DNA of 64,000 nt from Microthyrium microscopicum (Eukaryota): NCBI GenBank assembly GCA_010405405.1, contig MU004244.1, positions 747,895 to 811,894 of the forward strand, read 5' to 3'. Within the stretch, counting starts at the first letter, position 1. Every line of letters begins with the position of its first letter. The notes beneath the pieces were generated by a model. The model was not told the DNA's origin. It ran no database searches and saw nothing but the letters and a program-made list of their open reading frames with translations. This document shows, piece by piece, positions 1-64,000 of this stretch. Position numbers and translations under genes: made by a program.

Positions 1-169
1 CAGACTGCGATGGCGCTTATCATGCATATATTGACTACCTTGTGCTTCACATGTTAAACAGGAGAGAGAATGGATGCTGAGAGTGCTTCTGTTGTGCTAT
101 CAAATTACCCACGGCTTTTCCCGCATTCTGGATTATTCATTATACTATCAATTACTGCTCGTTTACAAT

Positions 170-2645
170 TCAACCACCACAGTGATCTGGGTTTCCAGAT
201 GGATTTCCAAAGTAGGTTGGGAAGGGGACGTTCTTGCCACTTGCACCTAATACAGCAAAAGAGAGGATAAACACGACTATTTGAGCTCCTCCATCCAGTG
301 CTGCGCCGATCAGATAATTGTACTCGTTGTAGATGCGTGGTAGACGGCGTCGGAGGTATAATTGCGAGAAGACTCCAACAATAATCGACGACCAGATCCA
401 AGAAGTATTTCCAATAACGTATTGGCCTGCGTAGGATGCGATAATTGCTGTATTGATAGGCAATTTTCGTAGGGGAGGATATAACTTGTTCAAACCCCAG
501 TGAACGACAGGAAAAGCTAGGCCGATGATGAGGCCCAAGGGAACAATGAAGTAACGGCTATTCGCACCATATACTTGTTTTGCCAATGCCCATGTGACTG
601 CTTGGGTATTGAGACTTTGAATGGTTGCGCCGCTCCATATACTGTTTCCTTCAGGATCCAGAAGGATCTCACGTTTGCTAGTCACGATTGAGGTCATAAC
701 AACATAGTTCAATCCGGCACCGAGAAGGGTTCCATATATCTGGGTCGCAAACATGACTCGGTGTGGAACCTTGGTATATTGCCCGACTTTCAACCAATTG
801 GACAAATTGACTGACAGCAAAATGACCTGATGAGACCAACTTGCAAAATAGAGATTGGCTAGTGGTCGTCCAGGATGCAATGCGCCGGCTACCATCTTTG
901 ATATCGCGTTTGTTCCAACACCAGTCCCGTAAAGCCCATAGAGAGTGCAGGAAAATGGTGCGATGAAGGCACCGAGAATGAGTGCCACTATGTATCCCCA
1001 AACAGGAAGTGTGGTACCTGGTCTAATCGTGACAATGAGGCCAGCAACAAAGGCTAAGAGGAACAGTGCCCAGTACCACCACATTGGGACTTCCTTATAC
1101 TTGAGCATTCCTTGATAGTGAATATCTGGTTGCGTTCTGGCTTTTGCCTGCTTCCACGCCTGCCTCATATCCTTGCTGTAGAAAATTAGAACATGAGAAA
1201 TTAGAGCACCAATGGCCAAGTTCGCTGTAAAGTAGCCCCACAGGTTGGTTGCTGTCAAAGAGGGAAGACCGGCGGCGTTGAGTTTGTCTTGACTAATGGT
1301 TCCTTGATCATTCAGTATCGCCGACGAGGAATATCGTGTGCCATTGCTCTTGAAGAGAGAGCTTGACATGAATGGAAGGCTTTTCGCACTCCATACGTTG
1401 TTGTAATAAAGTCCAAGTGATGCGCAATACCATATGACAATTCCGACCCAAGAGTTCACCTGTTGCTTGAAGGGCAGAGATAAAAATGTGCTTTGAATAT
1501 ACTGCCAGTCGAGGGAGACATTGAACAAACCCAAGCCTTCATTAGATGAAGCGCCTCCAAAGACTGTAGTGAAAACGTCTTGGATGTTCGGTGCTGCTTT
1601 TATTGAAGCTAAGCAGAATATTGATAGTCCCCCAAACCACGGTACTGATTCAATTTTAGTATGTCATCGAAACATGAATTCAGTATCATTGAAGGAATGA
1701 AAGAGTCAACTTACTGATATATGCTGGAAAAAACTCCCATAGAGCGGAAATACCAAAAGCCCAGCCGAACTTGGAAAGGCGCTTTTTGTTAGCTTTTGGG
1801 TCGAAATGAAGACTTTGAAATAGCACGACTTGAGGTAAAGTTGACCAGTATACCATCTCTGCTGGATATACGATCAGCGGGCGTAGTATTCCAGCAAGTA
1901 CAAATCCACAGAGTGAGATTGAGAAGGTTGCTAGCACTGCTGTTGAAGCCTGAACAGTTGTGTCATAGAATAGCCTTTCGACGGCATATATTTCCACGCC
2001 GGACAATCCATTGTTTCCAGAAGTTGCGATTAAAGACGCCACCACATGCTCTTTGATCCCAAAATGCTGGCCAGAATTGAGGAATCTTAGACATTTCTGA
2101 AGCCACTTAGCTTGGAACCTCTCCGGTCGTGGAGTAGCATAAGCCCAGGCCTCGCCAAAGACAAATACAAACACTGGAGCGCGTTAGCTGGCGTTTAAAA
2201 GACCTTCAGGGAAAGAAGCTATACATTGCAAGAATGTGGCCGACACTTGGACCTGTGTAGGTTTGAAAACATAGAGCATCGTGATAACGCTAGACAAAGC
2301 CGTGAAAAGACTACCTAAGACAATAGCTCGAAAAGTCAACGCTGGATCTCCATCATCTCTGGTCGAGATGATGAATTTCGACACATCGGCGCCTGAACGC
2401 ATTAGCGGTGAAACTGTGAATAGGCCTCGGGAAGAGCTATTACCACTTCGAATTACTGGATGACTGTTGACATATTCGACCTCATCATCAGGTGGAGCAC
2501 CAAAGTGCTCTTGGCCAACCTCAGGGGTTGGGTGATCTTGACCGTCAATCTCCTCTGGCTTCTCATGGACGATGCCTGTTTTGATATCGTGGGAGACATC
2601 GGTGTCTTTGGCTTCGTCAATCGGAACTTTGACCGTGTCTGACAT
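170..2645 (-). CDS. OPT-family oligopeptide/glutathione transporter (4 exons)
   Basis: ORFs 2184-2699, 1686-2174 and 170-1534 join through GT-AG introns (2393-2443, 2174-2224, ~1645-1714). Motifs DDGDPALTFR, FGIKEH, YPAEMVYWSTLP, PDIH..MLKYKEVPMWWY, PGRPLANLYF, YNYLIGAALDGG; many TM segments. Confidence 0.93.
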
Positions 2646-4130
2646 ATCGTGCAATTCAGATTGTGCAAAAAGCTGGCTGCAGCCGCTGGTTAAATCCAAG
2701 GTAAGATAGCGAAGGAAGCATCAAAGAATAGATGCATCGGGCCAAGCTGTAGCGTGATTAATCCATTGACAGGGTTGAAATGATGCGAGAATCCTTGAGA
2801 ATGAGCAGCGGTAGTCATGAGTGATTGCGTTTAGCATATGGCCAGAACTAGTACTACGTTGCAATTGATAATGTGGTTTCTCTCTGGTACGATGTCAGGG
2901 CGATATCGTGCTCCCAATGTAACTCTAGGTAGTCCAACATAGGGTCCTCGAGAAATTGCTAGTCATGGTGACGCTACCTGGGTCTGCTCCACTACCATGG
3001 TCCAGAAAAGGAACCTAAGAGCAGATCCACGCAAAGCTCGTGCTATAACGGGCAGGTAGAGTGGCCAGCATGTTCTCTGCTAACCGTGATCAATCTGAAA
3101 CTGCCATATCTCACCACCACCAAGGAAGAATGGCATGTCGTGATTTTAGGATCGTATGGGTTGATAGCCAGGAAAACAGTATAAGAGTGGCACTTGATCG
3201 CCGGCAGTAGGCTGAACCTCGAATGGCATGAGTAGTTTATGGACTTTTGTTAGTTACTTAAAGCAAACTCGTTTTTAATCCAGCTGTCCTACTCGAAATT
3301 GATAGGTGAGATTGAAGCCGGGTAGGTGGGCATGGCATCTATTGGATGGCCACACGGCAACAAAGTCTGAATCGATGAGTGGAAATGCCAGAAGGAGGAA
3401 TCAATAGAGTTCATCGCCACAGAATGGACGGAATGCGTATCGTGTACAGATATGCTTGAAGGCGATTCTCTCCGCCATGGCAAGCACGGCGCGTATGTTT
3501 AACGCGTAATATCCATCTGATGTCCAACAAATAAGCAAAAAGGCACTTGAAGATCATCAGCTTGGTCAGAACAGTACTATCATAGTAAGTTTGGTACCTG
3601 GAACTTGGGGGGCCTTGATGCTCGTGGTATCCCTGATTTGGTGTATGAGTTTGGGTTTGCGAGGTTCAGCACTCACATTTCAGACCATCAGACTCGTCAA
3701 CCACCCACTCCATCAACAAAACTCTCTTTTGCTTACGCCTACTCCCCTAAATGTCTACCATACTTATTATTTCTTAAGTCCATCTTCTTCAATGGACCTG
3801 CGGCGCCCGTCGTCCTTCTATCATTGAGACAGGGGATCTGGAGATCACACTGCTACCAGGTTTCATGGCCTCATCCCCGCGAGCTCCAAGTATACAACTT
3901 CGTCCGCTTTGACAATTTCTCCCAGTTTTGTTCAACAATCACAAAACTAGTCTTCCTCAAAAGACACCACAATGAGTTCGAGGTAGGTAAGATCAAGAGA
4001 AGGCCATGACCTCAGCTAACAGACGCGCAGGTCGCGTGCATCCACGTCCATGACCTCTTCAAACATATCACAACACCGCGTTGTATATATTCCCTAAGAC
4101 CTTCGACTTATCTAACTACGTCCAATCATC

Positions 4131-5363
4131 ATGTTTCCAAGATTTCGGCTTCGAATGCTGGTCGTGGCGCTGGTCGCTATTCTTACACTTGGCTTTACAA
4201 TGCAAGAATTATCTACGACCTACGATCTACGAGTGGACACGACAATACCGAAAACATACTTTACAAATGTTGGATCCAGGCTGCAAAAAGAGCTCGACTT
4301 ACTACGCGCGAAGCCGGCCCCGAAAGTGGCGTCCCATTCCACGCGATCTTTCAAGGCCGGTGTTCCCAAGCCAGCTGGTGAATCCTACACCAAAACCATC
4401 GTAGTCGGTGCAAAATCTGCAGATGACACGTCTTGGCTTGACATCGATGTGCCTTCCAACATTGAAAAAGCTATATACGCCGTAGATGACCCAAATGCGG
4501 TACTGCACCCTCCAGCCAACAAAGGCCGCGAAGCCATGGTTTATCTGACCTACATCATCGACCATTACACCAACCTTAGCGACGTCACGCTCTTCATGCA
4601 CTCCCACCGCTGGGCGTGGCACAATAACGACCTGCTTGATAATGATAGCGCCGCCCTCGCCACCTACCTCCTCCCACAGCGCGTCCTTCGCGAAGGCTAT
4701 GTCAACCTGCGCTGTCAATGGTACCCCGGATGTCCCACCTGGCTCGACACGGCCGTCAATGAAGCAGAGAAGCCCGAGGGCGCACTCATCGCCAAAGCGT
4801 GGAGCAGTCTATTTCCTACTGAGCCGCTTCCCAGCCATCTAGCATCGACCTGTTGTGCCCAGTTCGCGCTCAGTCGCGCGCGCATCACAGCCATACCGCT
4901 AGCAGAGTATGAGCGTCTACGTACATGGCTGCTGAACACGCGCCTAGAAGACGGGCTGTCAGGGCGTGTGTTTGAGTACGTATGGCACTACCTATGGACC
5001 GGCCAGGCCATACTATGTGCCGACCAACACACCTGTTTCTGCGAGACGTACGGTCTATGCTTCAGCAATGAGAGCTCGTTCCAGGCGTGGTTTGAGAAGC
5101 GGTTCTATCTACGACGCGATGAGTGGCAGTTGGTGGGATGGGACCGTGAGCGTGGGGCAGGCAAGAAAGTGGATGAGCGACAATATGATGAGGTGCGCGA
5201 GAAGGTGAATGGTGCGTGGATGGTGCTGGCAGACTGGAGAGATCGGGCATTGGAGGATGGGCGCGATGGTCTGGTTAGAGCACGGGTGGGTCAAAGGCAG
5301 GTTGATGCTGGAGATGGGGACGGCAAGGGGAGGCTTGAGAAGTGGAAAAGTGCTAAAGGATAG
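4131..5363 (+). CDS. DUF3431-family protein with N-terminal signal anchor
   Basis: 410-aa ORF; hydrophobic N-terminus; NKGREAMVYLTYIIDHY, FMHSHRWAWHND, GYVNLRCQW.PGCP, CCAQFA, SGRVFEYVWH motifs typical of fungal DUF3431. Confidence 0.88.
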   Translation: MFPRFRLRMLVVALVAILTLGFTMQELSTTYDLRVDTTIPKTYFTNVGSRLQKELDLLRAKPAPKVASHSTRSFKAGVPKPAGESYTKTIVVGAKSADDTSWLDIDVPSNIEKAIYAVDDPNAVLHPPANKGREAMVYLTYIIDHYTNLSDVTLFMHSHRWAWHNNDLLDNDSAALATYLLPQRVLREGYVNLRCQWYPGCPTWLDTAVNEAEKPEGALIAKAWSSLFPTEPLPSHLASTCCAQFALSRARITAIPLAEYERLRTWLLNTRLEDGLSGRVFEYVWHYLWTGQAILCADQHTCFCETYGLCFSNESSFQAWFEKRFYLRRDEWQLVGWDRERGAGKKVDERQYDEVREKVNGAWMVLADWRDRALEDGRDGLVRARVGQRQVDAGDGDGKGRLEKWKSAKG

Positions 5364-8300
5364 GTACCTGATTGATATACTGCTGCATTTGAGCGGGCGT
5401 TCATGATATTGGCATTCATGGATTGTATAAAAATATGCCATGATTTGGATAGATCAATGTTGATAGACCTGTACCTAACTACTTGCTTACATACACTTAT
5501 TAACTTGAATTGTCATCTTTCAGATTACATTATCGAAGGGTATAAGGTCTGGAGACATTAAGACTACATAATTTATGGCATTTAGATATAGTTTGAGTTT
5601 CTAGTTTAAGATTTTTATGGCCATTCGTTCACGTAAAGTTTTGACTCGTCAAAAGTTGCTCTTGCTGCATTAGACGACTTGCTTTTCAAGGCAACCTGGA
5701 CTTAATCCTGCAGCAAGTATCGACCAATCTGCAAGTGCATCCTCCAACCCGGCGCGATCACCAAACGATATCACTCATTCAGATTACCGGCCTGAAAAGC
5801 AAGATTGTCTCCTTACTTGCAACACCAAGAAGATAGTCATCAACATGTACAAATCCCACTTTGCGGAACCGCTGTCCATGAACACGAACCCTCCGTGCTT
5901 GTGCAGTAGTTAACCTTTCCTTCTGACGAAGCTTGCTAGTATTTACGAATAGGCTGAAGTGAGTCTGTACTTCACAGTTAGCAAGCTTTCTCAACACTGC
6001 TTCGATCTACAGGCCACTGATGTAAGCAGACATAAAGACAGAAGCTTCATTGTAGCTTTATTGGCTGCGGGGGTCCCAGCCAGCCATCTCCATTCTCAAA
6101 GGACGATCATGTCATGCATAAGCAACTGTGCTTTTCCCGTGTCCTCAACGGTCGATAATACCTCATAGGCTCTATCCAACGTGCGGCCCCCTTTCAAATC
6201 ACAAGAAACCATCCTTGATATGAAGATAGTGAGTTGTACGATCCAATATAATGCTCCTTGACAGATGAGGTTGATGCCTCGAGCATTTCATAGAGGCTAA
6301 GCTCGCAGCGGACCGTGGCTTCTCGACCCCTCCTACCCTACAGGCTCAAAAATTGGGGGTTGAAAAGGTTTTGCAGGTTCGGAAAGGTTCTTTCCGGCAT
6401 ATCGGTGCACGCTGATGTACCATGTGGCAGGAAAGCGGTACGTTTATGCTGCGGTAGCTGTGCAACGGTACATGTCTATCAAACTGGAAAGATGCATGCC
6501 CCAGATGTTGGGCCAACCAGATCCGCGGTAAGCATCGATCATGTACACATGGTTCTGGTTGAGCTATCGTCAATAGTTCGCGCTATGATTTACGGGTTAG
6601 TAGTAGTAGCGAAAGGCGACTTTGAGGACTACGGAGGAGGAGTTTGTGGACATCTTCTGCATTTTCTACGGTACGGAGTAGTTGAGCACCGAAGCAAAGT
6701 TGCTCCGCTCCCGACGGCTCAACTACTACTCCTCGTCGTCTTTCATGAAGGTCTACTCATACCTGTTAGTAGCAGCTACTAATACTTAGCAAGAAATCGA
6801 CGATCTAAGGCGGATTTGGTCAGTTGTCACGCATTTTAAGGTGCGCATGCATCGGCTCCGGGAGCACTACGAGGTACTGCGAATCTGGGACCGGTCACCA
6901 CTGGTGGGATGGCATCCGAATCCATGGGTCTTGAATTGACTTGCAAGGCCAGGAGATCCTGGATGCAGTTTGATCCATGTCTCCAAGTCAAGGCTGATTT
7001 GATCAAGATATTGGCATTGCATCGATCAATGTTCATCCTGGACTCTGATCATCCCCAGTTGCCAACATTGAGTTTCCTCACTCAGTGCACACAGTAAAAG
7101 GCCCGATACGAAACACTCCATCATCCATTGATAGGCAACAGGACAAACTCCTTGAAGACGGGTTTGAACAGTCAAGATAGCAGCGAGGTCGGCAATCAGG
7201 GTGGGGAGAATTCGAGCCGTTGCGGAAGCTCCGTGAAGGAACCATCGTTCTTCATCCGCGCCGTTTCTGTCGCCTGCCATAAACGGAGCGACTAGAGCGG
7301 ACCAACAGATGCACTGCTGCAGAGCAAAAGTTCAACGGTGATGCCAAAGCCGCAACCACGCTTGGTCTTATCAGATTGCGCAGTGTGGACATGTTAGCCC
7401 GGGAATTTGGGGCATCTTGTCGCGAGGAAGTATGACCTATCATCCGCTTTCACGAGGCCCGTAGTGAGGACTGAGGCAACGGCTTTGACAAGCTCATGGC
7501 TTTTTTTCGATGGTTTTTGCTTTGGATCGGGGCCCCCGCGAACTTCGAAGGGTCAAAAGGGGATAAGCGGCCTTGGCGGCGACTTGATGCTTCAATGCTT
7601 CATTGCTTGTGTTGTAAAAAAGCCTCTTTTCCCTACGGACGTCGGACCCTGCACAAACTTCAACCAAGCGGCAATTCCCCTGCTCATGACCATCTTTAAA
7701 GTTGAACTTGCACGATGGTGGTTAGTCTAGTCCAGAGCTAAAATAAAAAAAGGGTGGACTCATATGTTGAGCAGTCCGACGATTTTCCATCTGGCAGTGG
7801 GCACGCTGGGTCCTGGACTCCTGGCGTAAGAATTGGCTTGATCGTTGCGTCTAGAGATGCTTGTGTAGGCGCCTTGAACGTCGACATATTTGGTGTTGAT
7901 CGATGGCTGTCGTCTTAACTTCCTTTTCTGTCTTTTCTTTCATGTCTGTCCATCTGTGATCCTTTATTACTGCCGCTCTGCCTTTGTTCAACACCCTTTT
8001 CCGCTTTTACACCAACAGTATCGCCCTACGATTCCATTTTGGCCAACTTTACAACTCCAATCAATCTCTTCTCGCATACGCTCACCTCTTACCCGCCTAC
8101 TGCAGCCCCACTTTCACTCTGTTCAAGCAATTTCCTTCAATACCCTTCCTTGCTCTTTATCCTACATCGCATTAGAGCTTCTCTTCTGCTTGGGTTGTGA
8201 AGAGTGCCTTGTGCTCTTGTCTCCCTTTGTTCGGCTTCTTTATGGCACACCATTGGCGCGACTTCCTTCATGACTCCCCATAAGTGGCCCTCCTCGCGTT

Positions 8301-8424
8301 TTACTTGAACATTCTTCTCAAATGACAGACTTTGAGCAACTGCTTTAGGCCAGAATACGCACAATACTTGATATTACTCGAAACTAAATACTCTATCAAA
8401 CTGTTGTCGCAACTATTTTCTCGC

Positions 8425-11400
8425 ATGGAGGGCGATGGGACTCCCGCGCCCTCGTCCGCTGGGCCTGCAACCCAACCACCGGCATCATTACCAGGTGGAT
8501 TCACCGCGGCAGCGTCAAATGCAAAGCTACGAAAGAGGACAAAGACGGGATGTCTGACGTGTCGAAGACGGCGCATCAAGTGCGGCGAGGAGCGTCCGAC
8601 ATGTGCGAATTGTATCAAGTCAAAGAGACAGTGTGAAGGGTATAATCAGCGCATAACTTTCAAGCCTATGGAAGGATGGCACCAAATGATGGGCTCAGCA
8701 AATACCATACCATATCATACAGCCGCCCTGCCAGGAACTCCACGGCCGCATGAGTACCCGTCTGAGATGATCTTTGGTCATCCACATACTACCCATTATG
8801 GAATCCCACTCGATGGTCAAAGTAGGCCAATACCAATACCGCCACTGTTAGGAAACGGCGAATGGCATCCATCACAATATCAACTGCCTCAGTTTAGTCC
8901 TACAGGAACCGATATGACTTCTCCTATTGGGTCTATACCATTAAGTGCTGGATCTATGAATCACATGGGCGGGCCGCTTACATCTCCTGGCTTGGTAAAT
9001 GGAGAATACTATCACCAAAGTCCAAACTTTGAGCCAACCTACGACCCATACCAACAACCAAATCCCCAAACAATATCTCCACCTGCTCAGAACCCCACCA
9101 ATTTGAGCTATCCAATACCTACTCCTCCGACATCTGCATACACTGAGCATTCGGAGGGATTTTCATTACAATCTGGTGATAGCCAGAATCATAGTGGTGA
9201 ATATTTTGGACAGCATGGCATTACTTCGTCAGATGGATCAATGTTGCAACAACAGCAGATGGCTACAGCAATGGAAGAAACGAAACCATCGGAGGAGGCA
9301 TTCGAGCATAAGCCGGGCCTATCGCACTCCAGAAACTTTTCAGGTTCGTCTTCCAAATCCACTTCACGTCTCAGCGCCATATTTCGAGCGATTATAAACT
9401 TTTCCCATTTTGATGACCCCGATAAAACGCACGAGAAGCCGTCTAATATTGAATAACCAGGTGCACCCATCGCAATTCATTCCATGGTGCCGCCTCCAAG
9501 CACATCATACATCACGTCTGCCAACTTGTATAACCTAACCGCAGCTGCTGTAGAATACCAAAGTGTAGAGTATACTCCGTCGATCTCGGACTACCATTCA
9601 GAAGAAGACAGCGAGCTGAGTCCCGAGCATTCACTAATACAAATGGAACAAAACCATCAAAATCTGCAAAGGATACTTGATGCACACAACACAAGTACTG
9701 GCGATACACTGATTCGCGATTACAACACATTTTTGTACTCTGGCTTCTTGACGCATTACGAAGCGGAGAAATTCGCCAGTCCATTACGAAATCCGCATAC
9801 TGCTCGGGTGTTTGCTCACTTTTTAGGTGCTACAGCTCCATCAATATCAATATATGAAAGACAGCCGCGAAACATGTCGCCAATTCCTTTTGGTGAATCC
9901 ACAACCCAAAGCTATCCCAAGGGATTATGGACCTACAATATGCCCGTGATGGCGCTGAATCATCAAGGACTACTTCATGCCATGCTTTCTCTATCAAGTC
10001 TGCACATTTCGAAGCTCCAAAACGAATCTTCCACTCCAGCTTTCCAACATTATGCTTATTCAATCAAGCGTATCAACCACTGTTTGGTTAGACCTGAGAA
10101 ACGACACAATCCTACAACTCTTGCGGCAACTCTTCTATTGGCGTTTTATGAGGTAATGACTGCAGATCACACCAAATGGTGTTGCCATCTAGCCGGCGCT
10201 GCCAAATTATTGCAGGAGATAAACTTCAAGGACATGTCTACTCATGCAAGAATGATTCAAGGAGACCAAATACGGAAACAAAACATCTTTGAAGGTCCAA
10301 ACATTAGTCCAAGGTCGAGGAAGATCAACCAAGATCCATCGATACTGGACAATGGCCTTCTCAGCGTACTACTTGGTCGGCCGGTAGAGCCACGACTACC
10401 GGAGCAGATGCGTCGTGAAGAGTTTGATACCCACAAATATCATACGTATCAAGATTTGTTTTGGTGGTTTGCGCGTCAAGATGCATATCAAAGTGTCGTT
10501 GCAGGAAATAGGTTGATGTATGGCGTCTACTCCAGCTTCAATTTCAGCTGCTAACCTGTACAGGCTGAAATATCATCGTTGGGCCGACTGTCCACCAAGA
10601 GCTGGTGTAGGCAGAGTTGATGCAACATATGGTACTCACGATCATCTTTTTCTAATATATGCCCGCATCGCCGACTTTGCTGCCAAAGACCGCGATAGAA
10701 AGCTCAAGGTTATGGACTCCCAAGGCGGTATCTGGAAACCCCATCCTGACATGAAAATGCCTTGCCCGCCTCAAGGTCCAAATCCAAATATGCCCAACGG
10801 CCCCCCTGGTCCACCATCAAGTATGCCTCCCTTATTCCAACAAGGTCCACCAGGTCAAACACCACCACCACCTGGCCCACACCCAAGTCGTCCTACTCAA
10901 CCACCGATCCCGTTTTTCGGAATGATGCCAATGCCAGTTCAAACACCAATGCCAACAGCCTATTCCCGCAACGCTACCACCCCACCTACACAATCTCCCA
11001 CCTCTAGCACCTCGTCCGACAGTGACCTCGACACACGCACTGCCAACGCCGTAGCCGAATGGGACTCTATGTACGCCGCCCTCCACACCCTAGAGAGCCA
11101 CTTCGGCCCCGGCTTCCGGCCTCTCGACCCAGACATCTACCCCGAACCGACACCCTTCGGCGATCCACTAATGTACACGTCCTTTGACATCGCCGTCCTC
11201 TGGGCGCTCTACTACGCAGCTCACATAATCGCTCTACGCAGCCATCCATACATGCCACCCTTCGCACACATGGCAGCCAGCATCGCCGGTCCGCAAACCG
11301 CAGCCTATGCCCAACGCATTGGCCGTATCGGCGCAGGCATGATGACCAGCCAAATCCGGCACCCCCTAAACCCCAACCTTGGCGCAACATTCTGCGAAGT

Positions 11401-11860
11401 CTCCATGGCCCTATTCGTCGCCGGCATACAATACACCGACTCTGCGCAACGAGAATGGCTCGTACGCAATCTCCGCGAAGTCGAGACATTGACTGGCTGG
11501 GCAAGTATCGGCATGATCGCACAAGGCTGTGAGACTGCATGGGAAAAGGCCGGCCAACTAGGCAAAGCGCCGCCGTATATACGCACGCAGCCACCAGGGC
11601 GTGTCGTGGAAGCGAATTTGCCATATCGTGTGGCTAGGCAGCCGAAGACTGCGGCAGAGGGCCCGGATTCGCATTGGCGACGGGCGGAAGATGATCAGGG
11701 GCCGGATCAGCGGGGTCGGCGGGCGCATTTGGCGATGGGGCTGTTGAGTGGGGTTGGTGATGTGCAGGCTGAGAAGGAGGCGGTTGGGTATGAGCATCGG
11801 ATGGAGGCAGCGGATCGGGAGGAGGAAGGGAGGAGGTCGACAACAATGTCGCCTATTTGA
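8425..11860 (+). CDS. Zn(II)2Cys6 transcription factor with fungal-specific TF domain (3 exons)
   Basis: RTKTGCLTCRRRRIKCGEERPTCANCIKSKRQCEGY zinc cluster. Frame-restoring introns 9344-9460 and 10518-10563. LLHAMLSLSSLH and TLAATLLLAFYE..W..HL.GA motifs of the Fungal_trans_2 type. Confidence 0.92.
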
Positions 11861-12217
11861 ACTTGAAAGGAGATGATGGGAATGGGAGGGGGAAGATATA
11901 TTGTATTCATGATACGATAATGGTTGTCTGGCATTTCACGACTTTTGCACATATGGGGGGCATATTTTTCGGTTTGTAGTTGGAAGAGGCTATTTGGATT
12001 GTGTTTGATTTGCGATGGATTCGATACGATACCCCTTTACGTTGCTTTATGTAAAACCTTTTATATCTTATTGCATTGCTCGACACTGTATAGCAGTTGA
12101 GACTTTAATACGTTTTTCACTTCTAACAAAGACATTCATTGATGTGTTCATGTATGTATGAAGTTATTCATTTCTCGTATGCCTTTGCAATATGACTATC
12201 TCATCATAGAAATGTAT

Positions 12218-12542
12218 CTAATTGCCAGCAACAGGGCAAGCCTCAGCATCTTGGTTCTCGACATTCAACTTCTTGACCTTGCTCTCAGGAATAGTATGAG
12301 TATCGCCGCTCTTCAACTCGCTACGGACCTGAACATGATAGTTTCCACCCTATGACCATCAGCTCAGTTCACCATGCTGCTCATATCGCTTCAACAAACC
12401 TCGTAGCTCTTGACGACGCCAACAACGTCCTCTCCTGACGAGTTTGTGAAAGTAACGTGTGTGTTTCTGTGGAAGAGGTAAGCTAGATGAAGCCGAAGCG
12501 AGTGGGTTCAGCGAAGATGGTGACATACTCTGAGAAAGGCAT
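12218..12542 (-). CDS. 70-aa microprotein (3 exons), possible small beta-barrel (SH3/Tudor/KOW-like)
   Basis: Exons 12542-12529, 12466-12400, 12349-12218; GT-AG introns of 62 and 50 nt. Spliced product MPFSENTHVTFTNSSGEDVVGVVKSYEGGNYHVQVRSELKSGDTHTIPESKVKKLNVENQDAEACPVAGN*. ATG context ATCATCATG; C/G-ending codon bias. Confidence 0.75.
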
Positions 12543-13013
12543 GATGATTGGGATTCTTGATACTTGTTGGTGTGAGTGTAGTAGTGGAGTAAAGAGGGGT
12601 ATCTTGTAAGGTGGAAGGAACAAGGCTGAGATGAGAAAGTTATAAACAAAGTATGAAACAATGGATTCACCAAAATGACGTAGCAAGCTGCTCTCTCTCC
12701 ACCTTCCGAATTGAGAACAAAGCCAGGAACATTACCGAATGTAGTACATGATGAGCAATACATCAGCCCTAGTTGGTTGAGGGGGAAGAGCTAGGTAGTT
12801 GCTAGTACCCAGACTTCATGGTCATGAGATGAGAGCTCCTTTGACTAGACGGAAGTAGAAGTATGTATGCATAATGCTACTAAAGTAATAGTTACCGCAC
12901 CTCCTACAGCTCCATTGACATTAAGGGCATACTTCCATTCAGTCATTACAATGATTGTTTACACAAGCTCCCGGAGTACACAAGCTCCCAGAGCACGCAA
13001 TGAGGGTTTATAT

Positions 13014-16000
13014 CTACATGACAACACAATCCTCCGGAGCTTCTTCAGCTGCTCCGTCCTGCATGCGCGCCGCCAACATCTCCAAGAATCCACGAGAGAT
13101 GTACTGGTGATTGTTTCCTGACCGACGGTTCATGTCGTTCTCGCTGGTAATCTTGTACTCGTCCTGCATTCTCTTGCGGCTCGGCAAGCCATTTGGGTAC
13201 ACATACTCCGAGTCTGAATCAGAAACTTCCTCCTCTGCCTCTTCTGGGCCTGCGCTGCTCGAATCGTTGTGCTGTGTGCCACGGTCTGTTGTTGCTGCAC
13301 GATTTTGGTTGCGGCGTCGACGGGAGCGGATGGACGAGAATTGGGATGGGTCAACGCGGGAGATACCAGACGCATGGCGGGCGGCACGACGCGCATGAGC
13401 GTCTGGAGAGAAGATTTTGACGGTTGAGTCGATGCCGGAGACAGCGAGCATTGGCTCGTAGGGGTGTGCTTCGTGAATAATTAGTGTATAGTTCAAGGAT
13501 CGCTTTTGCGACGGAATGGCTTACGTTGAACTACGTTGACAACCTCATTGTCACCCTGAAGAATATTAACCAAACGACTGGTCTTCTTGTCCCAGATGAA
13601 AAGATTGCCACAATCGCTGCCGCTGACAACATACTCGTCGTTCAATCCGTAGAAATTGACATCTTTGGTGGTATCAACATTGCAGTGGCCAACGTATTTA
13701 CGCAGATGGCTTCCAGTAGGGACGTTGGCAGCAACACGACTCTTTTGACGATAACCTTGGGTGAAAGTGTCCATGTCTTCTTCGGATTCATCTGCTGAGG
13801 AAGACTGTGTATCTTCTCTATCTGATTCGGATTCTGAATCACCTTCATCATGATCAATAAAATCTTCTTCTTCGTCTTCTTCATCATCCTCGGCATCGTC
13901 TTGATCAACCAAGGGTTGGCGTGTTGGTACTAGAAATAGGTCAGATAAAACGCCATATACAACAGACTACACACTCACATGTAGCAATTACTGAAGACTC
14001 CCTTCGAGGTCTTCTTGCAGCCGAATTTTCAAATGCTGTCGCTACAAATGCATAATTTACATCAATGGCAGCACGGTGTAGAACAGCCATACAAACACGA
14101 TGACCCCAGAACGTAACAGCTATATCACGACTAAGTGTTGGGCCGGCAGGTTCGTCACTGCTTTCTTTAGAGGGCGCATGTAAGTCGGCAAACGGAATTT
14201 TCATGATTCGGCCAAAGGCACGAACAGCCTGTTTTTCGCTTGGAAATATCTCATCGGTATTACGAGGATCATCGCCAAGTCCACCGTGTCCAGAATACAC
14301 AATCGGGAGCTCAGCAGCAAGTCCCTCGAGGTAAGGAATGAGATGAGTGTCGAGAGCTTCTATTCCAGCATCTCTTGGAACCGGAAGTCGGCGACGTGAA
14401 GCTCTTGCTGCAAATTGCGATTCTGATGAAAATTCTCGGAGCACAGCTCCTACTCCACTCTCAAGCCAAAGTAGAATGGCTTTGATAAAGTCGTACCCAA
14501 ACTGCTCGTGTCGGTCTAGTGGTTGGCTGCCTTCACGCTCTGCAGGGCGAATGATATCGTAAGATTCTAAATCGATTGATTGAGTGCGCGAGTTTGTCGG
14601 ACCAGGAGCGGTTGATTTGTAACCTAGTAGTATCCTCGCCAGTGTTCCGCTTGCTTGCGTATAGCGCCAAACTTTAGCCCGATCGTTTCGCAGTTTCAGC
14701 TCGTAATCAACAGAGGTTGAACATGTTGTGACCGGATAAGTCCGACTAGATATGTGATCATCTATCTTGTCAAAGGCATTTACAGAGGCTTGCAGTATAT
14801 CAAATATCTCTTCTCGTCGTTGGGCGGGATCGTGCTGGAAATGTGTTCTGCCTAGCGAGTTCTTCAGACTCCGAATTCGATGCGCGTGTGAACTGCCAGA
14901 GTCGGGGACGCCACTGGAAGCTCCTTGAGTGCGGCTTGACGGACGAATAGTAACAGGTACTCCTCCCATTTGTACAATAAAACTATATGCCGCGTTCGCG
15001 TTCAACGGCGTTGGAGCTACAGCATTAGACGTTCTAGGCCTCGAGTTTGGTCCATTGGAAGGAGACTCAGCGTTTATCATAGGCCGCTTTCTCTTTTTGC
15101 CACTGGATGAATTTCTCGACCTTGCTTGCGGAATAGGCGCCGATGTGGAAAACGCTTGACGATCTTGGTCTTTCATATCTTTACGTATGTCGAAAGAGTA
15201 GATATTATCCCGCATCCAACTGACAATCAGCTCATTTGGATTTGCTGTGCCAAGCTTGCATGCTGAAATGTTCTTCCCGGAATCGTTGCGACTCATTTGA
15301 GGCTGTCCATATGGTGCAAACTTGGCCACACAACGGGTTGCATCGGAAAGCACAGTCTCTGCAGCCTCGGGTGATAATGAACGAGGTACGCTTCCTCCTC
15401 TCTCCTCCAGTCTGTTCCGACCAAGCATTCGACGATCATGGAGAAAACAGTGAAGGTGAGTTCCACCAAGAGCAATGTAATGTGGTTGGCTCGGCGAGCA
15501 GCTGATAGTCCAAAGTTCCACGTTGTATGGTTCATACGTGATTAATGGAGGAGGTGCGTCAGATCGACTGGGTTGAGCACCAGATCTCCTAAAAACTGGG
15601 CTCTTTCTCGGATACGAGGATTCTGGCTGACGAATATCCCATTGTCTTACTTCACCATCCTCAGAGCATGTAAGAAAGTAGAAAGATGAGGCTTCTGTAA
15701 CTATTCGTTTGACAGACGAGTCGTGGGAGCGAAAAACCTTGCCGTTTGTGCTGTTGGAGCTTAGGTACAAACGAGAGTTTGTCGGTTGAGTCGCGCGTTG
15801 AATGTCGAATACCCTGACTTCATCGTCGCCAGCACATGACACTATGGTGCTGTCGCTCGAGTTTGGCATAAATTTGACTGAGAAAATGTTGGCGGTGTGT
15901 CCGGTATCCAGGGTAGCGGCGAGGCCGAATTGAAGTGCTCCTTGGTCTGGAAGATAAGAGTGAATGTTGATGAATTTGTCATCCGAGCCAGACGCAAGTA

Positions 16001-16229
16001 GACGACCAGATCGAGACCAGCTAAGAAACTCAAGTTAGAGAGCGAAGGACATACGGAGGGTAGAAGCTTGCCTTAATGCGTTGACGCATCCAGAATGGCC
16101 TTCAAGTTCATTAACGATGTCCAAATCTTGAACAAATTCGGGATCACTATAGAGTCCTGGAACACCAGAGAATGATCTTCGGTCACCAATTTCACGGCGA
16201 ACAAGCCGGTCTGGTAAGTCGAATTTCAT
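13014..16229 (-). CDS. WD40-repeat DDB1/CUL4-associated factor (DCAF8/DCAF6/Iqw1-like), 4 exons
   Basis: ELEGHSGCVNALSWS, TGHTANIFSVKFMP, VKRIVTE..FLTCSEDGEVRQWD, YVGHCNVDTTKDVNF, VSGSDCG, VNVVQ.HPYEPMLAVSGIDSTVKIF; acidic linker. Confidence 0.9.
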
Positions 16230-16928
16230 TATGGTGATGCAAATTGTTATCGACCAATATCATGGAAAAGACGATATGCTGAAAGCGGGGCCATTGAAAG
16301 GGCGAACCGCGAGATGTGTGGTGGCAGTTGGAGTTGTTCCCGCCTGATGACGACGATGCTGTTATTGAAATAGAGATCGAAAGTTGAAGAGTTGTAGTTG
16401 TGGACTAGAATAGGTTATGGAGAGGAGAAATAGTGGCGATGGTGGCATGAAGTCATAAGAAGAAGTTAGAAGCACGATGGAAGTTGTGCATGGAACCTTG
16501 CAAGGAAAGAAGCATCTCAAATCACACACATCTGGGCCCGGTTTGCAGTTGGCCAATCAGAGCTGCACCATCACCTATAGACAGCCTTATTGTTAGCTTT
16601 GCATTTTATCACCCAAATCGCTAGGTCCATTTCCAAAGTAAAGATGCTACTTGGTATCGCAAATCTGTAGAGGAGCTATCGACAGCCTTGAAAACACAGC
16701 CGTGCAAAAGATGTCGTAAAGTCGTACTATCGCCAACTGCGGCTGCCATGACTACAACATACAGTAGATTGACTCAAAGTCTGAAAAAGGCCATATGCTG
16801 ATGGGTATCAAATGTTTCGATCGCATTATATTACATACATAGCCCATGTAGTCAGATCTTTATCCCATTCCAGGACTTGCCAGAATCTTGCGCCAAACCA
16901 TGCCACGCTGAATATATGCAACAATCTC

Positions 16929-17305
16929 CTAGGAGCTTTTGGCTTGCTTGGTTTTGAGAGCCTTCTTCCTGTTGCTTCGAATCATAACTGTAGAGAGGAA
17001 AGATCCGACGACGGCGATTCCGAGCAGGATGAGGATGACTGGTATGCGAATTGCCCAGACTCGAGGAGGGAAGAAAGAGTGCAGAGAGTGGTCATCGTCG
17101 ACAAATGGCTAATATGCGATTAGTTCAAGCGCTCCAGCAACGGTGGAAGAATAGCATACCATCAATATAGTCCAGACAGTGTAGTAGAAGAAAACGGTGG
17201 TTGCTACGAGGAGCATGCTGAGGCCGACCAACTTGTCAAGCTTGTGAGAACAATGTTAGCGCAAAGGCTCTGGACCTGAAAAATGGGACCATGCAGACAT
17301 ACCAT
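16929..17305 (-). CDS. DPM2: Dolichol-phosphate mannose synthase regulatory subunit (87 aa, 3 exons; exon 1 coding part is ATG only)
   Basis: Exons 17305-17303, 17240-17160, 17108-16929 give MLDKLVGLSMLLVATTVFFYYTVWTILMPFVDDDHSLHSFFPPRVWAIRIPVILILLGIAVVGSFLSTVMIRSNRKKALKTKQAKSS. Absent from the ORF track. Confidence 0.93.
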
Positions 17306-17707
17306 GATGAAATTTGAGAGCGCGAGGAAAGCTTGAGGCTAAAGGAGAGTAATGAAGCTGAAGCGATGAAGAGTGGTTGAATCAGGAAAAGCTCAAGATG
17401 GAAGGAGCGAGTGCATCGTGGCCTCCTTTCCTGGCAATGCGCGCCGCACCGCGAAGGAAGGAGCAGACGCTTGGGCCACCTGTCAAGAAATATTACTGTT
17501 GTACGCTAGATCTTACTAGGTTAGACTAGCGTCAAGCAATTGCTAGCCAATCACCTCCAAGTCGTAAAATTTCTAGGCAGAGCAGACTCTCGTGATCCAT
17601 CGTCAATTCACCACCAAAACTTTAGCCCCGTCCTCACTGCAAAACTCGGCCTCCACCATTGCCTCCATATAACTCTTTTCTGCGCTTCTCTCATCGCATT
17701 CATAATC

Positions 17708-20134
17708 ATGGAGGTTGCTTCAGCAGTTCGAGTCCCTACGCCGGAACCAGAAGATACTCGTCCCAGTCCTGGCATCAAACGCAAAAGGTCTCCTTCATCC
17801 CGTTCTCCTTCCCCGCGACGTCCTCCATCACCACCTGGTCGTCGCTCTCCGCCAACCGGTCCTTCTCGAGACTCTCGTCGTGATAAGCCATCCTTCAATG
17901 GTCCACTTCCAAAAGACATCGATCGCGAACGAGCTGTAGAACGCCAGCGTCAATTTGAACATCGCCGCAAAGAGCAGCCCCGGGAAATCATAGAGCCGAC
18001 TGCAGAAGAGAAGCAAGCTGCAGCCAAGAAAGAGTATGAAGACCTTCTCGGCAAACGAAGCGGTGGTGTTTATATCCCACCAGCTCGTCTGCGGGCTCTG
18101 CAAGCTCAGATCACCGATCAAAATAGCAAGGAGTTTCAGCGAATGGCTTGGGAAGCGTTGAAAAAGTCTATCAATGGGCTCATCAACAAAGTCAATATTT
18201 CGAATATCAAGCACATTGTTCCTGAACTCTTTGGCGAAAACCTAGTACGAGGACGAGGTCTGTTTTGCCGTTCAATTATGAAGGCTCAAGCTGCTTCTTT
18301 ACCTTTTTCACCAATTTTTGCTGCCACCGCTGCCATTGTCAATACAAAGCTCCCGCAAGTAGGAGAGCTACTCGTACGGCGACTTGTTGTTTCTTTTCGA
18401 AAAGCCTTTAAGCGAAACGACAAGGCAGTCTGTATCAGCTCAACTTCCTTTCTTGCTCACCTCGTCAATCAACAAGTATGTACCGAAATGTTGGCCGCGC
18501 AATTGTTGCTACTTCTTCTTCACAAGCCTACGGATGACAGTGTGGAAATCGCTGTAAGCTTGGTCAAAGAATGTGGTCAACACCTTGAAGAAATGAGCGC
18601 GCCTATCGCCTTGGCCGTATTCGACCAATTCCGAAACATTCTTCACGAAGCTACCGATCTGGAAAAGAGGACTCAATACATGATCGAAGTTTTGTTCCAG
18701 ATTCGCAAAGACCGCTGGAAGGAATATCCAGCCGTCAAAGAAGAATTGGACCTTGTGGAAGAGGAGGATCAAATCACGCATCAAATCAGTCTTGATGGGG
18801 AAATGGAAACCCAAGATACATTGAATATCTTCAAGTTCGATCCCGAGTATGAAGAGCACGAAGAGGCCTATAAGCAACTAAAAGCCGAAATCCTCGGAGA
18901 AGCTGATGGCAGCGCTGATGAAGAATACGACTCTGATGCCAGCAGCGAGGAAGAGGAAGAGAATGTTCAAGAAAAGGAGGTGGAGATCAAAGATCAGACC
19001 AATACCGACCTGGTCAACCTTCGCCGATCAATCTATCTCACAATCAAGAGTAGTGGCACTTTCGAGGAAGCATGCCACAAGCTTATGCGAATCAACCTAC
19101 CTCCTGGACAAGAGGATGAGTTACCTTCCATGATCATCGAATGCGCTTCTCAAGAGCGCACCTTTGACAAGTTCTATGGCAACATTGGCGAGCGGTTTTG
19201 TAAACTCAATCGCCTCTGGTCGGAACTGTTCCAGGAACAATTCGTCAAGTACTACGAAACGATCCATCGCTTCGAGGCAAACCGACTCCGCATTATTGCT
19301 CAGTATTTTGGTCATCTCCTTGCTGGTGAAGGTATTGGTTGGCATGTCTTGTCCATCGTTCATCTCAATGAAGACGAAACAACCTCTTCATCTCGTATCT
19401 TCATCAAGATTCTCTTCGAAGAATTGGTTCAAGCAATGGGTCTACCCAAACTCACCGCTAAACTGCGAGATGAAATGCTTCAGCCCAGTCTGGCTGGCAT
19501 TTTCCCAACCGACGATCCCAAAAACACTCGCTTTTCCATCAACTTCTTTACTGCAATTGGAATGGGCATGCTCACCGAAGATATGCGCGAGCATCTCAAA
19601 AACATCCCCCAGCCAGCAGCTCCAGCTTTACCGGAGCATTCGGATTCCGACTCGGACAGCGTATCGTCCTACTCATCCTACAGCTCCCGTTCGCGTACTG
19701 TCTCCGAATCACGCTCCCCATCGCCTCGTCCTCGCGCCACGCGCGCCGCCTCAAGATCGCCGTCACGTAGTCCATCCCGTTCTCGCCGTAGACGAGATGA
19801 CAGCTACTCCTCTCGATCGCGCTCTCGATCGCGCTCAGTCACACTTCAAAGACGAAGTCGCACTGTTAGAGACCGTAGCGCCTCGCCATCACGTTCCCCT
19901 TCGCCGCCACCGCGCCGTGCTGCACGCCGGAGAAGTCCATCTGAAGATAGTCGGTCGCCATCACCACCTCCGCGTCGTCGCCGTCGGGAGAGCTCAGAGC
20001 TAGACGATGCACCGCCGGCTAGACGACGACGTAATTCAAGCTCAGATGCATCTGCTGCTGCACCGCGTAGGAGACGAAACTCTAGCTCGGAGGAGTCGCG
20101 CTCGCCTAGTCCACCACCACGCCGACGAAGGTAG
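17708..20134 (+). CDS. CWC22: Pre-mRNA splicing factor Cwc22 (MIF4G + MA3 domains, RS-rich tail)
   Basis: RSGGVYIPPARLR, QRMAWEALKKSINGLINKVN, ELFGENLVRGRGLF, NLRRSIYLTI, ETTSSSRIFIKILF, NTRFSINFFTAIG; single exon, first ATG at 17708. Confidence 0.97.
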   Translation: MEVASAVRVPTPEPEDTRPSPGIKRKRSPSSRSPSPRRPPSPPGRRSPPTGPSRDSRRDKPSFNGPLPKDIDRERAVERQRQFEHRRKEQPREIIEPTAEEKQAAAKKEYEDLLGKRSGGVYIPPARLRALQAQITDQNSKEFQRMAWEALKKSINGLINKVNISNIKHIVPELFGENLVRGRGLFCRSIMKAQAASLPFSPIFAATAAIVNTKLPQVGELLVRRLVVSFRKAFKRNDKAVCISSTSFLAHLVNQQVCTEMLAAQLLLLLLHKPTDDSVEIAVSLVKECGQHLEEMSAPIALAVFDQFRNILHEATDLEKRTQYMIEVLFQIRKDRWKEYPAVKEELDLVEEEDQITHQISLDGEMETQDTLNIFKFDPEYEEHEEAYKQLKAEILGEADGSADEEYDSDASSEEEEENVQEKEVEIKDQTNTDLVNLRRSIYLTIKSSGTFEEACHKLMRINLPPGQEDELPSMIIECASQERTFDKFYGNIGERFCKLNRLWSELFQEQFVKYYETIHRFEANRLRIIAQYFGHLLAGEGIGWHVLSIVHLNEDETTSSSRIFIKILFEELVQAMGLPKLTAKLRDEMLQPSLAGIFPTDDPKNTRFSINFFTAIGMGMLTEDMREHLKNIPQPAAPALPEHSDSDSDSVSSYSSYSSRSRTVSESRSPSPRPRATRAASRSPSRSPSRSRRRRDDSYSSRSRSRSRSVTLQRRSRTVRDRSASPSRSPSPPPRRAARRRSPSEDSRSPSPPPRRRRRESSELDDAPPARRRRNSSSDASAAAPRRRRNSSSEESRSPSPPPRRRR

Positions 20135-20678
20135 TTGTTAGAAGATGCAAATCATAGGCATTCAGTAATTGAAAATTGAAATAGTGCTGAACGATAATTT
20201 CTATGTAACATTTTCACCTCAAAACACTTGTTCATCCTGTATCCATTGAAGCTGACCTGCCATTGATTGAAAATAATAATCTACTAATCCGGGGAAAAAG
20301 ACATATTACCTATATGGAGCATGGCTAATCTGAGTTCGTTACGTGGAGAGCGAAATAGTGAGTTCCTCTCATTGGAAAGTTCCACTAGAAAGAGTAATAT
20401 GTATCAGAGGGTTTACGGTATACCTACCTACGTGTTTAATAGGCTTTCTACCCAACCCTTTTAATTGCTCGATTTATTTGCAAGAGCTCGGATACGATAT
20501 TGGCCATTTAGGTCACGAAGTCTTATTCTCTATTGCTATCTAACTCGAACTTCACCTATATACAATAGTAGGAAGCAATAGAGAGAGGAAATCAACATTC
20601 AAGGGCACATATATATCCAAGTAACTCCTAAATATCCAGATTGACTACTTCACGGGATCTTGAATTTTTTTCAACGCG

Positions 20679-22753
<2,075 letters not shown>

Positions 22754-22941
22754 TCCGGAATCAAGAGTCTGGCATGTATTTCGTGCTTATGAATCAACTA
22801 CATTGACCTAGAGCTTGAACTGCTTCACTAATTCCACGTCGTCGCTCTCCGATAAGTCTATGGTCTATACAGTCGAGATTGCATTAACGGCAGAATATTC
22901 TATCACAGGCATGAATCTAGGAAACAGGTCGATTCTGAGTA

Positions 22942-24995
22942 TCATTGCCCTCTGTAAGGAACCCCCAAGCCCATAAAGTCCCTAAGGTTCGCCATCAGAT
23001 CAATGCCGTTAGGATTATCTGACGTAGGCACAATCCCATTCAACTTCTCAGCACTTCCTGGCAACGCCTGGCAGACTCTTCCGTCTCGGACCTCCATATG
23101 GTCTGCATTGACTCCAGGAGTGACCCAGAAAGTGTTATTAACATCCCACTTGGACTTGATCTCTGATAACTTAGGATAGTTAGTGCCCCAGAAGGCATTC
23201 TTCCAATTCTTCGCGCCGTAATATGCCTAAAAAGTGTTAAAAAAAACTCTCAATGCAGTGACGAACTTCTGAGTCAGACTTACTTCATTGACGTAGGCAC
23301 CAGCATCGGGAGCATATCCGCGGAGAGTGTCTGCAGATGCGTATGGAGGATAGTATGGCGAGTAGCAGGAAATATAGGCTTTTCGCCATGCCGGAACGAC
23401 AGACGTATCATTGCCTTTGGCATGCGTTGCTGGACCAGATACAATCTCGATAATGTGACGAGAAGCAAATGCGCGCTTGACTTGGAACGGTGCAGACGGT
23501 AAGCCTTCAAGATGTTTTCTATCTAGCAGAATGTTATCCATTGGGAATTTACCATGTGCATTGGGCGGACTGTAGTCCCCAGTAGTGGTGTATGGAGTCC
23601 AGTCTGATGGTGCTTGTGGACTTCTTTTGCTTTGGCGCTCTGTTGGAATAAAGCTGAGATGTTCACGCAAATCTCGTTCGCGAACCATGCCTTTGTCGAC
23701 GAACAGTTTGAACAGGTTTCCGTATCTGGCTGATACTCCGGTGGTGGCGTTCGTGAGAGACTCTCCAGTTCCTGACCCTCCTGTCGTTTTACCAACCCCA
23801 GGCCACATGGTGGTGAAGAAGTCTTGATACATTGGATAAACGGAAATACTCGCCACCCAACGATCCATACCTGGGAAAGTCTTCATCTTGTTCAGCACTG
23901 GTTCCCATATAGACTTCGCATATGCTTCTGTGGCATTTTCTCCCACAAAGATACTGCCTCCCATGAAGCCATAAGGCGTCGTAAGGAAGATACCACCAGT
24001 CCCTTTGTCGACCATCGAAGGAAACTGGCTTCCAAGGTAAGCGATTGCATCGTATAGCCCAGCTGCGTCCTTGCCATCTGTCCGATTCAAGTAGCTGTTC
24101 AGCGTCGCTGTTGACGAATTTATGGCAACGAGATACAAGACTGTCGGAGGCGAAGGATATACTTTGACGGTCGCTTCAGTGACAACTCCCCATGCGCCAC
24201 CTCCACCACCGCGGAGAGCCCAGAAGAGATCAGGGTTTGTCTTGCTGTTGGCAACCTTGAGCTTGCCGTCCGCAGTGACGACTTTGAATTCCAAAAACTG
24301 GTCGACTCCGATGCCGTAGAGGTGGCTGACGAACGAGTGGCCGCCGGATTGCCCCCATCCTCCAGCCACTGATACGGTAGCTATTGGTCATATTAGCAAT
24401 TAGTCTTATCGTATTCGTGTTTTTGAGTAGTACCAGCTCCTCCAGATACTGCGAATAGCTTACTAGCCTTCAGTGCTCTGTTGAGCTCTGAACCCACCAC
24501 GCCCACGCCAAAAGTTGCCGCCGACTGCTTTCCAGGCGCGTGAAGATTTGAGACGAGAGCTACTGGCTGACCAGGCACTGGACTTTTAGCTCCCTCAGAA
24601 GTTGGTATGAAGTTGGAAGTCACAGTGACTCCTCTGAGCTGGGAAACATCCAGTGAGAGACCAGATGATGCATCGTTTCTACCCTGGTAATCATGGCCAG
24701 TGTTGATGATAGAAATTCTGAGATTATGTTTTGTGACGAACTGGACCGCTTTCTCCACATCAGAAGCGGATTTTGGTATATATCTGTAATCCGGCCGGGC
24801 AGTTCCAAGCCAGTTGACCTTTCTAGGCAGAACGCCAGGAAGGGCAGACTGCCATTGGGCCAATGTTGGAAAAGTAGTGTCCGTTTTCAGAACAGTACAA
24901 TTCCCAGGAACAAACTGTCTGCTTGTTTCTGTGCCTGAAGCACCAATTACATGCTGAAATAAGAGGGCTAAGGTAGGCGATATAAGAAGCTTCAT
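22942..24995 (-). CDS. Secreted FAD-linked oxidoreductase (berberine-bridge-enzyme-like), 3 exons
   Basis: Signal peptide; NTGHDYQGRN (FAD-linking His region), GGWGQSGGHS, NPDLFWALRGGGGG, GAYVNE, FWGTNYPKLSEIKSKWD in the last exon. Confidence 0.92.
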
Positions 24996-25746
24996 GGCGA
25001 ACTGCTCCCCGGAATGTCAAAAGTCTATTCCTGAGTAGCTAAGAGAATCTAGCAAGAAACGGGCTTCATAGCCAGTGATATATAATAGAGGTTTACATCT
25101 TGACTGTTGACAGCTTCGGCACGGATTACCAGTAGTATGCTCTATATATTAAATCATTCATCGTGGCCGGCCGTTGTCAACACTAATTGCAACAAACTTG
25201 AGCATCTTCTTTTCAAACACTAGGCTCATTTCTTATATTCAAAGTTGGGCAGAAGCCATCCGAGTGCGAAAATAGAGTACTCAAAGTACTTTAGACCTAT
25301 TGGTGCAGTGCACGCTGTACCTGAACAACTAATCTATTTAGCTTTTTCATTTGTGTTTACTCCTAGCTTCATCGTGACTTTCCTCTACATTGTTGAAACT
25401 TTCGACTTCGGTTCTGATCAGGAATCTCACCATGACTTATGGAACTACTGTGATCGTGGTGAACTTCACAAACGGCTGGGTCGTTGGTGTTTGAATCGAG
25501 CGTCTCTTGAAATTGAAACGAGCTAAACGTATATTATCGGTGTCGAAACGACATCTAATCCTTCTCACCAACGCTATTCTCCAAATGCAGCAAATGCACC
25601 TCCATCTTATAAAGCTATTACCTGTGACCGATCTCTGGATAGGAAAAAACAATAAATGGGGTATCTGATCAATCGCAAAAAGGGCAAACACGTCTACACT
25701 GCAAAATACATCAACAAGACACCCCCAGTGATACTTCCAATACTAC

Positions 25747-27433
25747 TTAAATATCTTTCTTTCCCTCTAGCTCATCCCCCGTCAGTCCGCCGTCCACGCC
25801 AGGCACGGCGTGCTCTTTATCTACCGCTTCATCAAGCGGCGGGATGGTTTTCTCGTTTAGTCCGGGTGTTTTTGCATCCAGGTCTCCGGGGCTCAGTGGC
25901 GGGCTGCCTAGAGGAACATTGTTCTGCGCAGCTAATTCTGCTGCAGTCTGCCACTTTGCCACATCTGCCTTGAGCGCTGCAAGTTCCTTCTGGAAGCGGT
26001 TGCCAAATACATCAATATAGTAGGTAGCGCCATTCCACACGCTCCATGTGAACACAGAGGCTAGAAATAGGCCTGACGCCCAACGGCTCCAGAACCAGAG
26101 TGGGCAGGGGAGCATGGTGAGTAGCGCATAGGCATACTGGATGAACATGTATGCCGGCTCCTGCACTGCGTCTGGGAGCGAGAGCACGATGCGTCCAATC
26201 CAGACATTGGCGAAAGATTTTCGCAGCCACGTAAATGAAGTAGGTCGGCCAGCGGCGATCTGGTCTCGACGGCGCACGGAGATCAAGAAGTGGTAGGATA
26301 GTTGCCACACAGCGTAGGGCCAGCTGGCCCAGAACATCATCTGTGGGAGTGTGTAATGTTCGGGAGAGCCTTTCGTAGAAGTGACGATTGCGTGGATAGC
26401 AGGGTAGTGTTCTTTTTGGTAAGGGGCAGGGAGAAGATGGACCAGACAATGCAGAGTTACACATGGCATGATATGAATGAATAAACTAAATATGTTATCA
26501 GCAACTGGACTACAGGGTAGAAAACCAGACTTACCTGACAATTTTGTCCATTGAGTGGAAGACGAGTGAGTTGCGCCACATAGCTATCGCGATGGCGTTG
26601 TTTCCAAATGCGAGACAATATGCACTAATAAAGACGCGTTTGGAGCGTGGAAAGATGTATATGCTTGTGACGACCAGAATGTTGACAAAATAGCATAGAT
26701 CAGCGAGGAAATAATGGTAACCCTTCTTGCGGTATGTGTAGAATCGAATGGGCAGGAAGTATGCCAACTGGACTGTGTACCAGTAATGGAATAACTCTGG
26801 ATGCGCTCCAACTAGATATCCGCAGATGAAGATATTGAGGACACCGGCTATAAATGAGAACTTTTCCCAGAGCGTCACAGATCTCGAATCTTGCCATAGC
26901 TTAGATAGGCGGTCCACAGATCTTCGCATACGTTTCTTATAGCGGTCCAACTGCTCGTCGGAAGTTGGTACCCGGCGACGCCATTCTTCTATCACGCGCT
27001 CCCGCGCCTGTTGGCTTGAGGTCTTGATACGTTCTTGCGAGCGACTAGCGCGCTGTGTTAAAGTATGATGAAATTTCTCCAGTCTTTGAGGCAGAGCAAG
27101 ATTCTCGAGTAGGTCGAACATGGTCAGTCGCTCGATGGGTTGCTCATCAAAGTCGGAGAAGGAATTATTTCGCGATAGCGCTCCCGGCGTGGGAGGAGTT
27201 GATGCTGTGTAGGCATGAGAGTCGTAAGAATCGCCAGACGCAGATGGCGGAGTATCATTTGAGTTTGACGTAGCCAGATTTCTGCCGTCTGAAGGAGGCT
27301 CTTTCGGGCCTGGTTCAGTCATGTCGCGAGAATCTTGTTCGAGAAGCTGGAAGATGGACTTTGCTGTCGATGATCGACGTAGGGAGGGGATTGAGTGACG
27401 TGGAGACGAATGAGGAATTGTAGGAACTGTCAT
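25747..27433 (-). CDS. GPC1: Glycerophosphocholine acyltransferase (DUF2838), 2 exons
   Basis: YHYFLADLCYFVN, AIAMWRNSLVFHS.DK, SLFIHIMP, GRPTSF.WL, VWNGATYYIDVFG.RF; intron 26486-26534. Start could be a downstream Met. Confidence 0.88.
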
Positions 27434-28370
27434 ATTGACAAGCCGAGGTCAGCACAGCATCACTGAGACAGGCTTCTAGAGATGGAGGAATGCGATCGCA
27501 GGATAGATATGGAGAAGGATAGTTGAGATGGGTGAGAAACTTACGGATGGGAAATGAGGACGCGGGAAATATGTATGTGAAATGCAATCTATGCAGGCAG
27601 CTCACCGCTTGCAGGTTGCTTGTTGACTAGGAGGCGTTTCTGGGGCTTTGCGGGGTTTATCGGCCACTAGAGATCAGATGTACAGCAGCATCGAGATAGC
27701 AAGCTGGTGATGGTCAAATCCGTGTTTTGGAGGTGGTTCTCGCGATAGACATGGACCGTTGTTGTCTCAACTCAGCTCAACGTGGTGGAATCGATGTTGT
27801 CACTGGCTGAATGGCGCCTGCCACCTTGCCATTTCTTTAGGCATGGCGCCGTGGCGCGACTGCCAGCTTCTAATCCCTGTCACACGTTCATTGGTCGAAG
27901 CTTAAGATATCGTTGGCTTCAGCCTTACTGCCAGCCTTATGCTTGCCCTGGAACCTGAACACTCATTATTATTCGACTATAATTGACACAAGTAACACTG
28001 ATCAATAGTCGTCAATAGTCATTCTGAGTGGAAGATTGCCTATCTTTTGAAAATTTGCGCTCGCTTCAAACTTCCAAACACTAGGCACAAGGGAAGCAAT
28101 TACATGAGGAAACATGCACTCAATGTTCAAGTCAATGGCAATGGCTTAGCTGATCAAGTTTGAAGCTAACTGGCACAGTTCCTACTGCCTCAATCGAAAC
28201 CCAAGTTGCTACTGCTGTGTTTGGCAGCTTGAGAAAAATCTCCGCACACAAAACCCAACACCCCAGTCTCTAATTCATCTCCACCACTTCTGCACACCTT
28301 AACTATCGTCCTTGTCCTCTATTACATCTCTTCTACTGCACTCTTGCTCAGATAGTTTGAGAATCTGAGA

Positions 28371-29668
28371 ATGGCTTCTACTACAGAGCCTCTCGACCTG
28401 TACGACATCGCCTTACTGATAAGTTATGAGTATACTTTGGCCAAGCCTGAATTTCGTGGCGCAAGACTCATCGACGTGGTAAGTTCTCACTGCGAAACCC
28501 GACTAATCAGAAAATGGTCGATCATCTGTAGCGGAGACAGTAGTGGTTCATTAAGGCTATCTAACATTGCTTCTAGACAAGCCGCGACAAACTCTTTCCC
28601 ATGTTACCAGGCTGGAATGAGGGCATTCCAGAATGGCGAGTCATCCCAGGCCAGTCTCGAGAGGCATATCTGTTTGACAAGACAATCCCCAACACTTCAT
28701 CTGAGCCCGATTCTCCCTCCAATCTGTTATGGGAAAAAATGTTTCCAGGAGATAATATTCCCTTCTTGCGCAATGGACAACCTGCAGCAGTCTCACTACT
28801 GTCGCCTCGCGAATTGGAAACAATCTTCTACACATCTCGCAACTTCAATGCTTGTGGCCAAACTACCGGAGTACTGTGGCGTGTATTAGACATGTACTCA
28901 AAAGATCAGCGGATTCGCATTCGTACGACCACTGGTAAAATGTTCACTACCACCGTCGATCGCCGGTTCTTTCAACGCCTAATATTACATCGACCCAAGA
29001 AATTGACTGTCATCGTAGCCAAAGTGCATGACTCGGCTACAGAGGAGAGTGTCTGGTTCACAGGTGCGAAAGCCAGCATGAACCACATGACCATTGGATT
29101 CTTCGCCGAGCATGAAAATAAAGTCAGTGTGGTGCTTGATCTCTCCTCTATGCAGTTTGGAGAGCTTGGTCGTGGTGAGTACTCATTCTTATCTGGCTGA
29201 TTGAAGACTAGTTCCACTGTGATCGGTCTGTGTCTGTACCTGCTAACTTCATAAGGCCTCAAATCGAATGGCATGTTTGCTTTGGAAAGCACCACCCAGT
29301 ACCATGAGAGACTCAAGACTCTAGCCGGAAACGTCGAGCATATTGCGGATTATCGCTATACCACCGAACAAGGAAAAGCGACACCGGAATGGGCAAAAGA
29401 TGTTTCGAGACGGGTCAAGGAGCGATGGGATCGACGAGATACTGACCCGTGGTGTGGCCACTGTGGTGCTCCATCAACTGTTGGAAAGCCGTTGAAGAAA
29501 TGTATGCGTTGCCTTAAGGTATGGTACTGCGACGCGCAGCATCAAAAGGTGAATTGGCAGTTCCACAAACAGTACTGCAGTGGTCAGCTTGAAGTGATGA
29601 TTGCTCAAGAGGCTGCGGCACGAGATGAAAGCAAGATCATTCATTATCATCATTTGGTTGTTGAATAA
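28371..29668 (+). CDS. Protein with C-terminal MYND zinc finger (3 exons)
   Basis: C-terminal CGHCG..LKKCMRCLKVWYCDAQHQKVNWQFHKQYC; introns ~28479-28576 and ~29175-29255 link ORFs 28371, 28601 and 29273. Confidence 0.82.
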
Positions 29669-30391
29669 GCAGGTCATGGGGGAACCATTTGCAACCCGTC
29701 CTGACTACTACTCTACTACCCTCGATGGTAATGTTGGACTCGCAGATCTTCTTGAGCAGGATTTTTCTCGTTGATGAATCAGGCTCTATGTTTGGATATA
29801 GTAGGTGTTAGTGGAACAAAATTGGTGTTTAAAGGGAGTGTGTGTGGACATAGGGACAGTTTTCAGTTGGCCTCAGATCCAACAGGTTCTGTACTGAAAT
29901 CAAAATTTGACTTTCGATATGCTCTACTTCCAGCCCTTGAAAAGTTTGCCTTTCATCATATGCGTATAGAATCATGCAAATATGTGCTTAAAACAGGTGG
30001 CGTTTGTTGCCCTCCAGACCATTTTTGACTGAAAATGTTGACTCCTTGTAAATTTGCCAGACAATCCCATGCTAGAGTAATAACATGATTGCTTTGCAGT
30101 AGTGCCAGCAGATTGACGTATAGCGATGTAGCTGACAATGAATCCGATACTTCAAAGTTGCACGAACAAGTTAAATATAGGTAAGAAGAGTTCATTGTCG
30201 AATATTATGTATATCATCTAGTAAGAGACTACGCGGGGGATATTTTGCGACCCAAACTCCGCGCGAAAAGTCGCTGTAAAATGCTAAAATGCTTCAAAAT
30301 GCTGAGAACGCTCAAATGCCGAAATGCCCCAGTACCGTGCTATGCAAAAAAAAATTCAAAAACAGAAAGACAAATCGCCCACTCAAGGTCT

Positions 30392-31144
30392 CTACTTGCG
30401 CTTCTGAAGACCGCACTTCTTCAAGCAAGCCTCAACACCAAGTGCAACATTCGGCGGAATCTGAGATCTGAACTTCTCTAGATCCACGCCCTCAATGACC
30501 TCTGGGTTTCCCAGAGTAGCCCGCACAACCTCGTCTTGTAGCGCAAACAAGGTCTGAGCCGCCTGCTGAACACCAGGATCTTCGTTGTTGAATCCAGCGA
30601 CGAATGTGGCTGGCGTACAGTCAGGGTTGAACTCAGTATGCAGCACACCTTGTGGAAACACAGTCATTTGGAACTTTTCGACTGTGTTGACGATAACCTT
30701 CTCGCCTTGGCCGGTGGTAAAGTCTGCGACCAGACGGCCATCGACGACAATGTTGATTTCGGTAGCGCGAGGATGTGTGTGAGGTGTGTTGAAGCCGCAT
30801 CCGTCGAGGAAGCCGAGGGTCATTGATACGCCGGTTTCTGTGAGGGGTGGGAAAGAGAGACGATCGGCTCTAACTGTGCGGCCGCCTTTGCCTTCAGTTA
30901 CGGAGCCGGATGGTGGGTCTTGAAAGTCAAAGAGCCAGTCGAGGTCATTGGGAATTAGAGCTAATCGATCGGCATCGGTGGCAGCGGTTTTGAGTTGTAC
31001 GACAAGGGAGCGGTCGTTTGCTGTTCCGTTGATGGTTCCATTTTTGGGTTTGCTGGCTGGCTCGGCAGATTGTTGAGGAGTTGGAACAGCTACCACGAGA
31101 CTGGCTAGTAGTGCAATAGGAAGAACAAATGATGATGTATACAT
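30392..31144 (-). CDS. Secreted germin/spherulin-like cupin
   Basis: Signal peptide; germin box GCGFNTPHTHPRATE and FPQGVLHTEFN; single exon, 250 aa. Confidence 0.93.
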   Translation of the reverse strand: MYTSSFVLPIALLASLVVAVPTPQQSAEPASKPKNGTINGTANDRSLVVQLKTAATDADRLALIPNDLDWLFDFQDPPSGSVTEGKGGRTVRADRLSFPPLTETGVSMTLGFLDGCGFNTPHTHPRATEINIVVDGRLVADFTTGQGEKVIVNTVEKFQMTVFPQGVLHTEFNPDCTPATFVAGFNNEDPGVQQAAQTLFALQDEVVRATLGNPEVIEGVDLEKFRSQIPPNVALGVEACLKKCGLQKRK

Positions 31145-31840
31145 GATGAACAGGATGGTAGTCGGCTTGAGGGATAATAGTGGATATTAGATTGATGGTG
31201 TTTGTGTTGGAGGAGTTGATGGATTTGATATCATAACTTGAACAGTGAGGACAGTGCACTTTTATAATAAAATATTTGCGTAAACGCGATAGTGACACTG
31301 ATTCAAACTAAGATATCTATACTTGAGAAGGAGGCGCATTTCCCATGCGCGAACTATTCTTGCTAGTTCATCAGCTTCGCCGAGGGCATTTGGGCGAAGA
31401 AGCTTGCAATAGCTTATGTTGCACTTGGCTGCTTTCCTACTGCAAGCCATGTAAGCATTTCATTTATTGCGGTTATGCCAAGGAGGACTTGTGCAAACAC
31501 ATTGGGGCAGTAATTCTTCACCTTGCCTAAACGAGGTTTGGCTAGTAATAATAGCGTCCGCATGTGGGCGTGGTAGAGAAAGATCGTCAAGGTTCCGCGA
31601 GGCTGAGTTAAGATCGTTATACGATCCTCAACTTTGCGGCCATAGCAAATCGGGTCTTCTTCGCTTCCACTATCACGCGTGTGTTAACCTCAATGGAGTC
31701 ACCGAGTTATACAAACCATCTACTCAGCACACAGAATTGCCGCCAGAAGGTAGTATCGATGTTTCCGAGGATGTTAGTACAACCAGGTACATTTCCGGTC
31801 AGCGATGTGTAAGGGCCAGACCATAAGGCTGCATGCTGGA

Positions 31841-31906
31841 TGATGACCTATCTCTGACACAAACAATGTGTAAAGTGGACTGCAGAGTTGATGACCTATT
31901 TCTGAC
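31841..31906. repeat. 18-bp direct repeat TGATGACCTAT(C/T)TCTGAC at 31841-31858 and 31889-31906
   Basis: 17/18 identity, read directly; ~700 bp upstream of the germin gene. Confidence 0.75.
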
Positions 31907-34045
31907 TGGATGAAGACGCGAAGTAGAAGTCCGGCATGCGTGAGTGGGCAGTGACTTGCGATGGAAAAGGTTACAAGGCCAGGGCGATGTTGATCATTTC
32001 CCGGTGCGAATGATGCTAATTTGCTAAGCCCGGGATCTAAATCGAGCCTAATTTAAGGTACATTCTTCATAATCTCCTAAAGAAGGAAGGCGTGTGATCT
32101 TAAAATAGCTTCAAGCTTTCTTTTTACAGCCTTGCATGACTTGAAATACCTCGACGTTCTTAACGCTCTAATGATAAATGTGAACACCAGATGTGGAATC
32201 ACGTTGGGCTTCCAGGATGTTCTACCTGTTTTGGCTTATTTCGGAATTGAGATTGCAATTATCAATTCGTATTATCTCTTTGGTTTGTACTATTCTATTC
32301 ATTCATCGATTCATAAACAGTTGATGGCTGGCCTTTTAGGCGGGTGATTTGAAAACTACCATTATTTCGTTTGTTGTATATAGTTTTTGGTTCTCTGTAG
32401 GTAATAAACTCTAAAGTTTGTATTGCTTTTTTTGACATTATTAGTTTCTAACTTGTTTCTTCTTTGAAATTATAGAATACCTAGAACACGACGTATGCTA
32501 GAAAGTGGTCGGAGTTTTTTTGCGGCTACATGTAACTAAAGGCATGCGACTTTACAGCAGTTGTCATTCGAAGCAGTCGAAGTTATTCAGGGAAAGCCAA
32601 ATTCAAAGCCGGAAATGCAGAATTGGTTCGCAAAGAGGCCGACTTGGGTAAACTGAGCAAGAACTACCAGATATTTACAGGACTCGGCATTGTCATAAAG
32701 CAGGAAGGAGAAAAGCACGACGCAGTCTACATGCTCACCAAATCTGGCGCACTGGCTTTCCGAATTGTTCAACCACAATTAAAGACAAGAGATTCTAAAA
32801 CCAAAATCGTGCAAATAATTCTCAGACACCTTAGGTGTGTACTAGCTAGAAAACACTAGGGTAGTTGATGATGTTTTTGTGGTTGTCTTCAATTTCTCCA
32901 AATCGTCTAGTACTAAATGCCTCTCGAATATATCTTCAAACTAAAAAATATATGCTTGTCACCCAGTGATCGATTCTTGTAGCTCCAAACAATAAGAATC
33001 TCAACATATTTCTCATGAACCAGAATTTACTGGCAACTCTCATTAGTCCTGTTCTTCTTTGGCAAAGCTCCAATCGCTCACAAACAGGCTTTGCAATCTC
33101 TTTTCTATTTAGTTCTCTTGTCGCTCAGTAAATCCTGAAAATTAGTAGAAAAATTGCTCTCTAACAATACTTCTACCTTGTCACATCATCAGCTCTTGCC
33201 ATGTCATCTAGATGAAAAAGTGTCAGAAACAATTTGCAGTGGATTGATAAGGTAGATATCAACTACTACTAATAAACTCATGTGCTGCCAAATGACAGGA
33301 GCGCGACGTCAGCAGCATGGATTGCAAACCATAAGCCAGAGACAGTAAGGGTAGTATCATTTGCCACTGATAAGGCTCTGGGATCTTCACACGTTCTCCT
33401 GGTTCAGGGGTTTGTACCGGTTATTGCCGCACTCATGGCATTTCTACCTTAAGATATGGACTTTTTGATTCCAGGATGGTTCCCGTCCTGGGGTCCGAAG
33501 ACAAATGTTAAATAAGTGTGACACTCGTATCCTTGCATCCTGTACGTTTCTCCTCACTTTTGAGTCTCCAAGGTTGACATCGACCGATGCTTTTGACTGA
33601 CGTTGCCCATATATCCTCCTTTCGAACAGAGCTGCGTTGGATTGTGCATGGCCCATGTGGAATGGTTTTGTTTTGCCGCTCCATGCCACATAATCCGAGT
33701 TATCCCACTTAAACCCAACCACTTATTCGTGTTGTATGTTATCCATAGCGCAGACTTCCTTAACGACCCGTTTTGTTGCAGCCTTCGCGGCTAGGTATAC
33801 CCCTTTCTGGTTATCTAGAGCGGGAAAGGACGTACTGTATTCTTTTCGAGGGTTGTGGAGTGATTTCTGACAAAATATATACCGTCTTGCTGTGATGTAA
33901 TAATGTTTTCGGATCGGATATTGTATCCTAATCGAAATTTCTAGAAATGAATACCTTGACGACTATACAAAACAACCCTCGCGTCTTCCTTTCACAGACC
34001 TTTGCAATCAACTTCGTTTCTCTGGAACTACGTCTTTTTTAGAAG

Positions 34046-34625
34046 ATGCCATCCACGAAATATTCAGCAACGCCTCAGCAGTCAACGATTATTTTTGCTT
34101 TGTACGAGACCAAAGCAGAAGCTCCTATCGTCGACCTCGAATACGACTTAACCGCAGTTACGGCTACCCCAATCAAACAGTCTCACGATATGGGGGATAG
34201 TGACTATTTCTCCGGCGTCTCAAGCTCTGATCTGTTTATCGAGGAAGCGACGGAAAATATAAAATCTCATATACGCAACATGGAAGCTGAGAAAGGTGGA
34301 AAGACCTCGAACATGGATGAGAAGGACCAAACCAGTGAGTATAACTCATACAGCTTGCATGTCCAGTCAGCGAATCGTCAACTAACTATCAGTAGCATTC
34401 AGAGTTGGTTGTATATGTGGTACAAATGGCGACAATCCCAACGGCATATCCTTTGCGAGACGGTTGGCGGACCAAGACTGGCCAGCTCAATGGCGGGCAG
34501 TGGTAATTCAGAAGCCATCTTCTTCCACAACTCCACCAGCAGATAATTCACCATCGGAGAGATCGCCATCAAAAAAATCCCCAGGGCGCTATCCAACCAA
34601 TGGGTACCGCATTTCAGGTGGCTGA
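34046..34625 (+). CDS. Small hypothetical protein, possibly a degenerate RapZ/YhbJ C-terminal-domain-like protein (2 exons)
   Basis: Intron 34335-34392/34395 (GTGAGT..CTAAC..CAGTAG) gives ...VDLEYDLT...DLFIEEATENIKSHI...FRVGCICGTNGDNPNGISFARRLADQDWPAQWRAVV...; stop 34623-34625. Confidence 0.6.
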
Positions 34626-35122
34626 TATGAGAATCTTCATCGGGTTGGGCAGCAATATAAAGAAGGCACACATGATTCCTTTTTCTCCTTGCATATCCTC
34701 AAAGCATTACATGAAACCATATAAAAGTTTTACAATGGCATGTAGTTGAATCTAGCGCACTTTTGCATCAATAGACGTTCTAAGCATTACTTGAATGCCG
34801 GCTACGCTAGTAGCTTCTAATTACTCATATTTGAAGACTAGTACCAGGTGCGACATCGTAAATGAACTTAGCATTGGCTTTACCTCCTTAATTGTATCCC
34901 GTCAAGTTGGTAAACTTTCACAAGATTGTGCGAAACCATCGTCATGACATCATCATCGTACTGAGTTGTCGAGAAAGACGTAGATGACGGAAAGTCTCGC
35001 CCCCTCTACAGTTGCTGAAGCTATGCCATCACAGTAAGGTTCAACTTTAAATTGCTTCGACATAAGTTGTTGCTGAATTTGTGCTTATCTCTAACTTCCT
35101 CACACAAACTCTAATATTCACC

Positions 35123-36429
35123 ATGCAATCCGTACTCCACAGTGTTGTTGGGCCGAAAAAAGAGATCCATGATCTTAATGGAAGAGTTGCAATTGTGACA
35201 GGTGGCGCTCTAGGCATTGGGTAAGCGTTATTCTCAGTTATTCACGTTTCCAATTCCTATCGAATTTACTGAATGGCAACACAGCTTTGAGATTAGCCGA
35301 GCATTTGTGCTCAATGGAGCCCGAGTTCTTATGACCAACCGTAAGAAAGAGCAGGGAGACGAAGCCATCAAGAAGATCAAGGACGAAGCTGGACAAGATG
35401 CAAAAATTGAGTGGTTTCCTTGCGATATGGGTAATCTCAAAGAAGTAAAAGAAGTCTTTGGCGGTATCGCCGAGCGTGAAGATCGACTTGATTTGGTAAG
35501 TCCAGACCACCATTTGAACCAAATTCATTACTTTGTAAGGTTCTACTGGCTGACTTAACTTAGTTGATTCTATCTGCTGGCATAAACACGAACCAGTACG
35601 GAGAGGACTCAGATGGCATTGATCGTCACTTTGGTGTAAACTGGCTTGGGCAATTCTACACAACCAACTTGCTCTATCCTTTGCTTCGCAAGACGTCCAA
35701 GATGCCAGATACACCAGCTCCACGCATTGTGTGGGAGTCATCAGAGATGCACCGCACTGCGCCATCTGGAATCCACTTTGGCTCCTTGGACGAAATCAAC
35801 AATCCAGACATAGGACCAACAGAGCTCTACGGACGAACTAAGCTAGCAATCATCCTGGGAGTGAAGTATGGGTTGGTTGAACGCGTAATCAAGCCCAATG
35901 GAGACAACATCTACGCCCTCTCGGTCCATCCAGGTGCGGTATGTCAGCTGAACAAACCTTCCTGGCCATTACATACATACCTTAGGTACTGACCTCAAAC
36001 TTTTCGCAGGTCAACACCGACATGCAGACGCAATGGAAAGACGCCTACCCTGGGCTTCTTGGCAAGCTACTCACTGTTGCAATGTTGTCGATCGGCAGAG
36101 ACCCAGAACAGGGCTCATTTAGCGCTTTGTCAGTGACTAATTTTTGAATGCAATTGGGCGCAGTGGGTTTGTCTAACAATCGACAGGTACGCCGCCACCA
36201 GTCCAGAGATTGAAGAAAAAGGATATAATGGCTATTACTTCAGTGACCCGGTAAGACCTATCTCTACTAACTCGTTTTCAATAAGGCGCTCAATGATGTA
36301 TAGGGACAACCAGGCAAAGAGTCCAAGCAAGCCTCCGATCCAGCTTTAGGCGCAGCTCTCTGGGATTTGAGTGCTCGTCTTATCAAAGAAAAGGTGGGCG
36401 ACGATGCTCTGGCGTCCTGGAGCGGATAG
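35123..36429 (+). CDS. Short-chain dehydrogenase/reductase (retinol-dehydrogenase/WWOX-like), multi-exon
   Basis: VAIVTGGALGIG|FEISRAF, RLDL|LILSAG, HFGVNWLG, YGRTKLA (YxxxK), VHPGA|VNT; five short introns; TAG at 36427-36429. Confidence 0.9.
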
Positions 36430-36658
36430 ACGGAGGTCACACATACCTACCTATAGTCATGAATAGAGTCGCGATCATACGATATAAGATATCAGTGAAT
36501 GAGATGCTCGTTTTATCGAAGCTTTTACAGGTGTGAGGCTCGTACTTACCTATTCAGAAGTGGAATATAATGGTATGAAATTTCTTGTTATTGTTTTAAC
36601 TTCCATGTGTATGCGATATATGCTTTGCCTGTCTCAACTCTAGGGCCTCGTTCACTAC

Positions 36659-37744
36659 CTACAGTCCGGCACTAAGAGTATACCCACCATCCACAGCCAA
36701 GTTCTGACCATTGATGTATTGGTTAACAACAAAATGAATTACGGCACGAGCCATGTCCTCCTCCTTGCCAGGTCGAGCTGCTGGCACTTTTCCTTCAAAC
36801 TGTTCCTTAGGTATATGACTCTTCTGGTCATCGCCACTGCCATCAGTTGTCATTTCGCTTGGGAATACACCAGGAGAGATCGAATTGACACGAATCTTCA
36901 GGCCGTTTTCAGCAATGGTATTGGCTAGCATACGAGTCAGATGAAGAGCGGCTGCCTTGCTAGCATTGTATTCGAAGTGGTGCTGTGGTGTCTTCACCAT
37001 TCCTGAGATGGATGCGATGTTGATTACTGTTCCGGAGTAATCTGTGTGGTGCTCGCTAGCCTTTTGAAGCAGCGGCGAAAAGGCCGTTGTCATGAAATAG
37101 ATTTGTGAGACGTTTGTTCGATAAGTGTCATTCCACATCTCAAAAGTCGCATTTTCCGGATCAAACAAGTTCTTCTTGAACTCATCCGCTGACTTGGCTT
37201 CGTTCTGAAAGGTGTCTCCAGCAATGCCTGCGTTATTGACAAGAACGCAGAGGCACTTTTCGCGACTGGAAATCTCTTCTACGAGTTTGGTGATGTCTTC
37301 TTTTTTGGTCACGTCGGCAGTGAGAGGAATAATCTCCCCGTCGATTCCATCTTTATATTTCTCGGCCACGCGATCCAGTTTTTCCGCTGTGCGGCCAACA
37401 ATATAAACCTTGGCGCCATTGACCGCGAGTGCCTGGGTTATCATGAGACCAATGCCAGAGCCGGCTCCAGTGACGAGTGCAACACGGCCTTTGAGATTGA
37501 ACAGAGCATTGCTGATCAGGCGGTCATTGGATTGGCGACCCATGATTGCGAAGTTTCGAGAATGTGAATATGTTGATTTGGGTTTTGAGATTGTCCGGGT
37601 TGCCGAGTTGGCTATATGTCGCGATGGTCCTTGTAGCAATTGAAATTGTTTAGTTTGTGAAAGGGTGAGTGTTGTAATGCGTATTGCTGAAGTCGCGAGT
37701 GATCTTTGAGCAGGCAGATGTGAAAAGAGTCGTAGTGTCGTCAT
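36659..37744 (-). CDS. Classical short-chain dehydrogenase/reductase
   Basis: LVTGAGSGIG, LVNNAG, YNASKAA, IRVNSISPG.FPSEMT, GQNLAVDGG; single exon; second in-frame ATG at 37543. Confidence 0.92.
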   Translation of the reverse strand: MTTLRLFSHLPAQRSLATSAIRITTLTLSQTKQFQLLQGPSRHIANSATRTISKPKSTYSHSRNFAIMGRQSNDRLISNALFNLKGRVALVTGAGSGIGLMITQALAVNGAKVYIVGRTAEKLDRVAEKYKDGIDGEIIPLTADVTKKEDITKLVEEISSREKCLCVLVNNAGIAGDTFQNEAKSADEFKKNLFDPENATFEMWNDTYRTNVSQIYFMTTAFSPLLQKASEHHTDYSGTVINIASISGMVKTPQHHFEYNASKAAALHLTRMLANTIAENGLKIRVNSISPGVFPSEMTTDGSGDDQKSHIPKEQFEGKVPAARPGKEEDMARAVIHFVVNQYINGQNLAVDGGYTLSAGL

Positions 37745-39283
37745 TTTAATGAAAATTTCAAGATGCAGAAGACTTAGTAGTCCTCTTGTCGGAAGGCATT
37801 CACGGACATGAAAGCTGCAATCGTCGATTTGATGCCAGTCGGTAATAAGATGACGCTATTGTCCCATGGCAAGTGTTCAGGTTCGCCGAAACCATCGTAG
37901 ACCCTAGTCAGTAGTCGTTATGATATCGCAAATGCTCATGTCTTGACGTAATCGGCGGATTTTCAAAGCAGCGGTACTGAGGTGTAATCGTCATGCTCCA
38001 AGAGCAGAAATTATGACACCACTGTCAGATCCATATTTACACCACTCATGATTGTGGAGAATTGGTTGCTAAAACCATATAGATGGTAAGTTGTTCATTC
38101 CATGTAGACTTTTTGGATCGATGCAGTTTTGAGCAGTTCTAGTTTGTCAGTCTACCACCAGTTATGCCCATTCGGAGTTTGCTCGTACTCAATCAGAAAA
38201 ATACAGTATGGCGAGCCTCAAAATCTCAAAAATGATGATGAAATCTGGCATCCACCCCTAGCCGTTGATCGACATACTTAGCGTCAGGGCACAACAACCG
38301 GATCAACGGACATGATGGGATTGTTGAGTTTGCCATAGCGCGCATGGTTATTGGGTCTAAATTCCATGTCAATCCTAAATTCCGTGTCATTAATGATTAC
38401 TCAGACATCGTGATCGGAGTATTTGTGATATACTTTGCATCGTATGATTGCCAACGTGGTAAATTCAGGATCTCGACCTGTTGCGAAGCGGAGGCCTGTC
38501 GTAGAGTTACCCGTGGTGCAGATGATTCGCAATGGCACACAGATGTTGTGTCTATATCAGGTTTCAAACATTGTGGTACCTTTCATTCACTGATTAGAAG
38601 CAACAACTTGTAATAAACAATTATTCAATGTCGGCTCTGCAGTGCATCTGGGGATCATTCGCGTACGAAAGAACTGAGCCCGAGAGCTAGCAGTGATTCC
38701 GCATGTTGTTCTCAGCGCCCTCACACTCACAAACTATGGCGAAAATCGATTCTGCATTGCATTGTCCGAGGTCAAAGTTGACAATAGTATAAATATACGA
38801 TACGTCCTACAGTGTTAGGTTTTGTCGTTGAGGCTCCAAAAAGGGGGGCGGGAACTGGGAACTAAAATAATCGGTTGAATGCCTGTTCCTGGCAAAGCGG
38901 GAGACCTAGCAGGGATCTGATCGTGGCTTCTTGGCTTCCACTTAGAGCCCAGAACGCCTATTTTTAACTTTACATCTTCTACACTTCTACCAGACCACGA
39001 TAGCTCTGCGAATGAGATATCACGGCGTATGGTATCTATGCGGTCTTTTTATTTCATCTCCTTTCTGGAGGCACGTGATGCATCCGACTGTTCCGTCGAT
39101 CCTCGAATAATAAGTCTCGTATAAGCCACCAAATTAATGCTGGGCTGGACGATCTACGCATTTCCCTAACGTTTCAGCAGATACTGCGCCTCATTCCAAT
39201 AGATCCTGATTCCTTGAAAGGCTTCATACGGTAGATCTTATATCACCTTTGCTTCCACAATGCGCCCACTACTTCAGGAAGTC

Positions 39284-39319
39284 CTTGGTTCTCTGTATTC
39301 TCTTGGTTCTCTGTATTCT
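39284..39319. repeat. 18-bp perfect tandem duplication CTTGGTTCTCTGTATTCT x2
   Basis: Read directly upstream of the HET gene. Confidence 0.8.
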
Positions 39320-39445
39320 TGAGACAATTGTCATCATTTCCAGGCTGCATTATCGTAAGATCTCACCATCATTTGATATCTCGAAGAGAAAGGAACAGTG
39401 GATCAGTACAGCATAGCTGGATGTCTGTCACAGTTATTACCCGCC

Positions 39446-40810
39446 ATGCGTCTTCTCAATACAACAACATATGAATTGCAGGAGTCTCGACAAGGCACTA
39501 CACGCCCTCCGTATGCCATTTTATCTCATCGATGGTATCCCCAAGAAATCACCTATGCAACTTTGAATTCTTCTGGACTACAGAACGATGATATTGCTTC
39601 ACCACAATTGGAGAAAATCCGGGGAACTTGTCGTATCGCTCGAGCTGAAAATCTGGAGTGGGTTTGGATTGACTCCTCTAACATCAACAAAAATAGCTCA
39701 GAGGAACTAAACAGGTCTATCAATTCCATGTTCAGATGGTACCAGGAAGCCGCAATATGTTACACGTATTTGACTGATGTCGTCAAATCTGGACAACAAC
39801 CATACACTTCCCAGCAACATGACCCTGAGAAAGCCTCAAAACAACAATCCAGTGTTTTCAAACGACATGACTCTAACGAAACTTCAGAATGGTTTGAGCG
39901 TGGTTGGACACTGCAGGAGCTACTTGCACCCCGTCAGATGAGATTCTACGACACGAACTGGACTTTTATGGGGACGAGGTCGCAGCTCGCACCAGAGATA
40001 GAGAGAATCACTGGCATAGAAGCTAAATTCCTGGATGGATCAGAGGCCTTCAGGAGTGCTAGCATTGCTGCTAGATTGAGCTGGCAAGCCCGTAGAAAGA
40101 CGACTGAGGAGGAAGATATGGCTTACAGTCTCCTTGGAATTTTCGATGTTGATCTGGTTCCTACCTATGGAGAAGGCCGAAAAGCGTTCTTCAAGCTCCA
40201 GCAAAAACTCCTTCAAAACTATCGAGATGAGTCACTATTTGCTTGGACAGCACCAAAAGGTCGTTTACCCAAACATGACCGCAATTGGGGTCCTGACCAA
40301 TGGGGTCTATTGGCACCGTCCATCATCTGCTTTCAGAACTGTGGTAAATTTGTCATCTCAGGCAAATCAAAAGAGCGACCTGCCGGAGGAATTACGCCCA
40401 CTGCAGAAGGAGTGAAATTTCCCATGCCAGCGAGCGAGCTCGAATCGTGGCGAACGTGGATGGGCATGCTCAGTGTTTTTGCTCCTCCATTTATAGGTCC
40501 ATTTCTTTGGCACGGAATCAGAGTTTATAAACACAAACATCGACGAGAATGGTCTCTCACTTTGAATTGTTGGACTGAGAATGGGGTTGGCCAGCTCAAG
40601 CCACTGCAAATCTTCTTATGCCGTGACTCACGCGGTGACGAATTTTGGAGGAGGTGTCGTTGTGAAGACTTGGAAATGGCGCAGAAGATCGCCTCCAACA
40701 GCAGGACTGGAACTGGTGGGTTGTTGGCGTTGACTAAAGATATCACGGTCGTCCAACCAACCGGAGTTTGGTTGGCAGCACCTGCGGAACCAGCCTCTAA
40801 AGTCGAGTAG
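39446..40810 (+). CDS. HET-domain (heterokaryon incompatibility, PF06985-type) protein
   Basis: MRLLNT, PPYAILSHRW, WVWID, EL..SINSMFRWY..A.ICY.YL.DV, SEWFERGWTLQELLAP, EEDMAYSLLGIF, YGEG..AF..LQ, DESLFAW. Confidence 0.92.
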   Translation: MRLLNTTTYELQESRQGTTRPPYAILSHRWYPQEITYATLNSSGLQNDDIASPQLEKIRGTCRIARAENLEWVWIDSSNINKNSSEELNRSINSMFRWYQEAAICYTYLTDVVKSGQQPYTSQQHDPEKASKQQSSVFKRHDSNETSEWFERGWTLQELLAPRQMRFYDTNWTFMGTRSQLAPEIERITGIEAKFLDGSEAFRSASIAARLSWQARRKTTEEEDMAYSLLGIFDVDLVPTYGEGRKAFFKLQQKLLQNYRDESLFAWTAPKGRLPKHDRNWGPDQWGLLAPSIICFQNCGKFVISGKSKERPAGGITPTAEGVKFPMPASELESWRTWMGMLSVFAPPFIGPFLWHGIRVYKHKHRREWSLTLNCWTENGVGQLKPLQIFLCRDSRGDEFWRRCRCEDLEMAQKIASNSRTGTGGLLALTKDITVVQPTGVWLAAPAEPASKVE

Positions 40811-41360
40811 GACTGCTCAAGTCTCGAATGAGGTACCTAGTAGTATCTGAGTTTGAACATCACAACATCACAAGCAATCAAACGGGCTTCAATTGAAAGC
40901 TGGTTTGACTCAAATGATAGTGTATTGTGTAAGAAATAAATCTGATCAATGAGCGGAGTTCGAAAAGCAGTGCTGAACCACCAAAGATTTGATCAGATGC
41001 GCATGCGATTATTTCGATTTGCTCCGTTGCGCTTCTGATTTATATCAAAGACTTAAAATATAGTAAATATCCAATCGCGTCAGACCTCGGTTGAAGGTAA
41101 ACCATAAACATAATAAGACGATCCCTGTATCTCCTCGGCGATTGGTTCAACATCTATCCTTATGCGGGATATCCAGCTCTTCTTTGGTCTGGTATCACAC
41201 AACTACGATTTAGTGGTTTGGTTCAGTACATACAACATGAGATCAGAATAGAGGTCATAACTGCGTTGTATTTTGCTCTCTGAGACTGTAGGTATCCAGT
41301 CTTTCTTAGGGTGCGGCTCCATTGCCGTACGGAACCGATACCCCTCTCAATCACTGCAAT

Positions 41361-42516
41361 ATGGCGAATCACTCTGAACCTTTACCGCCATTGATTTATG
41401 CGATCTCTGGATCAGCTGCTTCAGTCGTAGCAAACACCTTAATATATCCTTTGGACCGGTACTTCATACAGAACTCCACTTGTCAACCAACTAACTTGCA
41501 TCAGGGTCAAAACCAAGCTTCAGGTACAATCAACACAAGATGCTGATAAGCTCTCCAAGGACGCTTACTATGATGGCGTCTCTGACGCTATCATCAAAAT
41601 CGTAAAGACCGAGGGACTCGCTGGCTTATATGTGGGCATGCCTGGAAGTCTCATAGGATCCGCATCTCAGGGATATGCTTTTAATTACTGGCATTCTTTC
41701 TTACGACAGTTTTATATATCGTCAAGCGCTTTTACTCAACCACCTGGAACCATTGCCGAGCTCATATTGGCATTTGGATCTAGTGCGCTCACACAATTTA
41801 CAACGATACCTGTTTCAGTTGTCACTACACGTCAGCAAACTACGCCGAAAGAAGATAGAAAAGACTTGATCGGTACTGCCAAGGATGTAATTCACAGCGA
41901 GGATGGAGTATCAGGACTCTGGAAAGGACTAAAGGCTGCACTCGTACTGTGCATCAACCCGGCTATCACATACGGAACTACCGAACGCTTGCGAGTGTTG
42001 CTCTTCAAAGGTAGGGAAGTATTGAAACCATGGGAAAGCTTTCGTAAGTTCCAATTCTCCCGAACCCATCACCTTTACTTCTGCTTATCATATGGCAGTA
42101 CTCGGTGTTATCTCAAAAGCAATTGCAACCGTCATATCACAGCCAATGATCGTTGCGAGAGTCGGTCTTCAATCGAAACCACCACCTTCTAGAAATGGTA
42201 TTCCTTTCAAAACTTGGGGCGAAGTCATGAGTTATATCATAAAAAACGAAGGAATTCTACGATTATGGAAAGGGCTGGGGCCACAGCTATCCAAGGCTAT
42301 TTTAGTTCAGGGATTGATGACGATTCTCAAAGAACGGTGAGTGAAAGATTACCAGTCCCAGTGGAATGATACAGTCTTGCTAATACTACGCACAGATTTC
42401 GAAACCAATTAGCCATAGCATACTACTTTGCTCAAAGAACTAGAAAATCGCAGAGACTGAGCGGTGCTTTCATTGCAGGCAAAACAACAAACCAGACACT
42501 TTTGACTAAAGTATGA
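41361..42516 (+). CDS. ANT1: Mitochondrial-carrier-family protein, peroxisomal adenine nucleotide transporter-like (4 exons)
   Basis: YPLDR|VKTKLQVQ, EGLAGLY.G, TIPVSVVTTRQQT, GLWKGLKAALVLCINPAITYG, QPMIVARVGLQS, LWKGLGPQLSK.ILVQG. Confidence 0.8.
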
Positions 42517-42696
42517 CTAGTCGTCGACAGTTTGGAGAATAGAAATAAACACTCACATTGAGTTTGTTGTCCAGCAGCCACTGCGATTCCTCAACAACTG
42601 CTCAGCCATATATTTAGCAAAAGCGATATTGAATCTTGGTTGTTATTATTATAAGTCTATATATGTAATTGTACGTGTCTTCAAGACAACAAATTC

Positions 42697-43941
42697 CTAT
42701 GCTTTATGGGCAGGGATTTTGTCCAAGTCCTTCTTCTGGACTTCTGACCACCCAGCTGCTGTAGCTTTATCATTTTTGAACCAGTCTGCTGACTCCTTAT
42801 CCTGCAGCAGAACCCATTTGAGCCATTTTGCTGCAATTTCTCCATACTTTCCACCATGAACCTCATTGAATGTTCCAGGGTGGCCAGATGGCGCGTAATT
42901 TCCAATCCAAGAGGGGACCTTTGTAAGATTATAATCATGCTTGGCCTGTCACACATAATTAGTACACCACAGATGAATTTAACACTGGGAAAGCCCGATG
43001 GACTTACGTTTTCATAGGAGAAATCGCTGGGGCCGCCGATGAAGTAGAATGCTGGCACCTTGAAGGTTGATCCATCCGGAGTACCTGTCAAAACATCCCG
43101 TTCTCCATGTCCTCCATGTCCTCCTCTTCCGGGTGGAGCAATATAGTTCTCTGGTATCTTCGCACCAACTGGGAAAGGACCACCTGCATTGAAGATTCCC
43201 ACGGCCTTGATTCTTGGATCTTGAGCTGCAATCGCTGCTTCCTTGCCGCCACAGCTATGTCCAGCCGCGGCTACTCTGGTTGTATCAAGATATGTATAAG
43301 TTCCATCGTCAATCTTTGCAGCCACTATAGCCCATTCAAGTCCGTGTACAAGCTGATGACCTGAGGATTGTCCAAAAGAATACGCGTTACTGTATTTCAA
43401 CTCTGGTTGAGGGATCTCATCGCCATTGGCGATTATAGTAAAGCCTGTAGCCGTGTTAAACCAACGTCAACAGGTGGATTCTATGACTGACCATGCGATG
43501 CAATTTCAAGCAAAAATGGAGCATCAATTGTGCCGGCTGAGGCACAACCGCCATTTCCCCACAACAGTATCGGAGTTTTTTGAGTGACATGATCCATTGG
43601 CCCATATAAGGTATGGTCAGGTAATCCAGGGACTGTGTAGATGTGCTATTCTAGTGAGAACCTTCTCGGCCAAAGGTGTTAAAAAGGTGTCCTACCGCTT
43701 GATGTGGCCCGGTTCCTGGTGTTTCCACGGCTTTTACTGAGTTTATTGGATCATCGGGATGACCTTTTGCGGGAAACGCTGGAGCACCATCCTTTAGCAA
43801 CACCGGTGGAGGAGGCGGTCCTTCTCTATGCGCAGGTGGCGCGTCGTCTCCATCAAACGGTATCTCCTTGGGGGGTTTAGTCTGCGCAACGGCACATATT
43901 GCCAAAGAAAAGCCCACCAAAGCAATGCGCTGAAATTTCAT
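42697..43941 (-). CDS. Secreted alpha/beta-hydrolase (chlorophyllase/cutinase-like lipase fold), 4 exons
   Basis: Signal peptide; PILLWGNGGC, EIASHG|FTIIANG, LDTTRVAAAGHSCGG (nucleophile elbow), GGPSD, GHPGTF (His); stop TAG at 42697-42699. Confidence 0.85.
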
Positions 43942-45847
43942 GCTGAAGGATTGCGATGCCTAGAGAAAGAAACAACTGTTCGAGATATGTGAAGGGGTAT
44001 TTTCATCAATAGCATTGCGCAAAGAAGTACCTACCACTACAATGTACTGAGTACTCTTCGAAAGCGGAAGAATTGTGGCGCTATATTAATTTGAGTGACG
44101 TGAATCCTGGCTTGAGATAGAGGCTCAAACCGCGAACCTGGCAAATCTGCCCTGTCATAATTGGATTACCAGGTTGAACCGCCGTCTTAGATTATTGAGA
44201 GAAATCCTAGTCATGTGTACATATTGTATTCAAGTCTGGTTGGTAGCACGGAGCCATGGGGCCGATGAAGCACCGTACATGTCTACGATCGCTACAAGTA
44301 TGTCTCTAATCGATGCCCAGATACCCAAGTAAGCACCTAGGTACATAAGGAAGATTGAGTAATGTTTTGGCCTACAGTGCGGATTGCAATAGTGCATCAA
44401 TATGTCCTTCAAGCTGAGCGGAAGAGCTGAAAGAGAGACATCTCTTACATATCTAATGGTTTCATCTGCGAACACCACGGGGGAAAGCTGTCGTGAAAAG
44501 AGATAGGGTGTTAAGCTCTGACTCTAAAGCTGGCTGCAGTTATATAGTCGTCGGTGATTATATGCTGATATAGCAAGGATGTAACAAATAAAAGACCTTG
44601 ATGATCGGACGTTTGGCTGAATATGGATTGTACTAACCTATTCCAGTAGTCAGTCAAAAAGGTTTTTTAGGTCGAACAAAATGAAGTTATTATTCATGCC
44701 TGAATTCCATGCCACGTCTATCATCTACTGAAGTGCATGCAACACACGTATTGCAGAAAGACTTCTATGTAGAGTCTAGGAGCAATGGATTGTCCAGATG
44801 ATCAGATCTTATACTTGAGCTGTGACCTAAATTGAGGTTTTGTATTGAGTTGAGAGTAGGTAACAAGTGTACTGACTTGGTCTCACAGTCAAGGTTATGG
44901 ACGGCCGGTTTCATTAGAGTATCCTTCCTTGACATCACGCTCCACGTCATATCAGCTTTTGTGTGGCGCCGATGGAAGAGAAAGTCTCATAACAGCGAGC
45001 ACAAGAGGAACTTCCTTGGAAGCCTACGGAGGATAAGAAGGTATGCTGAATACCATCTGTGCGCTGAACACTCTTCCAGCTTAGCAAACTCATCGAGCAC
45101 AAGATAAGTCGAATTATGGATGGTGATATCATTTCATAGATAGGAATCTCTATCGGTGTCAAAATGGTGATGGGCGTGGTGTTGAGATTTGCAACGCAAT
45201 GTTTACTTGCCAGTCGTGATGAACTAGTCCATTATGGATTTAGCGTGCCAAGGTCTCACCATTCCCTTTTGGCACAAGTTTCAACGCCTTCTCTTTAAGC
45301 GCAATGCGACCATTGATCCTTTGCTAGGCCACTTTCAGTCGAGATGGAAAACAATCCTCTACACGCTGAACACGTCGCTTCTAAAGACTTTATCCAGGAA
45401 CGCCTGGATTCAGTCACCCGCCGACTCGCCCGCCCTGCCTTTCTTCACGACATTAGTTGCAGCCGTCTCCCTTCTCAAGCTGCCTCTGAGTCCTCTCTCT
45501 CCCCCGCAGAACCACCCCACTTTCTTCAGCAACATCCTCAAGCGCAGCCAGTCCACCACGGTCGTCGACGAGCCTTTGGATACGGCAATTCATTACTTCC
45601 ATCTGACGCCCTACAGCGTAGCCCGCTGCACCAGGCCCTTGATTTCGCCCACATTGACGATCCACTCGATGACTGCGATTTGATCGACTCTCAGACCCCA
45701 CTGATCGAGCTTGCCCAAGCTGTCCTCGAACACGATCCAAAAGTCGACGAGGTTACACCGTCCACTGCTTGGGTGGAGCTTCGACGGCTCCAAGATAGCT
45801 TTTCTGCCGCATGGGCAAGCCTTTGCACCTTCAATTGCGCCTTGAAA

Positions 45848-47068
45848 ATGGCTGTCGAACGTGGTTTCAGCACTTTTGAGCACGGGCATAACGATCTCGT
45901 TCTTGCAGTTGACTTTAACTTTTACGGCACACGTATGGTCACAGCTTCAGCCGATCATCGACTCAAGGTGTTCGATCGCAAAGACGAGGCTTGGGAAATC
46001 GTGGATACTTGGCGAGCACACGATGCCGAGGTTGTGGATGTTAAATGGAATGGACCGTTTATTGGTTCAACTCTAGGGTCCATTGGCGAAGATGGACGAT
46101 TCACATTATGGGAAGAAGATCTGCTAGAACCGCCAAATTCTGGCCGACGATTTAAGCGGATAGCGAGTATTCGGTCCGGAACAAAGATGCCTTATTGCAG
46201 CTTGGACTTCAAGAATATACAGGCCGAGACTTATATAGCCTTGATCACAAGAGATGGCTTGTTGTCAATATATGAGCCTGTAGATCATGACAATCTCGGA
46301 GGGGACATGACTGTTATAATGAAAGAAGAGGTGTGTGCAAGTCCATCAAGACAGGAAGAAACAGGGTTTCGCGTCGCTTGGCACAAAGAGAAATTACCAT
46401 GTTGGACCGCTGTTGAAGCAGGCTTGGATCGAAAAGCTTTAAGTCTCGCTGTAGCGGCCATGGACAAAGTCAAAATATACCGCACTGACAAAGAACGGAA
46501 ATGGTACCAAGCAGCAGAACTTGTTGGAGCTCGAGGTATTATCAGAGATGTAGCTTGGGCGAATGGTGCCATGCGAGGCTACGATGTCATTGCAACAGCC
46601 AGCAAAGACGGGGCTGTTCGAGTCTACGATGTTACTACACCAATCGATCATTCTACAAGAGCGGGAGCAGATTCATCATCTTTAGAGCCAGGAACTCCTC
46701 CTGCACCAGCACCTGGGAAGCCACGGATCACCGCACCGTCTGGTCTCGCTGTCGGATTGGCAAACACATCTGGCTTAGTCAAAGATCAATATCGGAACTC
46801 GGATAAAAATGTGCCTGGTCGCATCAGACACGAAGCAAAAATGGTCGCCGAATTGACCGCTCACAACGGCTCTGTATGGAGAGTAGCATTCTCACAGCTA
46901 GGTAAATACATTCCATCCGCACTCAGCCTTATACTAATTGGTCCAGGTGATTTACTAGTTTCTACGGGAGACGATGGATCAGTACGGACGTGGAAAAAGG
47001 CACTGAACGGACTTAGTGGCCAATGGCTAGAATACGCCCAAATCGACATGACCTCCCAGGATGGCTAA
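45848..47068 (+). CDS. SEH1: WD40 nucleoporin / SEACAT subunit Seh1
   Basis: GHNDLVLAVDFNFYGTRMVTASADHRLKVFD, WRAHDAEV, IRDVAWA..GYDVIATASKDG, H.GSVWRV.F...G..L.STGDDG.VR.WK; in-frame intron 46902-46946. The frame is open upstream to ATG 45344. Confidence 0.88.
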   Translation: MAVERGFSTFEHGHNDLVLAVDFNFYGTRMVTASADHRLKVFDRKDEAWEIVDTWRAHDAEVVDVKWNGPFIGSTLGSIGEDGRFTLWEEDLLEPPNSGRRFKRIASIRSGTKMPYCSLDFKNIQAETYIALITRDGLLSIYEPVDHDNLGGDMTVIMKEEVCASPSRQEETGFRVAWHKEKLPCWTAVEAGLDRKALSLAVAAMDKVKIYRTDKERKWYQAAELVGARGIIRDVAWANGAMRGYDVIATASKDGAVRVYDVTTPIDHSTRAGADSSSLEPGTPPAPAPGKPRITAPSGLAVGLANTSGLVKDQYRNSDKNVPGRIRHEAKMVAELTAHNGSVWRVAFSQLGKYIPSALSLILIGPGDLLVSTGDDGSVRTWKKALNGLSGQWLEYAQIDMTSQDG

Positions 47069-47160
47069 AAGCACCATCACGCATTGACGACTTATGTACT
47101 TGTAGCAACTTGCGGATATCCCTTGAAATTAACATTACCAATATTATGTATTCTACCACG

Positions 47161-48125
47161 TCAAGCACACGGCTCTTTCACACCTCTTGTTATCAACCAC
47201 CAATTGATCGGAGCCGCAGTCCAAAAGCCAAGGAACATGGCCACTTGCATCTGCCACCAATACGTCCAAGTCGTCATTTCCAGTCGATAGTTCCAGATGC
47301 CTACCTGATACACAATCATCCACCCAAACGCGCCAATCTCAAAGAATGTCAAGCTCAATACATCGGCTTTGGCGGCTCGCCAGACTGTTTTTGGTCCCCA
47401 TTGGCCGCTCATTGGTGCAATGCTGAGATACTGGAAGACTATGCCGAATAGAAGGGCGAAGGCGTAGCTCACGAGCAGGCATGGCCAGATATCGTGATCG
47501 CGAATAGTGGCTTCTGTCCCATATACGAGCCATTCGCCAACAATATCACCGAGGACGCAGCCGGCGCCGCAGTGTGACACGCCGATGAGGATGGTTGCCC
47601 AGAGTGGGCGGTCTTTGTCTCCTGGCATATGGTGCATGTGGATGTCGTGAGTGGTCATTTCGGGCGCTGAGTGATCCACGGCGGAATGATCCATAGTTGA
47701 GTGATCCATGGTACTATGTTCCATGGCGGCATGGTCGTGCCCGTGGTGATGCTCCATATCGTTTTCTGTATTAGAGCCGGCTTCTTCATCTTTCATGGCC
47801 ATTCCGGCGTGGTGCTGATGGCCCATACCGCTTGCGTTGAGGGATTTGGGATCAGCGGCGCGGCCATATTTAAAATAGAGATATAGCCCAACTGGTCCCA
47901 TATATGTTGCTGTAATTGGATACGTGGGAATCCTGAGTCTGTTAGTATGTATCGAACGAAAGCATGATAAACATACATTATCAACATCATTGACTTCCAG
48001 CCTCTTCGCCATATTATATCTCCTAGTACTATCAAACCACACAATCCGCCAAACACAAGAAATATTCCAGCAATAATGGTTAGTGCTTCTGGTGGATGAT
48101 AGTCCATTCCCATTGAGTCATCCAT
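47161..48125 (-). CDS. DUF4396 membrane protein with His/Met-rich loop (2 exons)
   Basis: Intron 47933-47976; HCGAGCVLGDIVGE, FGIVFQY.SIAPM, KAD.LSL..FEIG.FGWM, YWWQMQVAM.LGF.T..PINWWLI..GVKE. Confidence 0.85.
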
Positions 48126-48676
48126 GTTGTAAGTGTTCAAAGTCTCAAATCGAGTGTTGTTATCAATCTTGCGAGTTTTTCACCCAGTGAAGATTAAATA
48201 GAAGTTATCAAGACGCCATGCCCTGTAATGGTCTCTGAGGTTGCCACAATGCGCGAAAAGTGCCACCAGTCCGAGGGAGACGCATGATTCAGCCCTGTCG
48301 CATTACATATCATGACTGAGCGTGATGAGAATGCAGATGCTGCAAGGGACCAATGATCTGATTACTATCCTTGCGAGTGATGTCACCCGCAATTATTCTA
48401 CAAAATAGATCTGTTGCCTTTATTCGCCCAGAGCCTTAACTACTTTCTGTTTACCTCAAGTCGTTCGTGTGTAGGTCTTCATGAATGGGTGATGAGTTGC
48501 AGTAGATAGAGTACTCAGGTATGATACTCTAGTATCACATGTACAGGTAAGGACTATATCATTCTCAATTGCCGAAGCCGTATAATCCAAAACCTCATTC
48601 GAGTCGACGACTACACCTTTGTACATCTATGGGTATAGTGAATGCCTCCAGTGCCACATGAATCTTCTCATCTTTA

Positions 48677-50106
48677 TCATTTCCTTTGGTCTGTCCTTCT
48701 TATTAAGTTTATCCTCGAGATTCCTTTTGGTAATAGGTAGCCCAGAGCCTCATACTTTTCACGAGACTGAGGTATAGACCAATGATCCAGTTGAAATCGA
48801 ATCATGATCTCTCGCGGGTCAGATTTCTGGTCGTAAGCCAGCTTAGCAAAAGAAAAAAGCCAATCAGCTTGAACTTGGCCAAATTCAGCCCATGATGCGC
48901 TGCGTTCATCACATCCACCGAAGTTCCAGGCGAAGCTGTACAGTTTTGAGGTTAGGATTGTTGAATTTGACTGCTCGGGCGAGCACAGCCATCCTCGATG
49001 CGATAGCCCAAGCTTTTGTAGCTCTGGAGATCGCGAGAAATCAATGGCATCCCCAACAACTGGCAGGGAGGCGGCACCAGTCGAGCCAATTGAGATGGAT
49101 TGTAGAGTTGAACGATGAGGAGCTAACAATATTTCAAACATGAGTAGCTTCCAGTTCACATCATACGGGATCGGATCAGTAGTGTGAAGCTGTTCAAAAG
49201 TAAAATGCTCGAGAATCTTGGGCCACGCGAGGAGGATGGCAAGCTCGGAAGGAGTGGCTTTAAACGAGTAAAGAATGAGAGTCGTGAGACATCCTGTACG
49301 TTCGTGTTTCTGTCTATCATTTAGTACTACCATCCAAAAGTACTCGACTTCACTATTCGGGATGACGCTATTTGAAAAAATCGGTCGACCTACCCCTTTC
49401 GGTCTTTTCTCAAAATGCGACGTCCGAGTCTCCTGTCCAAACTCGTTTCCTTGCTTAGTGTGCCCAGAGACACCATACAAGCAGAGCTTTCGCAAGCTAG
49501 GTATATTGAGGTTCTCGATAATATCGTAAATCAGAAGACCGTCCCGCAAATGTCCTTCAAATTCAACCTCCTGGACTAATGGCATACATTTCAGTCCCTT
49601 CACAATAACGGGTCAAGTGTATTTCCCTTTGCCACTTCCAAACCACCTGAAAGTCTGAACGAAGTTACATTGGGCAACAAAGTTATCGGATCGTTAGCTA
49701 TGTCCTAGTCACCAGGGGACTTGATGAGATAGGTGTCGTCAATGTTGAATTCGATGGCTTTGATGTACGATCGAACATCCGGACTGTCCTGTAAGGACCT
49801 GAGAAGGTTTTTGTCAGCATACACGAGGGCATAATTCCATATTTATGGTCGAGTATTATGGTATGGTATAGTAGCGGTGCTGCAATTTGATTGAAGCGTT
49901 TGCAAACCGTCCAATGTCGGAATGCGTCGGTAGAAGGCTTGAATGCAGTCTCCTGGCTTCCACTTCTTAGGTAATGGACATTGGATCAAAGGATCAGTGG
50001 TTGAAAGGCTGAAAATGTCTCCGAGCAGCTCATTAGGGAGTCGTAATATGAACGCCTGGAGCCGATGCGACGGCGAATCTTGGAAGTCGTGCCTAATAAG
50101 TGCCAT
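48677..50106 (-). pseudogene. F-box / LRR-like protein, frameshifted
   Basis: F-box start ILRLPNELLGDIF in one frame, F-box tail VCKRFNQIAAPLLYHTI in a second, LLRSLQDSPDVRSYIKAIEF in a third that contains an in-frame TAG, then ORF 48677-49603. No convincing introns bridge the shifts. Confidence 0.7.
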
Positions 50107-50805
50107 ATATCGCGACTTCGAAGGGCCGAGTTGAAGCTGCTTGTGTTTGGCTTGCGATAATTATTCGATTCATGCGTTTGCTCTTCTTCGCTTTTCCTCT
50201 TTTAGTTGCTTTTTCTTATCTGGAAGCATTCGACGCAGAAGTCGTCCATTTTAAAGGGATATGCGGTTCGTAATTATCGACTACAGCTATTGTACATAAA
50301 AATAACCTGCCGTCCGTTTGGTTTACCACCGCATTTACGGATTTAAATAGGGATATCAATTGTTCGAGAAGGGATGACTTGGATGATATACTCAAGTAAG
50401 TACGAAATGGAATGTGGAAATGAAGACATTTGAAGTCGGTGGGTAGATATGCAGGCAAGAATCAGGATTCGATGCTGTGCCGCAATCGATATCTGTAGTA
50501 TGGTTCTGCTTACAGCGATTTCCGCAGCTTTCGCGTGTTTCTCGCCGCTTATGTGAGTGAAGGGCGTCTATATCATCGAATCACAGACCTAGTAGCTGGG
50601 GAGCGATCAAGGGGACGAGTTGAAGTGGAAATCTACGACCATGTTGCCATTATCAGTCGTACCAGGTACATCTAGAAAGGACTACTACCAAGTCCCAACG
50701 CGCCATAGAGGAGCGTCCCAAATACATGCCTGCCCATGAGATTCATGAAGTACGTATACCATGATGCTCATATTGGCTGATCATGGGAACCCAAGTTCAT
50801 TCTTG

Positions 50806-52454
50806 TCACGACCCATCGACGTGCGGCTGACCGAGACGCAGCGACAAAAGCGCTCGTACATCAGTAACATACTGCAGTCCCTCAAGTATAGGAATGAGGT
50901 TGAGCAAGTCGTTATCAGTTGGGTCTGAAATCCAGCCCTCGATTGGGACAGCGTTGTCTTGAATTCTAGTTAGAATCCACAAATCAAGCAGGTTAACAGA
51001 ATGCTTACCTTCGTGAAAAACATAGCTCACGGGACTATTATCCACAATCATCACTTTGCTCAGATCCGGTTCGATCAGGACTAGGTCCTTGACGTAGGCG
51101 CCGTTTTTATGCGTGCAGTGCTGTCGATAGTACCTTGCTGAAAAGTACGACTTTTCAAGCTCTAGCCAGTCGATTACCGGATCGGCGTACTCTTGAACGG
51201 AAGCTGTGAATATTACCAGGTTGTACCATTTGGAAACCTGTAGCAAGAAGTTGATCTTAGCTCTCATGATCCTGGCGCAAGTTGCGGTAGTAGACAAACC
51301 TTTCTGAGAAACTCGTCGCAATGTGGTCTCTTGTGTACATAATAGAGAATGGGTATCTGAGGACCAATATATGTGCCACCAACGCCGACTGCATGCTGCA
51401 TTTTTACCTCTACCATATGCCCTTGGGCAAACCGCCCCCCTTTGGAATGACTATGAATTAGCGTTTCATCAAGATCAAGGACGAGTGTTTTCTGGTGCTG
51501 GCCGTGCGATATTGTGTTAGAATACGAGGGATTGCGCCTGGGAATCAAAGGTCGTGGCGGCGCAGGTGTGCGTGGAAATTTGGTGAGCTTGGAGCTTCCT
51601 GGGCTGGAGGGTGATTTTAAGGAAGCCGCGATAGCCTCTTTCGCATCCTCCTTGGTTGGTGGTGGAGTAGTACTCTCCTGTTGCCTTCTTCGCTTGATCA
51701 TTTCATCATTGTGTAGCTTGATTCTTATTGATCTTCTAGCTGGAGATATTTCTTCCCCCGACGCAGACATGGATGATCGAGACCGAGACGTTGTATCGTC
51801 AGTCTGTTGAGGACCTAGCTTCTCATCAAATTCTGAATCAGTCGCAATCGCGGTTGTAGATGAAGCAACCGAAGGAGGGCGCTTTGTTCTCTTTTGTGGA
51901 AGCGGTTTGCTACTGTTGCGATCCCGGCTGCGGCGGCTTGACTCTGACTTTTCGAAATCGCTCATGGGCTCCAGTGGTACCTTCTTTTTACAAGGTTTCA
52001 ACACACGATATACAGTGACGAGAGGAAATAGTGGCGAGAATCGGCCGTCTTCGTCGTAGAACCACGCAATTATATATCGAAAAGGTGCGGCAAGGCTGGT
52101 GACCACCACACGAATAGTGCCAATGAATGCCGAACTCAATCGCTTTGGCAGGGCGCGCCAGCCAGAGGACTTTATGTCGCCGAAATGTCTCGTCTCACCC
52201 AAAAGTGGTGTCTGCTCATTCACATCCATGGGAGGATTAAAAGCTTCAGAAAGAACCGTGTTTTCCTCCGCTCCGACCGAGCCTTCACGTTCCACTTTGA
52301 CCGACAAATGTTCAGCTTCGTCTGTCGTCTCTTGCTTCAAAGTGCGGGATCTGGCGTTTTCTTTTGTCAAATCGGTGGCAGACCCAGATCGCGAACGTGG
52401 TGGAGAGGACGGAGGAGTAGGCGCTATGGTAGAAAGGATATTCAGAGAGTTCAT
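50806..52454 (-). CDS. NEM1: Nuclear-envelope morphology CTD-phosphatase (NIF/FCP1-like HAD), 3 exons
   Basis: MNSLNILS start, hydrophobic membrane segment, KTLVLDLDETLIHS, YYVHKRPHCDEFL, FTASVQEYADPVIDWL, AVPIEGWISDP; introns 51238-51299 and 50958-51008. Confidence 0.92.
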
Positions 52455-53683
52455 GACGCGAGGACAGCCATTCGCAGGAAGTTGAAGGCCGGGAAGAGCG
52501 GTGCCGGGGCCTGAAAGGGTAGTGTACGAAGCGCAGACAGGTACTTGCAGCCCTATTTGGCCATGTGAGAGGAGGCAGTAACCGCAGGTATCACGCGGAA
52601 GACGGCACTTGGAACGGGTGAGGAGGGGCGCACTAGAGCCGAGTGATGCTTAAGACCGTGGGCAATTGAGTTGGCAGAGAGCAGTACTGTAGGCCGTGGT
52701 AGCAATTTCAAGCGCTGGAGGAGATATTGGGATAGAGATGGAATCGAGGACCTGGAGGTTGAGAGAGAGCTTTGGGGTTGGTGATGGTTTGGATGACGGA
52801 GCTGAGCTGGCCAACCAACGCTCGAGGACAGAGCACTCAGCCAATGTTGATTGCTGTACAGCGCTGTAAAGGCTGGCAGCGCACAGGAAGGAGCAATCTG
52901 CCGTCAAATTAAGCGACCCATTGGATGCGCTCTTTTAAAATTCAATATCTCTAAAAGGTATTGAATCAAGACATTGACAAATAAAAACTTTTAAATAGGT
53001 GGCACTTGCTCGTTTGTCAAGTATTCAACGCTTCCGATGGGAGCCAGATCCTTCTTTATTTATCAACTCTTATGACAGATATCGTAGTTACTGGGAACTA
53101 TTTCAACAGATCATGTCTTCTGGCACTTTATCATGAACAAGTTTCCAGTTCTATCACAAACTTGTAACTTATCTCACGCATTCGATGGCAAGTGAAGCAC
53201 TCGAAAATTAGCGATTTAGATGGTGGACATGCCACTTGATGGGACCATCCTTTTGGAAATGGTTCGCTTATTCTGACAACTGAAAAGCGAAATCTGGGGT
53301 TGATCTGAAGTAAAAACTGGATTTCAGGTAAAAGATTGCAATTACCATCGCACTTGATGAATCCCAAAAAATCAATGCATCTAACGGGTTCTAGAGCAGT
53401 TTTTTGATAAGAAATGTTATGGGAGACATTGTAGGCGATGGGAACAAGCGCCTGAACGGCTCGCTTATTTTGACGCCGATATGATGCAGGGGAAGGTGCC
53501 CCGGCTTTGCCAAGACCTACAAACAGTCATCCAAAGTTCGACAAATATAAAAATTTATAACCAATTCATGACTGCCCACCTTTCCCCGGCCTAAAATACC
53601 ACCGCTTCCAAACTCAGATTTGTCCTTCGCCATTACATAACCCATCTGATCACGCAAGACATAGCGCCGAATCACCTCTGATT

Positions 53684-55143
53684 ATGCCTGGCAAGGGCTT
53701 TCGAACGCCTGGCCTGGAGTCGTTCGTCGACAACCTCGATGAATTTAAGCTGGAGCGCTCAACAGAAGTACTCATCCAACTACTCGCTCGTCGACAGATC
53801 TCTGGCTCGAAGAATTGTGCCATCGCAGTTGCAGGATTACTACTTCGCATAGTCCAGGACTCCCCAGCAAACAGTGTCCAAGATCTTCTTGATCAGGTCT
53901 CACAGATTGGACAGCGCCTCATCGCTGCCCAACCTAGAGAGTTGGCAGTGGGAAACATCGTACGCCGTGTTCTAGGACTCATTCGAGAAGTGTCAGGAAT
54001 TGGGCAAGACGATGAAATCCGGAGTGAGCTATCGTCTATGCTTGATGGCCAGGATGGGTTAAATCGACCAGAAATGCTGCACAGCATATCTACCTATAGT
54101 CCCCTACGACATGCAGCTTCAGAATTCACAGGCGCTTCTACTCCGGAATCTCCACAACCCATCAAGCGCCCCAATTTTGCGCAGAGTGGCTACTCTTCAT
54201 TCGCTATGCCTTCGACCAAGACTGCCATGAACCTCTTTGGCCTGCTGGCTGAGCCCAGTTACTCTCCGACTGGTACACCACCAATCACAAACCGCGAATC
54301 GCCTGCCCTCAGCACCAAAAACCTAAACATCATACAAGAGCAGGCAAGCATCAAAGAAACTATCCAAGAGATAGGGGATGGCATGCGGGAGCTTCTGGAT
54401 GAAGTTGACTTAGCTGCCGAACAGATCTCCGAGTCTGCGACCGACTACATCAACAGCAACGACATGATTATGGCTCAAGGTCTCTCTGATACCACCCACA
54501 AGTTCCTCGCTGAAGCCGCTCGAAAGCGCAAATTCACCGTGTTCGTTGTCGAAGGGGAACCAAATGAGGGCCAGGCCACCCGCAATATGATACTCTACGG
54601 ATCAGCCAAATCTCCCAGCGACGACGATGGCCAAGAGGGTACCACAAAAAGACTCGTTGACTTGGGCGTCAACGTCGTTCTTATCCCGGATAGCGCGATC
54701 TTTGCAATCATGTCGACCGTTACCAAGGTCCTTCTTGCTCCGCAAGCCGTACTTGCCAATGGTGGCCTAGTCGCCAATGTAGGCACCAGCATGATCGCGG
54801 CTGCCGCACAGGCACATAAGGTTCCCGTTTTGGCACTAAGCGGTGTCTACAAACTGAGTCCTCTCTACCCACTCGATACAGACGAACTACGCGAAATAGG
54901 AAGCGCGAGTGGTCTAGGCGGTAGCGTAGGAAGCTGGGGGAAGGTGAACGTGATGAACCCAATGTGGGATTACGTGGAGCCTGAAAAAGTGAATTTATAT
55001 ATCACGAATCTGTAAGCACCATTTCCATTTTGGGAAGGCAAGACTAACACAAGTATAGCGGAGGACATGCGCCTTCATATCTTTACCGCATCGTGGCAGA
55101 CCATTATGACAAAGAGGACATCAATCTGGGAACAGACATGTGA
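53684..55143 (+). CDS. GCD7: Translation initiation factor eIF2B beta subunit (2 exons)
   Basis: LARRQISGS, AAQPRELAVGNIVRRVLGLIRE, IPDSAIFAIMS.V.KV, GVYKLSPLYP, DYV.PE.V.LYITN|LGGHAPSYLYRIVADHY. Confidence 0.93.
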
Positions 55144-55527
55144 TTCGATGGCCAGAATAAGAGTCGATAAAACTGAATAGTCGACGCAAAAACATATGAT
55201 ATGATGGCTGCCCGCCAGAGTCGATAATACTTTAAGAGTTGATGGGCGACATGTGATGCGATAGGAGAAGTGCAGTTTTACGACCAAGATCTGGTGAAGG
55301 AGAAAACGACAGAAACGCGAGGAAATGACCATCCCGCTTTGCATTATAGATCATGATACCCAATTGTTTTAGCAAAAAGACAGCTGGCAAACGCCGCCGT
55401 CCACAATTCATTCATTCATACCAACAATCCAGCGCTAATTCGCTATGCAAAATCGCAATTCCATGCTACCAACGCTATGACAAACAAATCTATGTATGAG
55501 TATTCCCGAACAACAAAATGCCAAACC

Positions 55528-57399
55528 TCACGACTTCTCCATCCACTCCAGATCATCCAAAGCTGCTTTACCCGCCAACTGCCCATTGCCCACCCAAAAC
55601 GCAACGCCCAGCCCCAGCGGCACGGCAATCAAAATCGTCCAAAACGCTGCTCCCGCCCACTTGCGTCCACCCGCTGAACAAGGCACTGCCGTATCAACTT
55701 GCACGGCCGGCTCATCCTTTAGCGAAAACACATTATTGAACAGACTCTCCAGTCCAGTTTCCGCCTCGGGAACCTGAATCCTCGGATTCCGCATCTCCAT
55801 CTCACGCCCGCGTGACTCCGCTGGCAATAACCCGCCCTTCCCGCCAAGTCCAAACGCTTGCGCAAACTGCGTCCGCGTCTCCTCTGGCGCCCTTGCAAAC
55901 TTTGCTTGCGCTCTCGGTCTCACTGCCGCATGCGCTGGATGGACTGGCGCAGGAGGTAGATCGAAGTTGAATGCTGAGAAACTATTGCGTGTCGGCGTGC
56001 TTGCGTCCTCTTGAGGATGCCGTGGCTGGACTGCCTGGCGCGGCGTGAAGGTTGGTGTGGTGGGTGACCAGTCCATCTCGGAGCCTGTGTCGCCGCTGTC
56101 GGACAGCCGATTGCGATCGAAGAGCGAGGTGAGGGATGTGGAGATTACGGATGGTTGGCGGGCGGAGCGCGCGTGTTGCGGAGTGGTGGGCGCAAGGGCG
56201 GAAAGGGGAAATCCTGAGTTAGGTGCTTGAGGAGAGGCGCCGGAGGGGAAGAAGTTGGTGTCTTCGAGTGTAAGGGGGGCAGCGCCGGTGGCTTCGACAC
56301 GTTGGAGCTTGTAATCGCCTATGACAGGACGTTTTTGGAATTTGACGACGGTCATAGAGGATAGGGTGCACTGTGTGCTGTTAGCAATTGGAGTGGAATA
56401 AAAATAGAGAGAACTTACCACGATGGTGAAGACTATCATAAAACCATGGATGGCATGAGGGGGAAGACTTGTTGAAGCATTTGGATCTTTCAAAAACCAG
56501 AACGCGCACGCTCTCGCTCCGAGAAATAGTACCTGTAGAAAATAATAGTCGTTGAGATTTGTAAGACGACCTTGCCCAGTAGCTGATCCAGATATCTTGT
56601 TGTTCCACCATATAGACAAGAGGCCAGCCAGCAGAAAGTACTGAAGCACATCCGTCATCTCAGAGTAGCATGACATTCCTGTTTGTTGCGCTACGAATGC
56701 AGAGGCAACGCACGAAGGAAAAGAAAGCCTCGAATCAATCGTATTGTCAACTATGATGCCAAGTCCGTGCCAGATCAACTGGCCGAGAATACTGATCCAC
56801 CATGCCAGTGCGCCAGCCAATATTACTAGATCTTTAGCATTGCTCCGACCGTATATCATAGCCTGTCCGTTCCTGGTTCTTTCTAGGGACAGTTTGAGGT
56901 TTTCAGTTCGCGCTAAATAGGTCATGCTCTCTAATCGATTGTTGACCAGCCGTACGCAATTCGGACAGACTTGGGGATATCGTTCCTCGAGTTGCTTGCG
57001 GTATGTAGGTAAGTTCGCTTCGTATTCGCGATATTTGGGATCAGACGGATCTGGGAGATAGGTGGCAAGGGCTTGAAGTTGAAAGTTCTGGTTCTTTTGA
57101 CACGTTGGACAGAAAATGTTGTCGGAGGCGGAAGACAGGTCGGGGGAAATGGATCTCGACTGCTCTACAGCATATTGCTGAGGTCTATCAGGAGATGCTG
57201 AGGCTGGCACATCTGTGATGTCGCCATTCTAAAGAAAGGTCAGAAAAGCATAGAAAGTAGACGAGAAACTCACCTCGTCTAAGTAGTTGACAGCGTCGCA
57301 TTCTGCACAGCGAAACTGGCGAATAGATGGATGACGGTTCTGGGAAGACTTGTGGCCGCAGTAGAAGCATACGAGCTTTCGACGCAAGAGATAAGGCAT
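55528..57399 (-). CDS. IMA1: Integral inner nuclear membrane protein Ima1 (Samp1/TMEM201 family), 3 exons
   Basis: Exon 1 MPYLLRRKLVCFYCG...FRCAECDAVNYLDE|NGDITD, then FCPTCQKNQ, YLPD..DP.Y..YE, LEERYPQVC.NC; TM helices; ETGLESLFN..FSL.DEP. Confidence 0.92.
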
Positions 57400-57901
57400 T
57401 GTTTATGCTATACAGAAAACATTCTGCAGTGGAGGTGGTGGTGAGAAAAAGGGCAAGGCTCAATTACTAAATAAGTTGGCCAGAGTGTTGTCGCTGTTAT
57501 GGACAAGTTCTCGAGTGTCGCAACTTTTAAGTTGTTGATGTTTTTGAGGCGGCCACCCGGACCTAACCGGATTTAAATTAGCCCCAACCCACCTCAGGCA
57601 AGAAGGCCTCTCACATTTCCAGGCTAGGAACATTTCAATGCCATCAAAATCTTGACATCTCAATTGCTCCTTGATACATCTACTTCGATTCAAAATCTTC
57701 TGGTCACTGTTGCTTTTGTAGCCATTGGATCCGCTTAGAAATCATCCAAGTGATATCCCAAGTGATCCATACATCTTTTTCAGCCGTTCGCTGGCCTTAA
57801 ATCTCCTCCATATCGCCTGCGTCCTCCATGGACTCGATCATTCCTCAACGCGCTCAAGCTTTATAACATCCCTACTGCCTACAAGGCGACACTAGATTGC
57901 C

Positions 57902-59241
57902 ATGGAAAGCATACTACGGCGCAGCGCGCGGGCCATCAAGAAACGCGATGTGTACAAGCAAACGCGCATTGAGAACCTCGAATATAGCGCCAAACAACTC
58001 GCAGCAAAAGCGCTTCGTGAACGACGGCAAAAACTTCAAGAGTATGCCAGATATGCCCCCGATGCAGAAAGAAAGGCATTTTGGCTAGGCGGAAGCACGC
58101 CGTATCAAGGTCTTGGGTACAAAACTCCACCCAAGAGCATGTCTCATACTTACACCGACTTCCCCGACAATATACGCGAAAATCCTGATTACAAGTGGGA
58201 TTTGGGTGACGTGAAAATCATACCTGGCTACTTTCGAAAAGGAGATCGGGTTGTGGTCATCTCTGGTCCAGATAAGGGATTAATTGATACAATAGATGCT
58301 GCTGATAATGACAAGCAAACCGTGCTGTTGTTGAGGCTCAACAGGGTACAGTCCTGACTCCTTTGAATATTGCTTGCTTGTTACTAACTTAACTGGAACA
58401 GATGTATGTATCATATTCGGCCGAAGTCCAGAAGTTATACAAAGAAAAAGTAGGGGAGATGTATGACATGCAGTTACCAGTACAGTACAAAGATATCAGG
58501 CTCGTACACCGACTTGGCAATCGGGACGTCATTGTGGGAAAAATGCTGGTTAGGAAATGCGACGACGGAGAGGGAGGTGTGGCATATCAGAGGTTTATAC
58601 CTGGCACTTATGAAGATCTGGACGCTGCCAACCCGATCGATTATGCAAAGAAAAGACTGGATGAGGACTCTCAGCGGCGCAAACCGGAAATGCTCCCGTC
58701 GGATACGTGGTTAACACAGGCCAACGAAGTCAGCTGGTCACCATCATTGGATCATCTCCCTATGCCAGAAAGTGTGGTTGACGAGATCATCACGCCCTTT
58801 TCAAGACTCAACCCCAATATCGATGATGCGTTGGTAGAGAAAACCATGGCCAAGGAGGCAATCAAGGAGCTCAAACAGCGAGCGGTCAAGGTCATGGTCA
58901 GCTCGCCTGCCAAGGAAGTGTACAATCGCAGACTAGAAGCTGCTCGCTTGGCTAGAGAAGAAGCAGGGCCGAGTGAAGAGGTTCTCTCAATTCTAGGACA
59001 GGCTATGGCAAAGAATTTCAAGGCGACTGGACGTCAACCCGTACCGATAGAATCTAGACGCTCATCTGGAAAACGACGCGAATCAGACAAGGCCACTGTT
59101 CCCATCAAAATCAGATCCTCGAATAGAGAATCATCTGGAAAACCATCGCTACGATCAAAGGCGCCTCTACCAAAGTACAAGTGGCCCACAGTACCAAAGA
59201 AGTCTATACGCGCCAGAAGGTTGGCACAAAACTCCGAATAA
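57902..59241 (+). CDS. MRPL40: Mitochondrial ribosomal protein uL24m (KOW motif), 2 exons
   Basis: Basic N-terminus; FRKGDRVVVISGPDKG KOW motif; PVQYKDIRLV, RFIPGT, DT....A.EVSW.PSL...PMPESVVDE; intron 58346-58401. Confidence 0.78.
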
Positions 59242-59596
59242 ATGTATATATTATCTTCGCACTCCCAGCTACGCAGGCCTACGATGCGATGCATTCGCAC
59301 TCTATACACCACGTCAACTGTAATATAGAACATGTTTTGATACCAACTTCTTCCATCAACTACTTTACCTAGGTAGCTACGCGGCTTTCGCCTGTAAGTC
59401 TTTCAGAAGAGCCTCAATCGAGAAATCAAAATTTCCGTGGGTACGCGGAGTAAATAATAGTATAGCATAACGTGATGTATCTAGCTGATCAGTTTGAGCT
59501 TAATAAGGCATATCGTTCGACATAATGAGCTCTTGACAAACATGTTGTAATTGCGAGATTAAGCACAGCTACAATGCGATACCTTTTTGAACCATG

Positions 59597-62506
59597 TCAA
59601 AGGCCTTTCGCTGCAAGATTCGAGTCCTCTTGTGATGAATTTCTTTCAGAAAAGTTTATGCAGAGCCCACAGCCTGTACCTTCATCACAAAGCGGCCCGT
59701 CTCCATTAGGATGCTTTTGACACATCCAATTCCTAGGACAGTGACTATCCGCGTGGCAAGCCATCGAGGTCATTGCGCAGACTCCGCTGACGTCGAAAAC
59801 AACCAGGCCGTCTCGCCTTGGTGCCATTACACATTGCTGAGATGCCGGGCAAAGCATCTGAGCGCCAGCTGGAGTTCGCATATTGCATCTTGATCCCACA
59901 CACTGGCCATTGACGCAAGCTTGGCTCCCCGGACACGAGTTTTCCTGCGCACAGGATATTACGTTTGGTCGTTTGGAGTCTTTTGTAGACTGGGTAGATG
60001 GTGGCATCTTCTTGGCCGAAGTAGGTGGAGGTCTAGGCTCTGACTATATTGATGTTAGCATCTTCTCTTATCTAATATGCCAGAAACGAGCTTAGAGAAA
60101 CATTAAACCAGCAAAGAGAGGCAAGTGGAAAAAAATGAGAGCGCCAGACAAAAGCCATCAATGAAATCTAAAGATGAAAAGTAAAGATAAAAGTAAAGAC
60201 TGTCTATGCTAAACTGACATATATGCTGACTGAAAACAAAAAAAAAACGAAAAGGAATGTCGCTGAATACAATATGCTACGCTTCATGCTGAAATGCAAA
60301 CAAAAAATCAATGCAAGTCACTCACTCGCTTGAGACAATGACACTTTTGAAGAGACTCTTAAACACTGACCTCTATCTCTCCTCTCTTCTCCTTAGGAAG
60401 GCGCAGCTTGCAAACTCCGTCACAAGCACCGGTTGGACACAAATTGACGGTGGGCTGCTTGTGGCACATATAGCCAGATGGGCACTTCAAAGTGCCATTG
60501 GTAGTGCACGGCTCGACCCTGCGGGCTGAAATCGAGCGTTCTGGAAGGCCTGGCAGGGCTTGTTTTGAGTGCTTCACACACTTTCCACAGACTCTTCCGG
60601 GTGGGCATATTGCATTGGCGTCTGGGACGCAGGCAAAGCCCATTGAGCAATGTTCCCTACAGATAGCCGCTGGTGGGCTGATGTCTGAAGTGGAGCGTGT
60701 AGTAATAGCCGAGTCTTTGGCGCACCTTCCTCCCATATGGCCTACTGGTGTAGTTGGGAACAGTTCACAGTGATAGCCTTGTTGACATTTAGGATATCTT
60801 GGAAGGCCACATTCAGGTGCTGGGACGTTGACATCGGCGGTAGATCGAGCAAAGATTTCCGGTTCTTTAGTGCACACGCCTCCGAGTTTGCCTGTTGGTC
60901 TAGATGGGAACAGTCGGCAGTAAAAACCTTGCTGACATTTGGGGAGTTCGTGGAGGCCACAATCGGCAGCCGGTTGAACATCGACGTCGGCGGTTGATCG
61001 AGCCTTCATCAGCCGTGGTCGACACACACCCATACAAGGAGCAAAGCCTTCAAGTGGAACACAGCTTTCGTGAGGTCTGTTTTGACATGTGGTGCCAGGT
61101 CCGCACTGGTTGGGTTTCCCCATCTGGCATGAGATTGGACCTGCACTGACATCGGATGTCGATCGGGAAGCCATGATGTGGGCATCGGCCTTCTTGCACA
61201 CACCATTATAACAAGGAGCTTGTACGCAAACCAGTTGAGGGTTCTCCTGGCAGATATTACCAGCTCCACACTCGTTGGGTCTTCCGGGAACGCATGTCTT
61301 GATCGGTGGAACGCTTACATCGGTTGGTGATCGGGGAATCATAGTATGGGCATCTGCCTTCTTGCACATACCATCATTGCAAGGCCCAACGAGATTACAG
61401 CTTCTGCCTGGTATTCTCTCACATATAAAGCCTGCTCCACACTCATTGACGTGACTGGGAGTGCATTCTTTGTACGCCAGAGCACTGGCATCGGAAATGG
61501 ATCGAGGGATCATCATGCCATCAGGCTTCTTTTTGCAGATACCCATACAAGGCCCCGTGAGAGACTTGATGCAGTGATCGCCTTCTCTGAGTTGGCAGAC
61601 ATGGCCAATTCCACAGTCATTGGGTTTGCCGATAGTGCATGGTACTATGCCTGAGTTGATATCACGAGTCGTGATGTGAGCATCTGGAACCTTCTGGCAA
61701 CTCTTCCCTCTGGCCCCGGCTTTATAGAGACATTCGAATCCAGGTTTGCAACCTTCAGCTGGACATTCTGATGTAGGAGGTGGAATTCTGGGATCAGAAG
61801 TAGAACGACTGGTGAGCCCGACTGTTTTGTGGGGGTAATTATGCTCCATGACACAAATGCCTCCACAGTCAGCTTCAGGTCCACATGAGGCGCCGGGCCG
61901 TTTTTGGCAAAAGAGGCCAGTTCCGCAACCAGCAGATCCTCGAGTGCCGCATTCCCAGACTAATGCTTCTGCACTGCGGGTAGTGATGGTTGAATTGATT
62001 GACTTATCCGGAGTGTAACAGGTCGGATGACGACGACGGCCTGAGCCAGTAAGCACACATTCTTGTCCCTTTTTGCATAGTTCGTGTCCACATTGAAATG
62101 TGTCCCCTGCGAGGGGGTTCTTCACGGGCGTGTCGTCGGCAACAGAGCGGGCTTGAATAGGCGCAGTGTTTTCAACACATCTGTAAGGGAATAGCGATTC
62201 TCCAGCACTTATTTTGCACTTCTTGCCAGCTGGGCATATGCCTTCTGTTTGTCCGCATAGAGGTCGCTCTGCTACAACAAGAGGCACGGTAATGGGCTCA
62301 ACAGCACGAGGAATGGCCTGGCTGTAGATTTTCTGCGCGCAGTGATCTTCCTTGCCAGTGCCCGGGACGTATCTAGCGCATTCGTATCCATCTGGGCATT
62401 CGACTTGATTTTTGCCGCATTTGGGTTTTGTTGGTTTAGTGTTATGTGGATCGTCGGCGAGAGTGAAGGATACACTGGCAAGCAGCGTGATGAGGATGAG
62501 CTTCAT
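59597..62506 (-). CDS. Secreted multi-module cysteine-rich repeat protein (~860 aa if spliced, 715 aa if unspliced); putative Kex2-processed polyprotein
   Basis: Signal peptide MKLILITLLASVSFTLA; 13 Cys modules in ORF 60359-62506. A phase-0 intron 60044-60370 (GAG|GTCAGT ... GCTAAC..ATATAG|TCA) joins it in frame to ORF 59597-60007, which has 3 more modules. Confidence 0.85.
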
Positions 62507-63263
62507 GATGGAGTGAGTTGAGAGGTTTGTTTGATGTTCATAATTACAATACGAAGATGCGGCGTGGTAAATATATGATTGTCTGCTCCATAGTACCTGT
62601 GGAACGGTAAGCTGTAGAACTCAGATCTGCTTGGGGGCCAATGATCGGATGTGACAGCCTTGTTATTTTGAGCCATTGGGGATTTGATCCAATCCTGACC
62701 GATCCAGATCAGCCAGTGATGGAGCAGGAATGGATTCCAGATCTTGTTAGGAGCATTTTTTCGAGCTTGATTTGGTAACTAGAATATTGTAGGATAGTGC
62801 AATGCGCTGTAGATGGTGGGAACAATTTGGGACGCTCTGTGGTTGAAGATCAGCATATTTTTAGGTTTAGTTTGACAGAATAAAATGTCTGAGGGTAATA
62901 TAAGACTGTTGCTCCTGTGGGTCAGATCCTACGATGATATAAATGCTTCCTTGGCTACCAAGGAGTGCAATCCCAGGGCATATTTCACCACCATAATTTC
63001 CAGATTTAGGTCTTTACCACGTGGTAAAGAACCAGATGAGCATCACCCTTCCTACCATTTGATTGGCGTGGATTTCTTCTGGATGGGGTATAAAAACTCC
63101 AGCCTCAGCCAGGTATTCCTACTTGGCATTCGCGCAGTTAATAGAAACATGAATCCAACTTACACGTGCATTGTACAACCCATCCAGTTTCAGTATGCTG
63201 CTGTTCGTACAATCCAGCCGCTCCTTTCCAGATGCCCACAGCTATGATTATCTTTAATGATGC

Positions 63264-64000
63264 TCACAGTTCAAACTCGATCGGCCCTGTTCCTCTTACA
63301 CTCTCCTCAATTAGCTCCTCGTCAATCATATCCTCCATCACTCCCATCGCCATGTCCAGATCCGAGGGCACTGGAACGTCCCCTTGGCCCAACATTGTAG
63401 CCACCACCCATGCCTTACACTCCGCCTCTTGTCGCATTTCAGTCTCCTCTGCGAGCTTCCCAGCTCCACGGTAGTATACCCCAGCATTCCCCAGTAGTGT
63501 GCCTGCACTGTTCCGCAATACAGCTGCGGCACTGTCGCGCAGAGCCAGCATCCGCCGTGCAAGTGTGATATCGCCGCGCAGCATGTACACGCGCGCTGGC
63601 GCTGGTGGTGACACATCCACCACTGATCCCGCATTGGCTGCTTGTGCTAGACACTCATCTGCACGCTCAAGTGAGCTCCATGCCAGCTGCGCGGCCTCGT
63701 CTGAGTCATCACGCTCGCGAAGCGCACTAGAAAAGTCCGCGAGGGTGTCTGCGTGCGCGAGTAAGAGAGATGGCGGGGCGTTGGCGGGCGAGGCGAAGAC
63801 AGTGGCCAGGCGCGCAGCATATGCAGGTGCATCGATAAGAGCCAAGCGGTATTCCGCGTCGGCGAGAGCGGCGCGGAAAAGGGCGGTAGCGAGCGTTGCT
63901 TCTTGTGAAGCGGCAACAAGGGGATCGATGGGCTGGGCTGTTGAACCGGAGAGAGACAAGATAGGGGATGGATCGGTGGCTAGTTGGGCAGGAGATGGCA
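63264..64000 (-). CDS. 3' part of an Ala-rich helical (TPR-like) hypothetical protein running off the window
   Basis: Frame open to the window edge; strong GC3 bias; helical pattern AWSSLERADECLAQA, VYMLRGD, LLGNAGVYYRGA. Confidence 0.7.
   Translation of the reverse strand, partial: PSPAQLATDPSPILSLSGSTAQPIDPLVAASQEATLATALFRAALADAEYRLALIDAPAYAARLATVFASPANAPPSLLLAHADTLADFSSALRERDDSDEAAQLAWSSLERADECLAQAANAGSVVDVSPPAPARVYMLRGDITLARRMLALRDSAAAVLRNSAGTLLGNAGVYYRGAGKLAEETEMRQEAECKAWVVATMLGQGDVPVPSDLDMAMGVMEDMIDEELIEESVRGTGPIEFEL

Follow-up and report, generated by a model that had tools for sequence, protein, structure and literature searches.

A two-exon gene in the 64,000-nucleotide stretch of Microthyrium microscopicum DNA analyzed here (the window) encodes an 860-residue protein in which a predicted signal peptide is followed by 13 homologous, divergent modules of 47 to 57 residues and by a distinct C-terminal domain with 14 cysteines. 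With a probability of roughly 0.5, this protein is a polyprotein precursor whose linkers, which carry a recurring arginine motif, would be cut so that single modules are freed.

Gene structure and encoded protein

The gene lies on the minus strand, and its two exons, 62506..60371 and 60043..59597, were read from open reading frames and splice signals. The open reading frame 62506..60359 (715 aa) continues in frame into the open reading frame 60043..59597 across a 327-nt intron (60370..60044) with the donor GTCAGT, a branch-like gctaac, and the acceptor atatag. A tandem repeat with a 13-nt unit occupies 60161-60199 within this intron. The spliced product contains 80 cysteines and matches P0003 ('hypothetical protein BT63DRAFT_461018 [Microthyrium microscopicum]') at 100% identity, and exon 2 is placed by frame continuity and by its match to the C-terminus of P0003. 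A sequence-only reading of the window had reported a secreted-type modular gene at 59597..62506, and that observation is real, with a two-exon model and P0003 as its product. M. microscopicum is a leaf-surface fungus of the Dothideomycetes. The features of the gene, with module boundaries taken from cysteine positions and the module alignment, are as follows.

60371..62506, minus strand: coding exon 1, residues 1-712, with signal peptide, M1-M13, and start of the spacer (open reading frame, identity to P0003)
60044..60370, minus strand: intron, GT..AG, A/T-rich, with the 13-nt tandem repeat (sequence, joint in run X1)
59597..60043, minus strand: coding exon 2, residues 713-860 and stop, with the remaining spacer and the C-terminal 14-Cys domain
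62456..62506, minus strand: predicted signal peptide (MKLILITLLASVSFTLA), residues 1-17, by inspection
62306..62455, minus strand: M1, residues 18-67, 4 Cys, ends AIPR
62147..62305, minus strand: M2, residues 68-120, 4 Cys, ends IQAR
61976..62146, minus strand: M3, residues 121-177, 4 Cys, ends ITTR
61805..61975, minus strand: M4, residues 178-234, 6 Cys, ends LTSR; nearest to the widespread CGxRG...PGASCGPExDCGG type
61664..61804, minus strand: M5, residues 235-281, 4 Cys, ends ITTR; counterpart in P0048
61502..61663, minus strand: M6, residues 282-335, 6 Cys, ends MIPR; counterparts in P0004 and P0048
61331..61501, minus strand: M7, residues 336-392, 6 Cys, ends MIPR; structure modeled
61163..61330, minus strand: M8, residues 393-448, 6 Cys, ends MASR
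60998..61162, minus strand: M9, residues 449-503, 6 Cys, ends MKAR
60845..60997, minus strand: M10, residues 504-554, 4 Cys, ends IFAR
60695..60844, minus strand: M11, residues 555-604, 4 Cys, ends ITTR; counterpart in P0048
60536..60694, minus strand: M12, residues 605-657, 6 Cys, ends LPER; counterpart in P0048
60383..60535, minus strand: M13, residues 658-708, 6 Cys, starts SISARR and ends KEKR, a canonical dibasic site
59600..59968, minus strand: C-terminal 14-Cys domain, residues 738-860, preceded by DSKR; conserved in P0006, P0009, and P0012

Public run X1 contains a joint from 60043 to 60371 that skips 327 nt, has CT..AC ends on the plus strand, and reaches a depth of 177.5, while a contig that retains the intron has a depth of 19. 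The junction record is 58 nt long and has 28 letters on one side and 30 on the other, which is below the 31-letter bridging rule. A further contig of 2466 nt covers 60371-62700 at a depth of 161.8, with no differences across exon 1; none lies over 59400-60015, most of exon 2, and no inference is drawn from this. With transcript-like contigs and a spliced junction, the gene is transcribed and spliced, the kind of run being guessed: the label 'RNA?' given to X1 is a guess, and no listed run that contains this locus is recorded as RNA.

Residues 3-17 have a mean Kyte-Doolittle hydropathy of 2.37, and T and A occupy positions -3 and -1 (T-L-A before the predicted cut). The same N-terminus is found in two relatives, P0004 and P0048. 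At its other end, the 860-residue protein has no hydrophobic tail, and the idea of a GPI or wall anchor was dropped on this ground.

Modules and C-terminal domain

Cysteine counts for M1 to M13 are 4, 4, 4, 6, 4, 6, 6, 6, 6, 4, 4, 6, and 6, the same even counts given in the sequence-only reading, and its units of about 23 to 36 residues match the spans from first to last cysteine (23-36 aa). With its linker, each module has a mass of 5.0-6.2 kDa and 2-3 predicted disulfides. The columns that are invariant across the module alignment are C13, C21, G24, C27, C46, and R57, the first five of which recover the common frame described earlier, C-x(3-7)-C-x2-G-x2-C...C. Outside this frame the modules are diverse: mean column identity is 34%, and pairwise identity has a minimum, median, and maximum of 0.17, 0.28, and 0.58. 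Their DNA has a median identity of 0.52, and no tandem repeats were detected in the coding DNA. The linker arginines are encoded by CGT, CGC, CGA, or AGA and the serines that follow by TCT, AGT, TCC, TCA, or TCG. Such diverged module DNA with synonymous variation in the Arg and P1' Ser codons suggests old duplication with retention of the motif.

The modules stand outside named families, as had been supposed, in that no curated Pfam or NCBIfam family covers them. Among nine proteins scanned against NCBIfam, eight (P0003, P0004, and six relatives) returned 0 families and the ninth, P0116, gave a match to NF041328 that stays below threshold (25 vs 100 bits). The UniRef name of the window protein is 'IGFBP N-terminal domain-containing'; IGFBP (PF00219) is not listed for it (P0001 or P0002) at E<=10, and the relative P0027 passes the Pfam cut-off with 28.3 vs 28 bits. 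For Lustrin_cystein (PF14625) the window protein (P0001) scores 19.5 bits, below the cut-off of 27. A distant relation to this family is nevertheless likely, since the relatives P0007 (37.2 bits) and P0019 (121.7 bits) pass that cut-off. The IGFBP N-domain and the Lustrin repeat have the frame C-x(n)-C-x2-G-x2-C ... G-x-C in common with the modules.

The model of M7 (pLDDT 67) predicts two short beta strands and had no Foldseek match at E<=0.001. The best Foldseek match of this low-confidence model was 2dsq_A (E 0.83, prob 0.44). VIA aligned 37 residues with 1boe (Z 2.1, rmsd 3.4), and its wide search gave 3 chains at Z 2.0-2.1. The top matches, none of them significant, are N-domains of IGFBP-4/5, and at E 0.83 and Z 2.1 the likeness is at noise level; the fold would be only weakly IGFBP-N/knottin-like. 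A sequence-profile search of the PDB found nothing below E 0.24, and the ESM Atlas returned no usable feature match for the module region, with low-score leads only (Hirudin 0.77; DUF7107/Dickkopf clusters).

A cysteine-free spacer of 29 residues separates M13 from the C-terminal domain, which has a mass of 12.9 kDa. The last exon had been described as three further modules with 4, 4, and 6 cysteines. This does not hold, as the exon encodes one conserved 14-Cys domain that lacks the Arg sites of the module linkers. A window scan of its cysteines with the module profile produced no match (best 6.9 bits). By BLASTP the domain is 44% and 42% identical to those of relatives (E 3e-27 and 1e-30), and all 14 cysteines and an NGDG motif are invariant in its alignment, A4. 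Its AF2 model (pLDDT 70.3) matched nothing in Foldseek at E<=0.001 or in VIA at Z>=2. A word-indexed search of shorter proteins with the C-terminal region yielded 18 candidates, none of which scored; that search is insensitive, since it missed P0006, P0009, and P0012, which carry the domain.

Linkers, relatives, and candidate processing

All of the linker tetrapeptides listed in the sequence-only reading are present (AIPR, IQAR, ITTR, LTSR, ITTR, MIPR, MIPR, MASR, MKAR, IFAR, and ITTR), as are LPER, then ISARR, and KEKR and DSKR. Its usual S-x-(S/A/T)-D is seen as S-x-x-D directly behind the arginine at 8 of 13 junctions; overall the residues behind the linker arginine are S, A, or D, most often S-T-S-D. 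The pattern [AILMV]xxR[SAD] occurs in 12/12 inter-module linkers, while shuffling within linkers gave a mean of 1.52 and none of 20000 shuffles reached 12, a figure that is not an independent-trials probability because the module copies share ancestry by duplication. R57 is the sole invariant column that is neither Cys nor Gly, and P4 is aliphatic or Met at 12/13 junctions around this invariant P1 Arg. P2 is non-basic at 11/13 junctions: Pro (three), Thr (three), Glu (one), and Lys (one) account for 8 of the 13, and Ala (three) and Ser (two) for the others. Dibasic sites are found only at 662 (ARR), 707 (KR), and 736 (KR), with three more within cores. The shorter word [AILMV]xxR appears 14 times in linkers and 9 times in module cores or the C-terminal domain, so the word alone cannot define a site.

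The extended Kex2 motif has Arg at P1 and an aliphatic residue at P4 (accessible text of PMC8528282; bioRxiv 10.1101/2020.05.27.120113), and the accessible part of the latter reports in vitro cleavage by Kex2 at the LxxR junctions of five effectors. The linker motif of the window protein fits this description as given in the accessible parts of PMC8528282 and the SnTox3 preprint, with the difference that two of the residues seen here at P2, Ala (3) and Ser (2), do not appear among the P2 alternatives listed in that portion of PMC8528282. The linker ends of the M7 model are of low confidence, with residues 1-6 below a pLDDT of 50 and the last block averaging 55. The linker arginine was also considered as a canonical inhibitor P1 residue, which was dropped: the nearest cysteine is 7 or more residues away, and the arginine is thus unconstrained.

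That linker arginines are kept in homologues holds for the only close relatives, P0004 and P0048, which have h-x-x-R before S/A/D in 7/8 and 4/5 linkers. In a four-sequence alignment the R-S-x-S-D and R-S-T-S-D columns are invariant, and the P1 Arg is retained at 6/7, 4/6, and 3/4 aligned junctions; one junction in P0048 and P0005 is without Arg (KIATP). In the comparison with P0004, P4-P4' is clearly more conserved than the remaining non-Cys positions (0.48 vs 0.28); in that with P0048 the difference is negligible (0.43 vs 0.40). M5, M6, M11, and M12 pair one-to-one with modules of P0048, and such pairing across species fits the idea that modules may have been retained as individual units.

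Beyond the close clade the picture differs. The motif is found there in 18/464 linkers, and linkers have a median length of 9 aa compared with 24-30 aa here, from which the h-x-x-R linker motif is judged to be a derived feature of the window protein's clade. The module family is present in Dothideomycetes and Myxococcota, with at least 622 proteins by word-indexed search, and consists mostly of unprocessed-looking arrays with short linkers. As most members are motif-less arrays of this kind, some of them bacterial, the module evidently works in unprocessed form. In some members the module is joined to a Kazal or potato-inhibitor-I domain. P0035/P0156, which is more distantly related, contains three 4-Cys modules with canonical KR sites between them, and the long linkers of P0036, P0093, P0070, and P0129 include h-x-x-R ahead of A/S. 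When the full sequence was searched by indexed words against proteins of near length, it recovered nothing but itself, and metagenome locus scans (alignment A3, P0004) gave pattern matches with no confirmed relative.

As a secreted precursor of beads-on-a-string form, the protein would be cut behind its linker arginines in the late secretory pathway by a kexin-type convertase, the orthologue of Kex2/KexB, or by some other protease specific for Arg. The products would be the C-terminal domain and up to 13 different folded mini-proteins, most of which would start with S-T-S/A-D; cuts at the canonical KEKR and DSKR sites would set the spacer free. The peptide-library interpretation of the sequence-only reading is partly supported: the architecture agrees with its description, and its supposed exon-2 modules are a distinct conserved domain. 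Our best guess is that released modules would act on extracellular proteins, foremost proteases, by binding or inhibiting them, given that Kazal and potato-inhibitor-I are the only recognized partner domains and that the fold has a weak IGFBP-N/knottin likeness. With a likelihood a little short of even, the protein would represent a new class, a monobasic h-x-x-R convertase precursor of at least 13 folded mini-proteins, conserved as units, plus a 14-Cys domain. If true, a venom-like cocktail would arise from a single transcript and be built of a module common to fungi and Myxococcota.

The main rival, a credible minority reading, is that the protein is never processed and functions intact, its 13 binding modules and C-terminal domain strung into a flexible array, for example as a multi-headed protease inhibitor or binder or as a surface or matrix protein, with R-S-T-S-D...P-P linkers as structural or O-glycosylated spacers. 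The mostly motif-less arrays of the wider family (18/464, median linker 9 aa, Myxococcota included) and the relatives fused to Kazal or potato-inhibitor-I as single chains both speak for it, as do the non-basic P2 at 11/13 junctions and the h-x-x-R words within cores. Rich in S/T/P, the linkers could just as well be O-glycosylated spacers, and processing of Cin1 from Venturia inaequalis is unmentioned in the accessible part of PMC4617103. However, it is the linker Arg that is the sole invariant non-Cys, non-Gly position, accompanied by an aliphatic P4 and low-confidence model ends. Linkers of this clade are also two to three times longer than those elsewhere in the family, with a clade-specific motif, the relative P0035 has canonical KR sites between modules, and a wall-anchoring signal in the form of a hydrophobic C-terminal tail is lacking.

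Alternatively, the protein may be secreted whole and its Arg linkers cut outside the cell by trypsin-like or yapsin-like proteases, whether its own, a competitor's, or a host's, with late activation of modules or a role as bait, that is, a protease decoy. Yapsins and fungal trypsins cleave after single basic residues, and monobasic sites with an invariant P1 Arg would suit such Arg-specific non-kexin proteases; the low-confidence linker ends of the model are also compatible with this, and the protease-inhibitor domains of relatives point to a protease-related setting. We consider it unlikely, as aliphatic or Met P4 at 12/13 junctions is a Kex2 signature according to the accessible text of PMC8528282, whereas trypsin-like enzymes need none. 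A RiPP-type precursor of the ustiloxin/dikaritin kind, from which short modified cores would be excised, shares only the general layout, in which repeats with Arg sites come after a signal peptide, and is highly improbable. Its short near-identical cores, as described in the accessible part of PMC7329392, differ from the Cys-rich, divergent repeats of 47-57 aa found here. The earlier statement that the window holds no RiPP tailoring gene (DUF3328/UstY) agrees with our scan of 39 long ORFs of the 64-kb window, which found no DUF3328, tyrosinase, or other tailoring gene among ORFs of at least 130-140 aa, a limit that shorter ORFs and spliced genes could escape.

If the linkers are cut as the precursor reading proposes, one fungal gene would give rise to more than a dozen distinct cystine-stabilized proteins of 5-6 kDa. 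Pipelines that mine for KEPs and effectors are blind to this layout since, in the accessible parts of their descriptions, they require dibasic sites and near-identical repeats. Confirmation would justify searches of fungal secretomes for monobasic folded-module polyproteins, which could serve as natural scaffolds for stable mini-proteins. Regardless of cleavage, the analysis delimits a large cysteine-rich domain family of at least 622 proteins for which there is no Pfam or NCBIfam model. With its weak IGFBP-N/Lustrin affinity and recurrent protease-inhibitor fusions, it merits a family model and a structure.

Comparison with known systems

No such protein was found described in the mainly open literature searched; supplements of KEP surveys may list this gene or related ones. 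KEPs such as Rep1 and the alpha-factor-type pheromone precursors have, like the window protein, a signal peptide, tandem units, and sites ending in Arg, and many peptides are predicted per gene in both. Kex2 yields peptides of 35-53 aa from Rep1 of Ustilago maydis according to the accessible part of PMC4617103, a size that overlaps the 47-57-aa units here. KEP surveys demand KR/RR/KK sites and repeats that are identical or nearly so, most of them 9-24 aa long (accessible part of PMC6339444), and the word 'Cysteine' is absent from the accessible part of PMC7329392. Unlike in KEPs, 11/13 junctions here are monobasic, with only the KEKR end and the ISARR stretch dibasic between or at modules, and the units share a median identity of 28% and have 2-3 predicted disulfides each.

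The K2PP effectors (SnTox3, ToxA, SIX1/4/6) have the same type of site in the accessible sources, with Arg at P1, an aliphatic P4, and variable P2/P3, and in them, as here, the site lies in a disordered stretch beside a cysteine-rich domain. They have one N-terminal pro-domain and one cut, whereas here the site recurs 12 to 13 times between modules. Cin1 from the Dothideomycete V. inaequalis is secreted and has eight imperfect repeats of 52-64 aa with flexible linkers (accessible part of PMC4617103). Its helical repeats form a three-helix bundle, and that part of the source describes no convertase sites; for the module here, two beta strands are predicted.

An inhibitor reactive-site loop was not identified in the window protein, and only relatives have the Kazal/PI-I fusions. 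In the LEKTI/SPINK5, Nicotiana PI-II, and pacifastin precursors, which are multidomain protease-inhibitor polyproteins from animals and plants, a convertase cuts a chain of many small disulfide-rich domains into single, non-identical active units. These polyproteins belong to other kingdoms, domain families, and proteases than the window protein, but they would be its closest functional analogue if the precursor reading is right.

A two-exon gene and its module architecture

The polyprotein gene is made up of two exons separated by a single intron:

62506..60371, minus strand, exon 1
60044-60370, minus strand, intron of 327 nt (GTCAGT donor, gctaac branch-like site, atatag acceptor)
60043..59597, minus strand, exon 2

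The spliced product contains 860 residues, of which 80 (9.3%) are cysteine, and is letter-for-letter identical to the NCBI entry [quoted passage not shown], from a Dothideomycete of the order Microthyriales; its UniRef name is "IGFBP N-terminal domain-containing". Transcript evidence comes from three relevant contigs in the one public run that contains the stretch (X1), whose RNA label is a guess. Exon 1 is covered by a 2466-nt contig at a depth of 161.8, and a junction contig (depth 177.5) omits exactly 60044-60370. As the flanks of the junction record are 28 and 30 letters, under the 31-letter bridging rule, splicing is supported rather than proven, and it is consistent with the GT..AG ends and the deposited gene model. 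The intron is also retained in a contig of depth 19, approximately one-tenth that of the spliced junction. This contig may stem from pre-mRNA, from DNA carry-over, or from a genuine short isoform; read-through meets a stop four codons in, giving a 715-residue ORF that ends at 60359 and lacks the conserved C-terminal domain. The intron is long for a fungus and A/T-rich, with a 13-nt tandem repeat of 3.1 copies (60161-60199) and an A-run repeat (60233-60253). Upstream, the exon 1 contig extends beyond 62700, at least 194 nt from the ATG (62507-62700), which points to a long 5' UTR or to overlap with the transcript of a neighbour; the open frame upstream of the start holds no in-frame ATG.

Residues 1 to 17 resemble a signal peptide by inspection and are followed directly by thirteen modules (M1 to M13) of 47 to 57 residues, each 5.0 to 6.2 kDa with a pI of 6.5 to 9.3. 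This layout, including the cysteine counts of 4, 4, 4, 6, 4, 6, 6, 6, 6, 4, 4, 6, and 6, agrees with the sequence-only reading. Alignment of the thirteen gives the frame S-x-x-D-x(5-9)-C-x(3-7)-C-x2-G-x2-C ... G-x-C-x(5-16)-h-x-x-R (h, aliphatic or Met), with columns C13, C21, G24, C27, C46, and R57 invariant. Median identity between modules is 28% in protein and 0.52 in DNA, and Tandem Repeats Finder detected no repeat in the coding sequence; the modules appear to be old copies. M13 is followed by KEKR, a 29-residue cysteine-free spacer ending in DSKR, and a 123-residue domain with 14 cysteines, and the C-terminus has no hydrophobic tail. The last exon had been read as three more modules, but the 13-module profile found no further copy in the window and did not pick up exon 2. 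The 14-Cys domain recurs in the related proteins P0009 (44% identity, E 3e-27) and P0012 (42%, E 1e-30) by BLASTP and in P0006 (40% in alignment), with all 14 cysteines and an NGDG motif invariant, so exon 2 encodes a family-defining domain instead.

That the modules match no named family was borne out: the window protein reaches the cut-off of no Pfam family (Lustrin_cystein, 19.5 vs 27 bits), and NCBIfam matches neither it nor the relatives scanned. Some relatives do exceed Pfam cut-offs, P0007 and P0019 for Lustrin_cystein and P0027 for IGFBP (28.3 vs 28 bits). At curated thresholds the module belongs to neither family, and we place it as distantly related to domains of the Lustrin-cysteine/IGFBP-N kind, without a Pfam or NCBIfam model. 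M7, modelled with AF2 from an alignment of 51 rows (pLDDT 67.2, core 70-80), has two short strands, and the solved structures nearest to it, IGFBP-4/5 N-domains, sea-anemone Ms11a peptides, and spider knottins, do not rise above noise (Foldseek E >= 0.83; VIA Z 2.0-2.1). The C-terminal domain model (pLDDT 70.3, pTM 0.63) had no significant match in Foldseek or VIA.

The linker motif and its distribution

[AILMV]-x-x-R with S, A, or D as the next residue occurs in all 12 inter-module linkers. Shuffling within linkers gave a mean of 1.52 motif-bearing linkers and reached 12 in 0 of 20000 trials, a count that overstates independence, since the copies are related by descent. The Arg codons vary (CGT, CGC, CGA, AGA), as do those of the next Ser (TCT, AGT, TCC, TCA, TCG); the residues were therefore retained while the DNA drifted. 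Across 13 junctions, P1 is always Arg, P4 is Ala, Ile, Leu, or Met in 12, and S-x-x-D directly follows the Arg in 8. P2 is Pro, Thr, or Ala (3 each), Ser (2), Glu (1), or Lys (1), so 8 of 13 fall within Lys and the tolerated residues listed for Kex2 in PMC8528282.

Searching 1.84 billion representatives exhaustively with the profile gave 45 proteins at E<=1e-3, one of them the window protein's own entry. The closest clade, P0004 (464 residues) and P0048/P0005 (340 and 223 residues), shares the signal peptide, and several modules pair one to one with those of the window protein. Conservation of the linker Arg in homologues was checked here: the motif is present in 7/8 linkers of P0004 and 4/5 of P0048. 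KIATP stands at one junction of P0048 and P0005, where the Arg has been lost. Aligned junctions retain P1 Arg in 6/7, 4/6, and 3/4 cases among the closest relatives. Conservation of P4-P4' compared with other non-Cys positions is 0.48 vs 0.28 against P0004 and hardly higher, 0.43 vs 0.40, against P0048. A second group, P0006, P0009, and P0012, combines M4-like 6-Cys modules with the C-terminal domain. The named fungal relatives (Lasiodiplodia hormozganensis, Rhizodiscina lignyota, Aulographum hederae) are all Dothideomycetes. Single copies of the module turn up in other secreted proteins of this class too, as in P0024 (A. hederae KAF1986838.1), whose one copy lies after a region called a CFEM domain in UniRef.

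A broader, word-indexed profile search found 622 proteins at E<=1e-3 among 7999 candidates scored, many of them arrays of the type CGGFAG..CP.G..CVDDP.D.CDP..GGADC.G.C, some from Myxococcota (Archangiaceae, P0097; Nannocystis, P0155). Precomputed Pfam domains are present in 8 of the 120 matches listed: Kazal in 6, and potato inhibitor I and IGFBP in 1 each. Metagenome records fuse the module to Kazal (or potato-inhibitor-I) domains, namely P0116, P0117, P0124, P0141, P0145, P0148, and P0153, together with P0031, a further potato-inhibitor-I fusion, and P0137. In a survey of 149 proteins that have one linker or more, whose unfiltered total counts the window protein twice (as P0001 and P0003), the motif is present in 18/464 linkers outside the close clade, with a median linker of 9 residues. 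This makes the long h-x-x-R linker a derived trait of this small fungal clade. Scattered likenesses include LSAR then A, twice, in P0036; AVAR/VTAR then S and LSVR then A in the long linkers of P0093 and P0070; and LTAR then A, holding the sole Arg, in P0129.

Proposed processing and its alternatives

Kex2 is described as requiring Arg at P1 (PMC8528282), and the LxxR junctions of the effectors SnTox3, ToxA, and SIX1/4/6 are reported to be cleaved by it in vitro (bioRxiv 10.1101/2020.05.27.120113). If the window protein is secreted, as its first residues suggest, a convertase, possibly Kex2 itself, would cleave at the linker Arg to yield single modules, which may be the active units. Because of the fit at P1, P4, and P2 and the conservation pattern, we regard such processing as the best single explanation, with a probability of about one-half. 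The four-letter word is found within the cores as well, 9 times, so if it is a cleavage site, its context in a flexible linker must count as well; the ends of the M7 model are of low confidence.

The main rival, a tentative but real contender, holds that the chain stays uncut as a multidomain binder or inhibitor in which the conserved linkers are glycosylated spacers. It is improbable that other Arg-specific proteases cut the protein outside the cell or that it serves as a decoy, although P1 Arg would suit such enzymes. A RiPP precursor is very unlikely, as the neighbours are housekeeping genes and, in line with the sequence-only reading, which recognised no tailoring gene (e.g., DUF3328/UstY) in the window, DUF3328 is absent among the 39 ORFs scanned there. 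The other genes are ordinary:

170-2720, minus strand, ordinary genes
39377-40810, plus strand, ordinary genes
45317-58357, ordinary genes

They include an OPT oligopeptide transporter, a Zn2Cys6 regulator, a MIF4G/MA3 protein, a carboxylesterase, a cupin, an SDR, a HET-domain protein, a mitochondrial carrier, WD40 proteins, DUF4396, a NIF phosphatase, an eIF2B-family protein, Ima1, and a KOW protein, with no sign of a cluster built around the polyprotein gene.

Comparison with known systems

The window protein resembles multidomain inhibitor polyproteins such as LEKTI. A search of largely open-access papers turned up no account of a fungal polyprotein built from divergent disulfide-rich modules. 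[quoted passage not shown] The relative P0035/P0156, a small secreted-looking protein, has canonical KR (TKR, QKR, QKR, RKR) at the borders of each of its three 4-Cys modules, a textbook KEP layout except that its units contain cysteines and are about 40 residues long. Should convertase processing hold, one gene would supply a 13-component cocktail, and the window protein would work much like Ustilago maydis Rep1, a KEP whose products are given as 35-53 residues in PMC4617103.
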